DNA from: a bacterium
GTDB taxonomy: Bacteria > Patescibacteriota > Patescibacteriia > HK-STAS-PATE-3
NCBI GenBank assembly: GCA_043800725.1
Contig: JAZDMR010000034.1
Location: 4,374-68,373 of the forward strand
Length of the DNA: 64,000 nucleotides
Reading direction: 5' to 3'
Part shown: piece after piece, positions 1-64,000 of the stretch
How positions within the stretch are numbered: the stretch's first letter is position 1
Layout: the number at the start of each line of letters is the position of its first letter
The notes under the pieces: generated by a model
Databases searched by the model: none
What the model saw: only the letters and a program-made list of their open reading frames with translations
What the model was told of the DNA's origin: nothing
Made by a program: the position numbers and the translations under genes

Positions 1-632
1 GAGACCATCTTGGAAACCGGAGCTTGCCTAATCACTTCCTCCATGCCCGGCTCGGTAATATCCAAGGGCTGCCCCTCAGTCGAGGCGCCTAAATCAGTTT
101 CCGTGTCTTTCAGAGCCTCTTCAACCTCAGCCGATAAGCTTTCGTACTGCCGCAAGATGTATTTAATGCCCGATTCGGAAGCAATATGGTATTTGATTTT
201 CACATTATTTTTTCGAGCAATAAATTCGATCGCTTCTAAGGCCTTGAAGTCAGACGGATTAACCATGGCGACGCTTAGCTCGTCGGCTGATTTCTGAAAA
301 GACACCATGCGATAATTCTGAGCCAGCTCCTGAGGAATAATATTCAGTATTTCAGCTCTGACAATCCGGCCAAACAAGTCCATATAAGGGATGTTATAAA
401 GCTTGCCTTTGGCTTTGACAATATCCTCTTCCCGGATAGTATGAGAATTCAATAAAACAGCCTGCAATGGCTGATGGGCTGCCTTGGCTTTGGCAATTAA
501 TTCATCCAAATCTGCCTGAGTAACGATTTTTTCTTGAATTAGGGTATCAAGCAGCTCCTGAGGCATGCCCAAAACATCAACTGAAGCTGACTGGATAGCG
601 GCAGATGAATGGGCTGGTTTTGCCGGGCTCAC
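1..632 (-). CDS. pilB: Type IV pilus assembly ATPase PilB/GspE, N-terminal (GspII_E_N-like) part. The gene runs off the left edge, so only the N-terminal ~210 aa are present.
   Basis: The minus-strand translation from GTG at 632 (rc of 630-632) reads VSPAKPAHSSAAIQSASVDVLGMPQELLDTLIQEKIVTQADLDELIAKAKAAHQPLQAVLLNSHTIREEDIVKAKGKLYNIPYMDLFGRIVRAEILNIIPQELAQNYRMVSFQKSADELSVAMVNPSD..., the typical N-terminal domain of PilB/GspE secretion ATPases. A GAGGAG Shine-Dalgarno lies 8 nt upstream of the GTG. The GTG overlaps the TGA stop of the upstream ORF (GTGA), and an alternative ATG sits at 566. No stop codon occurs before position 1. The gene follows pilMNO. Confidence 0.6.
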   Translation of the reverse strand, partial: MSPAKPAHSSAAIQSASVDVLGMPQELLDTLIQEKIVTQADLDELIAKAKAAHQPLQAVLLNSHTIREEDIVKAKGKLYNIPYMDLFGRIVRAEILNIIPQELAQNYRMVSFQKSADELSVAMVNPSDFKALEAIEFIARKNNVKIKYHIASESGIKYILRQYESLSAEVEEALKDTETDLGASTEGQPLDITEPGMEEVIRQAPVSKMV

Positions 633-922
633 GGGATTATCTCCTCAAACGGGTTATCTCTGCCTGCATTCCCGATATTCACCGGCAGGTCGCCATAAGG
701 CTGAAGAGAACGATAGCGAGGGTCGTCAAAAAGATCATCGCCAAAATCCTTGATTATAAGCAAATCTCGACGAATAACCGAATCCTCAGTCGTAGTAGAC
801 GTGGTCGAGCTTGGCACCGCAATCCATAAGAAATAAAAGAGACCGCCGCCCACAACTATTATTACCAAGGCGATTATTAAAATAAGCGTGCGCTGACTGT
901 TGCTTTTTTGGACTAAGGCCAT
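629..922 (-). CDS. Small membrane-anchored protein (97 aa) in the pilus operon, PilP-position. Its C-terminus carries the NIGNAGRDNPF motif shared with the giant-protein family.
   Basis: N-terminal hydrophobic helix (LILIIALVIIVVGGGLFYFLWIAV). It sits between pilO and pilB and is translationally coupled to pilB. Its IGNAGRD motif matches 'EIGNAGRDI/LGNAGRDI' in ORFs 13302..16826 and 10790..11611. Confidence 0.5.
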   Translation of the reverse strand: MALVQKSNSQRTLILIIALVIIVVGGGLFYFLWIAVPSSTTSTTTEDSVIRRDLLIIKDFGDDLFDDPRYRSLQPYGDLPVNIGNAGRDNPFEEIIP

Positions 923-925
923 GCT

Positions 926-1606
926 TTATGTTTCCTCCTCAAAATAGAAAGTCCTCATGTTTATGGTGTATGTTTCTTTCTGCTCAGTTAGCTCTCCCGG
1001 ATTCCTGCTAAGAGCCTGGGCCGGATTGAAATTTAACGACTGAACATTGAATATCCGCAAGCTATTTTCGATATTGGTTAAAAATTCCTTAAAATGCTCA
1101 TAGGAGCGCCCTCCGCTCACTGAGATAGAAATATCAAATGATTTAAGTCCGGTATTGAGCAATAACGTATTCTGGCCCGCGGAGGTCGAGCCGGTATTTA
1201 CGCTCTGCTGGGAAGACGCGGCGCCCGGCTGACTCAGGCTGGCCGGAGCAATGGCAATGCTGTTCAGCTGCAAATCACTCTGCTCGACCAAATCATCAAC
1301 AATCACAAACAAATCGGCAATGTCGGACTTTTTGGGCAGTACCTGATCAAGCTCCTCCAAACTTCGCTTATTCAGGTCATCGTATCTATCCAGCATCTCC
1401 TCCACGCGGGTCAAATATTCTCCTCGATCCTCTAATAATTTCTGCTCGGTATTACGGTCGGATAAACCTAATTGCCGAATTTCATTTAACTCCGGTCCGA
1501 TTATAATAACATAACCAACAACCAAAATAATTACCGCCACCGCGATCAGAATGTAGCGGAACTGTTCGAAAATCAGCTTTTTAAAAGATATGCCAAACAG
1601 TTTCAT
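926..1606 (-). CDS. pilO: Type IV pilus assembly protein PilO-like (226 aa).
   Basis: Single N-terminal TM segment, then a coiled-coil region (EQKLLEDRGEYLTRVEEMLDRYDDLNKRSLEELDQ) and a periplasmic domain. Its start overlaps the pilN stop in an ATGA junction. It sits directly downstream of the PilM/PilN genes. Confidence 0.55.
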   Translation of the reverse strand: MKLFGISFKKLIFEQFRYILIAVAVIILVVGYVIIIGPELNEIRQLGLSDRNTEQKLLEDRGEYLTRVEEMLDRYDDLNKRSLEELDQVLPKKSDIADLFVIVDDLVEQSDLQLNSIAIAPASLSQPGAASSQQSVNTGSTSAGQNTLLLNTGLKSFDISISVSGGRSYEHFKEFLTNIENSLRIFNVQSLNFNPAQALSRNPGELTEQKETYTINMRTFYFEEET

Positions 1607-2943
1607 GGATTTGGATTAGTATTGGTAACTGTTGAGGAATTCGTGTTGGGATTTGATTGATTGGTGTTTAATACGGAAGAATTGGTGTTTAGATTGCCGG
1701 ACCTATTCGCGTTTGTCGACGCGTTGGTATTTAAGTTAGTTGAACTGTTCGTGTTGCTGCCGGTATTCTGGGGGAAGGTAAGATTGTATATTTCCGGTTC
1801 AAACCTTCCTCTGGGATAGCTTGCTTCGTCATAATAATAGATGTCCGGCACCAGAGTAGCGCTAATTGTAAAAGCTACTTGCCGGGCTACCACGCTGCCC
1901 GGCGGCAAATTCACATCAGTAACATCGGAGGCGGTCGCCGAATTGATCGAAACATTTGTAACAAAATCATCCGCTTGTTCCAAAAGCAGCAGCTGTCGGG
2001 CCGGCGAGGTAAAAGACCCTCCTAGAGCCGACAAGGTTATTTGTCCGCTCAAGCTACCGCTGAAAGCTCCGGTATAATAAACATCGTCAATAGTATAATC
2101 CTCCAGCTTACTAAAGAACTTTGTCCAATAAATATGCTGGTCAAGCAGCCCGGTAATAATTTGCAGCCTGGAATTTACGGCAATTGCCTCCTTTTGCTTG
2201 GGTTTAAGGTTTTGGATCTGGTCTTCGATGCCGGATCGCTCAGTCCTAAGATTCTGGATATCCTCGATTATCGAGGTGCGATAAATTGTCAGCAGCGCAT
2301 AAGCCCCGCCGATAACAAATATTGTGGCAAATAAAGTGATCCCCAGGCTGATTAATTTTGACTTCGGGTTAATTGATTGCTTGAAATCCGTAGGCAGAAG
2401 ATTTACTAGGAAGGACCGGTCAGTAGGCTTATCCGACTTTGCGGGCTTGGAAGTCAACGGCGGCAGGGGCGGAGTATCTTTTTTCTCCAGTTTAGGCTCT
2501 GGTGATTTTTTCGGCTTATTAATTGAAAAATCAGGTATCGCAGGCGGGGCCTGTTTTGTTAATTTAGGCTTGGATGGTTCTTTTCCTAGCATTGGCGTAT
2601 CAGACATATGAGGCAGGGGCGGGGTATTATCGGGATAAAGCTTTTGTTTATCAAGGCCAGCGAAAATATCTTCTGGATTTGGGGATTTATTCTGTTCAAA
2701 TTTAGGAATAGGCGGAGGTTTTATCGATTTGGGTTTTTGTTCTATCTCTTTTTCAATTTCATCTATCTTCTTTTTGCCACGTAAAGATTTCAGCCATACG
2801 GCAAAGCGCGAGGGTAGTTTTGGCTCTTTTGGGGCGGGTTCAACCTTTTTCGGGTCAGTTAACTTTGGAGCTAAAGGCTCACCGGCCTTTTTGTCCGTCT
2901 TTTCATCATTTTTCGTGTCTTTTAATAGATTTATATCAACCAT
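1603..2943 (-). CDS. pilN: Type IV pilus assembly protein PilN-like (446 aa) with a ~180-aa Lys/Pro/Glu-rich N-terminal extension and an Asn/Thr-rich C-terminal tail.
   Basis: TM segment (LISLGITLFATIFVIGGAYALLTIY) followed by a PilN-like periplasmic region (IEDIQNLRTERSGIEDQIQNLKPKQKEAIAVNSRLQIITGLLDQHIYWTKFF). It lies immediately downstream of pilM. The N-terminal 180 aa and the C-terminal NTN-repeat tail are low complexity. Confidence 0.55.
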   Translation of the reverse strand: MVDINLLKDTKNDEKTDKKAGEPLAPKLTDPKKVEPAPKEPKLPSRFAVWLKSLRGKKKIDEIEKEIEQKPKSIKPPPIPKFEQNKSPNPEDIFAGLDKQKLYPDNTPPLPHMSDTPMLGKEPSKPKLTKQAPPAIPDFSINKPKKSPEPKLEKKDTPPLPPLTSKPAKSDKPTDRSFLVNLLPTDFKQSINPKSKLISLGITLFATIFVIGGAYALLTIYRTSIIEDIQNLRTERSGIEDQIQNLKPKQKEAIAVNSRLQIITGLLDQHIYWTKFFSKLEDYTIDDVYYTGAFSGSLSGQITLSALGGSFTSPARQLLLLEQADDFVTNVSINSATASDVTDVNLPPGSVVARQVAFTISATLVPDIYYYDEASYPRGRFEPEIYNLTFPQNTGSNTNSSTNLNTNASTNANRSGNLNTNSSVLNTNQSNPNTNSSTVTNTNPNP

Positions 2944-2948
2944 GGGTG

Positions 2949-4046
2949 TTATACGATTTCTCTCATGGCCAGGCCGATGGCAACTGAAAACCTCGGGCCC
3001 AACTCATCTAAAACCGGCTTTAATTCAACCGGATAAATTACTCGTGACCAGGGATCGCCAATAAAGCTCTTAAGTTGCACGGTTTTTTCCAAATAATCTG
3101 ACAAGTTAGGTAAAAAAGCAGAGCCTCCGGATAATATGATTTTTTCAATGGGACGTTCTCCCTGGCTTTGGTAAAGCGATAGTATGTAGCGTATTTCATT
3201 TACTATGTTATTCATAACAAACTCAATTACTTTGGGTATCTGGCTGGTGCCGGCCTCGGTCAATACTCCGAAATCGCGCTTAATCTGCTCGGCTCTTTCC
3301 AAGTCGATATTCAGTCCATTGGCAATCGACTTCGTAATAGTGTCCCCTCCTACGTCAATGCTTCGATTAAGAAAAGGGAAACCATCCAAAATAACGCTGA
3401 TCTCGGTGGCGATTGCGCCGATATCAATAATCATAACAGCCGATTGGTCATTGCCTAATAAAGAACGCACTACGGCAAAAGATTCTGTCTCAAGGCTGAC
3501 AATTTCCAGCTCCGCCAGTTTGAATATATCAATATATCTTTTTACCAGATTCTTCGGAGCCGCCGTGATTAGAATCTTCAAGTTTTTCGGGCCTTGAATA
3601 TCACTTTCAATTTTGGGCTTTTTAAACTTTTTTTCTTTCTTTTCATTTTCAATTTCCGAGGGATCACGCAGAACTCGCCAATCCAAGACCATTTCATCAA
3701 TCGACATAGGGACGATTTTTTTTGCCTCCCAGCGGACCGCTGAATAAAGATCCTTTTTGGGCATGACCGGCAGGCTCAAAATCGAATTAAACACAGCAAA
3801 ACTAGGCAAAGCGGAAATGATTTTTTTGCTAGAAACCTTGGCTTTCTTCAGTACAGACTTGATATTCACTACCATCTGTTGAAGCGCCTCATCCGAATCA
3901 CTTTTTATTATCTCCGTCGGCTGTTCAATAAAACCGTAAGTTACTAATTTAGGCCGTCCGCCTTCATCAAACAACTCAACTGCCTTAATACTGGACGTGC
4001 CAATATCAATTCCCACATAACTCTGTTTTTTATTAAATAAAGGCAT
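2949..4046 (-). CDS. pilM: Type IV pilus assembly protein PilM (actin-like ATPase, 365 aa).
   Basis: N-terminus KQSYVGIDIGTSSIKAVEL (actin/FtsA-fold phosphate-1 motif), with further actin-fold motifs (MIIDIGAIATEISV, ILSGGSAFLPNLSDYL). It is the first gene of the pilMNO unit. Confidence 0.8.
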   Translation of the reverse strand: MPLFNKKQSYVGIDIGTSSIKAVELFDEGGRPKLVTYGFIEQPTEIIKSDSDEALQQMVVNIKSVLKKAKVSSKKIISALPSFAVFNSILSLPVMPKKDLYSAVRWEAKKIVPMSIDEMVLDWRVLRDPSEIENEKKEKKFKKPKIESDIQGPKNLKILITAAPKNLVKRYIDIFKLAELEIVSLETESFAVVRSLLGNDQSAVMIIDIGAIATEISVILDGFPFLNRSIDVGGDTITKSIANGLNIDLERAEQIKRDFGVLTEAGTSQIPKVIEFVMNNIVNEIRYILSLYQSQGERPIEKIILSGGSAFLPNLSDYLEKTVQLKSFIGDPWSRVIYPVELKPVLDELGPRFSVAIGLAMREIV

Positions 4047-4100
4047 CCCCTGATTATCTTCCTAATTTCTAATTTATTAAACTTGTAAAATTTCAAAAGA

Positions 4101-4129
4101 ATTATAGCACTTTTTTAAATAATTGGCAA
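4101..4129 (-). promoter_or_regulatory. Sigma70-type promoter for the pilM operon.
   Basis: On the minus strand there is a TTGCCA -35 element (rc of 4124-4129), an exact 17-nt spacer, and a TATAAT -10 element (rc of 4101-4106). An AGGAAG Shine-Dalgarno follows ~11 nt before the pilM ATG. Confidence 0.5.
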
Positions 4130-4134
4130 ACATT

Positions 4135-7100
4135 TTAAAAGGGTATTTCCTCCCTTATCCTGGGCAGGACTTGGGCGAAATCGCTAAATCCGGGGGGCGG
4201 ATTGGCAATTACCCTTCCGTCATAGGTTATTTCTTCGGCGGGCAACGGATCAGTCAAGGTGCCTCGGAAAGTTCTGCCAAATTTATACGAAGGCGAAATC
4301 ATTAAGCCCTGAGCTTGAAATGCCTTTTCATCAAGCGAATTCTCAATTTCAATTCCGTTAGTTTTATTAGTATATCCCGGGTCGCCAAAGGCAATATATG
4401 AACCGACAATCGTGCGCACGTTGCCGGTTATTATAATCGACCCTTTGACAATTATTCCCAAAGAAGCCAGATCGCGGATTTTATCAAAATTTTCCGCTTG
4501 ATAGACAATATTAACGTCAATCGTTAAATCACCCTGGACCACGATTGTGCCTGCCCCGGAAACAGAATTAGGATTGGTAATATCGCGATTATTAATTTTC
4601 CATTCAGTAATATAGCCTTCTCCTGAATCACACCGGCCAATAGTAAAATCATTATTGATATTATAAACAGTATTATCCAAATTAACTCCTATCGCGCATA
4701 AACCCAGCTCTGTTAAATTTTTATCATCACTATTTACTATTTTATTGCCATACTTATTTTTTCCATCGCCGATATCAGTAATTGTCCCATTCAAATCAAT
4801 ACTGCCTAACACATTGGTATAATTGTTTGACTCACTTGGGAAATAGATTGATTCATAGCCTTGCTGGAAATAAGGGCGATCCATATAACCCGTTTCCACT
4901 TCACCAAAACCCTGTCCATAAAGAGTGCAATAATTAGAAATAGTGCCTGCCGCACTGATCACATAAGTAGCGTTGCACTTGTCAGACGGCGCTGAAGGCG
5001 TGTTGGCGCTGCCGATGTCTGCCCGTGCATAAATATCCCCAAACTTGGTCTGGAGCCAGGCCTGGCTGTAATAATTAGTCCTGGAAAAATCAACCCAGCC
5101 CAATTCGCCTTCTTGCTCAGCGCTGTTTCCGCTCCAGCCAAAGCCGGTTACTTTTCCGGTAGCATCATCAATTGACACTCCATAAGAATCGCATGACGCG
5201 CAAGTATCGCAGAATATTGTGCCAAGACAGACCCCGCCATAAGCACTACACGCCATATCACCGTCAGATGCGCACTCCACCGTATGGTTTCCCTTACATC
5301 GACGGGTACATGATCCGCCGTCAGTCGAACACATATTGCATGATATTTTTGTTTCATCCGCACTATCGTAAACATCAGCTGTTGTATTACAAATTTTACA
5401 AACCTCTACTGTGCATGTTCCAGCTTCCGCATCTTCACATTCATTGCCGGAACACTGGATTGAGGTGTCTCCAGAGCAAAATGTGGCGCAGTTTTTACAC
5501 TCTCCAAATGGTGCAATCACGGCTGGGTTCGCGGTTACGTCCTCACCTCTTAATTTGATCCAGCCGCCGTCGTTTGCGTCTTGTTTTAACGATAATAATC
5601 TGCCCCAGCCCACAACTTTTCCCGTACTCGGATCAAACTTTGCTATATAATTCTGATTACCGTCATTAAAGGGCTGAGCAGGCGGAACGCCGGATTCTTC
5701 CTCAAATAATCCAACTGGCGCATATTTGTTAAAAGACAACCAGCCGGTTGACTGGCAAATATTGATGTTTTCAGAGCAGCGGCAATCCGTATCCTCATCA
5801 CATTCTACTAAATCATTTGAATCACATACTCCTTCTTCTTCACCTGCGGGTATATTGCAATCATCTTTAATATAGGCGTTGGGATCAGCATCACCCAGCC
5901 ATATATATCCGGCGATCGCTCCCTGATTGGCGCCGCTTCTTCTAATATTAACGCCATAAGTAAAGCCGGCGCTTTCGCAGTAATCCTGGTTGGCGCAGCT
6001 GCCGCTGCCCCAGCCAATAGAATCCCTGCTGTTATTGTTCGTGCTAGCACCCAGCCAAAGCCAGCCGAAAATATTGCCGGGAGTGCTGGTAATAATATTG
6101 GATTTTTGGCCAACCGCCCGCACCTCGGTTAAACTGGCCGCTGACACGCCATTTAAGTGTTCTCCATCATTATTGGAGTCTTGGCGCTCCCAGATATGGC
6201 CATTGAATTGGAATATGGCGCCGTTTTGTGAATCATTATCAATATTCCCTACAGCATAGGCATTATATAAATCCAGCGCCGGGTTATAAAAAGCGCTAAC
6301 ATCATTTATTTGGATATTTGCCACGGTTGTATGCTGAAGTTCCCAGAAACCCCTATCACTATCATAATCGTAAATTTGCCCCTTTCCTCCTGGAGTATAT
6401 GCTGACGCCCAAGCAAGATAGCGCGTCTCGCTTACTTTTATCGCCTCAATTCCGGTGAAAGACACATTACCTATTTCATAATCCAAGATCCAGGTATTAC
6501 CATTAATATCGCTATTCCGATAGATTTTCCCCTGATCAGTCACGGCCCAGACATGAGTTGGGTCAACTGCTTCAATGCCAAATACTCCTCCTGTCACATT
6601 CGCAGATGAGGAAAACATTAACTTTTCGTTTATTCCGGACAGCTTTCCATGACGAATTTTGCCATCGTTTTCACCTACAAAAACAACAATTTCAGAAGCA
6701 TCGTCTACCGCAGCAACTGCGGTAAGGTTGGCTCCCATAAAAATATCTTTATCAGGACAAGGCGCGACTGGATCGCAAATAATGCTGCTATTGCGCCAGT
6801 ACCAAATTCTGCCATTATTGCCCACGGCCCAAACCAAATATTGTGCTCCTGATTCATAATAAATTGCATCGACATCATTTAATGTCTCAGGATTTGCGCT
6901 CAAGGCATCATCATCGAATACTTCCCAAAAAGACCCATTATAAAACATCACAGTATCTCGGACTGGCTCTTCTGGCCCCTTATATAGCTGATCACCCACT
7001 ATCCAGCCCAAATATTTCCCATCACTGGGATTCTGAACAAACTTTACCGCGTTAAAGTTTGTCTTAACATCCTGATAAATCTTGGGCGCCTTTTGAACCT

Positions 7101-7215
7101 CCCATTCCAGTCCGGCTTGGGACTGATGAGCCAATAATATGCCGAAACCAGCCAAAATCACGGCGCTTAGCCCGCTGATGAAAATTAGCCTTTTTCTTTT
7201 TAAAGCGTAGGACAT
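4135..7215 (-). CDS. Giant secreted protein (1026 aa): N-terminal signal peptide, beta-propeller-like repeats, and a very Cys-rich central region.
   Basis: Signal-peptide-like N-terminus (MSYALKRKRLIFISGLSAVILAGFGILLAHQSQAG). Blade-like repeats (GNNGRIWYW, GENDGKIRHGK, DQGKIYRNSD). A Cys-dense segment (CDSNDLVECDEDTDCRCSENINIC ... CKNCATFCSGDTSIQCSGNECEDAEAGTCTVEVCKICNTT...). It is separated by 2 nt from the upstream gene. Confidence 0.7.
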   Translation of the reverse strand: MSYALKRKRLIFISGLSAVILAGFGILLAHQSQAGLEWEVQKAPKIYQDVKTNFNAVKFVQNPSDGKYLGWIVGDQLYKGPEEPVRDTVMFYNGSFWEVFDDDALSANPETLNDVDAIYYESGAQYLVWAVGNNGRIWYWRNSSIICDPVAPCPDKDIFMGANLTAVAAVDDASEIVVFVGENDGKIRHGKLSGINEKLMFSSSANVTGGVFGIEAVDPTHVWAVTDQGKIYRNSDINGNTWILDYEIGNVSFTGIEAIKVSETRYLAWASAYTPGGKGQIYDYDSDRGFWELQHTTVANIQINDVSAFYNPALDLYNAYAVGNIDNDSQNGAIFQFNGHIWERQDSNNDGEHLNGVSAASLTEVRAVGQKSNIITSTPGNIFGWLWLGASTNNNSRDSIGWGSGSCANQDYCESAGFTYGVNIRRSGANQGAIAGYIWLGDADPNAYIKDDCNIPAGEEEGVCDSNDLVECDEDTDCRCSENINICQSTGWLSFNKYAPVGLFEEESGVPPAQPFNDGNQNYIAKFDPSTGKVVGWGRLLSLKQDANDGGWIKLRGEDVTANPAVIAPFGECKNCATFCSGDTSIQCSGNECEDAEAGTCTVEVCKICNTTADVYDSADETKISCNMCSTDGGSCTRRCKGNHTVECASDGDMACSAYGGVCLGTIFCDTCASCDSYGVSIDDATGKVTGFGWSGNSAEQEGELGWVDFSRTNYYSQAWLQTKFGDIYARADIGSANTPSAPSDKCNATYVISAAGTISNYCTLYGQGFGEVETGYMDRPYFQQGYESIYFPSESNNYTNVLGSIDLNGTITDIGDGKNKYGNKIVNSDDKNLTELGLCAIGVNLDNTVYNINNDFTIGRCDSGEGYITEWKINNRDITNPNSVSGAGTIVVQGDLTIDVNIVYQAENFDKIRDLASLGIIVKGSIIITGNVRTIVGSYIAFGDPGYTNKTNGIEIENSLDEKAFQAQGLMISPSYKFGRTFRGTLTDPLPAEEITYDGRVIANPPPGFSDFAQVLPRIREEIPF

Positions 7216-7217
7216 GG

Positions 7218-10200
7218 TTATAGTTTACAGCAACGGTAAAAAGTCGGGTGTCTGGTGCTTGAATTTCTTCGGAGGCCATTTAGGAATTGTCCGGCCGGAC
7301 AGACAGAACCATCCGCGACACTTACCCAATTGCATTGTTCAGTAACATTCTGATCAGCGATCACGTCTTCGGTAACCTGCACCTCACCGGTAAAGTCGGC
7401 AGATATTGCGTTGGTGGCAAAGCAGTACATTTCCGCGCCCACGGGCTGAGGCAAGCTTGAATCATAAAATGCCTGGTCAATACAGCTTAATCCTGAGTTA
7501 TCAATATGGTGACCGATTGACATTGCTTCTGATCGCGAATCCTGGATATCTGCTCCTCCCGCAGCTAATAGCAAATTGCCCTGTCCATCAATCGCCTGAA
7601 TCTTGCATTCGTCAACATTCGGACCGGTCTCAAAACAATAACTTGCGTAAACCACATCCCCTGCCCCTTTAAAAATCCGATAATCAATATTGCCCACATC
7701 ATCGGCGATTTCCAGATCGCTTGCCCATTTCTTGCTCCCATCTGCGGTATTTATCCTGTTCATAAGCAACCTACCGTCGCTTTCTCTGCGCCAAACAGCC
7801 GTCAGTTCACTATCATCGCTGACCAGCAACTGATGATTGATATCTGATGAATTAACGCTTTTACCAGGACCGAGATTAAGTCCGCCGGCCCAGGGCTGGG
7901 AGCCATCACTGACATTGAGCTTAAAAATCCATAGATCATTATTGGGGAATTGAGCTCTGGCATAGACCGCATTGTTATAATAAATCAAGCCTGCGCCGTT
8001 TAAAGTACTGCCGGTAACGTCCACGGTCCAATCTGCTGTTCCATTATTAAGAATATGGCGAGCTCTTAGGGTGCTGACTCCCGAGGTGTATATGATTACC
8101 AGCCCGCCCTGGCCATCTTCAGTCATGCCCTGTAAAACAGTGCCTGGTTCGGATGCCAGCTCCTTGGCGGTATTTGAACCGACAGTGCAACCTAAATCAG
8201 TGGACCACATCCGAGCGCCGTCGTCTTTATTTATTTTCATGCCGCAAATCTTGCCGCCATTATAAAAAGCAAATAATAAATTGTTAGCATTGGCAGATAG
8301 GCTCATATATTGGCCCGAATCAGCTTGGGATACGCCATAAGCGCTGTTTACGGCAGTATCCCAAATTGTGTTACCACTTGCGTCTACTCTGGCCATAAAA
8401 TGCTCGCGACCAATGCCCGGGCAATTGCTGGCCCAGCCCACATATGCCCCGTCGCCGCCATCCGAAATAAAACCAATATCATGGCCTGGCTGGCCGCAAC
8501 GATCCAGCGATGGGTCAAGAGCATTGCCCTCAGCCATGGTTCCGTCATCATCAACTGAAAACACTCTTGCCTGATTATCGGGATTAGTTCGTATGTAAGC
8601 GTACAGCCGGCTGGTTACAGTATTTTGAACCGGCCCTTGCCCGAACGGACCGGCAAAGACGCTGACTTCTGAAGTAAACGGCGAAGGCGACCACTCAGGA
8701 GTAAAATCATAATTTGAGGAATCCGTGTTTCTGGCAATCAAGGTAGGGTTGTCCGCAGAATTATTGACCGCCGTAACAGCCTGTCCGGCTATTGGATTGG
8801 TGAAATAGCCCGCGTAACAATTTTTTAACAAGCCGCAAGAAATCACCTCTCCGTAAATTCCGCTGCCGCCTGAATTAAAAGCCGCTCCGGCAAAACGACC
8901 GGCAATCCCCGCTCCAATCCAGGGTGAACCGTTTAAGCCCAGTCCGGTCGCTTCCAAGGTCGGCTTGCCGTCAATGCCTCCGGATAAATGCAGCCTTTGG
9001 CGATCAGTCGCTGCTATGCCCTGCAGGAATGAACCTGCTTCCGAAGTGTTTGGCCTAACATATATTGACCCTGAAGACAGCCAATCAATATTTATTTCGG
9101 TCTCAAAAGGATCATCAACTAATTTGCCAATTTCCAAAGAATCTGAATTTGTCACTCTGATGGTGCCATCGTAGATGGTTAATTTTTGCGGATCTGGGGA
9201 GCCAGTAGGATTAACCGTCCACTGGGCACCCGCGTTATTAGTCTGATTCAGCTCGTTAACGCAAGTAGCCGTCAGGGTCCATTGACCTTCTTTATCAATC
9301 ACTCCCGGATATTTCAAGCGAAAGGTTGAACCGGCCGAATTGGAAAAAGACACATTATTATAAATTACACTTGTTGGAGAGGCTAGGGTAAATCGCACAT
9401 CTTTTGTTGATACTGTGCCGGTATTGCAGGTGGTTTGAACGTGGGTAATCAAACCGCCGAATTGGGCATTTATACAGCTGCTGTAATTTAAACCTCCATC
9501 AATGCTGCAAGTCGGACTAGTAACAGTAATCGTCTCATCTGGGGGCAGGCCGGAGTTACCTGCTATCACCAAGACTTTTCCGGGATTTGCTACATCGATA
9601 TTCTGCATTTCCACATAAAGCAAACCATTATAAACCCCCAGCAGGCCTGATGCGTTTGCGGGCAGATCGCTGTTGAAAACCAGGCTGCCGTCTGTGGCGC
9701 TTAAAGCTTTTAATGACGTTCCGTTAATAAATAAATAAACAATTCCATTATCTGACACAATTAATTCAAGCCCTTTTTCAAGCGGGCCAAGGCTGCCGCT
9801 ATCCCAGGCTTCCGATCCATTATTGGCATTGAAAAAGATATATCTGGCCTGCCCGGCTGTTGATTCAAATGTATAGTACAATTTTCCATTCCAATAAGCG
9901 CCGTCCCATACTATTCCGTCATAATCTCCGGCTAATTCATGGTGCCAGTTTTTCACACCATTACTGGCATTATAAGAATTTATCCCGCAGACATTTCCAT
10001 AAACAGCGCCGCTATTATAAATTGGGCTATTATTATTGCTATCACCAGCTCCGCAATTTTCCTCAACAGTCCTCCAAATTAATAAGCCATTATCAGCCTC
10101 AAGAGCCACCATACCATGTACACCACCGTCATGATACTTTACAAATAATTTACTTTCACCGTACGCCGGGGTGGCGATTAACTGGGTATCATCACCTGCC

Positions 10201-10805
10201 GCGTCAAGAATTTCTGTCTGCCATAAAATGTCGCCATTGGCCTTATCAAGAGCATATACGCCTCCCGTAGCGCCCTCCTGCACTGAAATAAAAATTTTAT
10301 CTTCTGCCACCACTACGCCATGAGATACGGAATCAATTGACCAAACACTAAGATCTTTTTGCCATAACAATTTTTCAGTTTCAAGATTATACGCGTATAC
10401 AACAGAATGAGCGCCATCAACAGTAAAATAGCTAACGTCACCAGCTATGGCTGCATTGCTTCCATGACTGGTATCCGCAATTAGTTTTTGCTGCGGTACA
10501 TTGACCTCGTTATATTTATACAAACAGGTATTGCTGCCGTATTGGAAAATCGCCTGACCGCCTCTTATCCGAAAACCCTGGACGTCTTCTGAATCCCCCG
10601 CCACGCAGGGTCCGAGATATCCCGCTTCATTATATTCTGCCGGGCCGTAATCGTTTGAAGACCCTATATTGGCTTCATTTTTTTCTATTTGGTTCCAATT
10701 ATCATAAGCCTGTGTACTCGGAGCTATTAATAATCCAAATACTGCAATAAACAAGCTGATGAAAAATATTTTTTTGAGGTTTTTTATCGTCATAATTCGC
10801 AGCAA
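7218..10805 (-). CDS. Giant secreted protein (1195 aa) with PQQ-like beta-propeller repeats; a PilY1-like adhesin candidate. It contains the shared 'IGxxxDD...IYVRP...CYAGYF' module and ends ...FYRCCKL.
   Basis: Signal peptide (FFISLFIAVFGLLIAPSTQA). PQQ/BamB-like repeats (EKLLWQKDL, GDILWQTEIL, NGLLIWRTVE). The C-terminal half is homologous to the N-terminal half of ORF 13302..16826 (PVQNTVTSRLYAYIRTNPDNQARVFSVDDDGTMAEGNALD vs PLQNTPTSRLYLYEGS...VRVNDDGTSVEGNSFGLD). Confidence 0.7.
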   Translation of the reverse strand: MLRIMTIKNLKKIFFISLFIAVFGLLIAPSTQAYDNWNQIEKNEANIGSSNDYGPAEYNEAGYLGPCVAGDSEDVQGFRIRGGQAIFQYGSNTCLYKYNEVNVPQQKLIADTSHGSNAAIAGDVSYFTVDGAHSVVYAYNLETEKLLWQKDLSVWSIDSVSHGVVVAEDKIFISVQEGATGGVYALDKANGDILWQTEILDAAGDDTQLIATPAYGESKLFVKYHDGGVHGMVALEADNGLLIWRTVEENCGAGDSNNNSPIYNSGAVYGNVCGINSYNASNGVKNWHHELAGDYDGIVWDGAYWNGKLYYTFESTAGQARYIFFNANNGSEAWDSGSLGPLEKGLELIVSDNGIVYLFINGTSLKALSATDGSLVFNSDLPANASGLLGVYNGLLYVEMQNIDVANPGKVLVIAGNSGLPPDETITVTSPTCSIDGGLNYSSCINAQFGGLITHVQTTCNTGTVSTKDVRFTLASPTSVIYNNVSFSNSAGSTFRLKYPGVIDKEGQWTLTATCVNELNQTNNAGAQWTVNPTGSPDPQKLTIYDGTIRVTNSDSLEIGKLVDDPFETEINIDWLSSGSIYVRPNTSEAGSFLQGIAATDRQRLHLSGGIDGKPTLEATGLGLNGSPWIGAGIAGRFAGAAFNSGGSGIYGEVISCGLLKNCYAGYFTNPIAGQAVTAVNNSADNPTLIARNTDSSNYDFTPEWSPSPFTSEVSVFAGPFGQGPVQNTVTSRLYAYIRTNPDNQARVFSVDDDGTMAEGNALDPSLDRCGQPGHDIGFISDGGDGAYVGWASNCPGIGREHFMARVDASGNTIWDTAVNSAYGVSQADSGQYMSLSANANNLLFAFYNGGKICGMKINKDDGARMWSTDLGCTVGSNTAKELASEPGTVLQGMTEDGQGGLVIIYTSGVSTLRARHILNNGTADWTVDVTGSTLNGAGLIYYNNAVYARAQFPNNDLWIFKLNVSDGSQPWAGGLNLGPGKSVNSSDINHQLLVSDDSELTAVWRRESDGRLLMNRINTADGSKKWASDLEIADDVGNIDYRIFKGAGDVVYASYCFETGPNVDECKIQAIDGQGNLLLAAGGADIQDSRSEAMSIGHHIDNSGLSCIDQAFYDSSLPQPVGAEMYCFATNAISADFTGEVQVTEDVIADQNVTEQCNWVSVADGSVCPAGQFLNGLRRNSSTRHPTFYRCCKL

Positions 10806-11611
10806 TATAATTTGAATACCGAGGGGTCGGGTTCGGTATCACTGGCGATTCCGGCCAGCAATCGGTTATTAGAACAGATTAATTCGTCTTCTGCGTTGAA
10901 AAATTCCCATTCACAAGCGCCGCGAGTATTGCCTACGGCCCTGACAGTATCTGCAAGCACTTTACCCTCAAACGATCCGGCAATTCCGTTGGGATTATTA
11001 TTGGATGCTTTCAAGGCAGGCTCTAGAACATCAGAAGTATTGGAAATAGCCTGGACGCCGACATATTTATTGCCGCTGAAATAGCCTGCGTAACAAGTCA
11101 TCAGCGCGCCACAATCAGATACCTCGCCTTTAATCGCGCTGCCTACGGCATCTTCAATTCCTCCGTGAAAATATCCTGTTGAAGCGCCGAGTGTTGAATC
11201 AGTATCGGCAGTACCGGCCCAGGTAGCATCCAAAGTATGCTGGCCAGTGATTCCGCCGGTTAATTCCAAGCGCTGGCCAATCGAATCAGGTGATCCCTCA
11301 ATAAAAGATCCTCGAGAGCTGCCGTCTGGCCGAAGATATATTCTTCCGCCTGATTGGATATCGCGCCCAGCATTTCCCAGACGCAATTGAGCTGTGCTGT
11401 CTATCAACAAACTGCCATCGTAAATAGACAGCCGCTTAATAGGGGTAGATGGTCCGGCTGCTCGTGACAACTGAGACTGGTAGGAAATATTAAAGAAAAC
11501 AATTAAACCTAATCCGCCAATCAATCCAACGGATATTAAAATCCTGACCTGCTTGACAGTTAAAATCTGGAAATATTTGCCGAGTTTTTTCTTGTTTGAC
11601 TTATTAGGCAT
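10790..11611 (-). CDS. Membrane-anchored protein (273 aa) that consists essentially of the shared C-terminal module (LRLGNAGRDI...IYLRP...CYAGYF...KLYCCEL).
   Basis: N-terminal TM segment (ISVGLIGGLGLIVFFNI). The rest aligns with the C-terminal ~200 aa of ORF 13302..16826 and with the mid-region of ORF 7218..10805. It overlaps the upstream gene by 16 nt. Confidence 0.6.
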   Translation of the reverse strand: MPNKSNKKKLGKYFQILTVKQVRILISVGLIGGLGLIVFFNISYQSQLSRAAGPSTPIKRLSIYDGSLLIDSTAQLRLGNAGRDIQSGGRIYLRPDGSSRGSFIEGSPDSIGQRLELTGGITGQHTLDATWAGTADTDSTLGASTGYFHGGIEDAVGSAIKGEVSDCGALMTCYAGYFSGNKYVGVQAISNTSDVLEPALKASNNNPNGIAGSFEGKVLADTVRAVGNTRGACEWEFFNAEDELICSNNRLLAGIASDTEPDPSVFKLYCCEL

Positions 11612-11631
11612 GATAACTTTAATAATCTATC

Positions 11632-13320
11632 TTAGCGAAGACCTCCGGCATCCCCCTTGGCCATAATTGGAGAGCTGCCGCCGCATTCGGCATCTTCACA
11701 AACATTTACGCTTTCGCCACCATGATTTGAAAAAATACAACAGTAATCATATGGCGTATCATTGGCTACGCAAAATGGATCACTGGGACAAAGTAAGTTA
11801 ATGTGAAATCCTCTACTTCTCCACTCAGATTCGTTTCCATTATTATCCAGAGCGGAAATTGAGTAATAATAGTTTTCTCCCTGCGTAAGGGCCGGGTCAT
11901 CGTCTTTATAGCCGCCTATCAGAGATTCGCCAATTTTTACGCTATTGCGATAAATATTAAAATGGCTAAATCCGCTGTTTATACCTTCGGGCAAGTCGGT
12001 TTTCGGATGAGTCCAACCCAAGAGCGTATATTCTTCATCTCCTGGTATGGTGCCGTCGGGCAGATGAAGGTTGATACCAATTTGCGAGGTAATTGGAATA
12101 GGCGGAGTCTCATCAACAACCGACCCCGCTTCTAGGAAATTGTCGCCCGAAAACAGGAAAGTCCCGGATCCCTGGGTAGCGCCCCCGACACGATAGTGAT
12201 AATCTAGCGTTGAATCAATATTATCTACCAAAACCGAGTGGCTTATTCTATAAACTGGATCAGCAAGCTTACTGCCATAGTCCTCTGTCAGGCCATGCTC
12301 TACCACTGAGTACATAGGCCAATTCGAGGTCCAGGTAAATTCAGCACTGGTTGGGGTCTGCCATTCAGCAGTAATCTCGGATATTACCGGACAATCTGCT
12401 GGACAATCGATCGGATTCTCGGTACTTTCGGTACACACGCCATCACCGCAAGTAATTTCCGGAACGTGGCCATTAGGATCTCCTAGGACAGCGCTTAAAA
12501 AATGGCTGGAACCGTAAACAGCCGTGATGCCGGTTTGTAGGGTTGTGGGATATTCAGTCTGCAAAAACAAATAATCATTAACCCCTGAACCTTCGGGCCA
12601 GCTTGTACGGCAGTCACCGGGAGGATCTTCATCTTCCTCAAGCAAACACAGTTGAGACCCGGCAGTAATTTCAACGTTGCCGGTAAAATAGCCAGCATAG
12701 GCATTGGGATTGCCATTGTTGCCGCCAAAAATGCCATAGGCTAAAGCGTCTGATGATACTGACCCAGAATGAGCAGCCACACCCAAAACGCCGTAGCTCA
12801 ACCCCGGTAAGGCAACTACGGAACTAGACAGTCCGTAAAATCCATATGTATCTATAAGGGTTGGAGCGATGGCTCCAGAATGTAGGGCAAAGTTAGCATC
12901 ATCAGCCGCCTGGAAAGTGATTCCGCCTTGGATATGAATAAAATCAGAATCAGCACTAGTTGGAGATAAGTGAAGGATAGTGCCAATGGATCCGCCGGGC
13001 TCCCAGCCATTGATACAGGAATCGCCTAGGCAAAACTGCTCGTCTCCGTTTAACATTACGTTCAAGTTTCCTGAGGTAATAATTTCTCCAAGACTTGTCA
13101 AGCTTCCACTAGTATTCAGCTGACTGGATAATTTGAGAGGACCCCAACGCGTTTGGAGATCCGAGCCACCTGTAAGAATGGGCGCCTGGATATTGCCCTC
13201 CGGCGGATTTAATATTGGTTCATTAAAAGCCTGGGCAGTCCAAGCTAACACCAAGCCCGCTATAAAAAATAAACTGATACTGATGATACTTATGTTTCTA
13301 TTCATGGGTTTCCACAGCAA
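11632..13320 (-). CDS. Secreted protein (562 aa) with a Cys-bracketed N-terminal motif, an FN3 (PAP-N-like) domain and a CGDGxC...DC motif.
   Basis: Signal peptide (ISISLFFIAGLVLAWTAQA). Motifs FCLGDSCINGW and AYAGYFTGNVEITAGSQLCLLEEDEDPPGDCRTSWP. ITCGDGVCTESTENPIDCPADC. FN3-like region AEFTWTSNWPMYSVVEHGLTEDYG...DYHYRV. Confidence 0.65.
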   Translation of the reverse strand: MLWKPMNRNISIISISLFFIAGLVLAWTAQAFNEPILNPPEGNIQAPILTGGSDLQTRWGPLKLSSQLNTSGSLTSLGEIITSGNLNVMLNGDEQFCLGDSCINGWEPGGSIGTILHLSPTSADSDFIHIQGGITFQAADDANFALHSGAIAPTLIDTYGFYGLSSSVVALPGLSYGVLGVAAHSGSVSSDALAYGIFGGNNGNPNAYAGYFTGNVEITAGSQLCLLEEDEDPPGDCRTSWPEGSGVNDYLFLQTEYPTTLQTGITAVYGSSHFLSAVLGDPNGHVPEITCGDGVCTESTENPIDCPADCPVISEITAEWQTPTSAEFTWTSNWPMYSVVEHGLTEDYGSKLADPVYRISHSVLVDNIDSTLDYHYRVGGATQGSGTFLFSGDNFLEAGSVVDETPPIPITSQIGINLHLPDGTIPGDEEYTLLGWTHPKTDLPEGINSGFSHFNIYRNSVKIGESLIGGYKDDDPALTQGENYYYSISALDNNGNESEWRSRGFHINLLCPSDPFCVANDTPYDYCCIFSNHGGESVNVCEDAECGGSSPIMAKGDAGGLR

Positions 13321-16300
13321 TATATTCGATCATTTTCCCCGGGAGGGTTGTTTTCATAGCCGGAAATAAATCCATTATTAGGACAAACCAAATCCGCCCA
13401 AACCAGCGTTTCCCAATGGCACTCGGAAAAAAGCAGCTTTTCTGATTGGATATCCCCATCAGCCACGAAGTTGCCTTCAAATAATGCCGAAACATTATTC
13501 TCGGGACTGGCGCCGGCGCTGTTTTCAACTTTCAGGGCCGGGATGATCGAATCGCTTGATTCTGATAATAATCCTACTTCGTTGTTGCCTGCAAAATAAC
13601 CGGCGGCGCAGCCTCCTGCCGCGGCGCAGCTTACCACTTCGCCGTAAACAGCCGAGCCGCCCGCATTGTTATTGCTACCACTGAAGAAAGAAGCCACGGC
13701 ACTGGCGCCGTTACTGCTATTTTGGGTGCCGCTACCCTGGGCAAGGATTGTCGGCTGACCGGCAATACCGTAAGGAAAATGCAATCTCTGATCAGTCGTG
13801 CTGTCAGTCCCCTCCCAGAAGGCTCCCGCCAATGAATTATTTGGCCTAAGATAAATATTGCCCGTGGAGGCGATATCCCGCCCGGCATTCCCGATCTCCA
13901 GAGTATCACCGCTTGACTGGGCTATCTGAATAACGCCTTGATAGACTGACAGTTTTTGATTGGCAGAAAACGGCCAAGCACCAACGTCCCACTGCGCCTG
14001 ACTGGTGTCTTGCTGGCTGGCGGAATCCTTGCAAATTGCACTGATAGTCCATTGGCCTTCTTCATTTATCAATTTGGGATTATGCAGCGTGTAAGTATTA
14101 CCCACAACGTCACTGGCGATTAAATCTTCATATTTATAGCCAGAAGGAGCATTTAGGGTAAATTGTACCTGGGCAATATCGGCCGCCGCAGCTCCCACCG
14201 GGGAAATATAAACGTCAGTATTGATTCCGTCTTCCTCTTGTCTTTCCCAGACAATATTATTCCCGTTGATATGGGGAGCCGAATCAAAGCGAGGATGATC
14301 AGTTATTTGAATATCTCCGCTGTCATCCGCCGTGCCGAATAAACCGTCCGGCCCCAGGTCATAAACCATGACTTCAAAAAAATCAAAATCAACATCATCA
14401 TATCGCGAAAAAACAATCTTGGTCCCTGACATGCTTGGCAAATAATCAGTCAGTCCGGAAGTTGTCAGGCGGACCGTTCCAATATCATCCGTCGTATCCG
14501 GTGAACCGTCCGGCCCCAGGTCATACATATAGATATCAAAATTACACGTATCACATTCCCGAGCGGTCCACAGTACATATCGGGAATAAATTACCGGCCG
14601 CATCCCGGTAAGCGAATTTCCTTGAGGAAAATCAGATATTTCAAATGCTTCAGCATTGGTTAGATCCACCACAAATATTGAATCGTCTTCCGGGCCGCCT
14701 CCTTGGACACGGACTACGCCGTATCTGCCTCCCAGCTCCCCAGCATCCGCGTCAGTATGGCCAATCGTGTCAAAATCCGTTACTTCCGTGTCTCCCAGAT
14801 CATCACCAGTGCCCAATCTGCCATCAGGGCCCACATCATAAATGAACATATGGCCGTCGGGATTATTTAAAAATCGCTCATACAAAATATATCTGCCGTT
14901 AAAGCCAGCGTCATCAAGCTGATCTACCCGGAGACTGCCCGGATCAGTTTCTCCGGCTGCCCAGTTATACACCCAAATATAATCTTCCGCCCCAACATTC
15001 CCCGCAAAAAAAACATGGTCATCAGTAACATCCTCAACTAGGGCTGAACCTTGAGCGATTATTTCTGCTTCAGTGCCATCGTCCGGGGTGCCGAATAATT
15101 TATCTGCACCTAAATCATAACGGCTAATATAGCCGCTCGCTTCATAAATAACGTACTGATTGGTTAAATAGGGAAATCTCCAAGTCGTATCAGCCACATC
15201 ATTTAGCGCGCCTTCAGAAAATGGCTGGGCAGCGCCCGGGTCACAGCTAACTCGGACATGGCTTAATACGTTGCCATACTGCGCTTCGCTGCATAAGCCG
15301 AAGTCCGCCCCGCCATTGATGCTACAGATGGGATCGGTCACTGTGGGCAAGCTCCCAAGACAGTACTCTTGCACAGCCACTCTTATACCGCCGGGCTCGC
15401 CATAACCATGGCCAATGCACGATAGGCTATCATTTCCAACAATTTTATTATGTATGCCAAATTGCGGTTGTTGGTTATACGCTTCACTGCTTGGATCCAC
15501 AGTAATTCCATTACCGGGGAATATCTTTTGCCCTGCTCCGTCAAATCCTTGTATGGAACAGTCCCACTCATTGCCAATATCTTCACAAATTGCAAAATAT
15601 GAAACGCTCTGGGGTCCGGTAAAGTGATTAACAATACCTTGAAAGGGGGTTCTAACATAAATTAGCTTATCACTGGGCCAGACTTTTGTTCCATCCTCCA
15701 TATTGATTCTGTTGGTATAATTACTGCTATCCGCACTCAGCTCCCATTGTAAAGAAATCGCAGTATTATCAACCTGGACAATACGCGGATTATGAAAAAC
15801 ATTAGATACGTTATACGGTTCAGCCCAAGGCTGAGACCCATCAGCCACCTTTACGCGATCAATAAATAATTCTTTATTTGGCACTATGTCCTCGGTCCAG
15901 ATCATATAAACCGAACCATCGTAATAAAATGCACTGGTAACGCTTACATCAGGATCAGCTGTGAAGTCAACGCTCCATGCTAAATCACCGGCCGAATCAA
16001 TTCTATGCGCGCGCCCGGAACCAGACAGTATAATAATCCCGCCCTGTCCATCAGAAACCACTGTATGGACATACTCTCCCGTGAGTAGCCTACGGCCATC
16101 TTGCCCACCACATACTTGACTAGTCCACATACTTGCACTTGTCGTGCGATTTATTTTTACGCCACAGACATAATTTCCGTCTCTAAAGGTCATTATGGCA
16201 TGGCCATCACTTGCTAAAACTACATGGTTCCAGGCAGGAGATGTGTCTGTACCAAGCTGACCAGGACCTATCTCCCAAATTATGCCTCCATTTCCATTAA

Positions 16301-16826
16301 GCCGGGCAAGATATATATTATCTCCGTCAAATATAATACTCTTAGAAGAGGCGACATAAGCGCCATCTAAACCATCTGATATCATCCCCTTTTTGCGCTC
16401 ACCACCAACGGAAAATAGCTCTCGGTCCAAACCAAACGAATTGCCTTCAACTGAGGTGCCATCATCATTTACTCGCACCGGATGAAAATGATCATCAGGT
16501 CCTGGCTCGGAAACTGAGCCTTCATATAGATATAATCGACTGGTAGGGGTGTTTTGCAGTGGTCCGCTTAACATTCTATCTTGGTCATCGGCAATAGAGG
16601 AAAAATAAAGCGGCGGATCCCACTGCGGCACCAAAGAAAAGTCGGCTCGGGCCACCTCTGTTTTATTAATCACATAAACAACCAGTAACACACTGGCCAT
16701 CATCAAGCTAATGCTAATAATCACGGCCAACCGGATTTTTTTCATTATTGGATTTTTTGCGTAATTATCTGGCATAGGAATAAAATTACCAGCCCCCGCC
16801 GCCTTCCCAGCCGCCGGGATCTTCAT
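13302..16826 (-). CDS. Giant secreted protein (1174 aa) with a beta-propeller-rich N-half and the shared C-terminal module; ends ...DRIYCCGNP.
   Basis: TM/signal segment (LAVIISISLMMASVLLVVYVI). Repeated DGxxDDxGxxxxTD-like segments. C-terminus LEIGNAGRDIASTGNIYLRPNNSLAGAFWEG...VYGEVVSCAAAGGCAAGYFAGN.... The N-half is homologous to the C-half of ORF 7218..10805. Confidence 0.7.
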   Translation of the reverse strand: MKIPAAGKAAGAGNFIPMPDNYAKNPIMKKIRLAVIISISLMMASVLLVVYVINKTEVARADFSLVPQWDPPLYFSSIADDQDRMLSGPLQNTPTSRLYLYEGSVSEPGPDDHFHPVRVNDDGTSVEGNSFGLDRELFSVGGERKKGMISDGLDGAYVASSKSIIFDGDNIYLARLNGNGGIIWEIGPGQLGTDTSPAWNHVVLASDGHAIMTFRDGNYVCGVKINRTTSASMWTSQVCGGQDGRRLLTGEYVHTVVSDGQGGIIILSGSGRAHRIDSAGDLAWSVDFTADPDVSVTSAFYYDGSVYMIWTEDIVPNKELFIDRVKVADGSQPWAEPYNVSNVFHNPRIVQVDNTAISLQWELSADSSNYTNRINMEDGTKVWPSDKLIYVRTPFQGIVNHFTGPQSVSYFAICEDIGNEWDCSIQGFDGAGQKIFPGNGITVDPSSEAYNQQPQFGIHNKIVGNDSLSCIGHGYGEPGGIRVAVQEYCLGSLPTVTDPICSINGGADFGLCSEAQYGNVLSHVRVSCDPGAAQPFSEGALNDVADTTWRFPYLTNQYVIYEASGYISRYDLGADKLFGTPDDGTEAEIIAQGSALVEDVTDDHVFFAGNVGAEDYIWVYNWAAGETDPGSLRVDQLDDAGFNGRYILYERFLNNPDGHMFIYDVGPDGRLGTGDDLGDTEVTDFDTIGHTDADAGELGGRYGVVRVQGGGPEDDSIFVVDLTNAEAFEISDFPQGNSLTGMRPVIYSRYVLWTARECDTCNFDIYMYDLGPDGSPDTTDDIGTVRLTTSGLTDYLPSMSGTKIVFSRYDDVDFDFFEVMVYDLGPDGLFGTADDSGDIQITDHPRFDSAPHINGNNIVWERQEEDGINTDVYISPVGAAAADIAQVQFTLNAPSGYKYEDLIASDVVGNTYTLHNPKLINEEGQWTISAICKDSASQQDTSQAQWDVGAWPFSANQKLSVYQGVIQIAQSSGDTLEIGNAGRDIASTGNIYLRPNNSLAGAFWEGTDSTTDQRLHFPYGIAGQPTILAQGSGTQNSSNGASAVASFFSGSNNNAGGSAVYGEVVSCAAAGGCAAGYFAGNNEVGLLSESSDSIIPALKVENSAGASPENNVSALFEGNFVADGDIQSEKLLFSECHWETLVWADLVCPNNGFISGYENNPPGENDRIYCCGNP

Positions 16827-18468
16827 ATTGTAGATAACTTTCAGGAATTTCTTTTAACACAACAGGTGAACCGCCCGGCAGGGGTTCCCCACAGCCCAGC
16901 TCCCCATAGCACACGGGGTACAAAGGATTGGTGCAGTTTGAATTGCTGACGCAAGCGGTCGGCACATGGATTATTTCTGCATTAGATGGCTCTGACTCAT
17001 TGCCCAGCATATCAACCGCAGTAATCTCATATGAATAGTAGGCATCCTGGTCAACAAAATAATCAATATACCAAGCACTGGTCGTAGTATCGAAGGGAAT
17101 GCCCTCACGGTAAATAACAAAATGCGAAAAACCAGAACCCCCCGGATTATCCTGCAAAGTCTGGTACCAAGCGAGAGGTATCTGATCGGGCTTCGGCGTA
17201 GTGTTATGTAAATTGGCCGGCGGGAAAGGAGGGGTCGTGTCAATTAAAGAAGTAAAATTTAAAACACTTGATGCTCTGTAAGCGCCCGAATCAGCGATTG
17301 ATTGAACCTGATAATAATAAGCGGTCGAATAATTCAGGCTGGACAATAATACCGCGTGATCATAGGCCAGGGTCTCATCAACAATTTCGCTACCCAGGTC
17401 CGGGGTAGTGCCATAATTAACAACCGTAGAAGCAGGCGCGCTGGTTTGCCAGGTGATTACCGCCGTTCCATCCGTAATATTGGTAGGTGATACCTTATAA
17501 ACTGTAAAACAATCAACTTCGCAAGTAAAAATGGTTTCGCCGTTATTGCAGCTGCCGTCTCCGCAGGTAATTCCTATGCCTAAACCGGACGGATCGCCGC
17601 CCAGAATAAGGCTGGTAAAGACTGAGGTCGAGCCAGGACTCAAATCAACATTGCCCTGCTGGTTGGTTTCAGGGTCAAGCTTCACAAAATCGCCCTCCAT
17701 TTCTCCTGTGGGCCATTCATACTTACAATCTCCGGCAAAATCCAGGCAACCGTCAATTTCTACCTTACCCTTGAAATAAGCTGCGTAGGCCGGACCGACT
17801 AATGACGGGGCAGTTCCCCCAACACCTATTGAGAAGGGACTATTTGAACCAGCAACTCCATAAACGCCAGCTGACAAGTGGGCGGGCAGAGTGTCTCCGC
17901 TGCCCGCATACCCCATAATTGCGTGAGAAAGATTGGAACTCGAACGTCCGGCTTTGGCATACAAAGCTATCGGGCTCCCACTTTCATTTATATCGCCTTC
18001 GATAATCATATAACCCTCTTTCTCTTTCGTTGGATCAGGATCGCCCAATCTGATAAAGCCCAAGTCCGGATCAACCGGATTAATATGAACAAAATTACCT
18101 TCTTCAAAATCAAAATTGTTCTTACAAAGTGCTCCATCTCCGGTGTCGTTGATGCAAATTTCCCCGTCGTCATCTGGCAGGTCGGGAGATACTCGAAAAT
18201 TTTCATCTACTGATAACAGATTATTTGTTTGAATGCCCTGATCCAGAACTTCCAAGGTATTTTTAATAGTCAAATCTCCCTGAACGGTTTGAGGTGTTAC
18301 TGAAGTATTCAGAGGCGCTTCAGTGGTCCCCCCCCAAGGAGCCGCGCCAGCCCCGTCATTCCAGACAGGATCAACCCAGGCAGCTCTGACATATGAAATG
18401 CCAATAAATAAACTGACTAAAACAAGACCGGTAATCACAGAGTATTTTATTTTATGCTGAATAGTCAC
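16786..18468 (-). CDS. Secreted protein (560 aa), paralog of 11632..13320 and 18491..19591, with an FN3 (PAP-N-like) domain.
   Basis: Signal peptide (VITGLVLVSLFIGISYVRA). Motifs ICINDTGDGALCKNNF and AYAAYFKGKVEIDGCLDFAGDCKYEWP. ITCGDGSCNNGETIFTCEVDC. FN3-like region TAVITWQTSAPASTVVNYGTTPDLG...YYYQV. Confidence 0.65.
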   Translation of the reverse strand: MTIQHKIKYSVITGLVLVSLFIGISYVRAAWVDPVWNDGAGAAPWGGTTEAPLNTSVTPQTVQGDLTIKNTLEVLDQGIQTNNLLSVDENFRVSPDLPDDDGEICINDTGDGALCKNNFDFEEGNFVHINPVDPDLGFIRLGDPDPTKEKEGYMIIEGDINESGSPIALYAKAGRSSSNLSHAIMGYAGSGDTLPAHLSAGVYGVAGSNSPFSIGVGGTAPSLVGPAYAAYFKGKVEIDGCLDFAGDCKYEWPTGEMEGDFVKLDPETNQQGNVDLSPGSTSVFTSLILGGDPSGLGIGITCGDGSCNNGETIFTCEVDCFTVYKVSPTNITDGTAVITWQTSAPASTVVNYGTTPDLGSEIVDETLAYDHAVLLSSLNYSTAYYYQVQSIADSGAYRASSVLNFTSLIDTTPPFPPANLHNTTPKPDQIPLAWYQTLQDNPGGSGFSHFVIYREGIPFDTTTSAWYIDYFVDQDAYYSYEITAVDMLGNESEPSNAEIIHVPTACVSNSNCTNPLYPVCYGELGCGEPLPGGSPVVLKEIPESYLQYEDPGGWEGGGGW

Positions 18469-18490
18469 AAATTCTTTTTATTAAAAAAAT

Positions 18491-19591
18491 CTAGCGGCAA
18501 TCGACCGGACAAGTGCTATGGCTCTCGCCATTTCCCCCATAATTACATAGTCCGTCGCCGCAGGTTATTGATACTGGAGTAGACGGTAACGGCTCGCCAA
18601 GTACAAATTGCCCGGTTTTGGCCGAGCCTTCCACTTTTACTTCACCGGTTTGAAATACCGGCGTGGGCGAATCTTGGACCTTGACCAAAGAATCATCTGC
18701 TATCGGCCCCCAGTTGCTCGCGTTGCGGCAGTCGCCGTTTAAACAAAGATCTCCTTCAACTCCAACCCGTCCGTCAAATCGTCCTGCCCAAGACACAGGA
18801 TCTTCATTAAACCCACCGTCTGAGCCCCAAACGCCCCGAGTTATATTATTCGGCGTACAAACACCAGGCAGACAAGGGTCAGGATCATCCTCTACCAAAC
18901 AAGAGACATTAGGAGTTGACCCGCCTTGGCAATAAGCCGCATTAGTTGCCAGTCCAGCAATGCCATAGGTAGCAAGGTTGTTATTAGCACATATACCATC
19001 ATTGCAGTCTGAATCTTCATCACAAGGATTGCCATCACTCTCTCCACCAGAACAAAAAAGGCTAGCACTTTCCCCAACAATAGCCGCGGTACGATCTCCG
19101 GTGGGCTGATCAGCAGTGGCTTGTATGCCAAACTGATTGGCTAAAGGAATTATTTTTGAATTACTTTCAGGTCCAGCTGCCAGACTGGTTAAGCTGGGGG
19201 TACCTAAATCAGCCGTACCTGGATTTAAATGCACATAATTACCTGTTAAAGATCCCCAGCTTGAGATACACGCGTCATTTAAGCACAATTGCTTTCCATC
19301 AGCTATTTGTATATCGCTGTTGGTGTTTAATGTTGTTGTGTTTATGGTGTTTTGAATTTCCAGATTCCCCTGGACAATTAATCCGCCTTGTTTGGTTTGA
19401 GCTACATGGGTAGATGCTAAATTCTCATCACCAGCAATGATTGGCTGAGCCGTGGTCGAGTTCGGGGCGGTTTGGTCCGGTTCTGACCAAAAAGCCAAAC
19501 CCTGGCCAATTCCAAAAACCAGAGCTAATAGTAATATAGCGGTTATTAGGCCATATCGCTGGCTTTTAAGATTGAACCGGCGATTAAGCAT
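18491..19591 (-). CDS. Secreted protein (366 aa), smallest member of the paralog family; ends with ITCGDGLCNYGGNGESHSTCPVDCR.
   Basis: Signal peptide (LITAILLLALVFGIGQGLA). Motifs QLCLNDACISSW and WAGRFDGRVGVEGDLCLNGDCRNASNW. It is the first gene after the divergent promoter region. Confidence 0.6.
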   Translation of the reverse strand: MLNRRFNLKSQRYGLITAILLLALVFGIGQGLAFWSEPDQTAPNSTTAQPIIAGDENLASTHVAQTKQGGLIVQGNLEIQNTINTTTLNTNSDIQIADGKQLCLNDACISSWGSLTGNYVHLNPGTADLGTPSLTSLAAGPESNSKIIPLANQFGIQATADQPTGDRTAAIVGESASLFCSGGESDGNPCDEDSDCNDGICANNNLATYGIAGLATNAAYCQGGSTPNVSCLVEDDPDPCLPGVCTPNNITRGVWGSDGGFNEDPVSWAGRFDGRVGVEGDLCLNGDCRNASNWGPIADDSLVKVQDSPTPVFQTGEVKVEGSAKTGQFVLGEPLPSTPVSITCGDGLCNYGGNGESHSTCPVDCR

Positions 19592-19678
19592 TTATTTCGC
19601 ACCCCCGCAATAAATCACGATTTAGAAGATTTAGTTTCTTTATTAATTTTTCTGAGAAATCTATTTAAAAAACTTCTT

Positions 19679-19708
19679 TTGACAATCCCTAAAATACAAA
19701 GGTATAAT
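19679..19708 (+). promoter_or_regulatory. Consensus sigma70 promoter (TTGACA, 18-nt spacer, TATAAT) in the divergent intergenic region.
   Basis: TTGACA at 19679-19684 and TATAAT at 19703-19708. It is oriented toward the plus-strand gene at 19791. Confidence 0.5.
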
Positions 19709-19790
19709 AGCATAAAAGGGAGGAGTCAGTCGAAAGATAAAATACAGATTCTAAGTGACAAAATTCTACCATTTTCACTGACTAGCGTCA

Positions 19791-20309
19791 ATGAACAATA
19801 CATCCAGAAAAAAACTTAATATTAACAAGCTTACCCGTGCCCCGAAAAATGAATCAGACAGCTTAGTATCTGTTATGAAAGGGGTTATCGGCAGTGCTAT
19901 TGTTGTTACTGTTTTTGGCTTATTAATAACGGTTTTTCCGCTGACAAAAACCTCGCAGCGTATTCAGACGGCAAAAGTTACAGGCGGTTCAATTTCAGCT
20001 CTTGATGTTTTAAAAGGCAGTGCCGCTTCAAGCGACACCTCGATTATCGGACTTAGCGGCACTATTAAAGATATTGAAAGCGATCAATTTACCTTAACAT
20101 TGGCTAACGGACAAAACGCAAAAATTCAAACTGATTCCAATACTGAAATTCTCCAGGAATTGAAAATATCCGAAACAGTTTCAACAACTCAAAAAGTGCC
20201 TATCGGGCGATCCGACCTGAAAAAAGGCGCTAATGTGGAAATTCTGGCAAAAACAAACGGCGGCAGCTTACTGCAGGGAGTAGCTCAAAAAATATTGGTT
20301 ACTCAATAA
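19791..20309 (+). CDS. Hypothetical membrane-anchored/secreted protein (172 aa).
   Basis: N-terminal TM segment (VIGSAIVVTVFGLLITVFPL). It lies downstream of the consensus promoter. No recognisable catalytic motif. Confidence 0.5.
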   Translation: MNNTSRKKLNINKLTRAPKNESDSLVSVMKGVIGSAIVVTVFGLLITVFPLTKTSQRIQTAKVTGGSISALDVLKGSAASSDTSIIGLSGTIKDIESDQFTLTLANGQNAKIQTDSNTEILQELKISETVSTTQKVPIGRSDLKKGANVEILAKTNGGSLLQGVAQKILVTQ

Positions 20310-20336
20310 TATTTAATTATTAAACTAAAAAAACTC

Positions 20337-20894
20337 ATGGATACTACGTTATTGGTAATTCTAGGGGTGATAGTCTTAATAGCCTTGTGGTTTTGGACCA
20401 CATATAACGGCTTAATCACTAAGCGAAACCAGGCTGATGAGGCTTGGTCAGATATTGACGTTCAGCTCAAACGGCGCTATAACCTGATTCCAAATTTGGT
20501 GGAAACGGTCAAGGGCTATGCGTCTCATGAACGAGAAACTTTTGAAAAAGTGACTCAGGCTCGCTCACAAGCCATGAACGCGCAGGGCGCCGAAGCCAAG
20601 GCTCAGGCGGAAAATGTCTTGTCCGGCACTTTAAAGTCCTTGTTCGCCCTATCAGAGAACTATCCTCAGCTTCGGGCTTCTGAGAACTTCACTAAGCTGC
20701 AAGACGAGCTTTCGGACACAGAGAATAAGGTCCAGGCCTCAAGGCGCTTCTACAACGGCAATGTCAGGGATTTCAACACCAAGCTGCAGGTCTTCCCCAC
20801 CAATATAATTGCCGGCATGTTCGGCTTCAAGGCCCGCGAGTTTTTCGAAATCGAAGAACCTGGTCAGCGTGAAGCAGTTCAGGTTAAATTTTAA
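20337..20894 (+). CDS. lemA: LemA family protein (185 aa).
   Basis: N-terminal TM segment followed by the LemA-typical region (RNQADEAWSDIDVQLKRRYNLIPNLVETVKGYASHERETFEKVTQARS). It is adjacent to htpX, a commonly conserved pairing. Confidence 0.8.
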   Translation: MDTTLLVILGVIVLIALWFWTTYNGLITKRNQADEAWSDIDVQLKRRYNLIPNLVETVKGYASHERETFEKVTQARSQAMNAQGAEAKAQAENVLSGTLKSLFALSENYPQLRASENFTKLQDELSDTENKVQASRRFYNGNVRDFNTKLQVFPTNIIAGMFGFKAREFFEIEEPGQREAVQVKF

Positions 20895-20917
20895 AAGATC
20901 CAGTAAGCAATTCGTGA

Positions 20918-21814
20918 ATGGCCACAACTTATTCTCATATTGCTGCGAATAAAAGAAAGTCGGTAATATTACTGGCTTTCTTTGTTTTGATAATTGCGGC
21001 TTTGGGCTGGCTGGTGGATTACGTCGGCGGTTCGGGGACTAATATCTTGATATTAGCCGTCTTTATCTCATTGATTATGAGCCTGGCGGGCTATTTCCAG
21101 GGAGATAAAATTGCTCTTTGGTCGGCCGGAGCCAAGCCAAGCCAAAAACAGGACAACCCCTACCTTTATCGAATGATTGAAAATTTAGCTATTACCTCCG
21201 GTCTGCCCATGCCTAAAGTTTATTTAATCCCCGACCCCGCGCTAAACGCTTTTGCTACCGGCCGAAACCCCCAGCGAGCTTCAATAGCCGTTACCCAGGG
21301 CTTGGTCGACAATTTAGAGAATGAGGAGCTCGAAGGTGTCTTAGCTCATGAAATGTCCCATATAGGCAACTATGATATTCGTTTTATGATGCTAGTGGCC
21401 GTTTTGGTCGGAATAATTGTGATTTTTTCAGATATTTTTCTCAGAGCTACGCTTTGGGGTGGCATGAGCAATCGCCGCGATCGATCTTCTGTCAGCTCAA
21501 TTTTTGCGGTTATGGGTTTGGTCTTAATCATCCTTTCCCCGATCGTTGCCCAATTTATTAAACTGGCTGCTTCGCGCAAACGTGAATACCTGGCTGATGC
21601 CTCAGGCGCTTTGTTAACTCGCTACCCGGAGGGGCTGGCTACTGCCTTGGAAAAAATCAGCACTTCCCGGCCCATGCTTAAAAAATCAAACGCCACGGCT
21701 CACCTGTACATCTCAAACCCGTTTGGCAGGTCAGCTAAGGGCCTATCTAGGCTTTTTTCAACGCACCCGCCCATTGAAGAACGCATTAAAATATTAAGGC
21801 AAATGTCACACTAG
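20918..21814 (+). CDS. htpX: M48 zinc metalloprotease HtpX (298 aa).
   Basis: HEXXH motif (HEMSHIGNYD), multiple TM segments, and a C-terminus typical of HtpX (LFSTHPPIEERIKIL). Confidence 0.85.
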   Translation: MATTYSHIAANKRKSVILLAFFVLIIAALGWLVDYVGGSGTNILILAVFISLIMSLAGYFQGDKIALWSAGAKPSQKQDNPYLYRMIENLAITSGLPMPKVYLIPDPALNAFATGRNPQRASIAVTQGLVDNLENEELEGVLAHEMSHIGNYDIRFMMLVAVLVGIIVIFSDIFLRATLWGGMSNRRDRSSVSSIFAVMGLVLIILSPIVAQFIKLAASRKREYLADASGALLTRYPEGLATALEKISTSRPMLKKSNATAHLYISNPFGRSAKGLSRLFSTHPPIEERIKILRQMSH

Positions 21815-21816
21815 AT

Positions 21817-22512
21817 ATGACTGAAAACACGGCAAATCTTTATTCTTTTCGTAAGCTGCTCATTCTGGCCTGGAACAGGTATTGGCAATACTTCGGCAGC
21901 CTGGTAAGTGTTTTCTCAATTGTTTTTCTGTTGTCTCTGGGCCTTTATTTTTCAATATACGGAGCCGATGGCTTCAGGGCACTGCTTAATCTGCCTGTTA
22001 CCAATGAGTTCCCTATTTTAAATCAATCAAATTTTCTTAACATTCTGCCTGTTACTCTGGTCGATGCTTTATTCACCTCATTGGGCACGGGACTGATAAT
22101 CTTGATTATCAGCCAGCGCGCAAAAAATCTCCCCGATAGCTTAAATAAAATCCGGCCCCGATTAATGCCTTTTATTTTGGCTTGCTTATTGATGGGCGCA
22201 ATCATCATGGCCGGATTTATAGTCTTAATAATACCCGGATTTATCTTCGGACTGTGGTTTATTTTTACCGAATACTGCGTATTATTGGAGAACAAATCAC
22301 CCGTCTTAGCGCTAAGAGCCAGCCGAGAATTATGCCGAGGTGTTTTCTTTCCGGTTTTCTGGAGAGTTGCTGGATTCTACATTTTATTTTTTATTATTGC
22401 GGGAATAATCAATTCCGTTTCAGTGGCGGGGCCTTTGGCAGTATCGATAATTATGTCACCATTCGCTATAGTGTATCTGTATGAACTCTACCAAAACCTC
22501 AGCCGGAAATAA
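21817..22512 (+). CDS. Polytopic membrane protein (231 aa), function unknown.
   Basis: Five or six hydrophobic helices. It starts 3 nt after the htpX stop. Confidence 0.5.
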   Translation: MTENTANLYSFRKLLILAWNRYWQYFGSLVSVFSIVFLLSLGLYFSIYGADGFRALLNLPVTNEFPILNQSNFLNILPVTLVDALFTSLGTGLIILIISQRAKNLPDSLNKIRPRLMPFILACLLMGAIIMAGFIVLIIPGFIFGLWFIFTEYCVLLENKSPVLALRASRELCRGVFFPVFWRVAGFYILFFIIAGIINSVSVAGPLAVSIIMSPFAIVYLYELYQNLSRK

Positions 22513-23329
22513 TCAGCCCGCTCAGCCGGCTGCTGCTCCAGCCAATCCCCATATTGCTCCCACCAGGCTATTTCGTAATTGGTGGCTGGTTGATATTCGA
22601 AAAACTTGGCCGGCCTTGTTAATGATTTCCGTCATAGGCATCGGAGTTAACGCCCTAATCTTCACAGTAGCTTTGGTTTACCTGCCGAATTTATTTGATC
22701 TTTTTTTCGCCAGATCATTGTCTGGCTTATTTCAAGCCGGTCTTAATATCATCGGCAGCCCATGGCTTTGTTTGATATTGATTTTTATTCTAGCAATAGT
22801 TAATGTCTCGCTTATCGGCTGGATTACCGTGGCTCTATATAATAAAATTACTGAACCTGGCTCCGGATCGGGCCAAGCCAAGAATAAATTGCTCAAACTC
22901 TTTTATGTCGCGGCAATCGCCTTGATAATTTTATTGGCTATTAGCGTAATCGGCACAGCCCTGGCTTACGGCTTTAGCCGCTGGTATTTTGGTGTGGTTA
23001 TTCCTTTGCTCTTATTAACGGCTCTGTTGCTTTTAGTCTTCTCGGTTTGGTTTTCTTTTTTGCCATTTATCGTTATCTGGGAAGGAATATCAGGGACTCC
23101 GGCGCTGTCTCTGAGTCGGCAGCGAGCGCGCAAATCAGCAGGCCGAATAATTTTAATAACCCTAGTCACGCTCCTTATTCCTTTTTTCCTTTATTTTGAA
23201 TTAAACGGATTGCCTGTTTGGCTTAAACTTGCCCTTCTCGCCCTAATAATCCCCGTATACGCGTCATTGCTGGCCTCCCTCTATTCTGAGGCACGCAGTC
23301 GTGGTTTAATTATTAATAAAACCAACTAA
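22481..23329 (+). CDS. Polytopic membrane protein (282 aa), function unknown; likely paralogous in architecture to the preceding gene.
   Basis: Multiple TM helices. It overlaps the upstream gene by 32 nt. Confidence 0.5.
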   Translation: MNSTKTSAGNNQPAQPAAAPANPHIAPTRLFRNWWLVDIRKTWPALLMISVIGIGVNALIFTVALVYLPNLFDLFFARSLSGLFQAGLNIIGSPWLCLILIFILAIVNVSLIGWITVALYNKITEPGSGSGQAKNKLLKLFYVAAIALIILLAISVIGTALAYGFSRWYFGVVIPLLLLTALLLLVFSVWFSFLPFIVIWEGISGTPALSLSRQRARKSAGRIILITLVTLLIPFFLYFELNGLPVWLKLALLALIIPVYASLLASLYSEARSRGLIINKTN

Positions 23330-23334
23330 AAAAC

Positions 23335-23363
23335 CATTGACAAATACCGGGTGCTTTGGTATT
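23335..23363 (+). promoter_or_regulatory. Possible promoter for the clpC-like gene (TTGACA-17-TATTTT).
   Basis: TTGACA at 23335-23340, a 17-nt spacer, then TATTTT. If used, translation would start at the ATG at 23382 with a very short leader. Confidence 0.3.
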
Positions 23364-25898
23364 TTTGGTGATACTTTTTCCATGGAAAGCAATAAACCCA
23401 ACATTCTGAATAAATTTACTACCCATCTAAAGAAGACGCTGGAACAAGCTTCTGGTCTGGGTTTTGAATTGCGTCATGCTTTTGTAAATCCTGAGCATAT
23501 TTTATACGGATTATCCGAAAGCCGGGGCGGAATTGCCGCAGAAATACTATCCAAGGCCGGAGTAGATTCGGAAAAATTAAAAACATTCATCATTTCCCGC
23601 AATGAGCCCCTGACCGAGGATATCTCTTTTATCCCTGACCAGCTAAAATTATCCTTGCCGTCCAAAAAAGCCCTTGAAAAAGCCGGTCTGGTAGCTAATG
23701 AATACGCTCATAAATATGTTGGCACGGAACATTTGCTTTTTGGTCTCTTGGAATTAAATGATCCGACTTTGGAGAGATATTTTTCCGAACAGCAAATAAA
23801 GGTTAAAGAGGTTCGTCAGCATTTGATAGTAGTTTTAAAGAGCACTACCAAATTTCCAGACCTGACCGGCTTTTTTGATGTTTCAAAAGACAGCGAGGTG
23901 ATTGAGGAGGGTTTTATTAGCGACAAGGGGGGTAAAAATCCGGCCCTGGATTTCTTTACTAGCGATTTAACTGAGCCAAGCCTGCAAAAAACTATTGATC
24001 CGGTTATCGGTCGAATTAAAGAAATTGACCGGGTTATGCATATTTTATCCCGTAGAACAAAGAATAATCCGGTATTAATCGGTGATCCGGGTGTGGGTAA
24101 GACTGCTATCGTCGAAGGATTAGCAAAAAATATCACCGAGGGCAACGTGCCTGATGCCCTGAGAAATAAGCGCCTGCTTAATTTAGATATGAGCCTTTTG
24201 GTGGCCGGTACCATGTATCGCGGTGAATTTGAAAGCCGCCTGCGTCAAGTTATTGAGGAAATCAAATCCGATCCAAATATCATACTATTTATTGATGAGC
24301 TTCATACCATAGTGGGAACCGGCTCGGCCTCCGGCTCAATGGATGCGGCAAATATTCTCAAGCCGGCCCTGGCTAAAGGACAAATTAGATGTATTGGCGC
24401 TACTACCATTGATGAGTATCGTAAGCATATCGAAGCTGATGCTGCTTTGGAAAGGCGCTTTCAGCCGATTATGGTAGAAGAGCCCAGCCCAGAAGAAACT
24501 TTAACAATTTTAAAGGGAATCAAGCAAAACTATGAGCAGTTCCACCGCGTCTCAATTTCAGATGATGCTCTAGACTCAGCCGTTCAACTGAGCGTCAGGT
24601 ATATCCAAGATAAATTTTTGCCGGATAAAGCAATTGATCTTCTGGATGAAGCTTCTTCAAAACGAAAAATCAATCGTAAAAAAAGCCCTCTGGTAAAGCA
24701 ATATGAACAAATAGAAGAAATCATTTCCGAACTAGTTAGTCAAAAGCAAGCCGCTGTTAAAGAAGAAAACTTTGACCGGGCGATAACGATAAAACAGCAG
24801 GAAATGCTAGCTCGGCGCAAGCAACAAAAAATCAGAGAGAAAATGCTCAAAGAAGAACAGCGATTTGAGGGCACTATCACAGATCAAGATATTGCTGATG
24901 TCGTGGCCCGAACGACCGGAATTCCGGTCGAGGATCTGCTTAAAGAAGAAAAGCAAAAGCTGCTTAAACTGGAACAGTCATTAAACAGCCAAATTATCGG
25001 ACAAAATGAAGCTATTGAAAAAATCGCTAATTTTATCAGGCGCTCCCGGGTAGGCTTAAGCCATCCTAACAAGCCAATTGCTTCTTTTATATTCCTGGGC
25101 CCGTCCGGGGTAGGAAAAACTGAAACTGCAAAAAAAATCGCTGAAACTATTTTTGAGAATTCCAAATCGCTGATTAGAATTGATATGTCGGAATTTAGCG
25201 AAAGTTTCACCTCTTCTAAGCTGATCGGCGCCCCGGCTGGTTACGTGGGCTACAAAGACCAGAATTCTCTGACCGATCTGGTCAAAAGAAAGCCTTACTC
25301 GGTAATATTGTTAGACGAAATTGAAAAAGCTCATCCGGATATTTTTAATATTTTTTTGCAAGTGCTTGACGAAGGACAGCTGACTGACGGAGGCGGCCGG
25401 ACTGTGAATTTTAAAAACACCCTTATAATTATGACTTCCAACGTTGGGGTAGCTGAGCTTAATAATACAGCCAGGATGGGCTTTTCTGCTCCAGACGATT
25501 ACGCCGATAGCAACCTGGAGACCGAATATCAAAGAGTCAAAGAGCAGGTTCTCAAGGATCTGGAAAAAAAATTCCGACCGGAGTTTCTAAACCGTTTGGA
25601 CGAAATAATCGTTTTCCGGCCTCTCACTCAATCAGACGTTATCAAAATCGTCCGTTTGCAGATTGCTGAGCTGCAGGAGCGCCTAAAAGATCAAGAAATA
25701 GCTATCTCTGTCACACCGGCTGCTGAAAAGCTGATTGCCAAACAAGGATTTAAGCCGGAATACGGCGCTCGTGCAGTCCGTCGGGTAATCCAAAGCTCCA
25801 TTGAAAATCCTTTGGCTGGAAAACTGCTTGATAACGCCAATAATCAAGGACGCAAGATTGTAGTTGACGCTGAACAGGATAAAGTTATACTAAAATAA
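23337..25898 (+). CDS. clpC: ClpC/ClpB-family AAA+ chaperone ATPase (Clp N-domain repeats + two AAA modules). The probable true start is the ATG at 23382 (MESNKP...).
   Basis: Walker A motifs GDPGVGKT and GPSGVGKT. Walker B motifs ILFIDELH and [10 protein letters not shown]. Clp-N repeat region ([25 protein letters not shown]). Confidence 0.85.
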
Positions 25899-25937
25899 CC
25901 AGATAAAAAGCAAGGTGGCGATCAGTCAGCTTGTTTT

Positions 25938-26642
25938 ATGCATCAATTGAATAATATATCTCAAGCGCTCCTTGATCTGATCTTTCCGATCACCTGCTTG
26001 GGTTGTCAAAAAGAAGGCCCTTGGCTGTGCGCTGACTGCTGCGCTAAGCTGCCCCGAACCAAGAACCAATGTCCTTTTTGCAATCAGCCCAATAATAATT
26101 CACAAACCTGCCCTCGCTGCGCCGCAAAGAATTCTTTATCAGGGGCTCTCTCTTGCTTTGCTTACCAGCATCCTTTGGTCAAATCTTTGATTCATGGCGC
26201 TAAATATCGCTATTGGAAATCCATCCTGCCTCAACTTGCCCAACAAATGGCTAAAAAAGTCGAGCAAAATAATAAAATTATCAACATTAAAAATTCCTGG
26301 GTAATCACCCCGGTTCCTTTACATAGATCCAAACACAAAATAAGGGGGTATAATCAATCACTGTTATTAGCGCAAGGTATTTCTGCTTACTTGGACGCTC
26401 CCCTTTCTAGGGATTTGGTTCGATCAACCAATACTCAAGCACAAGCCAAGCTTGGTAAACAGGCAAGATTTGCCAATGTGAATGGGGTATTTTCATTAAA
26501 ATCGAATATTGATTTTTCAAGCAAATCTGTTATAATCATCGATGATGTGTTCACTACAGGAGCTACCCTGGATTCAGCAGCTCGGATCTGCCAAGAGCAC
26601 GGCGCCAAAAAGGTTTGGGGACTTACTTTTGCCCATGGATAG
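25938..26642 (+). CDS. comF: ComF-family phosphoribosyltransferase (competence protein ComFC-like, 234 aa).
   Basis: N-terminal double zinc-ribbon (CLGCQKEGPWLCADCC...CPFCNQ...CPRC) and a C-terminal PRTase motif (VIIIDDVFTTGATL). Confidence 0.75.
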   Translation: MHQLNNISQALLDLIFPITCLGCQKEGPWLCADCCAKLPRTKNQCPFCNQPNNNSQTCPRCAAKNSLSGALSCFAYQHPLVKSLIHGAKYRYWKSILPQLAQQMAKKVEQNNKIINIKNSWVITPVPLHRSKHKIRGYNQSLLLAQGISAYLDAPLSRDLVRSTNTQAQAKLGKQARFANVNGVFSLKSNIDFSSKSVIIIDDVFTTGATLDSAARICQEHGAKKVWGLTFAHG

Positions 26643-26649
26643 TAATACC

Positions 26650-26667
26650 AATACCAGGAGAGGTGCG
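26650..26667 (+). repeat. 18-nt exact copy of the 5' flank plus 5' acceptor region of tRNA-Ser(GCT) (AATACCAGGAGAGGTGCG); the second copy is at 26976..26993.
   Basis: Direct sequence comparison. This copy lies at the base of an imperfect hairpin (GGAGA-GGTGCG-TGTCC-AGACG-GGACA-TCTCC). Confidence 0.6.
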
Positions 26668-26982
26668 TGTCCAGACGGGACATCTCCCGCAGGCATGACT
26701 AAACCAAAACACTCATGTTCTACGTGTACTTTTTAAAAAAAAGTCAGCGGAATGGCGATTTATATATCGGATCTTGCGAGGATTTAACCATTCGCGATAA
26801 AAGGCATAATCTTGGTTTTGTACGGTCCATAAAAACAAATCAAACCTGGAAAACTAGTAGGCTATGAGAAGCATTCTACCTGCGGCGATGCGGTTCAACG
26901 TGAACGCTTTGTGAGCGCTTTCTTAAAACCGGTCAACAAAAAGAACAGGTAAAAAAAAGAGATTTGATAAATACTAATACCA

Positions 26983-27073
26983 GGAGAGGTGCGCCGAATG
27001 GTAAGGCAGCGGTTTGCTAAACCGTAACGGTCTTTAAAGCCGTTTGTGGGTTCGACTCCCACCCTCTCCGCCA
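26983..27073 (+). tRNA. tRNA-Ser (anticodon GCT), type II with a long variable arm and an encoded CCA.
   Basis: Acceptor GGAGAGG/CCTCTCC. Anticodon stem GCGGT/ACCGT with loop TTGCTAA. Long variable arm AACGGTCTTTAAAGCCGTT. T arm GTGGG-TTCGACT-CCCAC. Discriminator G followed by CCA. Confidence 0.8.
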
Positions 27074-27196
27074 CACTTCGCAAAAAGCTTCGTATGGCTC
27101 GAAGCTACATAATCCGACATTTAATACAATAAGCTAGGACGACATAAATAGTAAAACGAAGTGTGTAACCCGGAATAAAAGTGAAGGGTTACCAAA

Positions 27197-27436
27197 ATGA
27201 ATAATATGCATACGGTATATTTACTAAAATTATCTAATAATAAAATATACACTTGCTCAACTCCGAATATTCAACGAAGAATACAAGAGAACAATAAAGG
27301 ACTTTCTCAAGCAACTCGAAAATATACTCCCGTAAAACTACTCTGGTATTGAGTCTTCCCTAATAGACTAACTGCTCGTAGATTTGAGCGCTACCTAAAA
27401 ATGGCTCTGGACAAGCATTCCGGACTAAACGTCTAA
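27197..27436 (+). pseudogene. GIY-YIG nuclease-superfamily small ORF (YhbQ/UPF0213-like, ~79 aa) interrupted by an in-frame TGA at 27350-27352.
   Basis: Translation MNNMHTVYLLKLSNNKIYTCSTPNIQRRIQENNKGLSQATRKYTPVKLLWY-[TGA]-VFPNRLTARRFERYLKMALDKHSGLNV. The GIY-YIG pattern (VYLL...KIY.G.T.N...R...H) spans both sides of the stop in a single frame. Neither half is 60 aa, so the ORF track misses it. Confidence 0.5.
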
Positions 27437-27585
27437 TAACTCAGAGTTTATTTAATCCTAACACTCAATGATAACATTAAGGGTGGGCTGGCTGAGTGGT
27501 CTTCACCGCCAAGCGGGATCCCGCCTTCTATATTATAAATATCCAGCGAGGCGGGAAAAGCGACGGTCTTGTCCCGCAGCATGGT

Positions 27586-27675
27586 GGAGGCGTGACAGAG
27601 TGGACGATTGTACCGGTCTTGAAAACCGGAGTGCCTGAAAGGGCACCGGAGGTTCGAATCCTCCCGCCTCCGCCA
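27586..27675 (+). tRNA. tRNA-Ser (anticodon TGA), type II, with an encoded CCA.
   Basis: Acceptor GGAGGCG/CGCCTCC. D stem ACAG/TTGT. Anticodon stem CCGGT/ACCGG with loop CTTGAAA. Long variable arm AGTGCCTGAAAGGGCACC. T arm GGAGG-TTCGAAT-CCTCC. Discriminator G followed by CCA. Confidence 0.8.
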
Positions 27676-27688
27676 TGCTGCGGGAGAA

Positions 27689-27703
27689 TCCACCCTCTCC
27701 GCC
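27689..27703 (+). repeat. Degenerate copy of the 3' end of tRNA-Ser(GCT) (TCCACCCTCTCCGCC; the tRNA has CCCACCCTCTCCGCC at 27059..27073).
   Basis: Direct sequence comparison: 14/15 identity to the T-arm and acceptor 3' strand of the tRNA at 26983..27073. Confidence 0.5.
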
Positions 27704-27766
27704 TTCTTACGGAATAATGATGCTTCTCCCATCGCCAATTAAATAATTTTTTAACGAAATAAACAT

Positions 27767-28258
27767 ATGCCCGAAGAAAACAACGATTTCGGAAAAGTGC
27801 TAATGTCCTGGGAATTCCCCTCGCACATCAAACAAAAAAGAAATCGACGCTGGTACACTATTGCCGGAATAATCGGTGGATTAAGCTTTGCTTTCGCGGT
27901 AATCACCCTGAACTTTCTGTTTGCTTTCATCCTGATCATGATCGTACTTATTATGGTTATGCAGAATCGACAAGAACCGAGTAAGATTATCTGCAACATT
28001 ACCGAGGATGGCATAAAGATGGCTGATGATTTTTTTAAGTATGATGATCTGAAGGAGTTTTGGATTGCCTATAAACCGCCTGAGGTGAAAAAATTGTATC
28101 TTATCTTTAGAAGCTCGCTGAGACCCATGCTAATCATCCCGCTTGAGGAACAGAATCCTTTAAAAATACGCAAAGTTTTACTGGTTTATTTGGATGAAAA
28201 CTTGTCTCAAGAAGATGAAACAACCACTGAAGCCCTGGGTCGTTTACTTAAATTCTAA
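27767..28258 (+). CDS. Hypothetical membrane protein (163 aa).
   Basis: Two hydrophobic helices (IAGIIGGLSFAFAVITLNFLFAFILIMIVLIMV). No recognisable motif. Confidence 0.5.
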   Translation: MPEENNDFGKVLMSWEFPSHIKQKRNRRWYTIAGIIGGLSFAFAVITLNFLFAFILIMIVLIMVMQNRQEPSKIICNITEDGIKMADDFFKYDDLKEFWIAYKPPEVKKLYLIFRSSLRPMLIIPLEEQNPLKIRKVLLVYLDENLSQEDETTTEALGRLLKF

Positions 28259-28280
28259 TTTTAAAGATACCAGCGCCAAA

Positions 28281-28351
28281 GGTGGATCAGCCTATAGCTG
28301 AGGATAGAGCACAGGCTTGCTCTCGCCTTTCGGCGGTATAAACTCCGCCTT
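28281..28351 (+). other. Degenerate tRNA-Arg-like fragment (pseudo-tRNA) immediately upstream of the intact tRNA-Arg.
   Basis: TATAGCTGAGGATAGAGCACAGGCTTGC closely matches the D-arm and anticodon-arm region of the downstream tRNA (TAGCTCAGTTGGATAGAGCGCAGGCTTGC), but the acceptor and T arms cannot be folded. Confidence 0.3.
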
Positions 28352-28367
28352 TAACATTCATGATATG

Positions 28368-28444
28368 CGCCCGTAGCTCAGTTGGATAGAGCGCAGGCTT
28401 GCGGAGCCTGAGGTCGTAGGTTCGATCCCTGCCGGGCGCACCAG
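28368..28444 (+). tRNA. tRNA-Arg (anticodon GCG as read) with an encoded CCA.
   Basis: Acceptor GCGCCCG/CGGGCGC. D arm GCTC-AGTTGGATA-GAGC. Anticodon stem CAGGC/GCCTG with loop TTGCGGA. T arm GTAGG-TTCGATC-CCTGC. Discriminator A followed by CCA. Confidence 0.8.
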
Positions 28445-28472
28445 AAATATTTAAATCAAACAATAATTTCAC

Positions 28473-29429
28473 ATGATACAGGCGATTATCCTACTCATTC
28501 TCGGACTCGGTTTACTCATCGGCGGCGCTGAAGCGCTGGTCCGAGGTTCTGCCTCGCTAGCCCGTCGATGGGGTATTACGCCGCTGGTTATCGGACTGAC
28601 AGTGGTGGCTTTTGGCACCTCTGCTCCAGAAATGATTGTTAACTTGTTTTCGGCCATCAGGGGGTCGGGAGACATTGCCCTGGGCAACATCTTGGGCAGT
28701 AATACAGCCAACATATTGCTGATTTTAGGAATCGCTGCCTTCCTGCGTCCCATGATGGTTAAGCACAGCACTACTTGGAAAGAAATTCCGTTCGCTTTTT
28801 TAGCAGTCGTGCTTCTGTTGGTTCTAGGAAATGATATTTTCTTTGACGGTTTTTCAAGAAACTACATTTCCCGTACTGACGGACTGGTCTTGATAGCCAT
28901 TTTCGCAATATTTATTTATTACTCATTAAGTACTGCCCGAGTTCAAGGCGATCCTGGTGAAAAAATTACGGTATACCATAAATCTAACTCTCTTATCCTT
29001 GTTATTACCGGATTAATCGGTCTATTCATTGGCGGTAAATTACTGGTAGACAACGCTGTTATTCTGGCCACCTTGGCCGGGATATCAGAATCGTTAATTG
29101 GCTTAACTATTATCGCTGTCGGCACTTCTTTGCCTGAATTGGCTACTTCAGTGATTGCTGTTTTACGCGGGCACAATGATATCGCCATCGGTAATGTGGT
29201 TGGCTCGAATATCTTCAACGTATTCTGGGTACTGGGCGGTACGGCCATTATCGCTCCTCTGTCTTACAACTCGGTGATTAATATTGACGTCATAGTGGCT
29301 ATTGCCGCGACTATCCTGCTATTTATAGCAATCTTTGTCGGCAAAAAACATGTTTTGGCCCGCGGTGAAGGTATTGCTTTTATATTGCTTTATCTCATCT
29401 ATATCGGCTACTTAATCGCTCGGGGCTAA
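28473..29429 (+). CDS. CaCA-family sodium/calcium exchanger (YrbG-like, 318 aa).
   Basis: Two alpha-repeat signatures ([12 protein letters not shown] and [11 protein letters not shown]), the motifs FGTSAPEM and VGTSLPEL, and ~10 TM helices. Confidence 0.8.
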
Positions 29430-29531
29430 ACTATCATCTTTAAGAGTGAGGGATTTTTTAGGATAGATCAAAAGTAACGCCCTTTCCTTAAAAATAATTA
29501 TTTCCCATAAAAACAGTAGCCAGAATAAGGG

Positions 29532-29549
29532 CTGGTTTTCGAAAACCAG
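29532..29549 (+). promoter_or_regulatory. Perfect 18-nt palindrome (CTGGTTTTCGAAAACCAG) 22 nt upstream of the recG GTG start; candidate operator or terminator stem.
   Basis: Read directly; the two 9-nt halves are exact reverse complements. Confidence 0.3.
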
Positions 29550-29570
29550 AGTTATTGGTAGACTGATTGG

Positions 29571-31628
29571 GTGATTCAATTTAATACTCCAGTCCAATCT
29601 CTGGCCCGAGTCGGTCTAAAAATCGCCTCCGCCTTAAACCGTTTGGAAATATTTACAGCGGCTGACTTGCTTAATCATTTTCCGTTTCGTTATGACGATT
29701 TTACGAAAATAGTGCCGATTGCCCGCCTAAAATCTGAAACGGTTGCTACGGTCCAAGGCAAAATAGAGCTAATCGGCAGTCGCCGTAGTTTTCGCAAGCG
29801 AATGGTAGTGACTGAAGCCGCTATCCGAGACGATACTGGTTATCTTAAAATTGTCTGGTTTAATCAGCCATATTTAAAAAAAATCCTCAAGCCCGGAGAC
29901 GATATTATGGTCAGCGGCAAAGTTAGCCTGCAATACGGCAGTCCCCAGATGCTTAGCCCTTCTTACGAAAAAATACAGGCTGAGCAAACTCACGTCGGCC
30001 GGATTGTGCCAGTCTATGGGGTGACTGAAGGTATAACGCCTAAATATTTCCGATCATTGATTAAACAAGTCCTGCCGCTGGCTAATAAAATTAGCGAGCC
30101 CCTGCCTGGGGCAATAATTAAACAAGAAAAATTATTATTCCAAAGCAGAGCAATTTCAGCTATCCATTTCCCTAAAACCAGCCAAGAGCTAGATAAGGCT
30201 CAGTATCGCTTGGCTTTCAACGAGCTCCTGCGCCTGCAATTAGAAAGCCGGCAAACAAAAAATCTCTTAAAAACCAGTCCGGCTAGTCAAATAACTTTTC
30301 AAAAGGAAAAGACTAAAAAATTTGTGGATCAGCTGCCGTTTCAGCTAACCAAAGCCCAGAAAAAATCAGCCTGGGAAATAATAAAAGACTTAGGCAGCCT
30401 CCACCCCATGAATCGCCTACTACAGGGTGATGTTGGCTCTGGAAAGACCGTGGTAGCCGTACTAGCCATGCTTAATGCCCATTGGAATAATTTCCAAGCA
30501 GTCTTTATGGCGCCTACGGAAATATTGGCTGAACAGCATTTTCAAACTATAACTAAGCTGCTTGGCCAGAATATAAACCTTGGCCTGCTTACCGGCTCAC
30601 AATCGAAAACCAGCCAACAGCCTGTTATTTCCAAGCAAGATTTAAAAGACCAACTGAAGCAGGGAAAGTTGCCTATTGTATTCGGCACTCATGCTTTAAT
30701 AGAGCAGGATGTTGAATTCAAATCTCTTGGCCTAGTAATCATTGATGAGCAACATCGCTTCGGGGTAAATCAAAGACAGACCCTAAAAGATAAGAGTTCA
30801 AAGCAAAACCAAGCCATGCCTCATTTCCTGTCTATGACCGCCACGCCCATCCCCCGCACTTTGGCTTTGACCCTCTATAGTGATCTGGATATTTCAACAA
30901 TTGACGAGCTGCCAAAAAACCGCTTGCCTATAATCACTAAACTGGTACCGCCGGATAAGCGCAATGAAACGTACGGGTTTATCCGCAAGCAGATTGATAA
31001 GGGTTTTCAAATCTTTATCATCACGGCTTTAATAGACGAATCTGATTCGCTGGGCATAAAAGCAGCCACCAAAGAGCATGTTCGGCTGTCTGAACAGATT
31101 TTTCCTGACTTAAATATCGGCTTATTGCATGGACGTTTGCCCGGTAAAACCAAAGAACAAATAATGAGGGACTTCGCTGATAATAAATTTAATATCCTAG
31201 TATCTACAGCAGTGGTGGAGGTGGGCGTGGATATTCCTAACGCAACAGTAATGGTAATAGAAGATGCCGAACGTTTTGGTTTGGCGCAGCTGCATCAATT
31301 CCGCGGCCGGGTCGGCCGTAGCAAGGCACAATCGTATTGCTTCCTATTTACCGAATCGACCGGCAAAAATGCCCGGCTGGACACCATGACCAAGATAACC
31401 GACGGCTTCGCAATTGCCGAAGCTGATTTGAAATTACGGGGCCCGGGCGAGCTACGGCGCGGCAAGCAGTCCGGCCTGCCGGATTTTGCCATGAGTTCGT
31501 TGCATGACATTGAGCTAATAAAAAAGACTCGCGATATAGCACGACAGATTCTAGAACAGGACCCGGAACTAACTAATTCCCCTCTCCTAAAACACTCCTT
31601 GTCCGATACTAGCATTCACTGGGAATAG
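29571..31628 (+). CDS. recG: ATP-dependent DNA helicase RecG (685 aa, GTG start).
   Basis: Wedge-domain N-terminus, helicase motifs GDVGSGKT and IIDEQHRFGV, and QLHQFRGRVGRS. Confidence 0.9.
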   Translation: MIQFNTPVQSLARVGLKIASALNRLEIFTAADLLNHFPFRYDDFTKIVPIARLKSETVATVQGKIELIGSRRSFRKRMVVTEAAIRDDTGYLKIVWFNQPYLKKILKPGDDIMVSGKVSLQYGSPQMLSPSYEKIQAEQTHVGRIVPVYGVTEGITPKYFRSLIKQVLPLANKISEPLPGAIIKQEKLLFQSRAISAIHFPKTSQELDKAQYRLAFNELLRLQLESRQTKNLLKTSPASQITFQKEKTKKFVDQLPFQLTKAQKKSAWEIIKDLGSLHPMNRLLQGDVGSGKTVVAVLAMLNAHWNNFQAVFMAPTEILAEQHFQTITKLLGQNINLGLLTGSQSKTSQQPVISKQDLKDQLKQGKLPIVFGTHALIEQDVEFKSLGLVIIDEQHRFGVNQRQTLKDKSSKQNQAMPHFLSMTATPIPRTLALTLYSDLDISTIDELPKNRLPIITKLVPPDKRNETYGFIRKQIDKGFQIFIITALIDESDSLGIKAATKEHVRLSEQIFPDLNIGLLHGRLPGKTKEQIMRDFADNKFNILVSTAVVEVGVDIPNATVMVIEDAERFGLAQLHQFRGRVGRSKAQSYCFLFTESTGKNARLDTMTKITDGFAIAEADLKLRGPGELRRGKQSGLPDFAMSSLHDIELIKKTRDIARQILEQDPELTNSPLLKHSLSDTSIHWE

Positions 31629-31711
31629 ATTTAATTCCTAATTATCAGTTACGAAATACTATTTGATTATTGTTTTTTGATATTTGATTATTTTTAATAT
31701 ATACTATTACT

Positions 31712-32305
31712 ATGGATATTAAAAGAGACCTTGAATTCTTGTTTGAAATCGGTATGCTTCGTTTTGTTCCTAGGACTTGGGAGCAGTTTTTACACGAAGA
31801 TGTGCAGAATGTTAGTGAGCATAATTACCGGGTTACATGGATTGCGTTAATAATTGCCAAGCATGAACATGTAGAAAATCACGAAAAAATCATGAGGATG
31901 GCCATGGTTCATGACGTGCCGGAATCCAGAACCGGTGACGTGCATTATATCTCTCGCATCTATACCCAGAGAAATGAACACGGGGCAATTAAAGACCAGC
32001 TTAAAAACACTCAACTGGAAAAAGAGTTTATCGGATTATTTGAGGAATATGAAAAGCGAGAATCAATAGAAGCTAAAATAGTCAAAGACGCCGATATAAT
32101 CGACCAGGAACTTGAGCTCCAAGAACAAAAATATAAAGGCAATAAAATAAAAGACGTTTTTGATGAAAAGCGGCAAGCCATCTTGCCTAACAAGCTGTTT
32201 ACTAAAACTGCTCAACAGTTATGGCAGGAAATTCAAAGTTCCAATCCCCATGACTGGCATATAAAAGGCCGAAATCGTTTTACTGACGGTGACTGGCAGT
32301 CTTAG
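31712..32305 (+). CDS. HD-domain phosphohydrolase (YfbR-like 5'-deoxynucleotidase family, 197 aa).
   Basis: HD-domain His...HD...D motif (H...MAMVHDVPESRTGD...D) within an all-alpha protein of typical size. Confidence 0.7.
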   Translation: MDIKRDLEFLFEIGMLRFVPRTWEQFLHEDVQNVSEHNYRVTWIALIIAKHEHVENHEKIMRMAMVHDVPESRTGDVHYISRIYTQRNEHGAIKDQLKNTQLEKEFIGLFEEYEKRESIEAKIVKDADIIDQELELQEQKYKGNKIKDVFDEKRQAILPNKLFTKTAQQLWQEIQSSNPHDWHIKGRNRFTDGDWQS

Positions 32306-32446
32306 CACTTTCTGAGGATAGATAAATAATTGGTCATAAATAAACCAACCCGACTAAAGTCGGTTAGAAGGTAGCTTGTCCGTCTACTATCACTATAGGG
32401 CGGGAAAACCAGTTAGAACGATATTCTTCAGGGGTACAAAATGCCT

Positions 32447-32479
32447 TCCCAAGCCACTTCAGTGGCGTAGGGCTTTTTT
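32447..32479 (+). terminator. Rho-independent terminator candidate downstream of the HD hydrolase gene.
   Basis: Hairpin CCC..GCCAC-TTCA-GTGGC..GGG followed by TTTTTT at 32474-32479. Confidence 0.4.
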
Positions 32480-32657
32480 AACCAACCTGACTACCACTAC
32501 TTAGGGCAGTCATCGCCATATAATTATATCTTTTTTGGGAGGGTGGAGTAACGCTAAATCGGGAGTTCCCGCCTTCCTTAAATTTGAAAAACTATGTGAC
32601 TGGAAAGCCGGTTAGAATACCTAATCCTAACCATCAATAAAAATTAGTAACTCGTAA

Positions 32658-34001
32658 TTAGTAATTAATTATTATTTTCAAGGCTTCGCGAACTGTTTTT
32701 ACTTTTACTAAATTAATCTTACCTGCTTTCACTTGGCTGTTATGGCTCAATACAACGCGATTAAATCCCAGCTTCGTAAGTTCGACAATTCGCTTATCAA
32801 TATTTGAAACGCTTCTTAACTCGCCGCCCAAGCCCACCTCGCTAATCATGGCAGTTTTCGGATCCACTGACTTGTCTTTCAGGGCAGACGCAATTGCCGT
32901 GGCAACGGCCAAATCAGCAGCCGGTTCTTTGACTGATAGCCCCCCCACTACATTTAAATAAACATCTTGGGCTCCCAGCTTTAAACCAACACGTCGGCTT
33001 AGAACTGCCATAATCAATTGCAGCCTTTGAGCGTCTACTCCCATGGCGGTCCGCCGAGGCATACCGAAAACAGTGGGATTTACCAAGGCTTGCAGTTCAA
33101 CCAGCCAGGCCCTGCTCCCCTCAACTGTGGCAGTCACCACCGTACCGCTGCCTGGCTGGCGTTCTGATAAAAACATTTCCGAAGGATTGGGCACTTCCAC
33201 TAGACCGGTTTTATTCATGGAAAAAATACCAATCTCGTTGGTCGAGCCAAAGCGATTCTTAGCCGAGCGCAGCAATCGATACTGATGCTTATTATCTCCT
33301 TCTAAATACAAAACCGTATCAACCAAGTGTTCCAATGTTTTGGGGCCCGCTACGCTGCCTTCTTTTGTTACATGACCGATAATCAATACTGCACAGGTTT
33401 GCTTTTTGGCGAATTGAAGCAGCTGATTCGTCACTGTCCTTACTTGGGCTATGGTCCCCGCCTCAGACGGCAATAATGATGAGGTCATGGTTTGGATTGA
33501 GTCAACAATCAAGAAATCCGGCTTATTTGATTCAGCTGCGGCAATAATACTCTCGACTTCTGTCTCCCCCAAAAAGTCCATCATTTCGCCGGACAGTTTC
33601 AAACGATCTAAGCGAAGCTTTATCTGCTCTCCTGATTCTTCGCCCGAGACGTAAAGCGTTTTCTTTTTTTGCTCAGCCAGGCCGCTGGCAATTTGTACCA
33701 CCAAAGTCGACTTGCCAATACCCGGAGCGCCGCCCAATAAGCTAAGCGAACCAGGCACTATGCCTCCGCCCAATACGTGATCAAGTTCATTGATGCCGGT
33801 CACCAAGCGTGCCACGCCTTTTCCCTGAATTTCAGTAAACGAAGTGACATTGGGAGCTTTAACTTTTTCTAAGTTATTTTTCGTCTGGGATATTTGCGGC
33901 TCCAAAGTGCCCCAGGCCGAACACTCTGGACAGCGCCCTTGCCAGACAGGAAACTGATTATCGCATTTTGAGCACAGGAAGATGGTCTTACTTTTTGGCA
34001 T
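32658..34001 (-). CDS. radA: DNA repair protein RadA/Sms (447 aa).
   Basis: N-terminal zinc finger (CSKCDNQFPVWQGRCPECSAW), Walker A motif GGAPGIGKST, the KNRFG motif, and a Lon-like C-terminal domain. Confidence 0.9.
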   Translation of the reverse strand: MPKSKTIFLCSKCDNQFPVWQGRCPECSAWGTLEPQISQTKNNLEKVKAPNVTSFTEIQGKGVARLVTGINELDHVLGGGIVPGSLSLLGGAPGIGKSTLVVQIASGLAEQKKKTLYVSGEESGEQIKLRLDRLKLSGEMMDFLGETEVESIIAAAESNKPDFLIVDSIQTMTSSLLPSEAGTIAQVRTVTNQLLQFAKKQTCAVLIIGHVTKEGSVAGPKTLEHLVDTVLYLEGDNKHQYRLLRSAKNRFGSTNEIGIFSMNKTGLVEVPNPSEMFLSERQPGSGTVVTATVEGSRAWLVELQALVNPTVFGMPRRTAMGVDAQRLQLIMAVLSRRVGLKLGAQDVYLNVVGGLSVKEPAADLAVATAIASALKDKSVDPKTAMISEVGLGGELRSVSNIDKRIVELTKLGFNRVVLSHNSQVKAGKINLVKVKTVREALKIIINY

Positions 34002-34095
34002 GATAGCAAATAAACAATTCTATTATAATTTCAAACAAATATAAAATTACTAGCGTATAATAAATACAAATAATTCATAATCAGTAATTTAATAA

Positions 34096-35292
34096 TTATT
34101 CATTACTCCAGCCCCAACTCTGAGCTCTCTGATACATAGCTTCTACGGTAGGCACGTAAACGCGAGTCTCAGCATAACCGGGATTTTCCGAGCATTCCCA
34201 CCAGGTTAAGCCTTTGACATCACCACTTGGCGGACAAGAAATGGAGGAGCAATTGGCTGATAGACCGCCATTATAGGCGGCGATCATATAATGCCAGTTA
34301 TTAGTACAATTAGTATATTCCGGCTTACATTGAACGGTCTGACCGCTCTTATACGTAGCACGATCAGGACAAGCATTGCTTTTTAATTTTTTTAATAATG
34401 CTACGCCAGCCCTGATATTCTGCTCAGCAGTGGCTTCTCCTTTCAGGCAATTTCCGCCTGAGTTATACGGCATCACTTGCATTAGCCCGCAAGCTCCGGC
34501 TGGGGAAACCGCGTCTGGATTGCCTCGCGATTCAATCATCATTACAGCTTTGACATAAAAACCATCCAAATCGTTGGCCGCCGATATTTCTTTTATCAGG
34601 CTGTCCCATTTAGTTACATTCTGAATCGTGGAAACATCTCCGCCTTGAGGAAACGGGCTGGCCGGCGAGCCCTTTTCACTAGTCATCATATTTTCATCTA
34701 AAATAATAGCCGGCACTTGAAAAATCGATAAATCACGAAAGCTAACCAAGGAAGGATTAATCGTCCTTAAAATTACAAAAGAGCCCAAGGTCAAAAGTAA
34801 TCCGATCACGGCGCCATTCATGGTTGACTTGGCATTGGTAATTTTTGATGCGTCGCCCGCCGCGGTAATCCATTGTATGCCGGCGTATATTGTCATAACC
34901 GCGGCTAAAATCCCCACCACCCAGACAAAATAGACATAAAAAGATCTGATGTACCTACTGAGCAAGCTGCCATCAACCAGCTGCTTCCCTTCAAATACCC
35001 CGGGAATAGGCGCATTGGGCGTAAAATAAATCTCATCAGAAGTTTCCACTAGTATATCAATATCAGGCATGTCCCCAGGGCAGTCTGAGTCCAGTCCAGA
35101 CCATTGATATCCGCCCATTACTTCCTGGCAGCTGCTACCAGGATTGATATTTACACGGCTACACATTTCTTGTCCAAAAAATACATTACAGCAACACGTC
35201 TCATAGGCCTGTGCTGGACTGGGAATAAACAGCATCCAGGTAAGAAAAATCCCGAGTACCAAGAATAGACTAATTTTTAAAGTTAGGTTCAT
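34096..35292 (-). CDS. Secreted/membrane protein (398 aa) with a C-terminal lytic transglycosylase (SLT, VirB1-like) domain and an internal VirB2/TrbC-like two-helix hydrophobic segment.
   Basis: Signal peptide. SLT motif MMIESRGNPDAVSPAGACGLMQVMPY. Hydrophobic hairpin FYVYFVWVVGILAAVMTIYAGIQWITAAGDASKITNAKSTMNGAVIGLLLTLGSFVIL, shared almost identically with ORF 37234..38367. Confidence 0.65.
   Translation of the reverse strand: MNLTLKISLFLVLGIFLTWMLFIPSPAQAYETCCCNVFFGQEMCSRVNINPGSSCQEVMGGYQWSGLDSDCPGDMPDIDILVETSDEIYFTPNAPIPGVFEGKQLVDGSLLSRYIRSFYVYFVWVVGILAAVMTIYAGIQWITAAGDASKITNAKSTMNGAVIGLLLTLGSFVILRTINPSLVSFRDLSIFQVPAIILDENMMTSEKGSPASPFPQGGDVSTIQNVTKWDSLIKEISAANDLDGFYVKAVMMIESRGNPDAVSPAGACGLMQVMPYNSGGNCLKGEATAEQNIRAGVALLKKLKSNACPDRATYKSGQTVQCKPEYTNCTNNWHYMIAAYNGGLSANCSSISCPPSGDVKGLTWWECSENPGYAETRVYVPTVEAMYQRAQSWGWSNE
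34817..34944. repeat. ~128-nt near-identical DNA repeat (copy 1), shared between the two VirB2-like genes; copy 2 is at 37970..38095.
   Basis: Direct comparison: about 6 mismatches over ~126 aligned nt. It encodes the conserved two-helix hydrophobic hairpin. Confidence 0.7.
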
Positions 35293-35927
35293 GTTGACAA
35301 GAGTCCAGCAATTAGATTATCCATGAATTCAAAAGTCGGCGCTTCTTTGATAAGAAACCGGTCAATAAAAATGGTAGGCGTGGTATTTATCCCAAAGGCC
35401 AGCCCGCTCTGAACGCTTGACTCAACCAAATTCCTGGACACTAAACCACCCTGGCAATTAGTAAATTCTTCCACGTCCAAATTCAAATCTGCGGCAATAC
35501 GAGTATATGTTTCCGGCCCTAAACTTTCTTGATTTTGGTACAATGCATCATGGTATTCCCAGAAAGAATATTGTTGCTGGGCGCAGCGAGCCGCCACGGC
35601 AGCCTCTTTCGCTTTTGCGCGAATGCTCTCAACGGGAAAATCTTTCCAGACCAATCTGATTTGTGAACCGTATTTTACAGATAATAACTGATACACTTCA
35701 TGCCACTGTTTGCAGAATTCGCATTGAAAATCGCTGTATTCTATTATTGTCACAGCAGCCTTTTCCGAGCCGCGAACGGGATCAGTCAATTCTATTTCAG
35801 GCAACTTGCTTGATAGATTCGGCGAGCTAGGTATTCTAATCGCCCACCAGGTAAAGCCAGCCAATACCAAAATACTGGCGATATAAAGCCAAGTAACAGA
35901 TTTATTTGATTTGGTTTCTTGGTTCAT
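35289..35927 (-). CDS. DsbA-family thiol-disulfide oxidoreductase (thioredoxin fold, membrane-anchored, 212 aa).
   Basis: N-terminal TM segment, CxxC active site (DFQCEFCKQWH), and a DsbA-like length and layout. Confidence 0.7.
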   Translation of the reverse strand: MNQETKSNKSVTWLYIASILVLAGFTWWAIRIPSSPNLSSKLPEIELTDPVRGSEKAAVTIIEYSDFQCEFCKQWHEVYQLLSVKYGSQIRLVWKDFPVESIRAKAKEAAVAARCAQQQYSFWEYHDALYQNQESLGPETYTRIAADLNLDVEEFTNCQGGLVSRNLVESSVQSGLAFGINTTPTIFIDRFLIKEAPTFEFMDNLIAGLLST

Positions 35928-37177
35928 TATTTAAGCTTTATGGTTCTGATTAAGCCCTGGCCATCGCTAAAATACAGCTGATCGCCCTGGGCCGATAAAA
36001 ACACCTTATCAACCGAATATTGCGCCGTACCGCTTGTATCAGTCGGCTGAGCCAGTAATTGCTTGCTGCCCGAGGCAATATCAATCTGGTAGAATTCATA
36101 CGGCAGTGAATCGCTCAACTCAGGATATAACCCGCTGCCTCGAGGCAGGCCGATCGGCACGGCACAATAAACAGTGTTTGTATTTGAGCCAAAAGAGCAT
36201 TTATCAGGCCAAGTATTTACTCCCAAGTGTTGATTGTTTCGCCCGAGACTGTTGCCCTGTGACTGCACGATATAAAGCTCCGGATTATAAGAGGTAGCGG
36301 AGTTATAGACGCTGTAAAGAAGCCTGGCTCCACTCTGGTCATACATACCCTCAAAGCCCCGGCCATTTGTTTCAATAGATTTGAAGTTTTCACCCTGAAG
36401 GCCCAGCGGGATGATTTCCTGCCTTTCCGCGTTAATGGATTGCTGGTATGTTGCCACAATCTGAGAATTTGGCGACCAGTTGACAGTCACCTGACTGGCC
36501 TTTTCTCCCAGCGGCTCGATAACCTGCGCTTCGGAACCATCAGAATTAATAATCGCCAGCCAGTTATCTCCGGGAGTAGGGCCGATAAACTTTGCCGCCA
36601 GCTTGGTCGAATCAGGCGAAAAAGAAAATTCCTCCAGCTCTGTGGGCAGGGTTGCCTGCTTTTTGGTACGGAAATCATAGGTAATATTGGCGCCGTCTTG
36701 AAAGCCCAGAACTGCCACATCCTTGTTGGGAGCCCAGGTGACATCTTCAACCCCTTTAAAAATCTGGTCCGTCATGATAGTTCTTTGGGCGCCGGTTCGA
36801 TCCAGCTTATAAAACTTGCCTGTCAGAGGATCATAATACTGCATATCCACGCCGTTGCCTGCCAAGCTCAAGAATTTGGATTGGGTGTCCACTACTGCCG
36901 GAGCAATCGTTTTTCCCCCGTTAGCCACATCGGTGGGAGCCGGCAAACTGATATTGGTAAGCTGGACTGCCTGGCCTGTATTGGCATTTGTATCAACTGT
37001 GCGATTAATGTCACCGTTGACATTTGGCAACTGTCCGTTTGACAGTTCATTGCTGTTTTCATCCTCAGTCGGCGCCGGCGCAATAAAAGCCATATACAAA
37101 AGTAGGCCGATAATAAATACGGCGATTAAAAAGGCAGCTATGTAAATAATTTTTCTCCAGGGTATTGATTCGAACAT
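35927..37177 (-). CDS. Secreted beta-propeller protein, TolB/PD40-like (416 aa).
   Basis: N-terminal TM/signal segment. PD40-like blade motifs (FSFSPDSTKLAAKF, WSPNSQIVATY, GDQLYFSDGQG). Confidence 0.6.
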   Translation of the reverse strand: MFESIPWRKIIYIAAFLIAVFIIGLLLYMAFIAPAPTEDENSNELSNGQLPNVNGDINRTVDTNANTGQAVQLTNISLPAPTDVANGGKTIAPAVVDTQSKFLSLAGNGVDMQYYDPLTGKFYKLDRTGAQRTIMTDQIFKGVEDVTWAPNKDVAVLGFQDGANITYDFRTKKQATLPTELEEFSFSPDSTKLAAKFIGPTPGDNWLAIINSDGSEAQVIEPLGEKASQVTVNWSPNSQIVATYQQSINAERQEIIPLGLQGENFKSIETNGRGFEGMYDQSGARLLYSVYNSATSYNPELYIVQSQGNSLGRNNQHLGVNTWPDKCSFGSNTNTVYCAVPIGLPRGSGLYPELSDSLPYEFYQIDIASGSKQLLAQPTDTSGTAQYSVDKVFLSAQGDQLYFSDGQGLIRTIKLK

Positions 37178-37233
37178 GAGTCTAGTTTTTTAGTAGTAAT
37201 TAATACAAATTCGAAATTGCGATAATAAAATCA

Positions 37234-38367
37234 CTAAGAGCACGGCATACCACATCTATTCCATATTTTTTGGAAATCAAAGTTAAACTCTTTTGTAGCC
37301 GGACCGCCGGGAGTAATAGGTATTTCAAAAATAAAGCAGTTTGATTCATTTTCTGGATCAGCTTGCTTACAGAGAGTGTGGAAGTAGGGGGTCCCAGATT
37401 CAAAATAAACATCCAGCCAAAACTGAGTCAGTGGTACTGGGTCTTGACTTTCTGATTTCAGAATAAAGCTTTTATTTAATTCAAAATTTTCCTCACCTTC
37501 CAATGTTCCGACCTTATGTTTATCATTATCACAATCCGGACAAGTGCGCCAAAGTTCAATTCTATTTAGTTTTTTTCCGTCAACCACGCTGACAACTTTC
37601 CCTCTGATTTCTATGAAGTTATCATAATAGCCGCACTGATAGCCACCTCCGGTACATGAGTCATACGGATCATGTTCTCCTTTACAGGGTAAGCAGGATT
37701 GAGTATTATAGGGGCAAGACTGGCTCAGGCAGAACAGGTCACCTTTTTCTTTCTTAGAATCTTCATAATGATAAACATCTCCGCAATAAACCTCTGCACC
37801 GGTCGCATATTTTTGGTAATCTATCCCATCTAGGGTCCGACAGAAATCACCAGCAAATTTTGGTTTTACTCCGATAACGGACGGCACTCTTAATTTCACT
37901 AAATCAGGGTTTATCGCGGCTAACAGCACATACGAGGTAAGAACGAGTATTAGGCCTATGACTGCTCCGTTCATGGTTGACTTGGCATTGGTAATTTTTG
38001 ATGCGTCGCCCGCCGCGGTAAGCCACTGTATGCCGGCGTACATTGTCATAACCGCGGCTAAAATCCCCACCACCCAGACAAAATATACGTAAAAACCCTT
38101 GATATAAGTTGATATTGCCGCGCTGCCGTCTCCGCCAATAAAATTGTGAGTTTGTATCCCGCCCGTGGTTTTGATACACTTAAGCGTTTCAGTAACGCCT
38201 GGCAAGGGAATATTCAAATGCACCTTGCCTGTGACTTGGCTGATAAAATTTGCGTCATCACATCTAAGCAAGACTCCTTCTTGGGCATAAGTTAATACGG
38301 GCATCAGGGCAAATAAAAAACCTGCCCCCATAATGCAAATTATAATTTTTTTTGTTTTGCTCGGCAT
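37234..38367 (-). CDS. Secreted/membrane protein (377 aa) with the VirB2/TrbC-like hydrophobic hairpin and a Cys-rich C-terminal domain; paralog of 34096..35292.
   Basis: Signal peptide. Shared segment FYVYFVWVVGILAAVMTMYAGIQWLTAAGDASKITNAKSTMNGAVIGLILVL. Cys-rich C-terminal region (CLSQSCPYNTQSCLPCKGEHDPYDSCTGGGYQCGYY...CPDCDNDKH). Confidence 0.55.
   Translation of the reverse strand: MPSKTKKIIICIMGAGFLFALMPVLTYAQEGVLLRCDDANFISQVTGKVHLNIPLPGVTETLKCIKTTGGIQTHNFIGGDGSAAISTYIKGFYVYFVWVVGILAAVMTMYAGIQWLTAAGDASKITNAKSTMNGAVIGLILVLTSYVLLAAINPDLVKLRVPSVIGVKPKFAGDFCRTLDGIDYQKYATGAEVYCGDVYHYEDSKKEKGDLFCLSQSCPYNTQSCLPCKGEHDPYDSCTGGGYQCGYYDNFIEIRGKVVSVVDGKKLNRIELWRTCPDCDNDKHKVGTLEGEENFELNKSFILKSESQDPVPLTQFWLDVYFESGTPYFHTLCKQADPENESNCFIFEIPITPGGPATKEFNFDFQKIWNRCGMPCS
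37970..38095. repeat. Copy 2 of the ~128-nt near-identical repeat (see 34817..34944).
   Basis: Direct comparison. Confidence 0.7.
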
Positions 38368-38386
38368 TCGGTGTTTGAGTAGTTTT

Positions 38387-39220
38387 TTATAAATTTATTA
38401 CTTCTGCTAGCTTGTCCAAAATAAGATTCCAAAGTATCTCTTTATAATTCTGAAACACATAAACAATTGCAAAGAGAATAAATAACCAGACCAGAGTAAG
38501 TACTACAAAAATAAGTGCTTTGGCGCCCCGCACTACCAGTTCAGGCGGCGTCATCGAAGGTACTAGCGCTAATTCGAAACCTTTGACATTAATCGTAAAC
38601 ATTTTACCCAATAAATTTCCGATAAACAGCCGTACCCCAAACAAGGCTAAGGGGATGATTGATAAAAATGGCACCCAGAAGTAGACAAGAGCTGCTTCTT
38701 CTAGGGCTTCATGGGCAATTTTCCATACCGCTCTCTGCGCCTGTACTGCTAATTGCTCGCCGACGGCTATAATTTGTTCTTTTGCGACCGACATGCCGAT
38801 TGCCTGTTTCTGGCCGCCGATTGCTTGTCGCGCCCTGCGAAGAGCGGCCATCGGGCTTCTTGAGAGGGTTTCGGAAGATTCGGTTTTACTGGAGGATTTA
38901 TCAGATATTATTAGATTGTTTTGCTTTGTTTGTGCTTGTTTATCAGTTCGCCTCTCCTGCTGAAGCCGTCTTCTCCGGTCATCTGAACTGACAGGCTGCT
39001 CTTGGGCCATTAACTGATTGTCTTCCTGATAATCTTCCTCCTGATCAGTTCCGTTTTCTGGCATTTGTTCTGGTTGTAAAGAGCTAGAAGATCCCGGAAG
39101 TTTTATCTTCGATTGGCTAGTCTTGGGCCTTACCAGCCGCCGTTCAGCTCGATAACTGCGCCGATGCTGACGCTCGATCCCAGGCACTGGCTGCGTAGTT
39201 GTTGCTTCATTAGCCACCAT
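38387..39220 (-). CDS. Membrane protein (277 aa) with a charged, low-complexity N-terminal half and ~4 C-terminal TM helices.
   Basis: Hydrophobic C-terminus (VYFWVPFLSIIPLALFGVRLFIGNLL...ALIFVVLTLVWLFILFAIVYVF). It overlaps the downstream gene by 11 nt. Confidence 0.5.
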   Translation of the reverse strand: MVANEATTTQPVPGIERQHRRSYRAERRLVRPKTSQSKIKLPGSSSSLQPEQMPENGTDQEEDYQEDNQLMAQEQPVSSDDRRRRLQQERRTDKQAQTKQNNLIISDKSSSKTESSETLSRSPMAALRRARQAIGGQKQAIGMSVAKEQIIAVGEQLAVQAQRAVWKIAHEALEEAALVYFWVPFLSIIPLALFGVRLFIGNLLGKMFTINVKGFELALVPSMTPPELVVRGAKALIFVVLTLVWLFILFAIVYVFQNYKEILWNLILDKLAEVINL

Positions 39221-39803
39221 TTCCTCCCGGCTGGATGCTGGACGGCTTCCATTCTGCTCCGTCGACTAGCCAGCGACCTCCCTGAAAAATAAAGGTTAAA
39301 GACAGTGTTTCATAGTACTCAACGTCTGGCGCGCCAACTCGCTTCTCCGTCCGGACGACCGAGACATCAACCTTGGCTTGAGTTTGCGCTTGCCAATTTT
39401 TTATCAGGGTAGACAAGCTGTGACTGGCGATTGAGCTGAGCGACTCAGCGGCTTCTACCGACTCATGGGTCGACCTCATAACGCTCGAATATGCGGTGGT
39501 CAGCCAGGGCTTCAATTCCAGCAAGTACTCAGAGAGCGACCCCGATGACCAGCTGCCGTATCGTTCGGCAAAGCTTCTGGCAATTCCCAGTAGCTCAGCC
39601 TGTTCAGTTACTTCGATTGTCTGGATCACCGCGCTATTGGTGCCGCTATTTATAGTCACTGTCTGATTGGCATTGGCGACCACTACATTGCTGTTATTGA
39701 TATTGGCTTGATCATCAGTATCTCGCCCTAAAAGCAAGGCAATAACCGCGGCGACCGTCAGAACCACGGCAATGATCATTATGATAATAAATATTCGGCG
39801 CAT
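39210..39803 (-). CDS. Membrane-anchored periplasmic protein (197 aa); VirB8-position protein, function unknown.
   Basis: Single N-terminal TM segment (IFIIIMIIAVVLTVAAVIALLL). It lies between the VirB4-like gene and a membrane-protein gene. Confidence 0.45.
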   Translation of the reverse strand: MRRIFIIIMIIAVVLTVAAVIALLLGRDTDDQANINNSNVVVANANQTVTINSGTNSAVIQTIEVTEQAELLGIARSFAERYGSWSSGSLSEYLLELKPWLTTAYSSVMRSTHESVEAAESLSSIASHSLSTLIKNWQAQTQAKVDVSVVRTEKRVGAPDVEYYETLSLTFIFQGGRWLVDGAEWKPSSIQPGGNGG

Positions 39804-39823
39804 AAGAATAGTTTGTTAATAAA

Positions 39824-41836
39824 TTAGCCTAAGCCCTCGGTCTGACTGATTGACCTAGTGGCGGTTGTGGTTTCTTGTCCTGGGGTTTGTTCTTGTATTC
39901 CGCGAGCAACTTCTTCGGGGTTCTGACCGGAGGCTAATGCATCATCAAACTCTTCTTTGGCTTGCTCGATTTCCAGCAGTTGTCTGGGGTCAGAAGTAAT
40001 AATTTGATCTTCAGTATAACTGGCCACAACTTTAATGGCCGCGTGTTTGGCTCCGGCAAAAAATATGCCTTCTCCCACATTACACTCCAGCAATAAATAC
40101 TTTTCCCCTTGAGTGAGCAGAAAAGTCTTTTGGACTATGTCGATTCCGGCTGAAGACTGTTTCATTAGCAGCTGCAAAGCCGAGTTATTGACAATGGCCT
40201 GGCCATAAGGCGAGCGCAGAAAATCGTTAACGTCCTGGGTAATGGTGGTCACGCCCAAATAATACTTGCGGCACCTTTTAACCAGGGCGTAAATAAACTT
40301 GGCCGAATCCTCATGCTGCATTAACCACCAAGCTTCATCAATCACTAGAATCCGTTTTTTCATCTGAGAACGGACTATATTCCAGATATATGTCACGATA
40401 GTCGAGATGCCCACCGGCCGTAATTCATCTTCTAAATCACGAACGGAAAAAACCACCAGCTGATTATCTAATTCAATATTAGTGGCGCTATTGAAAAGAC
40501 CAGCAAAAGTCCCTTCGGTAAATTTTTTCAGGCGCTCGACCAGGTCTTTGGTACCGACCATGTCGGTAAGAACCTCTTCCAAATCCTTCATCAGGGGCGA
40601 TTCGACATTGGATAAATCTGAATCAGGGGTAATGTCTTTCTTGGCATAGGTCTCCAGCAGAGCTCGGTCAATCAGTGAATCCTCCTCATGAGTCAGCTCG
40701 CCTAGCATTAGGCGGAACAGCGATTTAAGGGTAATCACCGCGGAGCGGATAACATCGGCGGTTTTTTCTTCGCTGTGCTTCGGTTTGGGCAGATCAAAAG
40801 GATTTATCTTGGAATCTGCATTCAATGAAATATTTATATAAGTACCGCCCACTGCATCAGATAAATGCTTATATTCCATTTCCGGATCAATAACAATCAC
40901 GTCTGTGCCCAGCATCAGGCTGCGCAATATTTCCAGCTTAATAGCATAGCTCTTACCTGCGCCGGCAGTAGCAAAAACCACAAAATTGGCATTTTGCAGG
41001 CTGAACCTGTCAAATAAAATCAAGCTGTTGTTGTGGCGGTTAATTCCATAAAGTATGCCATTATCTGAAGTCAGATCCGAAGAAATAAAGGGGAAAGACG
41101 AGGCAATCGGCGACGAACTCATATTATAAGTAACCTGCAATTCATCATTGCCCAGAGGAATTGTAGAATTAAATCCTTGCTCAGCTTGGAAAAATGACCG
41201 TTTAGAATAAATTAAACGGCCGCCAAGCATTGACTCGATCTTTTCGGTAAGCAAATCAAGATAGTCTTTCCGGGTCGAATAAAGGGTAACGTACAGGGCG
41301 AATTGGAAAAACTTCTCTGTCCCCTGGGTTAAATCATCTCTTAACTTTTCAATATCTCGCAGGGCGGTCTCACGCACCGGATCACGAGGCGCTCCTTTTT
41401 CCGCATCGGAAATTATCTGAGCCTCCAAAACACCCACTTTATTCCTCAGCTGCTTGAGAATTACCGAGGATTCAATAGGATAAAAAAACATGCTGATATC
41501 CAGAGGAATATTAAAATTTATTATTGGCGCAAACCAACCTACAGAAATATACCGGGGGTAGGAAACAATGAATAAAGTGCGCACGTATTGGCTGCCTAAG
41601 CGAATAAAATCAGCTTCTACCTTCATGGCCGCGGGAGCAATTAAATCTCTGACCGTGACTACCCCGGCCCGATAGATTCTTTCTGACTCGAGTAATTCTC
41701 TTTCTTTTTCCGCTTGCTCGTGTTCCGACTGCTCTTTTTCGGATTCGCTAATTTTCTTCTTCATGGGAGCTGGGGGCTCTGTTCTGCCGGTAGCTTTGGC
41801 TAAATCAATTTCTGGCATATTCGCCTCCTTCAACAT
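39824..41836 (-). CDS. VirB4/TraC/TrbE-family type IV secretion ATPase (670 aa).
   Basis: Walker A motif FATAGAGKSYAIK, the DEAW Walker B motif (RILVIDEAWWLM), and a family-typical C-terminal region. Confidence 0.8.
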   Translation of the reverse strand: MLKEANMPEIDLAKATGRTEPPAPMKKKISESEKEQSEHEQAEKERELLESERIYRAGVVTVRDLIAPAAMKVEADFIRLGSQYVRTLFIVSYPRYISVGWFAPIINFNIPLDISMFFYPIESSVILKQLRNKVGVLEAQIISDAEKGAPRDPVRETALRDIEKLRDDLTQGTEKFFQFALYVTLYSTRKDYLDLLTEKIESMLGGRLIYSKRSFFQAEQGFNSTIPLGNDELQVTYNMSSSPIASSFPFISSDLTSDNGILYGINRHNNSLILFDRFSLQNANFVVFATAGAGKSYAIKLEILRSLMLGTDVIVIDPEMEYKHLSDAVGGTYINISLNADSKINPFDLPKPKHSEEKTADVIRSAVITLKSLFRLMLGELTHEEDSLIDRALLETYAKKDITPDSDLSNVESPLMKDLEEVLTDMVGTKDLVERLKKFTEGTFAGLFNSATNIELDNQLVVFSVRDLEDELRPVGISTIVTYIWNIVRSQMKKRILVIDEAWWLMQHEDSAKFIYALVKRCRKYYLGVTTITQDVNDFLRSPYGQAIVNNSALQLLMKQSSAGIDIVQKTFLLTQGEKYLLLECNVGEGIFFAGAKHAAIKVVASYTEDQIITSDPRQLLEIEQAKEEFDDALASGQNPEEVARGIQEQTPGQETTTATRSISQTEGLG

Positions 41837-42503
41837 TTACTTTTGATAAATCAGCGAACTTTTGTTGTCCTACGGATTCTGGATTGTAAGTGTTGTAATA
41901 AAGCTCTATCAGGCTCTGAGTGTCTAGCATTATGGACTTCAATCCGCTGGCGCTCAATCCATCAATCACGTAATCAGCCCGCTTGAGCAGCTCTTCCCGG
42001 TAAATCATGAATTGCCGTTGTTTAAGATGAATAACCGTCGAGGGCGATAACGCTTCTAGAATCCTATTGAAAAATCTTTTTGGCTTGTCCGAATGCGGCA
42101 TAAAAGGAATAACCACATAAAATCGCTTGGACATTAAATCGGCAATCTGAATCAGCTCGCTGACATACTCCCGATATTCCCTGGTTTGCATTCTGAGCAG
42201 CTCATTGCGCTGGCCTAGTTCGCTTTCTTTCAAGCGCTCTAAATAATTATCAATATTCAGCTTGCGAGATTGAATAACAATCTGAATGGAAAAATCCAAA
42301 GAGTTTAAAAACTGCGTATAGCTGGCAATAACCGCGTTCTGCTCTTCTTCTGACTTGAGTGAAAAATTGATTGATGAAACTAATAATACGGCGCGGATAG
42401 TGCCGTCTTTCAAAACAACGATATCGTCCTTGATCTCGAGAATATCAATATACCGCTGAGTCGGTATTACGTTTCGTTTTTGTTTTGCCGGTTTATTCGC
42501 CAT
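41805..42503 (-). CDS. VirB4 N-terminal-domain-like protein (232 aa) encoded separately; together with 39824..41836 it suggests a split VirB4.
   Basis: Pattern QRYIDILEIKDDIVVLKDGTIRAVLLVSSINFSLKSEEEQNAVIASYTQFLNSL, resembling VirB4/TraC N-domains. It overlaps the ATPase gene by 32 nt. Confidence 0.45.
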   Translation of the reverse strand: MANKPAKQKRNVIPTQRYIDILEIKDDIVVLKDGTIRAVLLVSSINFSLKSEEEQNAVIASYTQFLNSLDFSIQIVIQSRKLNIDNYLERLKESELGQRNELLRMQTREYREYVSELIQIADLMSKRFYVVIPFMPHSDKPKRFFNRILEALSPSTVIHLKQRQFMIYREELLKRADYVIDGLSASGLKSIMLDTQSLIELYYNTYNPESVGQQKFADLSKVNVEGGEYARN

Positions 42504-42999
42504 TATTGTTATCCGATAATTTTTCAGACTGTCGTTGAATCTTAATATCGGGGGTTAATTCTCCCTCATCGGGAGCATGGTAAGCCCCTCCAGTATCAAC
42601 CACTAAAGAAAGAGCAGCCAATCTGGATTTGGTTAAAACCTTTTTTTTGATATCCGGCGTAGTAATAGTGATATCCAAATCTTTTTTCCTTAATTCTGAA
42701 GTGCTGACCTGTTTATTCCAGATGCGCAGTCTCGGTTCGCGAATTGTAATTATCAAGTTCAATAGAAAAAGATGAAAAGGGCGCCCGTTTACTCTGACAA
42801 AGGCCAAAACAATAGTAATGACCGCTAAAATAATTGCGCTGAATAGAAAAAACCAAAAGTTGTTATTCAACCGATAAATCAATTCATAGCTGAAAAAAAT
42901 CAAGCCTACTCCGGATAAAAGAATTACAAACTGCCGAACGGAGATCGGGCCGATTACCTTATCTTCCACGTCAATGAATTGTGGTACTACAAATTGCAT
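42493..42999 (-). CDS. Small two-TM membrane protein (168 aa); VirB3/PrgI-like candidate.
   Basis: Two hydrophobic helices. Its position immediately upstream of the VirB4 genes matches the conserved VirB3-VirB4 order. Confidence 0.4.
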   Translation of the reverse strand: MQFVVPQFIDVEDKVIGPISVRQFVILLSGVGLIFFSYELIYRLNNNFWFFLFSAIILAVITIVLAFVRVNGRPFHLFLLNLIITIREPRLRIWNKQVSTSELRKKDLDITITTPDIKKKVLTKSRLAALSLVVDTGGAYHAPDEGELTPDIKIQRQSEKLSDNNNGE

Positions 43000-43005
43000 A
43001 TTTTT

Positions 43006-44385
43006 TTAAAAACGCAGCTTTCTATTTAAATCCACGATAGCGTGGTATTCAGCTTCTGTTAAGAGGGGCTGAGAAGCGATTTCCCTTGCTTTAACTACCT
43101 CCTTGATGTCCAGGCCTTGCTCCAGGCTCTCGCGGCTCATTGATAAGTACAGCTTATGAGTCGGACTTTGCCGCCAAGCCTGTATGCCCTCGATCCGCTT
43201 GCTAAAAGATTCCTGCCCGAGCAATGTTATCTTTTCATACACTTTTCGCACTTGACTTCCAGAATCTTCCCCTAACTTGCGAAATCCCTCAATCGACAAG
43301 CTTCCTAATTCTTCTACGGGTCCGACTAATCGACGCGGTCTGTCTGGAGCCTTGATATCTTCAACTATCGGCCGATCTGATTGTGTGGCTAATCGTATCG
43401 GAATGACCGGCCGATTTGTAGCTTGATATTTTGGAACGGGGGCAGGAGTATTTTCAGCTTTTACTGGCACCTGGCTTGATCCAGCTTCGGAGCCAAGAGC
43501 CGCAGCGGCTTTGCTGGCAGGTTGAAGATTTTTTTTCGACAGGAAGGGCTCGGGAATTTTTGGAGGTTTGGGAATCGGTGCCTCTAGCCGGACCGCTGCT
43601 GGGCTTGGATGAACTGACGGCAATTCATCGCGGACTTTATCAGACGCTTTATTAAAATCTTCGGCAACTGCTTGAGCTTGATTCTGCTCTAAGCCTAAGC
43701 CTCCGATCTTGGGTGTTCGAGTTAATAATTCCCGCGTCTCTCTGGAGCTTCTAATCTCTTTTAATCGCGCGGTGCCAATAGCGAAAAATCTTTTTTTTAT
43801 CAGATCGCTGTCCAAAATAAGATGATTTTTTTCAGCTATCCTTTCCAAAAGAGAATCAATGTCATGACCATCCTCAAGATCAAAGCTGGACAGGCGATTG
43901 GTATTCCGGCGTATTTCTTCTTCATCCTCTGGTGATTCATATGAAACGGGCACTGGTTTATGAGCCGAACTGGACTCTAGTTTAGCCTGAAAAGCGCCTA
44001 CCGACTTGGGCAATTCCCCAAAAGATGCCGCTGGCTTGCTCTTTTTGAAAACGGAAGGAGGTTGATCAACAAAATGGCCTAATTGAAAAAACTTAATTTC
44101 TCCCGAGACATTCCGTACCGGCACCCTGGCCTCGCCAGGCTGGCTAATCTTGCTTTTTATCAGGGAAACCGGGGTTGTCTGAGCCAGCAAATCCAGGAGC
44201 GGTGAATACCTCTGAGTAATCGGATTATTGGGATCACTGGGCAATAAGCGCTTAAGATACGAAAGCAGGGTGTTGGCTTTATTGGCATCACCGCTGTTAT
44301 TTATAACGCCTACTTCTTCCTTAATTATGGCTAAAGTAGCTGGTTGATTAATTGTACTGCCATTGATCGTTGATAGATCTAGCAT
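43006..44385 (-). CDS. Hypothetical Pro-rich protein (459 aa).
   Basis: ORF with coding periodicity and tight spacing inside the cluster. No recognisable motif. Confidence 0.5.
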   Translation of the reverse strand: MLDLSTINGSTINQPATLAIIKEEVGVINNSGDANKANTLLSYLKRLLPSDPNNPITQRYSPLLDLLAQTTPVSLIKSKISQPGEARVPVRNVSGEIKFFQLGHFVDQPPSVFKKSKPAASFGELPKSVGAFQAKLESSSAHKPVPVSYESPEDEEEIRRNTNRLSSFDLEDGHDIDSLLERIAEKNHLILDSDLIKKRFFAIGTARLKEIRSSRETRELLTRTPKIGGLGLEQNQAQAVAEDFNKASDKVRDELPSVHPSPAAVRLEAPIPKPPKIPEPFLSKKNLQPASKAAAALGSEAGSSQVPVKAENTPAPVPKYQATNRPVIPIRLATQSDRPIVEDIKAPDRPRRLVGPVEELGSLSIEGFRKLGEDSGSQVRKVYEKITLLGQESFSKRIEGIQAWRQSPTHKLYLSMSRESLEQGLDIKEVVKAREIASQPLLTEAEYHAIVDLNRKLRF

Positions 44386-44509
44386 GTTTCTGCTTTGTCT
44401 TTTTAGATTCGCCCCTTATATTTACGCTCAAGAAGCGCTGTTCTCAACGCTAATTTTTTATGGAAAAAATCAATAAAAGTATAACATATACTGACTGTTT
44501 CAGCAATCT

Positions 44510-44836
44510 CTACTTTTCACGTTCTGCTGCTTTATTTTGGCCGATTAAAAAAACAATTCTGCTTGCTTCCGCCTCAACTGTTGGGCCGTCATATTCTCCG
44601 GCATGAGCCGCTGTCCCCTGATAACTGGGTTTTTTCATATCCAAATGAAGGTTTAACACTAGTTCCTGAGGATTATCCTTATGCAGGTACATATGGAAGC
44701 GCGGATAAACATAGCCGCCCATCCTTCGCGAAAAACTCATTTGTGACTGCGACCTGCTCCGATCCGGGCTATAACCTAGCTTTCTGAGCAGAGTGAGAAT
44801 ATTAACTTGTCGAGGAAAATTAAATTCAAGTCGCAT
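44510..44836 (-). CDS. Hypothetical small protein (108 aa).
   Basis: ORF in the cluster, flanked by ~120-nt and ~30-nt gaps. Confidence 0.4.
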   Translation of the reverse strand: MRLEFNFPRQVNILTLLRKLGYSPDRSRSQSQMSFSRRMGGYVYPRFHMYLHKDNPQELVLNLHLDMKKPSYQGTAAHAGEYDGPTVEAEASRIVFLIGQNKAAEREK

Positions 44837-44865
44837 TAATAAGTAACAGGCGTTATCAGATTGAG

Positions 44866-46245
44866 TTAAACTATTTTTGACGACATTAGCCCGTCTTCAG
44901 GTCGAATATCCGTTTTAGCCCAGCGATATCCTTCAGCACCCAGATCAAAATAAGCAAAAGTCGCTTCTGGGCCCACTTTTCCTTCCGGCATTAAGCTTGC
45001 CAAATGGACCATTAATCGCGCAGCATCGTTTTCCGATCCGGCTGCCTTATTAAATAGCAGTCTTAGAAATTCTTTAAGCATAATTAATCGATTGGTCGGC
45101 AAATCGACCGCCCGGCTGGCAATCTCAGACGACAGCTGAAAAGCCGACTGGAGATACGGCAAAACCGCTGATCGCATAACCCGGATCATGCTTGCTTCCG
45201 TTAATATCGGCTCCATCCCGAGCTCACGCACTATCTGGAAAAAGCCGGCCACCGCTCGCCCTGAATCCCCTTTTGCTAATGCTTGGTCTGCCAAAGTCGC
45301 CAGCTGCGCCACGCTGGATTTCTGCAGAGCAGGCAGCTCTTTTTCAATCGTTTCAAAGTGTCTGATTAAATTCTGGCTGTTGGTTAAGCTGGCTTGGACA
45401 ATCTGTTCCTCAGTTTTACTTGGCTGGCTGGGAATATTATCCGGAGCCGGGATGGCGGGTTTGCCGGCTGGGCTAAACTGATTGCTATACAGCTTATTAA
45501 TCGGCCTAACAAAACCATCGGGGACTTGGTTAACAGGAGTGATTTTTTCTTCGCCCTGCACAGATAATACCGGACCTTCTTCAAACCTAAGGATATTAAA
45601 CCAATTAAATAATTTATTAAGAAGCTGTATTTCTTCTTCTGGTAGATCTTGCACATTAGGACTTTTAGCGATATATTCAGCGATCATTACATTACCGCTG
45701 GATGGATGGTTAGTGGCAAATTTTTCATAGTCGTCAATCCAGTTTCCAATCGTCGGGTCAACTGTAGCGCCAGTATAAATCTTAATACGCTTTGTGCTGA
45801 TTAATTCGGTCGCTGTCCTTAGTCCATTTGTCAAAGCATCCAGCCACCTTATAATATAGTCGGGTAATACTTCTTTTGACAGCAAGAGCATGGTTATGAC
45901 CTTATTTATTTCGGTATATTCCGATTCAAAAATAGGCAAGGCATGTGCGCTGATAAAAGATTTAACTTGTTCCGGAGACCAGGAACTAATCTGCCAAAAT
46001 TGACCAATCGCCCTAATCGCTTCAATCTCAGTCTTTATCTCCTTGGAAAACGTCATTCCGGGAACGCTTTTTATTTTCTGATCTAGGATTTCAAGAAAAC
46101 TGCCTGCCGCGCCGGATTTTTCCCGATAATACGGGTGATCAATTGATTTGCGAATAAGGCGCAGGGCTTCTACGCTGTTTAATTCGTCCGCTTCAATCAG
46201 AGACAATTCAGCGGGGTATATTGGATCGAGGTCTGGAATTGGCAT
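44866..46245 (-). CDS. Hypothetical protein (459 aa).
   Basis: ORF 15 nt downstream of the VirB6-like gene. No recognisable motif. Confidence 0.5.
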   Translation of the reverse strand: MPIPDLDPIYPAELSLIEADELNSVEALRLIRKSIDHPYYREKSGAAGSFLEILDQKIKSVPGMTFSKEIKTEIEAIRAIGQFWQISSWSPEQVKSFISAHALPIFESEYTEINKVITMLLLSKEVLPDYIIRWLDALTNGLRTATELISTKRIKIYTGATVDPTIGNWIDDYEKFATNHPSSGNVMIAEYIAKSPNVQDLPEEEIQLLNKLFNWFNILRFEEGPVLSVQGEEKITPVNQVPDGFVRPINKLYSNQFSPAGKPAIPAPDNIPSQPSKTEEQIVQASLTNSQNLIRHFETIEKELPALQKSSVAQLATLADQALAKGDSGRAVAGFFQIVRELGMEPILTEASMIRVMRSAVLPYLQSAFQLSSEIASRAVDLPTNRLIMLKEFLRLLFNKAAGSENDAARLMVHLASLMPEGKVGPEATFAYFDLGAEGYRWAKTDIRPEDGLMSSKIV

Positions 46246-46259
46246 TGTAAATATTAATA

Positions 46260-49200
46260 TTATTTCTTATCAGGGCCTGCTCCACTGTCCGGTTTCGGTT
46301 TTTTTTCATCTTCTTTGTCGCCCTTTGCTTTCTCCCCAATTTTTGAAGTGGGTTCGACGGTGGATTCCTGAACCGCGCTTACTAGCTTTCTCAAGAGCAT
46401 ACCGGATTCACGGAAATAATTCTTTTGCGATTGTTCCCCGCCGCCATAAAATTCCCGTCGATTACTTACGGACTGCTTGTTTTTCTTTATTTCTTCGGCC
46501 AGGGATTCAAGTTCTTCTTTTATTTTTGGCTCTTTCATTGACTTAGACAAATCTTCTATACTGTTTGCTATGGAATCCATCTGCCCGCTTACCTGATGCA
46601 GGGCGTTAGTAAGACCTTCTTCGTTCTTGGGCAATGAATCTGAAACTTTTTCTGACTCATCAGCCACTGTCGTTGCTTCGTTAATTATTTTATTATGGAC
46701 TTCAGTCCGCTCTACCTTATGCTCCTCTGGAACCGTAAACTCTGCCTTAACAGCGCCAATCCTTTCGCCCATATGAGCGGAAGATTTTGCCATTTGAACA
46801 TTTTTTACCACCCATTCTTGAGTGCCTTCTTCTTTATTTTTAGGATCTGGCACTAGGTAATCGGCACGATCGGCATTGCCGTGGAATTTATTTCGATACC
46901 ATTTTTGATATGCTATTGGACTAATTTCTTCTAACGCGGTAGCTCGATCGCGTGATTGCGCCTCTCTTATATCACTGGCTTCGTCTAGGGTGATATCATC
47001 GCCGGTTTTAAGCTTGTGCTCTTTTTGAATCCTTTCATGTTCCGCTTTATCCCCTCTATAAAAAGAACCAAATTTCGTAAATACGGCTTCATCATTAGTT
47101 ATATCCCCTTCAACTCCGAGCGTCTGATTTTTAATTCTGACTGCGGTACGGCTGAGTATACGCTCGGTCGCATCTTCTGCCATACTTAACTTCATTCGTC
47201 CAAGAACCGACATATTTTTATAGTCAGTGCTTATCTTGACTTCGCCATCGGTCAAAGAATTATACCTCGGTACTTCGGAGTGCGGGCTGGATTTCTCATA
47301 TACATGCTGAGCGCCCTGTTTTCTGAGTAATGTCATGGATGAAGCGGCAGCTTCGGGCTCGCTCATCACATAAGCAAAGGCTTCTTCTTCGTCATATTTG
47401 CCCCAGCGCTGTTCCACGTGGCCTCCGTTCTCAAGCGATAGCTCTCCCTGTGTTTCTAATTGCATGAGCTTGAACCTATCTTCAGTCCCGGCTTTTCTGG
47501 CATTGTCTCTGGTAGTCTCATTGGCTTTCTTAATGATCGGATCGATTATTGCCAGAGCCTTTTGCTCTTTATCAACATACGCTCTGACAAGCAAATCGTC
47601 CCAATCCTCTTCGGGGTGGATTTTTTTTAGCTCTCTCTGGGCCAATAGGTCGGGATCATATTTTTCTCGATCCAACTTTAAATAATCCATCAGCATAACT
47701 TTCATGTGGTGACCTGTTTCTTCATTATAATGCCGGTGGTCTTCTACGTCCGGATCAAAGCCATGTTGTTCCATAAGCCGTATTATTTCTTCTTCCGTTG
47801 CTTTTTTGTCTTTACCTTTTTTCGTAGCTTTAATCTCTCTTTTGATTTTATCTTGATTCCAGTCGTCAAAATTGCCATGCTTGACCCCGCTGATAAGTCT
47901 TCCTCCGCGATCTTCGATACCCTCATTACCGCCGGTTTTTTCAGCGGCATTCAATGCTTGGACAATTTTTTCCGTAGTCGGGTTCGACCCGAGAATTTTT
48001 TCACTTTCAGCATGATTGGTCATAAGCAAGTTCCTTCGGAATATTTCTTCATAGTCGGTGACCGAGCTTTTAGGTAAGTGGCCGAGGAACCGCTTATGAA
48101 AAGCGTCAATCCTTGTGCGTCCTTTAGCTTTCATCCAATCTTTAGTAATTTGTCCTCGTTCTTCGCCTCTGGCTTTTACTCCGCCCCAGAATTCCTTGGT
48201 CAGGTAGCTTAGCGGCATGGATTTGCCAATTTTAATTCCTTCCACGGCTTTTCGTCCGATAGCCCCGCCAGCCATTTTGACTCCGCCCCGAGCCGCACGC
48301 ATAGCCAGACGCGCTCCGGCCACGCCGCTCAATACGCCCGCGGCAGTTAACCCGCCGGTGCGGATCTTTTGCGACCAGTCGCCGGCGATCTTGCTGCCGG
48401 CCACGCCCAACTGCTGAGCCGCCTGAAGCGAGCCTAAGAGCAAGCCGATGGTAATCATATAGGTTAATAAGCGATCGGATTCACTAATCTTGCTTATGGC
48501 GGCTGACATGTTCATTGCGGTACCGCCGCCTGTGCCATAAACTTGCCCGATCACGGCTGAACCCTCGCGCTTACTTACCTCTTTGAACTCATACCTGGCA
48601 TCTGCCCCGGTAACTGAAATAATCGTCATTGACAGCCATAAAAAGAAAGCCATAACCGGACCGACCATAATATATTTATTAAATTCCCCCCACCACTGAT
48701 CTGAATACTTGGCCGTATTGGGAAAAACTCTGGTTAAAAAAGCTAAAGGCGAAAAAACAATTAACAGCCAAAGCATTATTACTCGGAAAATTAATGTTAT
48801 GGTCATAATCACGACCACAATCACGGCAATCATCAGCAGGGCGATCGCCAGCAGTACGGCAATGTATATCCCTGTTCCACTTACATCGCCGACTGAAGGA
48901 TTATCGGCCAAAGTAAGCATATTAGACATGCCTAAACCGGAAGCCAGGTTGCCGGCCGCCGCATCTTTGAAGCCGTTAACAAAAGTCAGCATGATCACCT
49001 GGCCTATATCAATCCAGAATCCGGCAATAAATTTGGAAAAGTTGATTAAAAAAGCGTAAATAATCAGCTTGCCCAGCAAGCGATTGTAGCGGTACTGCTC
49101 CAGCTTAAAAATCGTGCCAAAAGCGATAATCAGCAAAAACACAATAAAGAACATATTGCATAAGTCGCGAACAATCACCCAGCCTTTGACCACGGCAACG

Positions 49201-49457
49201 GCATTTATAAAATCATTATATTGAGCAACGGCAATCAGAATATTAACAATTATTATAAACAAATTGGCTAACATTTGGACTATCGGGTAGAGTATTCCAT
49301 TGATAAACCAATTCGTAACTGTATCCCCTGGCCCTGCCAAAACACTGCTCTGAGGAAACAGCAGCATACAGACAGCCAAACCGCAGGCCATAATCAGGCC
49401 AACCTGGGTAGGACGATGTTTTTTTATTAATTTTCCAATTCTTGCGAAGTTCTGCAT
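46260..49457 (-). CDS. VirB6/TrbL-like polytopic membrane protein (1065 aa) with a ~650-aa charged, coiled-coil-rich C-terminal extension.
   Basis: N-terminal ~400 aa carry 6-8 TM helices with TrbL/VirB6-like spacing. The remainder is strongly K/E/D-rich. Confidence 0.55.
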   Translation of the reverse strand: MQNFARIGKLIKKHRPTQVGLIMACGLAVCMLLFPQSSVLAGPGDTVTNWFINGILYPIVQMLANLFIIIVNILIAVAQYNDFINAVAVVKGWVIVRDLCNMFFIVFLLIIAFGTIFKLEQYRYNRLLGKLIIYAFLINFSKFIAGFWIDIGQVIMLTFVNGFKDAAAGNLASGLGMSNMLTLADNPSVGDVSGTGIYIAVLLAIALLMIAVIVVVIMTITLIFRVIMLWLLIVFSPLAFLTRVFPNTAKYSDQWWGEFNKYIMVGPVMAFFLWLSMTIISVTGADARYEFKEVSKREGSAVIGQVYGTGGGTAMNMSAAISKISESDRLLTYMITIGLLLGSLQAAQQLGVAGSKIAGDWSQKIRTGGLTAAGVLSGVAGARLAMRAARGGVKMAGGAIGRKAVEGIKIGKSMPLSYLTKEFWGGVKARGEERGQITKDWMKAKGRTRIDAFHKRFLGHLPKSSVTDYEEIFRRNLLMTNHAESEKILGSNPTTEKIVQALNAAEKTGGNEGIEDRGGRLISGVKHGNFDDWNQDKIKREIKATKKGKDKKATEEEIIRLMEQHGFDPDVEDHRHYNEETGHHMKVMLMDYLKLDREKYDPDLLAQRELKKIHPEEDWDDLLVRAYVDKEQKALAIIDPIIKKANETTRDNARKAGTEDRFKLMQLETQGELSLENGGHVEQRWGKYDEEEAFAYVMSEPEAAASSMTLLRKQGAQHVYEKSSPHSEVPRYNSLTDGEVKISTDYKNMSVLGRMKLSMAEDATERILSRTAVRIKNQTLGVEGDITNDEAVFTKFGSFYRGDKAEHERIQKEHKLKTGDDITLDEASDIREAQSRDRATALEEISPIAYQKWYRNKFHGNADRADYLVPDPKNKEEGTQEWVVKNVQMAKSSAHMGERIGAVKAEFTVPEEHKVERTEVHNKIINEATTVADESEKVSDSLPKNEEGLTNALHQVSGQMDSIANSIEDLSKSMKEPKIKEELESLAEEIKKNKQSVSNRREFYGGGEQSQKNYFRESGMLLRKLVSAVQESTVEPTSKIGEKAKGDKEDEKKPKPDSGAGPDKK

Positions 49458-49466
49458 TATTATTTA

Positions 49467-52400
49467 TTAGGTGCCTAAAGGCTGTACTCTGACCTCAATG
49501 GGCGATCGGTAGTCAGAATTTTTCCAAGAAGGCGGGAAAGCCTGTAAACCGGCTCCGCAGTTAAAGTTTGAATAAATATCCGAATCAACACAAATACTAA
49601 ACCTGGGCTCGCACACCTGGCCAATCGGACAAGCATCTGACGTGCAATCCGCGCCTGATTCAAATGCGTCCGGTACTGCGTTGCACCAGCCCCAATTGTC
49701 CTCTACCACTATTCTGGGCTGGAACACGCAGGTATCGGTACTGACATCACGACATGGATAGCTCCGATCTGCGGGTATGGTTGAACATGTACCACCCGGG
49801 CAATCATCTTGAGACGTACAAACGTTTCCATTATTTGTTCCATTTTTGCAAAGCGTTTTACAAAAAGCAAGATCATCCCGGTAGCTGGTGTTGCAGAAAT
49901 AGCGATGGCTTAAGACATGGGGCGAGGCTGGATCGGCTTTTGGCGCATAGGGAAAGTAGATTGATTGCTGGTCTGTTTCATCCCAATTAATTAGAATTGA
50001 ACTCAACGGCTGCTGCTCCGTATCGGCCGTGGTATTGAACTTAAGCGTTACCCAGCTGCCATCTCGAATATCAGCTGTTTGCTGATCATTAACAGCTATG
50101 CCAAAAACATTGGGCCGGACTCCGCAATAGTCGGCTTCTGCCGCATTTGTATTGCGACTGCCGCGCTGATGTTCGATAGCGCATGAATCGCCGCTGCAAT
50201 TTCCACTTACAATGCAGGCCATGTTTGAGGTCTGGCAAGTTTTACACATAATATCCGGCGGTTCCCAATTATTAGTCCCGCTTACTTCATTGGTACTTAT
50301 AGGCTGGGACTGGTATTTTCCCAGCTCTGGATTCCATGTCCAGAAACCATAGCTCTGGGCAAACAGCCTTTGTACGTTATCCACTCCGATGCCCAAATCG
50401 TCATACCCTGCAGTGATACCTCCGCCACATTTATCTCCCTCAATATAAGTGCCGCATAACAGATCGCCCGTGTCTTCATCGCCACAATCCCCATCATCAC
50501 TGCAGTAGCACCAGGCTCCGGATATCTCACACTGCCACTTGTCGCGATAATTGTATACTTGAGCGCCTTTATTGCTGAGAGCCCCGCCAATACAAATGTC
50601 ATCCGGATTGGTAGCTGAACAGCAATCTTCAATGTTGCCGGTCGGACATGTATTAGCAGTAAAGTCATAATTTGCCGAACAGCCTTTCAACGAAATAGAA
50701 CAGGTCCCAACACCGCTACACACGCCTTGCTGGCCGTCTGAAGACTTGCAATCACTGGCTAAGCGACATATTTTGCCGTCTTTGACTCCCCCGCCAATAC
50801 AAATCCTTTCAGAGCAATCTCCTTTGCAGGCTGCTGGCAACCCTGCTCGCGTTTGATAGGGAAAAGTGAATAATTCATTGTCGCGCGGCGCTTCGATAAA
50901 CAGCAGCTCGTTCCAAGTGTCTGTATCGCTTGATAGGGTAACCGAACCGCCAAACGGCGACAGGTCAGAGGTCCTTGTATAGTTTGATACTCTGGTCTGA
51001 TATCCGCTACCGATTGATAAGCGTCCGGACCAGGCTTTGTTAGTTCCGTCATCGTTAACAACTTTAACTATCTTATTGCATCTTTCTCTTAATACATACT
51101 CAACTCGAGCCACCATTCCACCATTGGCACCTGATTCATCGCAGCCGTATAATTGATAGCCTTGAAGAATTCCATTGGCATTAAAATCAGCCCTGACATC
51201 AAATTCATTATTACCATAAGCAAACGTAGCAGAGTTATGCCAGCCATTTGATTCATCCAGGACAATGGGACCGAATTCCCAGTCACCATGAGTCCATTCT
51301 ATGGCTCTTATTACTATCATAGATATTTCATTTTTCTCATATTGATCTGCTATCTCAACCGGATAATAACCATCATCATTTGGTCCGCCAAAGGGACCGT
51401 CACCATTACATGAACCAAACAAAGCATTTTCATTACACCCATATATTAAACTTTCTGATCTGCCTTCCGCGCTGGCGTCATAACCGTAAATCAAGCAACA
51501 TCCTGGTTCATTCTGGATATACCCCTCCATGGTAGTTCTGCCCAATTTAACTCCTTCAACTTCAAATGAATACTGTTCCCATTCACAAGGCGTACAACGG
51601 TTTTGATTAAGATCGGCTTTACATCGATATCGAGCGGTGTCCACTTGATCGCCTCCCATTACCCCTTCAGCCTCCATACAGAAATACAAAGGCGTCCGGT
51701 CGTTATAACCCGCTTGGACTTCCGATCCGAAGGTGCCGAAAATATCCGTTTCTCCGCCGATAATGTCAACCGGCCACCAGGAAATGCATCGATCAGTGAA
51801 CTTGGAATCTTTTTCCAGGCAGTATCCGTACCAGCCTTTGTATTGAATGCCGGATTCATCTCGGTATTCGCACAACAAAGAGTCTTCTCGGGGAAATAGC
51901 CGGCAGGACCGGTTTACATATTCGACAATCGGATTTTCATTGGATCCGCCTATTCTTTGAACTCCTAAAACGATTCTGATAGACACGTCATCAATAAAGA
52001 ACGGCTCCGTACTGCCACCGGTTCTGACAAACTGCAAGCTAGCCGTACCGCCCGAAGCTTTGATTGGCTTGGTTATTACGGTCTGCCAGCCGGTAGTCAG
52101 TATTAAATTTTTATCATAATATTGAGAGCCATCCGGTGAGAATAAGCGGGGCCGGACTTCCTGGTTGTCAGGAGTTGATGATTTTATTTTAAATGAAAGA
52201 TAATACTTGGCATTTTCCAGGGTAGAAAAGGATACCAGGGGAGCTTGCGCTCCAGAATAGGCGTCCAACAAGCAAGTGCCTCCTCCTAAACAGGCGGCGT
52301 TGCTGCTACATAAATCGCCTGAATTGGTGCCTCCCTCGCAAACCGGCTGTGAATCAGTCGGATCTATCTTTAAAATATGATTCGGGCTGTTTTGATTTGA

Positions 52401-54113
52401 GGGATCCTCGGCAATCACCATTATTACCGGAGAGGTATTGTCTGATCCGCGCCGTCCAATTGCTTTCCAGGGTTTAGCGGTATATTCAGTTCTGGTCTTC
52501 TGAGTACCGTCCTCGTTAACAGTGGTAATCGCTTCCCTCTGCTCAAAATTTTCATTGCCAATGTTCACGACTGAACCTTCCTGGGGCATATAAAACCAAG
52601 GGAAGTTGCCTTCATAAGAGCCGCTTGGCCATAAATCATTGGGGATATGGCCGGTAGTCCAAGTCAAGCCGACATTAATCGCACCGCTTAAGTAGCGGAT
52701 CTTCTGGATATCATCAGGCGTCTGATAAGTAACATTGGGCGGATAAAAATTAACGCAGGTGCCTAAATCGGGCGCGCATTGATCATTATTGGTACACGGT
52801 TTAAAATCAAATATTCCATCATCTTCTTCCGGGGAACTGCACCACTTACCCGATGTGGGATAGCAAAGCGGGACATCGCAATCAGCTCCGCTTTCGCAGA
52901 AGCGCAAAGGATCGCCGGCGCAATATTTGCCAAACAGCGGCTTGGAGCAGTTGCCGTCAGGACCCAGGGCGGCACAGGCCGACATGTCATAGCATAGTGA
53001 TTCAGTCTGCTTGGTTACCGGATTTTTCACTTCTGTTTGGGTGCGGCAGGTCATCCATTTATTGCAGACGCGGTCTTTTTGGACTTTCAGTACAGTGTTA
53101 GCGTTGCACTTGATCCAGCTCACATAGCAGCCCGGACCGGCCGGCTCCATAAACACTCCGTCTTCATTATAGCAGCTGGGGGGATTGCACTGATAAGCGC
53201 TTATGCCTGAAGTCGGATCGTCTGTACAGGCCCCGCCGTTCCGGCAAGTCTCACCTACCTGGCATTCATAGCCGCATAATTCACAATTCAGCGTTAATCC
53301 TCCGGGCCCGCAATAATAGCCATACTCATTGCATTGATTTATGGGCGTACCGTCTTCTAGGCATACGCCAGGAGTAAAAGTATGATCTTCAAAAGTATTT
53401 CCAGTCTTGAAAGACAGAGGACCATAACTGGCCAAGTTGTTCTCAATGTCAGTCAGCTCAATGGTATAGCCATAAATACTGGAGGCTTGTAAGGACGGCG
53501 CGCCCGGACCAAAGTCAGCCGGATATGGGACACTAAAAGACTGGCCGAAAACTTCGCCCGAATCCGCAGAAAAACCGTCTCCGAGCAAGCCTGGCGCAAC
53601 GATTGTGATAACATATTTGGCATCTTCATTGGTGGCAAAGTTAAACATAGCTGAACAGCAGTTATTATTTACACTCAAATCAATGATCCTGGGCGGATTA
53701 TCATCAGAACCCCCTCCGGCTGGCGTCCAAAACTGAAGTACCGGCCCCCAAGTGCGTTCTGATTCGTCCTCTGAATCCAGCTTGGAACCTACCCGGTATT
53801 CATAGGGCGTGTTGGGGATAAGGGGCTCCATGGGCAGACTATGATTTATCACTAAATCAATTGATGATACGACTTCATTCAAACCAAAACCCAAAATACC
53901 ATAGCGGACCTTGGAGTCAGCGGCTTGGTCCGTGGTCCAGGCAGTAACAGCCCTCTCCGAGGTCCTCTCGATAATTCTGATATCCGAAAGATTGACCACG
54001 CCAGCCAAGGCCTGTTGCCCGCCGCTGATCAAAATAACCGCCACAGCAACCGCAAACAAGCTGGCTAATTTCCAGTTTTTTTTCTTCCGTATTGTCCGCT
54101 TTTTTTTCTTCAT
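49467..54113 (-). CDS. Giant secreted Cys-rich protein (1548 aa) with an N-terminal FN3 (PAP-N-like) domain.
   Basis: Signal peptide (LASLFAVAVAVILISGGQQALA). FN3 pattern VTAWTTDQAADSKVRYG...PYEYRV. Dozens of Cys residues in CxxC and CxxxxC arrangements. It starts 10 nt before the VirB6-like gene. Confidence 0.7.
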   Translation of the reverse strand: MKKKKRTIRKKKNWKLASLFAVAVAVILISGGQQALAGVVNLSDIRIIERTSERAVTAWTTDQAADSKVRYGILGFGLNEVVSSIDLVINHSLPMEPLIPNTPYEYRVGSKLDSEDESERTWGPVLQFWTPAGGGSDDNPPRIIDLSVNNNCCSAMFNFATNEDAKYVITIVAPGLLGDGFSADSGEVFGQSFSVPYPADFGPGAPSLQASSIYGYTIELTDIENNLASYGPLSFKTGNTFEDHTFTPGVCLEDGTPINQCNEYGYYCGPGGLTLNCELCGYECQVGETCRNGGACTDDPTSGISAYQCNPPSCYNEDGVFMEPAGPGCYVSWIKCNANTVLKVQKDRVCNKWMTCRTQTEVKNPVTKQTESLCYDMSACAALGPDGNCSKPLFGKYCAGDPLRFCESGADCDVPLCYPTSGKWCSSPEEDDGIFDFKPCTNNDQCAPDLGTCVNFYPPNVTYQTPDDIQKIRYLSGAINVGLTWTTGHIPNDLWPSGSYEGNFPWFYMPQEGSVVNIGNENFEQREAITTVNEDGTQKTRTEYTAKPWKAIGRRGSDNTSPVIMVIAEDPSNQNSPNHILKIDPTDSQPVCEGGTNSGDLCSSNAACLGGGTCLLDAYSGAQAPLVSFSTLENAKYYLSFKIKSSTPDNQEVRPRLFSPDGSQYYDKNLILTTGWQTVITKPIKASGGTASLQFVRTGGSTEPFFIDDVSIRIVLGVQRIGGSNENPIVEYVNRSCRLFPREDSLLCEYRDESGIQYKGWYGYCLEKDSKFTDRCISWWPVDIIGGETDIFGTFGSEVQAGYNDRTPLYFCMEAEGVMGGDQVDTARYRCKADLNQNRCTPCEWEQYSFEVEGVKLGRTTMEGYIQNEPGCCLIYGYDASAEGRSESLIYGCNENALFGSCNGDGPFGGPNDDGYYPVEIADQYEKNEISMIVIRAIEWTHGDWEFGPIVLDESNGWHNSATFAYGNNEFDVRADFNANGILQGYQLYGCDESGANGGMVARVEYVLRERCNKIVKVVNDDGTNKAWSGRLSIGSGYQTRVSNYTRTSDLSPFGGSVTLSSDTDTWNELLFIEAPRDNELFTFPYQTRAGLPAACKGDCSERICIGGGVKDGKICRLASDCKSSDGQQGVCSGVGTCSISLKGCSANYDFTANTCPTGNIEDCCSATNPDDICIGGALSNKGAQVYNYRDKWQCEISGAWCYCSDDGDCGDEDTGDLLCGTYIEGDKCGGGITAGYDDLGIGVDNVQRLFAQSYGFWTWNPELGKYQSQPISTNEVSGTNNWEPPDIMCKTCQTSNMACIVSGNCSGDSCAIEHQRGSRNTNAAEADYCGVRPNVFGIAVNDQQTADIRDGSWVTLKFNTTADTEQQPLSSILINWDETDQQSIYFPYAPKADPASPHVLSHRYFCNTSYRDDLAFCKTLCKNGTNNGNVCTSQDDCPGGTCSTIPADRSYPCRDVSTDTCVFQPRIVVEDNWGWCNAVPDAFESGADCTSDACPIGQVCEPRFSICVDSDIYSNFNCGAGLQAFPPSWKNSDYRSPIEVRVQPLGT

Positions 54114-54198
54114 AACTGACTAATAATTATACCTTATTTATCACCCAACCAATAACTTTTTAATTTTTAATTCGTGATTACTATTGGGCAGTTATTTC

Positions 54199-57100
54199 CT
54201 AGCCCCCGCACTGTCCGCAGTTCAAGCCCGCATCACACGACTCGGCCATGAAATGGTAGGTCTGGCCGGATTCTAGAGGATCATCAGAACCACCGATAGT
54301 GATCGCGTGCTCAGTTACGGGCGTGTTTTCAATCTTCGCCTGGCAGTAGTAGCACAGGGGACCCATCTGGCCGTTGGCGCAGTAGCCGTTGCCAATACAT
54401 TTGCCACAGGTACCGAGCGCAGTGCCTTCATAGCAATAGTAAATCCTGGAATCAGACGCTTCATTGGTCGCCCAGGTCATAGTGGCCCAGTTACTGCCCC
54501 ACTGATACTCCAATCCGGTACAGATCGGGGCGGTCGAGTCGTTCAGGACATTAATGGTAATGCTGTCTTGGCCTGGGTTTTGAGAGGTATCTTTGGCAAT
54601 GGCGGTTAAAGTGTGGTTGCCGTTGCTGACCGAGCTGGTGTTCCAGCTCTGTTCGCAATAATAAGGCGCGCAGCCGGGCGGATTGGTATCGGTGCTGATG
54701 GAAGTGCCGTCAACCAGGAATTGGACATCGACAATGCCCACGTTATCAAAAGCTGTTACTTTGAGAGGAATGGTGCCGGAAACTGTTTGTCCGTCAGTGG
54801 GGTCAAACCAGCTGACTTCCGGAAACTCATTGTCGTCAAATGACTCGGTATGACAGACGCCCGGGGGTATGGGAAAGCGGCCGGTGCAATTACCTGATTG
54901 GTCGCAAGACTCTACCTGGTAATAGTAGTCTGCGCCTTCTTGCAGTCCGGACTTGGTAACCAAGTGGTTAATTATATACCCATCTCCTTCGACCTCGGTG
55001 CTGCCGGGAGGCGAAGTTGTGCCATAGTAGAGAGTGCCGTCAGCCGGCTCATCCGTGGTCCAGTTTACTGTGATACTGCCTACGCCGGGCAAGCAAACTA
55101 CTGAGGCCGGATCAATGACTGGCGGATCATTGTCAGTGTCACAGCCTACGACTTTGAAATTTATTTGAGCTTCGCGGTAGTCGTCCGGAGGACCGACAAC
55201 CTGGTCATCCCGCCCTTTGGCGTCAGCTTCGTATTGCTTACACTCGGCAGATCCGCCTGCCAAGACAACCACATTAACGTCAACCGTGCCATCCGGCGGC
55301 GGAGTAACGGTAATTATATCCGAATCATTATCAACAAACCACACGATCACTCCTTGCCACTCATTAGGATAATTCGGAAACATATCTTCGATCGTCATGC
55401 GCACCGGTTCATTAAAGCCATTAATCGAACGGACTTGAACGTCCCAAATACGGCTGCCGCCCTGACTTATATTATAGTATATCCAATCACTGTCAGAGTG
55501 GAATACTTCAAAATCCGGCTGCGGCTCTTCTTCTATTATCAATTCAACAGTGGCAAAATGCGTTTGAGTTAATGGGAGGTCAGTTCCCACGCCTTTAAAG
55601 GTTAGAGTGTAAGTATCCGGCGGCGCGTCTGCAGAAATATTAATAGTCACAACCCGATCAGTTCCGGGATTTGGACTGGGTGTGATATTATTGGGCAGAC
55701 TGGCCGTGGTAATTTTATCTGACTGGTCGCCTTCATCGTCTCCCCAGACTTGGTCTAAGGTTACGTTCACGGGCCAGTTATAAACCGGGATTGTTTCACG
55801 CAAAGTAAGGGTATAATCGACCGAGCCGCCCAGCTCGCCTTCTTGAGAAAGCGGATTTGCCAGAATTTCATAATCAGGGGAATCGCCAACCACCAGCGTA
55901 AGATTAATATAGCGGGTTCGATTCCAGCTCCCGTCCTGGCCCGAGGCCTTCACTTGTATGGTATAGGTGCCTATGGCCAAGCTGGCATTAGTGGTAACTG
56001 TCAGGGTCGAATCGCCCGAACCGTAAGGCGACGCTTTCAGGCTGGCTGTAGAAAAATTTAAGCTGGTGATATTGCCGCCATGATTCGGAATGATTGAATT
56101 GATGGACAGATTAATGTCGAAATTGTACACAGGAGTCGTTTCCTGGAGATGAAGCGGATAAGTTGCGCCACTGCCCGGCTGAATTGTTTCCTGTGAATCA
56201 GCTGAACTGATCGCGAAATCCGGCCCATCAGCAACAATCAATTGAAAGTAAACCACTTGATAAGTACTGGTTCCGATCTTATTGGCGCGCGCGCTTAAAT
56301 CATAGGTATCGCTGACCAGATTGGCCGTATTGATATTCAATGTCAGATTCTGTCCTGGTGCGGACGGAGGAACAAACTGATTGTCGTCTGCCCAGCTAAA
56401 ACGAGTCGCTGGAATGTTGTCACGAGCATACCGTTCGGCCAATACTTCAGAGCTCCAATTATTAAACCCTGTCAGGTTAAACGTGAATTGTGCTTGTTCT
56501 CCTTCATATACAGTCAGGGGCGAATCAGACACTAAAGAAAACTCATAGTAAGGCGCCTCATATATTAGAGTAATGGCATCATAACCATAAAGCCCAATAT
56601 TATCTTTTGCTCGTGCTTCAATAATATTTTCTCCGGGCTGAAGAGGTATTGATGGTCTTGACCAGGTAGCAGTACCCGAAGCTAATAACCAAGTTCCATT
56701 ATTCACGCGAACGTGAACCTGTGAAATACTGCCGTCCGGATCCGAAGCCGTGCCCGAGATTGTAACACTGTCGTTATCCACGATCTCTCCGTCTTCATGG
56801 GAGGTAATATTAATGGTAGGCGGCTGGCCCCGATTGACCACAATCTGCTTAAAGCCCACAAAGCCCGTGGCATCCTCCGCCTCGACCCGGATAGTATTCC
56901 CGCCCACATCCAAAGAAATGGTTTTTGGCCCCCAGCCGACGTTCTGGCTCGAGGTAATATCAATAGGTTGCCAGGCTCCGCCATTAACCTGAACCCGCAT
57001 AGGGTTGTCGATATTATTGTCAGCATCCGTGGCCGTACCGCTCAGATTGATGGTATCCGTATCCACTTGCTGGCCGTTGGTATGGCTGATGATATTCACG

Positions 57101-58773
57101 ACCGGCGGAGCGCCTCGATAAACATTAATAGAAGTAACGGTTGATTGGGAATCGTTATCTGTGGCCTTGGCTTGCAACTGATACGATCCGTAAGAAGAGA
57201 ATGTTTGGCTTTTATCCCAATTATCAAAAGCCCAGGCGCCGCCTCGGTTGGTGGCATTGCTATAAGCTTGGTTTGTGCAAGTGCCCAGACAGGCGCGCAC
57301 TCCGACAGTATCAACGTGTCCGTCATTATCCCCGGCTCGTCCGACGACCAAATACGGACTGGTCGTAATTAATCCGTTATTTACCGGATCAGTAATGGAA
57401 ATATAGGGCGGTACTAATGCGGTGGTGGTAAAAACTTTATCCCCGGAATCAACGCAGACAAAACCATTGCATGACCTCACCTTGTAGTGATAAGTAGTAT
57501 TGGGATTCAGTCCGGTTAACACTCTGCTGTGATCCGGAGACATTGTCGCGCTGCTAACGTGTGTTCCGTAAGCAGTGGTTGGCCCATAATAAACATGGGT
57601 ATCTGAATCCGTATTTGTAGTCCAGCTGATAGTGGCGCTCCGCGGCCCGATCGGATTGGCAGTCGGACCGGAAGTGATGGCTAAATTTGCTTCGTCAGCA
57701 AAGTCATACTTGGTTACCTGCCCGGACGAATTCCGATGAGTTACCCAGATAGAGTCTCCTACTAATTCCAAGCGCATAGGAGGGCCGGCGGCAGAAGTAT
57801 CCGCAATTCCTGTTTGTACGCGCTCGTATGTTTCAGTATTCCATCGCCGGACAACAACTGTATTATTATTATATTCAACTAAATCATAGATACTTTCTTC
57901 TTCATCATAAACAGCATCGCGAATAGTGGCTGAGGCTTGCTCAAAATAGACCGTGGTGAGTAAATCTGCCGGGTCATATACGCGTATATCAAAATAATTA
58001 TGTCCGAAAATCCATACTTTTTCACCGTCCCATATGCTGACTCCCGGATAATCAACATTGACATAATTAAACGAAGTGGAACGGGAATCAATCAATTCAA
58101 GAGTTTGTAGATTGAGAGTTTGTCTTACAAGTTTATATTGATAATTTGATGGCTGTCCGGGAATATGGGTGGTAGCGGCAACAAACAGCGTATTATTATC
58201 GATTGCGTGTACGCCAAATGGATCATAATATAAAGTAGCAGAAGGATACTGATATTCATCCAATAGATTACCTGACTGATCTATCTTATATATTTCACCA
58301 GCGGGCTGCGTTCCGGATTTCCCATAATATCGATTAGACATCTTGCGACTGAATTCATCCGCGTCATATTCAGGAGATGAGCTTCCTGTCTCTCCTCCTC
58401 CAGGATAATATTGGACATCGTCTCCTAAAATACGGATTATCGCGGAAGAATTATTCCCGCTCATTTTTCGCACCCAGATGTATGATCCATCCCAGTGAAT
58501 CGGCCCGGGTACGAAATCCGCCGGCGGATTAATTGTCTTGGTAACGCTGCCATTAGAAGGATTAACCCGCTTAATAACATGATCTTGAGCGCTTGAAAAC
58601 CAAACCGAAGAATTATCATAGGCCACATACGCCTGCTCGACGCCCAGATTATAAACCGTTTTTGTCAGGGCCTGAGCCGGCGCAGTCCACCCCAGTACGC
58701 TAACAACAACCAATATAGCCACGGCGCAAATAAATGACGCGCTGGTAAGTTTGAAAATTTGTGGCTTGGTCAT
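54199..58773 (-). CDS. Giant secreted protein (1524 aa) with at least three FN3 (PAP-N-like) domains and Ig-like repeats.
   Basis: Signal peptide (FICAVAILVVVSVLGWTAPAQA). FN3 motifs ATISWTTNTDSDTHVYYGPTTAYG...YHYKV, ITVNWTTDEPADGTLYYGTT...YYYQV and ATMTWATNEASDSRIYY. Repeated ~90-aa Ig-like segments (NIISHTNGQQVDTDTINLSGTATDADNNI and NITSHEDGEIVDNDSVTISGTASDPDGSI). Confidence 0.7.
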   Translation of the reverse strand: MTKPQIFKLTSASFICAVAILVVVSVLGWTAPAQALTKTVYNLGVEQAYVAYDNSSVWFSSAQDHVIKRVNPSNGSVTKTINPPADFVPGPIHWDGSYIWVRKMSGNNSSAIIRILGDDVQYYPGGGETGSSSPEYDADEFSRKMSNRYYGKSGTQPAGEIYKIDQSGNLLDEYQYPSATLYYDPFGVHAIDNNTLFVAATTHIPGQPSNYQYKLVRQTLNLQTLELIDSRSTSFNYVNVDYPGVSIWDGEKVWIFGHNYFDIRVYDPADLLTTVYFEQASATIRDAVYDEEESIYDLVEYNNNTVVVRRWNTETYERVQTGIADTSAAGPPMRLELVGDSIWVTHRNSSGQVTKYDFADEANLAITSGPTANPIGPRSATISWTTNTDSDTHVYYGPTTAYGTHVSSATMSPDHSRVLTGLNPNTTYHYKVRSCNGFVCVDSGDKVFTTTALVPPYISITDPVNNGLITTSPYLVVGRAGDNDGHVDTVGVRACLGTCTNQAYSNATNRGGAWAFDNWDKSQTFSSYGSYQLQAKATDNDSQSTVTSINVYRGAPPVVNIISHTNGQQVDTDTINLSGTATDADNNIDNPMRVQVNGGAWQPIDITSSQNVGWGPKTISLDVGGNTIRVEAEDATGFVGFKQIVVNRGQPPTINITSHEDGEIVDNDSVTISGTASDPDGSISQVHVRVNNGTWLLASGTATWSRPSIPLQPGENIIEARAKDNIGLYGYDAITLIYEAPYYEFSLVSDSPLTVYEGEQAQFTFNLTGFNNWSSEVLAERYARDNIPATRFSWADDNQFVPPSAPGQNLTLNINTANLVSDTYDLSARANKIGTSTYQVVYFQLIVADGPDFAISSADSQETIQPGSGATYPLHLQETTPVYNFDINLSINSIIPNHGGNITSLNFSTASLKASPYGSGDSTLTVTTNASLAIGTYTIQVKASGQDGSWNRTRYINLTLVVGDSPDYEILANPLSQEGELGGSVDYTLTLRETIPVYNWPVNVTLDQVWGDDEGDQSDKITTASLPNNITPSPNPGTDRVVTINISADAPPDTYTLTFKGVGTDLPLTQTHFATVELIIEEEPQPDFEVFHSDSDWIYYNISQGGSRIWDVQVRSINGFNEPVRMTIEDMFPNYPNEWQGVIVWFVDNDSDIITVTPPPDGTVDVNVVVLAGGSAECKQYEADAKGRDDQVVGPPDDYREAQINFKVVGCDTDNDPPVIDPASVVCLPGVGSITVNWTTDEPADGTLYYGTTSPPGSTEVEGDGYIINHLVTKSGLQEGADYYYQVESCDQSGNCTGRFPIPPGVCHTESFDDNEFPEVSWFDPTDGQTVSGTIPLKVTAFDNVGIVDVQFLVDGTSISTDTNPPGCAPYYCEQSWNTSSVSNGNHTLTAIAKDTSQNPGQDSITINVLNDSTAPICTGLEYQWGSNWATMTWATNEASDSRIYYCYEGTALGTCGKCIGNGYCANGQMGPLCYYCQAKIENTPVTEHAITIGGSDDPLESGQTYHFMAESCDAGLNCGQCGG

Positions 58774-59034
58774 GGTGGTGATGTTAGTTGATGATTGGTA
58801 ACTAGTAGTTACGAATTATTTAGTTACTTATTTAATGTATATTAATTATGTTACTTTCTTACTGACTTTTCCGCCTGAGGCGGATGCGCCTATGGCGCAA
58901 GTCAGGTTGTTAATTAATGCGCCTACGCTGCTCCCTACTGCACTCGCCTGACAGCAAAGTTGTTGGCGGGCAGGAAAGTGATTTTGAAGCTACTAGTAAT
59001 TGCTATTTATTAATTAATAATTGATAACTTTTTA

Positions 59035-62000
59035 TTAGCCTCCAATAAAATTAGTAATTGGATTAGCTGTATCGTAAAAGGGCTGACAGCCGATTTCAAA
59101 GTCGATCAGCGAACCGCATTCGGATACCTGGCTTGTTAAACTCTGCCTAAGAATGTAATAAGGCTGACAGCCGGGCCGGCCCGCATCGCTCGTGCCATAA
59201 GGCTGGCACTCAGGGCCGATTTCCAGATAGTTGCCTTTTTCATCCAAATGCAAAGTACAGTCAATATTACAGCCTTCAGAATAACGAGGCTGTTTGGGCG
59301 GATCTAGCGGGTCTCTAAACTCGGTACATCCCGCTGCTCCGGCATTGCACTGGCCTACCCAATAATTCGAGCAAGTAGCCACCGGGTCTCCGCAATCAGC
59401 GACCTCACAACAGTCATCATCAGTTCGGCAAGCGTAACCATCAAGAGGTCCGCCCGCACAAGTAACACTCGGTCGGCCAACTGATGGTACGGCTACGCAG
59501 ACTCCATTATTTTCCGGAACCGAAATCAAATTATGACAGTTGTTTTGATCGGTATTAATCGATCCTGAATGACGTCCGTCGCAATATGGCCGTGCTCCGC
59601 CATCGCCGCACTTACCCACGCTGCAGACCCCTCCCCCTAGTTCACAGTCCTGATCACTGTCATTTATAAGGCAGCTCTGGCCATTTTCCGGACCGCCCTG
59701 ACAAATATTGCCGCAATCTCCGTTATTCAAACACTGCTTGCTTTGATCAGCGCCGCCGTTGCAGGTGCCGGCGCAAACTAAACTGACTTCTTTTTCCTCG
59801 CCATCATAAGGATAGGCAATACAGTATCCTCCGGAAATCAAGCAGGCTTTTTGTTCTTCTACGGTCCGGCATAATTCACCGGCCAAGGCTCCGCCTCGGC
59901 AGGTCAGAGAAACTGTAGGACAGGGGTCATTGGTCCCGCTTATAAACCAACCGTCAACCAGCAGGCCTGATTGGGCTGCCCCGGTTCGATATTCACACGT
60001 ACGATTCCCAGGATCTCTGAAATACGACTGTGCTCCGGTAATCTCCTCGGTATATTCCGCACACCATAGTTCATCCGGATGACAAGCGCTGAAACTGTAG
60101 GTATCCGGATCATTGATCAAGTTAGCTGCTGACCAGTCTTGGACTTGATTATCCTTATCTATGACCGGCAAGCCAAATTCTTGGCAGCCTTGATCGTCGG
60201 CCCGGCAGCTGTATTTTGGTGAATTAACAAAACCGAGGGTGGTATCGCCGGGAACCAGGAATTCGGGATCCTCGTGTATCTTCTGAACAAAAGGATAATC
60301 TGAATTTTGGGTATAGGTGAAAGCCTCGCAGCCTACTGCGCGATCAGCGCACAGGTTGCTAAATGAAGTTATGGCAATAGGCTTATTATTTCGATCAATA
60401 TAAAGCGAGCAACCGGCATAGGCCGCTTCACAGCTGGTCTGGGTTCCTTTAATTTTAAAGATGCTGTCTATCGACTCAATAATGCTAATATTATCAATCC
60501 ATCCGCCCGGCAAAGTGCTGGTAACCGGAGTAGTGAATTCAAAAGTAAACACTGATGACGGCGGATCTGCGAGAAAATTCAAATAAACCGGCCCTAATTC
60601 ATATTCAGCCCATTCTGAAGTTACTGTTACGACCTGGCTGGGAACCTCGTTGCCAAACTCATCACTGATCCGAAAAGCCAACTGTCCGCCCGGATCACGG
60701 GGCTTGTACCAGAATTTAACGCCGTAGCTGTTGCCGTTGGAAATTGATTCAGACAGATCTATGCTGAATATCGTATCCTTAGTCGTGCGCATCGAGTGTC
60801 CGCCGGCATTGACTGACTCGTTGGAATAGCTGACACCGCCGACCCAGTCGCCGATGGTCCCGTTTTCAAAAGTATCCGAATAAATTGACCTGGTACTGCC
60901 GGCGGTCGTGCCTTTGTATTGCCGGCAACCGGCGGCTGATTCAGAACATCGAACGGCCTGGCTGGGAATTATCTGATAAATGTTATCAATCCCGGCTTGA
61001 GCGTCAATCGTATTGCGATACGGGTGGCAATCGTCAGACACAAAAATAGTCCTGGATTTCAATCGATAGAAAACTTCTCCATTATCGCCAAAGTACTCCG
61101 TACAGTCAGGATTAATGCCGATATCGGTGATTAAACAGGTCGCGATATTTGCTGGATCATCTTCGCAAACAGGATCCGTGATAGTGCTGCCGACTGATAG
61201 ATTGGTACACGGAGCCGTGCCTGTTTCCGGAAGCAGCGGACCCCCCTCGTCTGGGTCAAATGCCGTATTGACCAGATTGCTTTTTAGTAATTTGAAAGCC
61301 CGGAGCTGATAGCCGCTGTCCTCACTGCCTTCCCAAGTATAGAAATTGGCCGCATTGGGATCCGACGGCTTGACGCACTGCCGAATCTTAAGGAAGTACT
61401 CTTTTTCTTCGCCGCCCGAGCCCTCTATATCCAGATTGGTATATTCTTCGCAGCCTACCTGTGAAACACTGCATTGATTGCCAGATGACTCAATGAAATA
61501 AACCGGATCAATGACGGGCCGATCGGGAACTCTTTCGATGGGCATTTCCCTAAACTGCCGGCAGCCGACTTGGCTGTTGGGGCAGATATCCGAAGGAAGG
61601 ACAATTCCGCTAACCGATGATCCCAGGCCGATCGGGCGATATCTTTCACAGCCCACCTCGCCTTTGGTGCAGATAAGCGGACTTTCGGTAACCTTGAGAT
61701 TATCGCACCAGATACTGCCCGAGCCGTCAGCCTGAATGCCTCCGATATCAGAAGCCACGTTGTAGCAAAGAATTTTCACAAAACCGATATCCGGATTATT
61801 GGCCGTGATATTGAATCGTACTGGGGTCCAGTCTTGCGCGCCCAGGACAGCGAACTGATTATCCCCGTCTTCCACGGACGGCCTGATGTGGGTTTCAAAG
61901 TTGGCCAGCAAGCACTCGCTCGGCTCATCAGCCGGTGGGAAGAAAACATCATAAGCATCCGGCTGGTCTGGGCCGTAAACGCACTCGGTGACGATGGCGC

Positions 62001-64000
62001 CGAATGGCTTATCGCCCCCATTCGCGTCTAAATTCGTCTTAATCATGCCGCTGACCTCATAAGTCTTGCCGAATTCGACCGGAACCAGCTGCTCCGCGTA
62101 CAGGCGATTATTCGCCGTCGTAAGCTTTAAGGAAGTGGAATCAAAATAACCCAGGGTTTTATCAATCTCGGATATTCCGCCGGCTCCGAGCGCCCAGCCG
62201 TCAGGAATCAAATCATCAGCCGAAGAATTATCTTGGTCAGCTGGCGCGGGATATGAGAAAAAGTCAGTACCGTCGTCCAGGCTAAAGTCGCCGTTGGACA
62301 TCAGGGTGGTTTGATCGATTTTCAAAGATACCTCGTTAACAGTCTGATAATCAGTATAGCCGGTTAGCGTGTCGCCTATCTCAAGCTTGGCGCTGTCAAC
62401 AAGGGCGGAACATCCGGGAGGAGTATTGATATAAGCTATGATCCTTGAGTCTGTATAAACAAGTTCTGGAATATTGAAAGTCGCACTTAACCTTTGCCAA
62501 TCATCAGTATAATTGGCTGGCGGTTCATCAGCCACGCCCAGAGTAAATACTGTATCAAAGCTTTGCAGCCCAAAGCTGCTGTTACATGCGCCGCCAGTGC
62601 TTTTTCCATAATAAGAAAAAGTGACTGATAACCCGGACAAACTCCGATAAGTATCAAAAATATGTTCAATTCTTGTGCCGCTGGCACCTGATAACTGCAG
62701 TGAAGTGGAGTTGGGTGAGCCCACGCCGCTGGTATCTGTACTGATGGCCAATGTCTCAACTAAATTGCTGGAAGCCCGCCAGCCATCACAAACATAGGGT
62801 GAACCGCCACAATCAGCATTGGTCAAGCAGGCATTGCCATTCTGGCTGCAATATCCGAAGGTATCAGCCACAGCATCATCAGCCTCTCCGGAATAATATT
62901 CAAATCCGGCATTTTTCAGAACATTGGAGCCGTTTGAAGTGCGAACCAATTCTGTGCAGTCCACGGCGCTATCATTGCAGGACCGTACGTCACGGTCAAA
63001 GAAAAATTTATCACCGCTGTCTTCTCGGCAGTTCCAACTATTATTTACGTCATTATAACCATAATCAGAGCAATACCATTTACAACCGGCGTTTTCGGGA
63101 CTGCAGTCCCCTGAATCCAGGGTATCTTTCAGATAATAATTTTTAACGCCCAAAGCGTCAACATAAGTCCGGCAAGACGAATAATAACCAGGGCATTCTT
63201 CTCCGCCGAATCGCCAGATGGGCTTTTCTTCAAAGCAATAACCAAAAGCCAGACAATTGCCCCGTTCGTCTTCCTTTATGCAATTGGGCTCATCCACGCA
63301 AACTTCCGGATTGCGGGCGATTGTCCAGCTGCCGATATCGCCGCCGCCAATATCACTGGGACTGCAGTTATTCTTGCCGTCGCCATTGGTATCCTGATCA
63401 CAGTTAAATTGCCGGCTGATAATTTCATCGCCCGCGCCCTGCCTGCGGCAATAAGTCTCCGGAGCCTTCAATACCCAGGCAGGATCAATCAAGCCGCAGA
63501 AAGGCGAGGCTAAGAAATTATCAGGATTGAAAGGATCTACTATGCCGTGCTGAGCATCTTGTCCGCACCAGTCATATAAATCAATCAGTTCCTGCAAACC
63601 ATAAGCTTGCTGATCAGCATCTCGGATATGAATCGCGGCCAGCTCCCAGCCTACCGGGACGACGCGGTATTTGCGCAAATAAACAATGCTCCGATAGGGT
63701 ATGCCGGTCTCTGCTTCAACATTTGACTCATCAAAACCAAATGTCTTATTGCCGTTAATCAGGCCGTTTTCAATGGCTTCGCGTAATGTCATCTTATCGT
63801 CAATCGCCTGCCTGAATCCTGAATCAATAATGCCCGTAGATACCAGACGGTCGCTTACCGCTATGGTCGATTTGGCCGGATCGCCGGTACGATAGTCCAC
63901 TCTGGCCAAGCTAGAAAACTGCAAGCGGGCCGCGGCAATGCCCCTGGGCGCATTGGACCCGAATAAAAGACCTCCTAAGCGCGACTCGGTAGCTGACGGT
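59035..64000 (-). CDS. Giant Cys-rich protein (>1650 aa); its N-terminus lies beyond the right window edge.
   Basis: The reading frame stays open to position 64000; the ORF track begins at an internal TTG at 63924. Extremely Cys-rich C-terminal third (CAGTCNGGADQSKQCLNNGDCGNICQGG...CELGGGVCSVGKCGDGGARPYCDG). Confidence 0.7.
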   Translation of the reverse strand, partial: PSATESRLGGLLFGSNAPRGIAAARLQFSSLARVDYRTGDPAKSTIAVSDRLVSTGIIDSGFRQAIDDKMTLREAIENGLINGNKTFGFDESNVEAETGIPYRSIVYLRKYRVVPVGWELAAIHIRDADQQAYGLQELIDLYDWCGQDAQHGIVDPFNPDNFLASPFCGLIDPAWVLKAPETYCRRQGAGDEIISRQFNCDQDTNGDGKNNCSPSDIGGGDIGSWTIARNPEVCVDEPNCIKEDERGNCLAFGYCFEEKPIWRFGGEECPGYYSSCRTYVDALGVKNYYLKDTLDSGDCSPENAGCKWYCSDYGYNDVNNSWNCREDSGDKFFFDRDVRSCNDSAVDCTELVRTSNGSNVLKNAGFEYYSGEADDAVADTFGYCSQNGNACLTNADCGGSPYVCDGWRASSNLVETLAISTDTSGVGSPNSTSLQLSGASGTRIEHIFDTYRSLSGLSVTFSYYGKSTGGACNSSFGLQSFDTVFTLGVADEPPANYTDDWQRLSATFNIPELVYTDSRIIAYINTPPGCSALVDSAKLEIGDTLTGYTDYQTVNEVSLKIDQTTLMSNGDFSLDDGTDFFSYPAPADQDNSSADDLIPDGWALGAGGISEIDKTLGYFDSTSLKLTTANNRLYAEQLVPVEFGKTYEVSGMIKTNLDANGGDKPFGAIVTECVYGPDQPDAYDVFFPPADEPSECLLANFETHIRPSVEDGDNQFAVLGAQDWTPVRFNITANNPDIGFVKILCYNVASDIGGIQADGSGSIWCDNLKVTESPLICTKGEVGCERYRPIGLGSSVSGIVLPSDICPNSQVGCRQFREMPIERVPDRPVIDPVYFIESSGNQCSVSQVGCEEYTNLDIEGSGGEEKEYFLKIRQCVKPSDPNAANFYTWEGSEDSGYQLRAFKLLKSNLVNTAFDPDEGGPLLPETGTAPCTNLSVGSTITDPVCEDDPANIATCLITDIGINPDCTEYFGDNGEVFYRLKSRTIFVSDDCHPYRNTIDAQAGIDNIYQIIPSQAVRCSESAAGCRQYKGTTAGSTRSIYSDTFENGTIGDWVGGVSYSNESVNAGGHSMRTTKDTIFSIDLSESISNGNSYGVKFWYKPRDPGGQLAFRISDEFGNEVPSQVVTVTSEWAEYELGPVYLNFLADPPSSVFTFEFTTPVTSTLPGGWIDNISIIESIDSIFKIKGTQTSCEAAYAGCSLYIDRNNKPIAITSFSNLCADRAVGCEAFTYTQNSDYPFVQKIHEDPEFLVPGDTTLGFVNSPKYSCRADDQGCQEFGLPVIDKDNQVQDWSAANLINDPDTYSFSACHPDELWCAEYTEEITGAQSYFRDPGNRTCEYRTGAAQSGLLVDGWFISGTNDPCPTVSLTCRGGALAGELCRTVEEQKACLISGGYCIAYPYDGEEKEVSLVCAGTCNGGADQSKQCLNNGDCGNICQGGPENGQSCLINDSDQDCELGGGVCSVGKCGDGGARPYCDGRHSGSINTDQNNCHNLISVPENNGVCVAVPSVGRPSVTCAGGPLDGYACRTDDDCCEVADCGDPVATCSNYWVGQCNAGAAGCTEFRDPLDPPKQPRYSEGCNIDCTLHLDEKGNYLEIGPECQPYGTSDAGRPGCQPYYILRQSLTSQVSECGSLIDFEIGCQPFYDTANPITNFIGG

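Follow-up and report, generated by a model that had tools for sequence, protein, structure and literature searches.

The window, which is the whole 64,000-nt stretch of DNA analyzed here, comes from an uncultured ultra-small bacterium. A secretion gene cluster was found in it, in which VirB4-like, TraC-like, and PrgI genes lie directly upstream of two pilin-domain genes on the same strand. The two pilin-domain genes, designated A and B, share a short region of near-identical DNA and are separated by two other genes. The features are as follows.

34096..35292, minus strand: gene A (398 aa, 14 Cys), with a signal-peptide-like N-terminus, a Cys-rich N-domain, a T4SS_pilin hairpin, and an SLT lytic transglycosylase domain
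34744..34962, minus strand: 73-codon core of gene A with protein homology to gene B; beyond the 3' end of the tract this homology persists, but the synonymous sites are saturated
34817..34932, minus strand: tract copy in gene A, codons Y121-M158, which encode the hydrophobic helix 1, the turn (TAAG), and the first, polar part of helix 2
35289..35927, minus strand: DsbA-like thioredoxin gene between the copies (Pfam Thioredoxin_4, 5.8e-26; DSBA, 2.7e-11)
35927..37177, minus strand: gene for a 416-aa protein between the copies, function unassigned, with a faint beta-propeller signal and a sub-threshold Pfam match only
37234..38367, minus strand: gene B (377 aa, 17 Cys), with a signal-peptide-like N-terminus, a short N-domain, a T4SS_pilin hairpin, and a Cys-rich, beta-rich C-terminal domain
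37897..38115, minus strand: protein-homologous core of gene B, 73 codons
37970..38085, minus strand: tract copy in gene B, codons Y95-M132, covering the same parts as in gene A
39824..41836, minus strand: VirB4-like ATPase gene, the signature gene of the secretion cluster (Pfam P-loop_TraG, 1.4e-30; AAA_10)
42493..42999, minus strand: PrgI (VirB3-like) gene of the same cluster (Pfam PrgI, 1e-08)

Homologues of the VirB4-like ATPase were 70-79% identical in Patescibacteria MAGs. The same gene order was seen in the complete related genome CP060223.1 and on three further contigs. The thioredoxin gene occupied the same position in the relatives L162 and L167-L169, and the 416-aa gene was likewise kept in place in relatives. 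The single-pilin loci, such as L001 and L003, were without SLT. As for recombination functions, Pfam matches in the window identified RadA/Sms (32658-34001) and RecG (29571-31628); RecA was not seen within the 64 kb.

To further characterize genes A and B, the two proteins were analyzed by Pfam, profile, and structure searches. The T4SS_pilin domain (PF18895) was matched at 1.7e-07 in gene A (31.6 bits) and at 1.5e-08 in gene B (35 bits), against a cutoff of 26.6 bits. Gene A also matched SLT (3.1e-15), and its profile matched the solved MltC, EmtA, and Slt70 structures at 2e-12 to 1e-6. Moreover, its translation displays "…MMIESRGN…GLMQV…AYNGG", including the catalytic Glu-Ser motif of SLT. 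The signal-peptide-like N-termini (…SPAQA/YE, …LTYAQ/EG) were judged by eye from the translations. The AF2 model of gene B predicted helices at residues 83-117 and 122-152 followed by beta strands, so that the tract (residues 95-132) would run from within the first helix into the second. When modelled alone, the hairpin reached a pLDDT of 86.6, and its Foldseek matches in the PDB were generic helical hairpins only (E>0.6). The C-terminal beta domain dominated the full-length model, for which weak matches of the transthyretin/Ig-like kind were obtained; in a profile search of PDB sequences, no pilin was matched. Compared with a small pilin of approximately 70-120 aa in its mature form, A and B carry approximately 60-90 aa before the hairpin and a folded domain of approximately 210-220 aa after it. 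As predicted from their sequences, A and B are thus pilin-domain fusion proteins rather than classical pilins.

A preliminary description of this DNA had reported a near-identical repeat of about 128 nt in the two genes. The repeat was recovered: 34817-34944 and the same interval shifted by 3153 comprise 128 nt with 7 differences (94.5% identity). The end of the second interval given should read 38097 instead of 38095. The sharpest tract is shorter, spanning 34817-34932 and 37970-38085, i.e. 116 nt with 3 differences (97%). The differing sites are 34869, 34873, and 34888, two of the three are amino-acid changes, and the longest exact run is 52 nt. A repeat search of the window returned one direct repeat at this place (34802-34953 vs 37955-38106, spacing 3153). 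The tract pair was the sole high-identity repeat of at least 40 nt in the 64 kb, and no third copy was found in the window by tblastn, blastn, or the repeat search at 40 nt or more. The copies lie on the same strand and in the same reading frame, with the codon register kept at an offset of exactly 3153 nt. The adjacent 459-aa ORFs (43006-44385 and 44866-46245) were considered as a second converted pair; however, they were unrelated (E=0.19).

It had also been claimed that the rest of the two genes is without DNA identity, and this was borne out. There was one significant blastn HSP (141 nt, 92.9%, E=6e-58), whereas all others had E>0.1; identity was confined to that HSP and did not extend evenly across both genes. 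The 234-nt in-register homologous block around the tract was 74% identical overall. When the differences in this block were permuted, neither a 52-nt run nor a 116-nt stretch with 3 or fewer differences was obtained in 100,000 permutations. At the protein level, the cores of A and B were 81% identical over 73 residues (tblastn/blastp), and the 3' boundary of the tract falls within this homologous core. The repeat had been equated with the two-helix hairpin. The tract does take in helix 1 and the turn, but of helix 2 only its polar beginning; the hydrophobic part of that helix retains protein homology with a DNA identity of only about 48-55%.

The codons on the two sides of this boundary were then compared. 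In the tract, 31 of the 32 informative same-amino-acid codons were identical, compared to 4 of the 25 in the flanking homologous codons (Fisher p=1.8e-10, with a conservative count of 30/31 for the tract). Just beyond the 3' end of the tract, the first 11 informative same-amino-acid codons in a row were different without exception; the conserved residues there (N G A V I G L ...) are encoded by different codons in A and B. The run of 16 silent codons in the tract had a probability of 0.0015 by permutation and of less than 5e-5 under the codon-usage model. In addition, five unusual amino-acid states are located inside the tract, in both copies and in identical codons. Four of them (T->A, N->D, S->A, E->T) were seen in 0 of 12 clade relatives and the fifth (R->K) in 1 of 12.

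Since the hairpin core is extremely conserved in protein across the clade, purifying selection on the protein together with codon bias might be proposed as the sole cause of the DNA identity, with no DNA transfer. If so, the codon identity should approach the 0.34 expected from the codon usage of this genome, far below the observed 31/32, and the equally conserved residues just 3' should not all use different codons. Relatives were sought with VirB4 in GTDB genomes and metagenomes, and proteins were sought in a 5.8-billion-protein set; the nearest homologues in these collections had amino-acid identities of 56-60% for gene A and 42% for gene B. (A VirB4 fragment with 88% identity was found in L160, but its 2.3-kb contig ends before the pilin genes.) In L167, which has the same gene order and a core protein approximately 83% identical between the paralogs, the codon identity was 0.30 against the expected 0.34. 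In L162, also with the same gene order, the core protein was 90% identical, the codon identity was 0.47, and the longest exact run was 14 nt. Because L167 and L162 keep the core protein without the DNA identity, protein constraint alone is not its source. Purifying selection with codon bias alone is thus refuted by the flank and relative controls, and we consider it the least probable of the explanations weighed here.

A sequence element acting at the nucleotide level could also be selected in both genes, be it a structured RNA, the target of an sRNA or riboregulator, or a site of protein binding or recombination. Such an element would conserve synonymous sites between the two copies, as is seen. 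Within the L168/L169/L170 subclade, moreover, the helix-1 DNA was 88-99% identical among all copies, between genomes too. However, the tract was only 65-76% identical to every A-type or B-type copy elsewhere, compared to 97% between its own paralogs. Since foreign copies are this divergent, and synonymous sites in this segment are saturated, or nearly so, between the paralogs of L167 and of L162, no nucleotide sequence has been kept across genomes. An Rfam scan of 33500-39500 (E<=1) revealed no family over either repeat copy; its single weak match, MAT2A (E 0.21, 36587-36653), lies between the copies and was taken as chance. The folding energy of both copies, on both strands, was like that of shuffled sequences (z -0.19 to +0.97). 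A selected nucleotide element is therefore a very unlikely explanation.

The source is a MAG contig, and 116 nt is within the range of short reads and assembler k-mers. Reads of one paralog could thus have been mis-assigned during assembly or polishing, homogenizing a truly diverged stretch. Nevertheless, the copies differ at 3 sites, two of which change the amino acid, and both genes are intact, in frame, and ordered as in CP060223.1 and the three other contigs. Relatives lacking the tract had approximately 70-75% core DNA identity and exact runs of at most about 14 nt, which is far too diverged for cross-mapping of reads. Such an artefact would have to copy real lineage-specific sequence, given the genome-specific states in both copies, and comparable, more decayed tracts occur in independent assemblies. 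We regard an artefact as improbable, albeit slightly less so than the other alternatives.

Finally, both genes could have received the segment separately from a third source, for instance the homologue of another strain by transformation. Patescibacteria are thought to take up DNA, and the GC3 of the tract (0.58-0.63) is above that of either gene (0.40-0.44), although the excess amounts to no more than about 2 SD over 38 codons, and GC-biased conversion or chance would account for it just as well. A single event is more parsimonious than two separate ones with almost coincident ends; furthermore, neither a third copy in the window nor a closer homologue among the 5.8 billion proteins was found. 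There is little reason to favor this origin, and we hold it to be highly improbable.

The repeat was therefore very probably left by a recent gene conversion, in the sense of an ectopic and non-reciprocal homologous recombination within one genome. The preliminary description had proposed a recent conversion or recombination limited to the pilin-like core, and the codon-level evidence and the controls from related genomes agree with it. We propose that A and B are ancient paralogs with only the membrane hairpin of approximately 73 codons in common and that this hairpin is under very strong protein-level constraint. Because of this constraint, it would be the only segment similar enough in DNA to pair, and its replacement would be nearly neutral for the protein. 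Approximately 116 nt of one pilin-domain gene would then have replaced the matching segment in the paralog, which lies on the same strand at a distance of 3.15 kb, presumably by RecA-type recombination. Strand invasion would have given a heteroduplex, which repair or replication then resolved in favor of the donor sequence from helix 1 through the turn to the start of helix 2. Because the 3' end of the tract lies inside the homologous region, identical synonymous sites give way abruptly to saturated ones. The three internal differences may be later mutations or the outcome of patchy mismatch repair. One of the two genes would have been the donor, but the tract is no closer to the A-type than to the B-type orthologs and the synonymous sites of the relatives are saturated, so that the direction of transfer is not readable.

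To further clarify whether the tract stands alone, the paralog pairs of other genomes were compared. A significant excess of codon identity was also observed in L127 (1e-7), L169 (1e-5), L168 (2e-4), L020 (9e-4), L082 (2e-3), and L025 (3e-3). The helix-1 run of L168 had p=1e-4 against codon usage; however, L168 was rejected as a clean independent tract, since sister genomes carry this DNA at 88-97% identity and the event may not be its own alone. The high helix-1 identity within L168/L169/L170 blurs the dating of that event. In 26 dereplicated genomes, the core identity was 71% between paralogs, 46% between orthologs, and 45% in cross comparisons, and paralogs exceeded orthologs in 95% of 325 genome pairs. 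In the meantime, the flanks of the paralogs were only 14% identical. When orthology was fixed by the SLT fusion (14 genomes), the corresponding core identities were 70%, 47%, and 45%, with paralogs exceeding orthologs in 92% of 91 pairs. The cores thus cluster by genome, whereas in sister genomes they still group by ortholog. Similar events would have been recurrent in this gene pair across Patescibacteria, so that the hairpin cores evolve in concert and the flanks (SLT vs the Cys-rich beta domain) follow ordinary orthology. The tract looks like the latest episode of this long-term concerted evolution. In the older, synonymously saturated cases, the shared lineage-specific residues could in principle also reflect parallel co-evolution.

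The confinement of identity to the core had been tentatively ascribed to a structural constraint for co-assembly. Such a constraint is not needed, since the core is the only homologous region of the two genes. Co-assembly is, however, an attractive reason for the long-term matching of the cores in many genomes, a matching that may be selected or merely tolerated. The preliminary description had further regarded the copies as a substrate for deletion or inversion. As direct repeats on the same strand, they allow deletion (or duplication) but not inversion. The DsbA-like thioredoxin gene would be lost in such a deletion. The chimeric protein expected from it, with the N-terminus of B and the C-terminus of A, was absent from the homologue lists drawn from the 5.8-billion-protein set.

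In the one Patescibacteria strain tested, the epibiotic lifestyle has been reported to require the secretion system (PMC12102498). The conversion described here keeps the membrane-anchoring part of two secretion-system proteins alike, and a common docking or polymerization interface may serve both the SLT-fused and the Cys-rich "pilins". We speculate, while considering it rather unlikely, that the hairpin is a shared and interchangeable membrane module. Recurrent conversion would then keep an SLT-fused wall-cutting enzyme and a Cys-rich beta-sandwich protein (a putative adhesin) matched because both insert in one assembly, possibly a VirB2-like stalk of the secretion machine of Patescibacteria, heteropolymeric and with a large extracellular domain on each subunit. 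In that case, conversion would be more than tolerated, as the means of subunit co-evolution, and the "missing VirB1" of these systems would be the pilin-SLT fusion.

Conversion between paralogs is a known, textbook mechanism, of which this locus is mainly a clean and well-bounded example, from a phylum with almost nothing known on recombination. Its wider value lies in the pattern that, in 14-26 Patescibacteria genomes, two T4SS proteins of different architecture show concerted evolution of their membrane hairpins but not of their other parts. Trees or ortholog assignments based on the PF18895 domain in these genomes will consequently group by genome and not by function. Homologous recombination would also work on substrates of approximately 100 nt in these reduced genomes.

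Ectopic conversion between dispersed bacterial paralogs is known from tufA/tufB in Salmonella and from rRNA operons, in which the whole gene is homogenized. As in these systems, the paralogs here are near-identical at synonymous sites within a genome while the orthologs diverge. What differs is the extent, which here is limited to 116 nt within a homologous island of 73 codons in otherwise non-homologous genes. The short, non-reciprocal transfer of DNA between paralogs of pilins or surface proteins within a genome also resembles that of Neisseria pilE/pilS and of the Anaplasma msp2-type systems. In those systems, silent truncated cassettes feed variable exposed segments into one expression site and create diversity. 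Genes A and B differ from pilE/pilS in that each is a complete ORF, with a start codon and a signal-peptide-like N-terminus, and the window holds no copy besides these two. Furthermore, the tract encodes the most conserved, hydrophobic, membrane-embedded part, and its effect is homogenization.

Arrays of VirB2-like pilins of family PF18895 have been described near virB4 in Patescibacteria, either in tandem or split by non-pilin genes, and they are highly variable, with a mean amino-acid identity of 25% and a maximum of 54% (PMC12102498). The present locus belongs to the same phylum and family, lies near virB4, and encodes proteins that are likewise divergent as wholes. Unlike those arrays as reported, it contains a sub-segment with 97% DNA identity; gene conversion has no occurrence in that survey, and no pilin-SLT fusion is described there. 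The closest precedent appears to be trwL of the Bartonella Trw T4SS, in which the duplicated trwL and trwJ show concerted evolution (Nystedt et al. 2008, Mol Biol Evol 25:287, as cited in PMC2883598 and PMC3483213). In both cases, VirB2-type pilin paralogs lie in one T4SS locus, and recombination or conversion makes the copies group by genome or lineage, which makes ortholog assignment hard. As represented in those citing papers, the Bartonella genes are tandem whole-gene duplicates of small pilins, with the emphasis on diversifying surface-exposed parts. Genes A and B are instead non-tandem, with two genes between them, and differ in domain architecture; only their membrane hairpin has been homogenized, whereas their exposed domains are unrelated.

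A VirB4-like ATPase, a TraC-like gene and a PrgI/VirB3-like gene are located upstream of genes A and B, which are both on the minus strand.

34096-35292, minus strand: gene A, 398 aa, with Pfam T4SS_pilin (PF18895, above threshold) followed by SLT (3e-15)
37234-38367, minus strand: gene B, 377 aa, with T4SS_pilin only of these two domains
39824-41836: VirB4-like ATPase of the secretion cluster upstream of genes A and B

The SLT half of gene A matched the solved enzymes MltC, EmtA and Slt70. The AlphaFold model of gene B consisted of two long antiparallel helices (83-117 and 122-152) and, at the C-terminus, a domain rich in beta structure and Cys. When the hairpin was modelled alone, the pLDDT was 86.6 and the fold was too simple to be linked to solved VirB2 pilins. 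Profile score, topology and genomic context placed both genes in PF18895. The two proteins are four times the size of classical VirB2 pilins, outside the size range of that class, and the name pilin-domain fusion proteins suits them better. The two genes are separated by a DsbA-like thioredoxin gene and by a 416-aa gene of unknown function. The VirB4 relatives with 70-79% identity were all Patescibacteria, labelled Kerfeld-, Falkow-, Parcu- or Nomurabacteria.

A window-wide repeat search returned the gene A/gene B pair as the sole long high-identity repeat in the 64 kb, a direct repeat of 34802-34953 and 37955-38106 with a start-to-start spacing of 3153 nt. Blastn between the genes gave a single significant HSP (141 nt, 92.9%, E=6e-58) and no further match below E=0.1 outside it, in agreement with the preliminary description, in which the remainder of the genes lacked DNA identity. 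The near-identical repeat of about 128 nt (about 95%) reported there was likewise recovered: 34817-34944 and its partner at +3153 had 7 differences in 128 nt (94.5%), the correct end of the second interval being 38097 and not 38095. The best-bounded tract, 34817-34932 against 37970-38085, comprised 116 nt with 3 differences (at 34869, 34873 and 34888), and its longest stretch of unbroken identity was 52 nt; no third copy was found within the window. The in-register homologous block around the tract was 234 nt long and 74% identical, with 60 differences. When these differences were placed at random, none of 100,000 placements matched the observed run or the length of the stretch with at most 3 differences.

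The tract copies are in direct orientation, keep the codon register and correspond to Y121-M158 in gene A and Y95-M132 in gene B. The two-helix hairpin segment had been described as about 95% identical in DNA. The tract encodes hydrophobic helix 1, the TAAG turn and the first, polar third of helix 2; outside it lie the hydrophobic rest of helix 2 and the motif 'INPxLV', which are still clearly homologous. The whole hairpin core of 73 residues showed 81% amino-acid identity between the genes.

Within the tract, the same residue was encoded at 36 of 38 codons, and 31 of the 32 silently variable codons were identical. The eleven informative same-residue codons that immediately follow its 3' end (N G A V I G L L L S V) were all different, and the flanks as a whole had just 4 identical codons among 25 informative ones (tract versus flanks, Fisher p about 2e-10). 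The codon identity predicted from the codon usage of the genome was 34%. Furthermore, compared with 12 clade homologues, four of the amino-acid states in this genome were unique (T->A, N->D, S->A and E->T) and one was rare (R->K); all five lay inside the tract, in both paralogs and with identical codons. Such sharing would be expected if substitutions arose in one copy and were then pasted into the other.

Four other contigs carried the same gene order (pilin B, the 416-aa gene, DsbA, pilin-SLT, RadA). In one of them, L167, the paralog cores had about 83% protein identity and a codon identity of 0.30 versus 0.34 expected. In L162 (complete genome CP060223.1), protein identity of the cores was 90% and codon identity 0.47, and the longest exact DNA match between them was 14 nt. 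Therefore, protein constraint does not generate DNA identity. At the nucleotide level, the genomes have no conserved element in common: DNA identity was 97% between the two copies of the tract, but 65-76% between the tract and every foreign A- or B-type copy. On either strand, the tract matched no Rfam family, and its folding energy was not unusual. Elsewhere, a weak Rfam MAT2A_A match at 36587-36653 (plus strand), inside the 416-aa gene, was taken as chance, since the family is eukaryotic and the score was below threshold (22 bits versus a gathering score of 40, E=0.21). The codon evidence, the shared states and the controls in relatives thus agree with the earlier proposal of a recent gene conversion or recombination limited to the pilin-like core.

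The bounded tract, the homogenised silent sites, the shared derived states and the recurrence in related genomes are established. As a mechanism, we propose RecA-type pairing between the two cores, which are the sole homologous DNA of both genes and where protein constraint would leave the longest runs of identical bases. A heteroduplex would form, and repair or replication would then fix one sequence; the three internal differences may be later mutations or patchy repair. Every conversion would raise identity and should ease the next, until silent-site drift erodes it. RadA and RecG are encoded right next to gene A; RecA was not found within the window. RadA/Sms (32658-34001, minus strand) is directly downstream of the pilin-SLT gene, a position kept in L162 and L167-L171, and RecG (29571-31628, plus strand) is nearby. 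That these branch-migration/recombination proteins adjoin a recombining locus is probably coincidental synteny. The tract GC3 was 0.58-0.63, versus 0.40-0.44 for genes A and B and 0.48 for the adjacent homologous codons (38 codons, about 2 SD), which may reflect GC-biased gene conversion, or chance given only 38 codons.

For comparison across Patescibacteria, the loci around VirB4 homologues (160) and around close homologues of A and B (nine more) were collected, and the cores were compared in 26 dereplicated genomes with two pilin-domain genes downstream of VirB4. The mean core identity was 71% between paralogs, 46% between positional orthologs and 45% in cross comparisons, and of 325 genome pairs, 95% had higher identity between paralogs than between orthologs. 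In the 22 residues before the core, paralogs were 14% identical. When orthology was set by the SLT domain (14 genomes), the respective values were 70%, 47% and 45%, and paralogs were the more similar in 92% of 91 pairs. The sister genomes L168/L169 and L007/L008 still clustered by ortholog. This pattern, the signature of episodic homogenisation, argues for concerted evolution confined to the core. A significant codon-identity excess was found in L127 (p=1e-7), L169 (1e-5), L168 (2e-4), L020 (9e-4), L082 (2e-3) and L025 (3e-3), and was absent in most other loci compared; in the old cases with saturated silent sites, two interacting hairpins that co-evolve in parallel may contribute. DNA-level traces of differing ages are visible among the loci, and the tract of the window is the freshest of all, with its longest exact run of 52 nt versus at most 35 nt elsewhere.

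Several single loci deserve description. In the metagenome contig L127 (13335-14450 and 16395-17576), the cores were 87% identical in DNA over the whole 73 codons, and 48 of the 61 informative codons matched (p=1e-7), pointing to a whole-core, slightly older homogenisation, unlike the partial tract of the window. In the three assemblies L168, L169 and L170, the helix-1 DNA was 88-99% identical among all copies, paralogs and orthologs alike, and the rest of the core 75-89%; conversion in a common ancestor followed by slow decay may underlie this, explaining the excess cross-genome conservation only in part. The adjacent pilin-domain genes of L085 (14023-15069 and 15203-16465), whose similarity includes the N-terminal flank (64% identity), look like a recent tandem duplication and not the ancient A/B pair.

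In gene A, a single polypeptide comprises a VirB2-like hairpin fused to an SLT lytic transglycosylase of VirB1-like type. At least 14 Patescibacteria genomes (besides the window, L007, L008, L009, L012, L013, L087, L090, L146, L162 and L167-L171) have this fusion conserved in the position of the second pilin-domain gene after VirB4, and other family members (P0014, P0015) had an amidase (PF01510) or lysozyme (PF00959) domain in place of SLT. A 2025 survey of Patescibacteria T4SS found VirB1 missing from most genomes with VirB2, and VirB2-like genes near virB4, often in arrays; it mentions neither gene conversion nor the pilin-SLT fusion (PMC12102498).

The C-terminal domain of gene B (37234-37870, minus strand, residues ~170-377) had a predicted beta-rich fold (pLDDT about 85-90) with no Pfam family match. 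Its model gave only weak matches (E about 1e-3) to transthyretin-like, Ig-like, T2SS pilotin and Gram-positive pilin domains, and homologues were scarce (five ORFs among the collected loci). The extracytoplasmic parts of the gene A and B products hold 14 and 17 cysteines, respectively. The DsbA-like gene (35289-35927, minus strand) lies between A and B, as in L162 and L167-L169, and directly upstream of the pilin-SLT gene in the shorter contigs L165 and L171. This conserved arrangement suggests a dedicated disulfide-forming partner.

Four very large same-strand ORFs (46260-63924, minus strand; 1065, 1548, 1524 and 1629 aa) precede the secretion cluster. The 1065-aa ORF corresponds to a weak TrbL/VirB6-like match in L162; the other three are likely giant surface proteins, because they carry Big_7, fn3, Glucodextran_B and CBM_4_9 domains. 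The neighbouring ORFs 43006-44385 and 44866-46245 (minus strand), without Pfam match, are both exactly 459 aa; a duplication was rejected since their mutual similarity was undetectable (E=0.19), and the equal length is coincidence.

The repeat had also been proposed as a substrate for deletion or inversion. Because the two copies have the same orientation, unequal recombination between them would lead to deletion or duplication of the intervening 3,153 bp and not to inversion. The predicted deletion product is an in-frame chimera in which the gene B N-terminus and helix 1 are joined to gene A helix 2 and SLT, with loss of DsbA, the 416-aa gene and the C-domain of gene B; the homologues of genes A and B included no B/A chimera of this kind. 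Of the by-products, the most interesting is that a hairpin module common to an SLT enzyme and a Cys-rich protein evolves in concert across the phylum, which suggests that both proteins may plug into the same assembly.

The tract is a new example of a known process, gene conversion between paralogs, for which tufA/tufB-type conversion is a general precedent. An antigenic-variation cassette system was rejected, because the two genes are intact and the segment transferred is conserved and membrane-embedded. The closest precedent is the T4SS Trw of Bartonella, in which the duplicated pilus genes trwL and trwJ recombine and evolve in concert (Nystedt et al. 2008, as cited in PMC2883598 and PMC3483213). 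Bartonella Trw differs in that trwL and trwJ are tandem whole-gene copies of small pilins.

Follow-up and report, generated by a model that had tools for sequence, protein, structure and literature searches.

A giant cysteine-rich exported protein family, apparently split into two chains, at the head of a Patescibacteria type IV secretion operon

TraN (~600 aa, ~22 conserved Cys) is a Sec-exported, Cys-rich surface protein of the F-type conjugative type IV secretion system (T4SS). It sits in the outer membrane of diderms, where it stabilises the contact made with a partner cell, and is encoded together with the thioredoxin-fold proteins TrbB and TraF (disulfide oxidoreductase/isomerase). In Helicobacter pylori, CagY (~1900 aa, with Cys-containing repeats) is a component of the cag T4SS that contacts the host cell; this VirB10 homolog has transmembrane (TM) segments and belongs to a diderm. 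In the Enterococcus pCF10 system, of the MPF-FATA class, the adhesins PrgB, PrgA and PrgC mediate cell-cell contact.

For Patescibacteria, an MPF-FATA-like T4SS gene cluster was defined in a phylum-wide survey that found no PrgB-like adhesin and almost no equivalents of VirB8, VirB9 and VirB10 (PMC12102498). In the sole Patescibacteria species tested genetically, epibiotic growth requires the T4SS (PMC10633639), and its role in the phylum has been called "completely unknown" (PMC11665869). Cys-rich extracellular proteins with a signal peptide, a mean length of ~1650 aa and ~7% Cys have been described from Peregrinibacteria; attachment was proposed for them, and their genome encodes one disulfide-forming enzyme (PMC4736985).

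We analysed a 64-kb stretch of DNA (hereafter, the window), from a Patescibacteria metagenome-assembled genome that probably belongs to class ABY1; it encodes two giant proteins, C and A, separated by a third large protein, B. Like TraN, the giants are T4SS-encoded, exported and Cys-rich, with a co-encoded disulfide oxidoreductase. Unlike TraN, they are 5–6 times larger, carry ~90–200 Cys, belong to a monoderm-type system and combine CBM-type modules with a novel N-terminal domain; no Pfam match indicated a sequence relation between the two. With PrgB, PrgA and PrgC they share the T4SS class (PMC12102498) and the fact of being large exported proteins encoded with the T4SS, but they show no sequence similarity or Pfam match to PrgB, have no C-terminal LPXTG, and differ from it in that PrgB is not disulfide-rich. 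No similarity to CagY was detected. The Peregrinibacteria set, compared by description, differs from the giants: its 14 genes form one cluster, carry integrin and FG-GAP annotations, and have not been reported as linked to a T4SS.

Giant genes and the T4SS operon

The gene string that begins with C contains the following features:

59035..>64000, minus strand: protein C, the C-terminal 1654 aa of 2053; ORF open at the window end
54199..58773, minus strand: protein B, 1524 aa, 23 Cys, 22 of them in the mature chain (even); ORF
49467..54113, minus strand: protein A, 1548 aa, 83 Cys (odd); ORF
46260..49457, minus strand: VirB6-like membrane protein of 1065 aa, polytopic (~8 TM segments within aa 1–285), with a Cys-free hydrophilic tail after them
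43006..46245, minus strand: three Cys-free proteins of 459, 108 and 459 aa; no family match; position kept in the related loci L003, L006 and L009
42493..42999, minus strand: PrgI/VirB3-like protein (Pfam PF12666, 36 bits)
41805..42503, minus strand: TrsD/TraC-like protein, related to the VirB4 N-terminal region (NCBIfam TrsD, E = 1.8e-7; PF26593 on record)
39824..41836, minus strand: VirB4 ATPase (Pfam P-loop_TraG, 106.7 bits; AAA_10; DUF87)
38387..39803, minus strand: two small proteins, 197 aa (with a TM segment) and 277 aa; no family match
37234..38367, minus strand: VirB2-like pilin-domain protein, 377 aa, 16 Cys in the mature chain (Pfam PF18895, 35 bits)
35927..37177, minus strand: membrane-anchored 416-aa protein, conserved directly before DsbA; no family match
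35289..35927, minus strand: membrane-anchored DsbA-type thiol:disulfide oxidoreductase (Thioredoxin_4, 92 bits; DSBA)
34096..35292, minus strand: T4SS pilin + SLT lytic transglycosylase fusion, VirB1-like (SLT, 56 bits; T4SS_pilin, 31.6 bits)

A preliminary description of this DNA had singled out the first three genes as successive ORFs of more than 1500 aa, and they indeed occupy these coordinates, all on the minus strand. The full C gene, at L005:3578-9739 on the source contig, encodes 2053 aa with 91 Cys; the ~399 aa at its start, with the signal peptide and the greater part of the N-terminal domain, fall beyond the window end. Cys accounts for 5.4% of residues in A, 4.9% in the in-window part of C (81 Cys) and 1.5% in B; the mean is 1.2% in the remaining ORFs of the window, and cytoplasmic ORFs have 0–0.3%. 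The extreme Cys content first ascribed to all three proteins therefore applies to A (83) and C (91) but not to B, and no protein has over a hundred Cys, as had been suggested, the highest count being the 91 of full-length C.

A TM scan placed one N-terminal signal-type hydrophobic segment with an A-x-A site in each of A, B and C, and found no TM segment past the signal, no C-terminal LPXTG and no anchor in any of them, in agreement with the extracellular location proposed earlier. A, B and C are predicted to be Sec-exported acidic proteins stabilised by disulfides. The estimate that large exported proteins take up about half of the window also holds, with ~30 of the 64 kb coding for them. Next to pilMNO, the same window holds another cassette of large exported proteins.

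The PrgI/VirB3-like, TrsD and VirB4 genes are adjacent and overlap. The VirB6-like protein scores 18.2 bits against Pfam TrbL/VirB6, under the cut-off of 25.9, and homologs with a weak TrbL match are on record. DsbA, with the active site C69-E-F-C72 and an N-terminal TM segment, had been assigned to the same operon as the giants; it does lie in the same minus-strand gene string, and its operon position is the same in three relatives (L090, L091 and L092). The SLT-pilin fusion gene is the operon's last, before radA. Pfam and NCBIfam gave no match for the 459-, 108-, 459- and 416-aa operon proteins, and Pfam annotation of the ORFs in the 64-kb window revealed neither a relaxase nor a coupling protein. 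The genes comF, recG and radA flank the operon.

Of the features by which the Patescibacteria cluster was defined (PMC12102498), VirB4, VirB3/PrgI and TrsD adjoining virB4, and VirB2-like pilins with a cell-wall hydrolase are present; the VirB6-like protein is a candidate for its VirB6-type component. The accessible parts of the supplement to that survey record no occurrence of CBM_4_9, PF16656 or Thioredoxin_4 near virB4. We conclude that the gene string is a chromosomal, monoderm-type, MPF-FATA-like T4SS operon of Patescibacteria whose first large genes are C, B and A. The giant genes head this operon and are not a free-standing repertoire, which had been missed at first. The gaps are 262 bp between C and B, 86 bp between B and A, and 10 bp between A and virB6. 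No terminator-like site was found on the minus strand between C, B, A and virB6, where a terminator/promoter scan returned nothing above chance.

Relationship of C and A, and cysteine parity

Judged by sequence, A and C together correspond to a single giant protein that is widespread, C to its N-terminal two-thirds and A to its C-terminal third, a point that the preliminary description missed. Residues 336–1478 of A are colinear with residues 1990–3015 of a 3053-aa homolog (P0035; E = 3e-60), and in most related lineages C and A form a single polypeptide of 2400–3800 aa encoded directly upstream of virB6. An exhaustive HMM search placed the N-terminal domain of C at the head of 1537 representative protein clusters, mostly of 2400–3600 aa. 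The small numbers of relatives that first suggested a rare family (12 for A, 32 for C) proved to be a word-index artefact; scanning GTDB genomes for its motifs and searching exhaustively by HMM give hundreds to more than 1000 members. A and C are not paralogs either: in BLASTP they share just a short 4-Cys mini-module (C-x-G-G-x3-G-x2-C...). Distal parts of the C-A family vary, CBM and 4-Cys modules being inserted per lineage, and some members have an added dockerin, PA14 or TSP1 domain.

Cys spacing was counted in A and C themselves, and Cys conservation was judged over 12 homologs of A and over the 32 proteins of a family alignment (A2) that, like a further one (A3), has C as its query. The CxxC, CxxxC and CGDG spacings originally attributed to A and C are scarce (CxxC, 3 and 0; CxxxC, 3 and 4; CGDG, 0 and 1, respectively). 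The commonest are instead C-x5-C (14 in A, 6 in C) and C-x6-C (8 in A, 19 in C). The C-x6-C spacing of C stems from a repeated hairpin motif, C-x4-[VA]-G-C-x2-[FY], present in ~10 copies, whose Cys pairs are mostly kept in all 32 homologs and otherwise in at least 24. Neither A nor C had any NCBIfam match at E ≤ 0.1, the Myxococcus-type cysteine-rich repeat included. Fifty of the 83 Cys of A are kept in at least 10 of the 12 homologs, at identities down to 26%, and 44 of the 91 Cys of C in at least 26 of 32. Given this conservation, the Cys of A and C are not there by chance.

A check of Cys parity, which had been recommended at the outset, revealed a strict rule in the family. Like A and C, with 83 and 91 Cys, split halves have an odd number in 66 of 66 cases, and fused proteins have an even number in 135 of 151. 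In the first set, all 12 members of the A family and all 23 split C proteins were odd, and all nine fused proteins even. Among 139 further representatives, 94 of 102 proteins of at least 2150 aa were even and 15 of 19 proteins of 1500–2150 aa were odd; at GTDB loci, split C was odd in 25/25, A in 6/6, and the fused form even in 32/40. Sixteen of 19 fused proteins have an odd number of Cys on both sides of the homologous split point. Gain and loss of Cys in the A family occur in blocks of four, and all remaining exported proteins of the window have an even count. The even rule is broken by 16 of the 151 fused proteins, with errors in ORF start or assembly as a possible cause.

Such strict parity implies near-complete disulfide bonding in the C-A family, and from it we infer a single inter-chain disulfide that would join the odd Cys of C to the odd Cys of A. 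Alternatively, the odd Cys could remain as free thiols, bind a metal or be linked to a third partner. Parity is evidence of pairing and is silent on which Cys pair. We tried to locate the crossing disulfide through independently split lineages; all share one homologous split point, which gives no constraint. The disulfide-rich nature first proposed for A and C is thereby strengthened, the Cys being dense and paired on recount, not sparse and unpaired. The parity rule would be a rare case in which primary sequence alone predicts near-complete disulfide bonding together with a covalent heterodimer arising from gene fission, and it offers a fast way to search for inter-chain disulfides among further exported proteins that have been split.

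Domains of A, B and C

Three domains of A and C could be placed on the window:

60598..60888, minus strand: CBM_4_9 β-sandwich in C, aa 1437–1533 (Pfam PF02018, E = 1.6e-9; 38.7 bits, cut-off 25.9)
53394..53981, minus strand: two FN3 domains at the N terminus of A, aa ~45–240 (profile matches)
51954..52556, minus strand: CBM4/CBM22-type β-sandwich in A, aa ~520–720 (AF2 and Foldseek)

A weaker second CBM_4_9 copy lies in C at 62317-62919. In A, the β-sandwich is the main confident stretch (pLDDT 70–87) of an AF2 model of aa 241–1440 with a mean pLDDT of 51, in which only a few other short stretches are confident; the Cys-rich regions of A had no assignable fold in the AF2 models. Foldseek matched the sandwich to CBM4-2, CelK CBM4 and CBM22 (E ~1e-6, TM-score to target 0.6–0.74), and a search of A against PDB sequences gave a weak CBM4-2 match. 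The CBM-type folds of A and C make glycan binding a possible function, though such folds are no proof of it. The fold is the β-sandwich of the CBM4, CBM9 and CBM22 modules of glycoside hydrolases, but here it comes without a catalytic domain and is set in disulfide-rich, non-enzymatic giants. Indeed, searches of Pfam, NCBIfam and PDB sequences returned no enzymatic family, polysaccharide lyases included, which would have given the proteins an unrelated function.

The FN3 pair of A, which matches the FN3 pairs of DCC and neogenin (E = 2e-4) and scores 22.8–27.3 bits against Pfam Pur_ac_phosph_N (cut-off 30), is specific to A; the single-chain form does not have it. B consists of a signal peptide, a propeller-like N-terminal region, PAP-N-type FN3 domains and tandem Ig-like repeats. 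The last were correctly recognised at first sight: Big_7 scores 87.8 bits against a threshold of 24.1, over three stretches, with Glucodextran_B and Y_Y_Y also matched, although self-BLAST of B did not separate the repeats. At least three FN3 domains had been counted in B. Pfam supports two (aa 376–448 and ~1233–1290; Pur_ac_phosph_N 54.2 bits against 30, fn3 30.4 against 25), while the third, C-terminal one is discerned by eye only. B lies between C and A in the window's clade only, and in L033 a B-like region is fused to an A-like protein; B is a lineage-specific FN3/Ig spacer protein. Domain annotation and structure prediction thus bear out the presence of binding-type folds, namely FN3, Ig and CBM4/9 β-sandwiches.

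Gene neighbourhood and possible role

The order up269 - C - [B] - A - VirB6-like recurs in L003, in L006-L009 and in 80 species-level genomes. The gene up269, at L005:2762-3571 beyond the window end, encodes a ~270-aa acidic TSP3-like membrane protein (weak TSP3 match only). The giant family, without a match in current profile libraries, stands directly before virB6 in many hundreds of species, which makes it a concrete, testable candidate for the host-touching part of the T4SS.

We lean, on balance, towards C, B and A forming an extracellular, host-facing module of the Patescibacteria T4SS, with the C-A giant as the best candidate yet for its outward-facing part. The membrane DsbA of the operon would oxidise the ~87 disulfides of C plus A after export, and the inter-chain disulfide would recreate the single-chain architecture, with B adding FN3/Ig spacer domains. 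The resulting rigid, glycan-binding assembly might then dock the T4SS and its pilins onto the host-cell envelope, a role resembling that of the mating-pair-stabilisation adhesins of conjugative systems. Of the surface-interaction repertoire envisaged by the preliminary description, export, disulfides and binding-type folds are thus upheld; host attachment is a putative function.

Housekeeping synteny may account for part of the giant-T4SS gene order as general colinearity: KsgA is found near the giant in 63 of 80 loci, and Sua5, MFS and LeuRS are also conserved neighbours, to the same depth. The giants could accordingly be general surface or envelope proteins (an S-layer-like coat, or glycan harvesting) that are merely neighbours of T4SS genes. 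The pilMNO-side cassette, which indicates that much coding space goes to surface proteins generally, would fit this explanation, as would CBM modules, compatible with glycan scavenging, and the large Cys-rich exported proteins of Peregrinibacteria without a T4SS link (PMC4736985). Compared with the KsgA junction, however, the one between the giant and virB6 is tighter and more often kept. A VirB6-like gene comes next after the giant in 40 of the 42 loci that extend far enough, with a gap below 160 bp in 29 and often an overlap or less than 40 bp, and the link is kept where the upstream KsgA neighbourhood has been lost (L074, L077, L079, L085 and L086). In L057, T4SS pilin/SLT genes take the place of virB6 after the giant, and no terminator separates A from virB6. 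We regard a mere neighbourhood as unlikely.

The N-terminal domain of C (565 aa, Cys-poor) is its most conserved portion and directly follows the signal peptide in all 1537 clusters. It carries the motifs AEDTA-W-ASAGTGQKPLF, R-x-x-R-[IV]-x-P-[VL]-G-W-E-[LI]-A and LVDPxWVLKAP, the second of which holds a Glu, two Arg and a Trp that are all invariant. Searches with this domain against Pfam, NCBIfam and PDB sequences gave no match. An AF2 model of aa 36–600 (mean pLDDT 57) consists mostly of predicted long helices, with one small sub-domain confident. A fold search with it returned nothing significant; the top match, the α-pore-forming toxin MakA, has E = 0.94, which is no evidence of likeness. 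We also dropped the Lipocone superfamily as a candidate for the helical domain. It had come up because its source paper mentions giant proteins of Patescibacteria; the giants at issue there are those of Omnitrophota, and no link was found.

Conservation of this kind would be expected of a machine-docking domain, and the giant might be a structural channel part, a wall-spanning stalk or cap replacing the missing VirB8, VirB9 and VirB10, rather than an adhesin. Homologs of these three are largely undetectable in Patescibacteria (PMC12102498), and the giant gene adjoins virB6. The variable distal parts, the sizes of 2400–3800 aa and the dockerin, PA14 and TSP1 additions are nevertheless typical of surface-exposed binding proteins and not of channel subunits, and the giant has no TM segment past its signal peptide, so that a channel part seems distinctly improbable. 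More speculative, and in our estimate very unlikely, is a reading in which C-A, with the helical N-terminal domain at its front, forms the missing outer half of an import-type T4SS, a rigid, disulfide-stapled and glycan-guided probe that docks on the host envelope and perhaps opens it while VirB6/VirB4 pull in host nucleic acids; were it true, the disulfide between C and A would serve as a switch for assembly or release.

That the giants are toxins or lytic factors secreted to attack the host and breach its envelope, with the helical N-terminal domain, whose non-significant top match is MakA, as a membrane-active or enzymatic warhead and the invariant Glu, Arg and Trp residues possibly marking an active site, appears highly doubtful, as they have no significant match to a toxin or enzyme family and no adjacent immunity-type gene, and the family is single-copy, syntenic and vertically conserved, not a polymorphic cassette.

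Composition, export and domains of the giant proteins

The three giant ORFs noticed in a preliminary description of this DNA are present as described, all on the minus strand:

49467..54113, minus strand: A, 1548 aa
54199..58773, minus strand: B, 1524 aa
59035 to beyond the window end, minus strand: C, 2053 aa at full length

Full-length C was taken from the identical sequence on contig JBDRPK010000004.1 of MAG GCA_043827125.1. A contains 83 cysteines (5.4%), B 23 (1.5%) and full-length C 91 (4.4%), 81 of them in the window; the remaining window ORFs average 1.2%, and the cytoplasmic ClpB, RecG and VirB4 have only 0-0.3%. Window-wide, cysteine content is bimodal (cytoplasmic proteins 0-0.3%, many with none; exported proteins 1.5-5.4%), which suggests near-exclusive use of cysteine for extracytoplasmic disulfides in this bacterium. 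The CxxC, CxxxC and CGDG spacings first reported are scarce in A and C, where C-x5-C and C-x6-C predominate. In C, C-x6-C is part of a hairpin motif, C-x4-[VA]-G-C-x2-[FY] (~10 copies), most of whose cysteine pairs are kept in 32/32 homologs and the others in at least 24.

A, B and C are all acidic. Each begins with a single hydrophobic segment ending at an A-x-A site, and a sequence scan revealed no additional transmembrane segment and no C-terminal anchor. From these signals we conclude that all three are predicted Sec substrates. An internal LPETG at C residue ~1318 (window about 61240) has no hydrophobic segment after it and is probably not a sortase signal.

B gave above-threshold matches to PAP-N-type FN3, Big_7 Ig-like, Glucodextran_B and Y_Y_Y domains; of the three FN3 domains originally counted in it, one exceeds the threshold, a second is weak and the third has no Pfam match. 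Two FN3 domains stand at the N-terminal start of A, and C contains a CBM_4_9 module (above threshold). The main confident part of the AF2 model of A is a β-sandwich (aa ~520-720, pLDDT 70-87) resembling CBM4, CBM22, CBM11 and CBM16 modules (Foldseek E about 1e-6); structure models are otherwise poor, a main caveat on the giant family. No enzyme family was matched by A or C in Pfam, NCBIfam or PDB, nor was the N-terminal 565-aa domain of C matched in Pfam, NCBIfam, PDB sequences or folds. A 4-Cys mini-module (C-x-G-G-x3-G-x2-C ... C ... C) is common to A (aa 592-614, 1105-1138 and 1422-1443) and C (aa 1766-1792, 1832-1858 and 1913-1942); it is found in only part of the homologs, which would fit a mobile insert with two disulfides.

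Linkage to a type IV secretion operon

The gaps between C and B, B and A, and A and virB6 are 262, 86 and 10 bp, and a scan of the same strand found no terminator-like site between the giants and the VirB6-like gene. The polytopic VirB6-like protein follows A on the same strand, and after it come three proteins without cysteine or a family match. Next are PrgI/VirB3, TrsD and VirB4, then two small proteins and a VirB2-like pilin protein. A membrane protein of 416 aa, a DsbA anchored in the membrane (active site CEFC) and a pilin-SLT fusion complete the series ahead of radA. This is a monoderm-type (MPF-FATA-like) T4SS operon as described for Patescibacteria (PMC12102498). T4SS loci of class ABY1 typically also carry comF, recG and radA (PMC12102498), and all three lie within the window, flanking the operon and hinting at a DNA-handling role for this T4SS:

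25938..26642: comF (ComFC-like gene)
29571..31628: recG
32658..34001: radA

The block of 416-aa protein, DsbA, pilin-hydrolase fusion and RadA is kept in three relatives (DsbA identity 46-51%), which supports the proposed tie between DsbA and the disulfide-rich exported proteins.

A word-indexed search had returned 12 relatives for A and 32 for C, as for a rare family, a reading overturned by motif and profile searches. Scanning a one-genome-per-species collection for the N-terminal domain of C gave at least 578 confirmed matches, and an exhaustive profile search, with clustering at 50% identity, gave 1537 clusters, of which 1123 reached E<=1e-30. Without exception the domain occupies residues ~30-600, in proteins mostly of 2400-3600 aa, and relatives are labelled Kerfeldbacteria, Falkowbacteria, Nomurabacteria or 'Patescibacteria group'. 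Many TPA assemblies titled 'uncultured Gammaproteobacteria bacterium' carry the Patescibacteria-specific locus (L010, L013, L019, L022 and others), and Zixiibacteriota- and Pirellulales-labelled matches sit on 1.6-4 kb contigs; these labels look like mislabelling or mis-binning, not true spread beyond Patescibacteria.

In 80 retrieved loci KsgA comes first, followed by an acidic, TSP3-like membrane protein of ~270 aa, the giant(s) and the VirB6-like gene. The VirB6-like gene directly follows the giant in 40 of the 42 loci that reach at least 3 kb past it, with a gap below 160 bp or an ORF overlap in 29 of the 40. Of the other two loci, one departs only apparently, through a gap in the annotation, and in L057 T4SS pilin/SLT genes take that place. 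The junction is kept where KsgA is lost. The ~270-aa protein (L005:2762-3571, just past the window end, in the locus where full-length C was read) has TSP3-like Ca-binding repeats; it is encoded directly before the giant gene in 75/80 loci and may tether the giant protein to the membrane. Upstream of the operon, leucyl-tRNA synthetase has a Ser_hydrolase (α/β-hydrolase) domain, a NUDIX domain or both inserted into it:

L005:1-12 and upstream (outside the window): 1366 aa, Ser_hydrolase and NUDIX
L007:2859-6443: 1194 aa, hydrolase only
L009:2665-5628: 987 aa, NUDIX only

Fission of the giant gene and cysteine parity

Most lineages have a single ORF of 2400-3800 aa. Residues 336-1478 of A are colinear with residues 1990-3015 of a 3053-aa single-chain homolog, P0035 (E=3e-60), and C aligns with the N-terminal two-thirds of the single-chain form. 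Judged by these alignments, A and C are halves of a single protein. In the window clade the giant gene is broken at one conserved point, with B between C and A; the split A has acquired a signal peptide of its own, a pair of FN3 domains and a segment with 12 Cys. Elsewhere a 2040-aa protein (L033:14971-21090) joins a B-like Ig-repeat region to an A-like region, so that, with the single-chain form, fusion evidence connects all three.

Cysteine parity of split and fused proteins (sets overlap in part)
A family, split: 12/12 odd
C family, split: 23/23 odd
C family, fused: 9/9 even (mature chain)
139 further representatives, >=2150 aa: 94/102 even
139 further representatives, 1500-2150 aa: 15/19 odd
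GTDB loci, split C: 25/25 odd
GTDB loci, A: 6/6 odd
GTDB loci, fused: 32/40 even

An odd count on each side of the split point is seen in 16 of the 19 fused proteins in which the landmark C..C..LLKVxxDRxC could be placed. All other exported window proteins have even mature counts: B 22, the 377-aa pilin protein 16, the SLT-pilin fusion 14, DsbA 4, the 416-aa protein 2, and the pilus-side cassette, a second set of large exported proteins, 32, 22, 6, 14, 18, 12 and 16. In the A alignment, cysteines are gained or lost in blocks of four. Parity is maintained across counts that run from 35 to about 200. Read most simply, nearly all cysteines would be disulfide-bonded and one disulfide, whichever residues form it, would cross the split point. 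We infer that in this organism C and A may be joined covalently into a heterodimer of about 3600 residues.

Possible role, and other features of the window

The C-A complex, with B as spacer, would be a T4SS module that faces outward and contacts the host, functionally comparable to mating-pair-stabilisation adhesins. Such adhesins include TraN of F-type systems, which has dedicated thioredoxin-fold partners, and PrgB of pCF10; the likeness of C-A and B to either would be one of function, by analogy. Three alternatives compete with this adhesin-like reading: the giants could be an unrelated surface coat, merely syntenic with the T4SS; a true channel or stalk subunit in place of VirB8-10; or a secreted warhead.

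T4SS-linked adhesins are a kind already known. Large Cys-rich exported proteins were described from CPR bacteria in 2016 (PMC4736985), and a phylum-wide survey of 2025 detected no adhesins (PMC12102498). We did not find in the searchable literature the giant family and its N-terminal domain, its near-universal placement before virB6, or the evidence from gene fission and cysteine parity.

Rfam matches in the window are confined to tRNA-Ser(GCT), tRNA-Ser(TGA) and tRNA-Arg(GCG) (26983..28443, plus strand). Seven consecutive signal-peptide proteins of 273-1195 aa, with PQQ_2 β-propeller and PAP-N FN3 domains, make up the pilus-side cassette:

4135..19591 and 926..4046, minus strand: cassette and pil genes, the cassette directly upstream of pilM, a pilN-like gene and pilO

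This gives the window a second cassette of surface proteins, linked with type IV pili.
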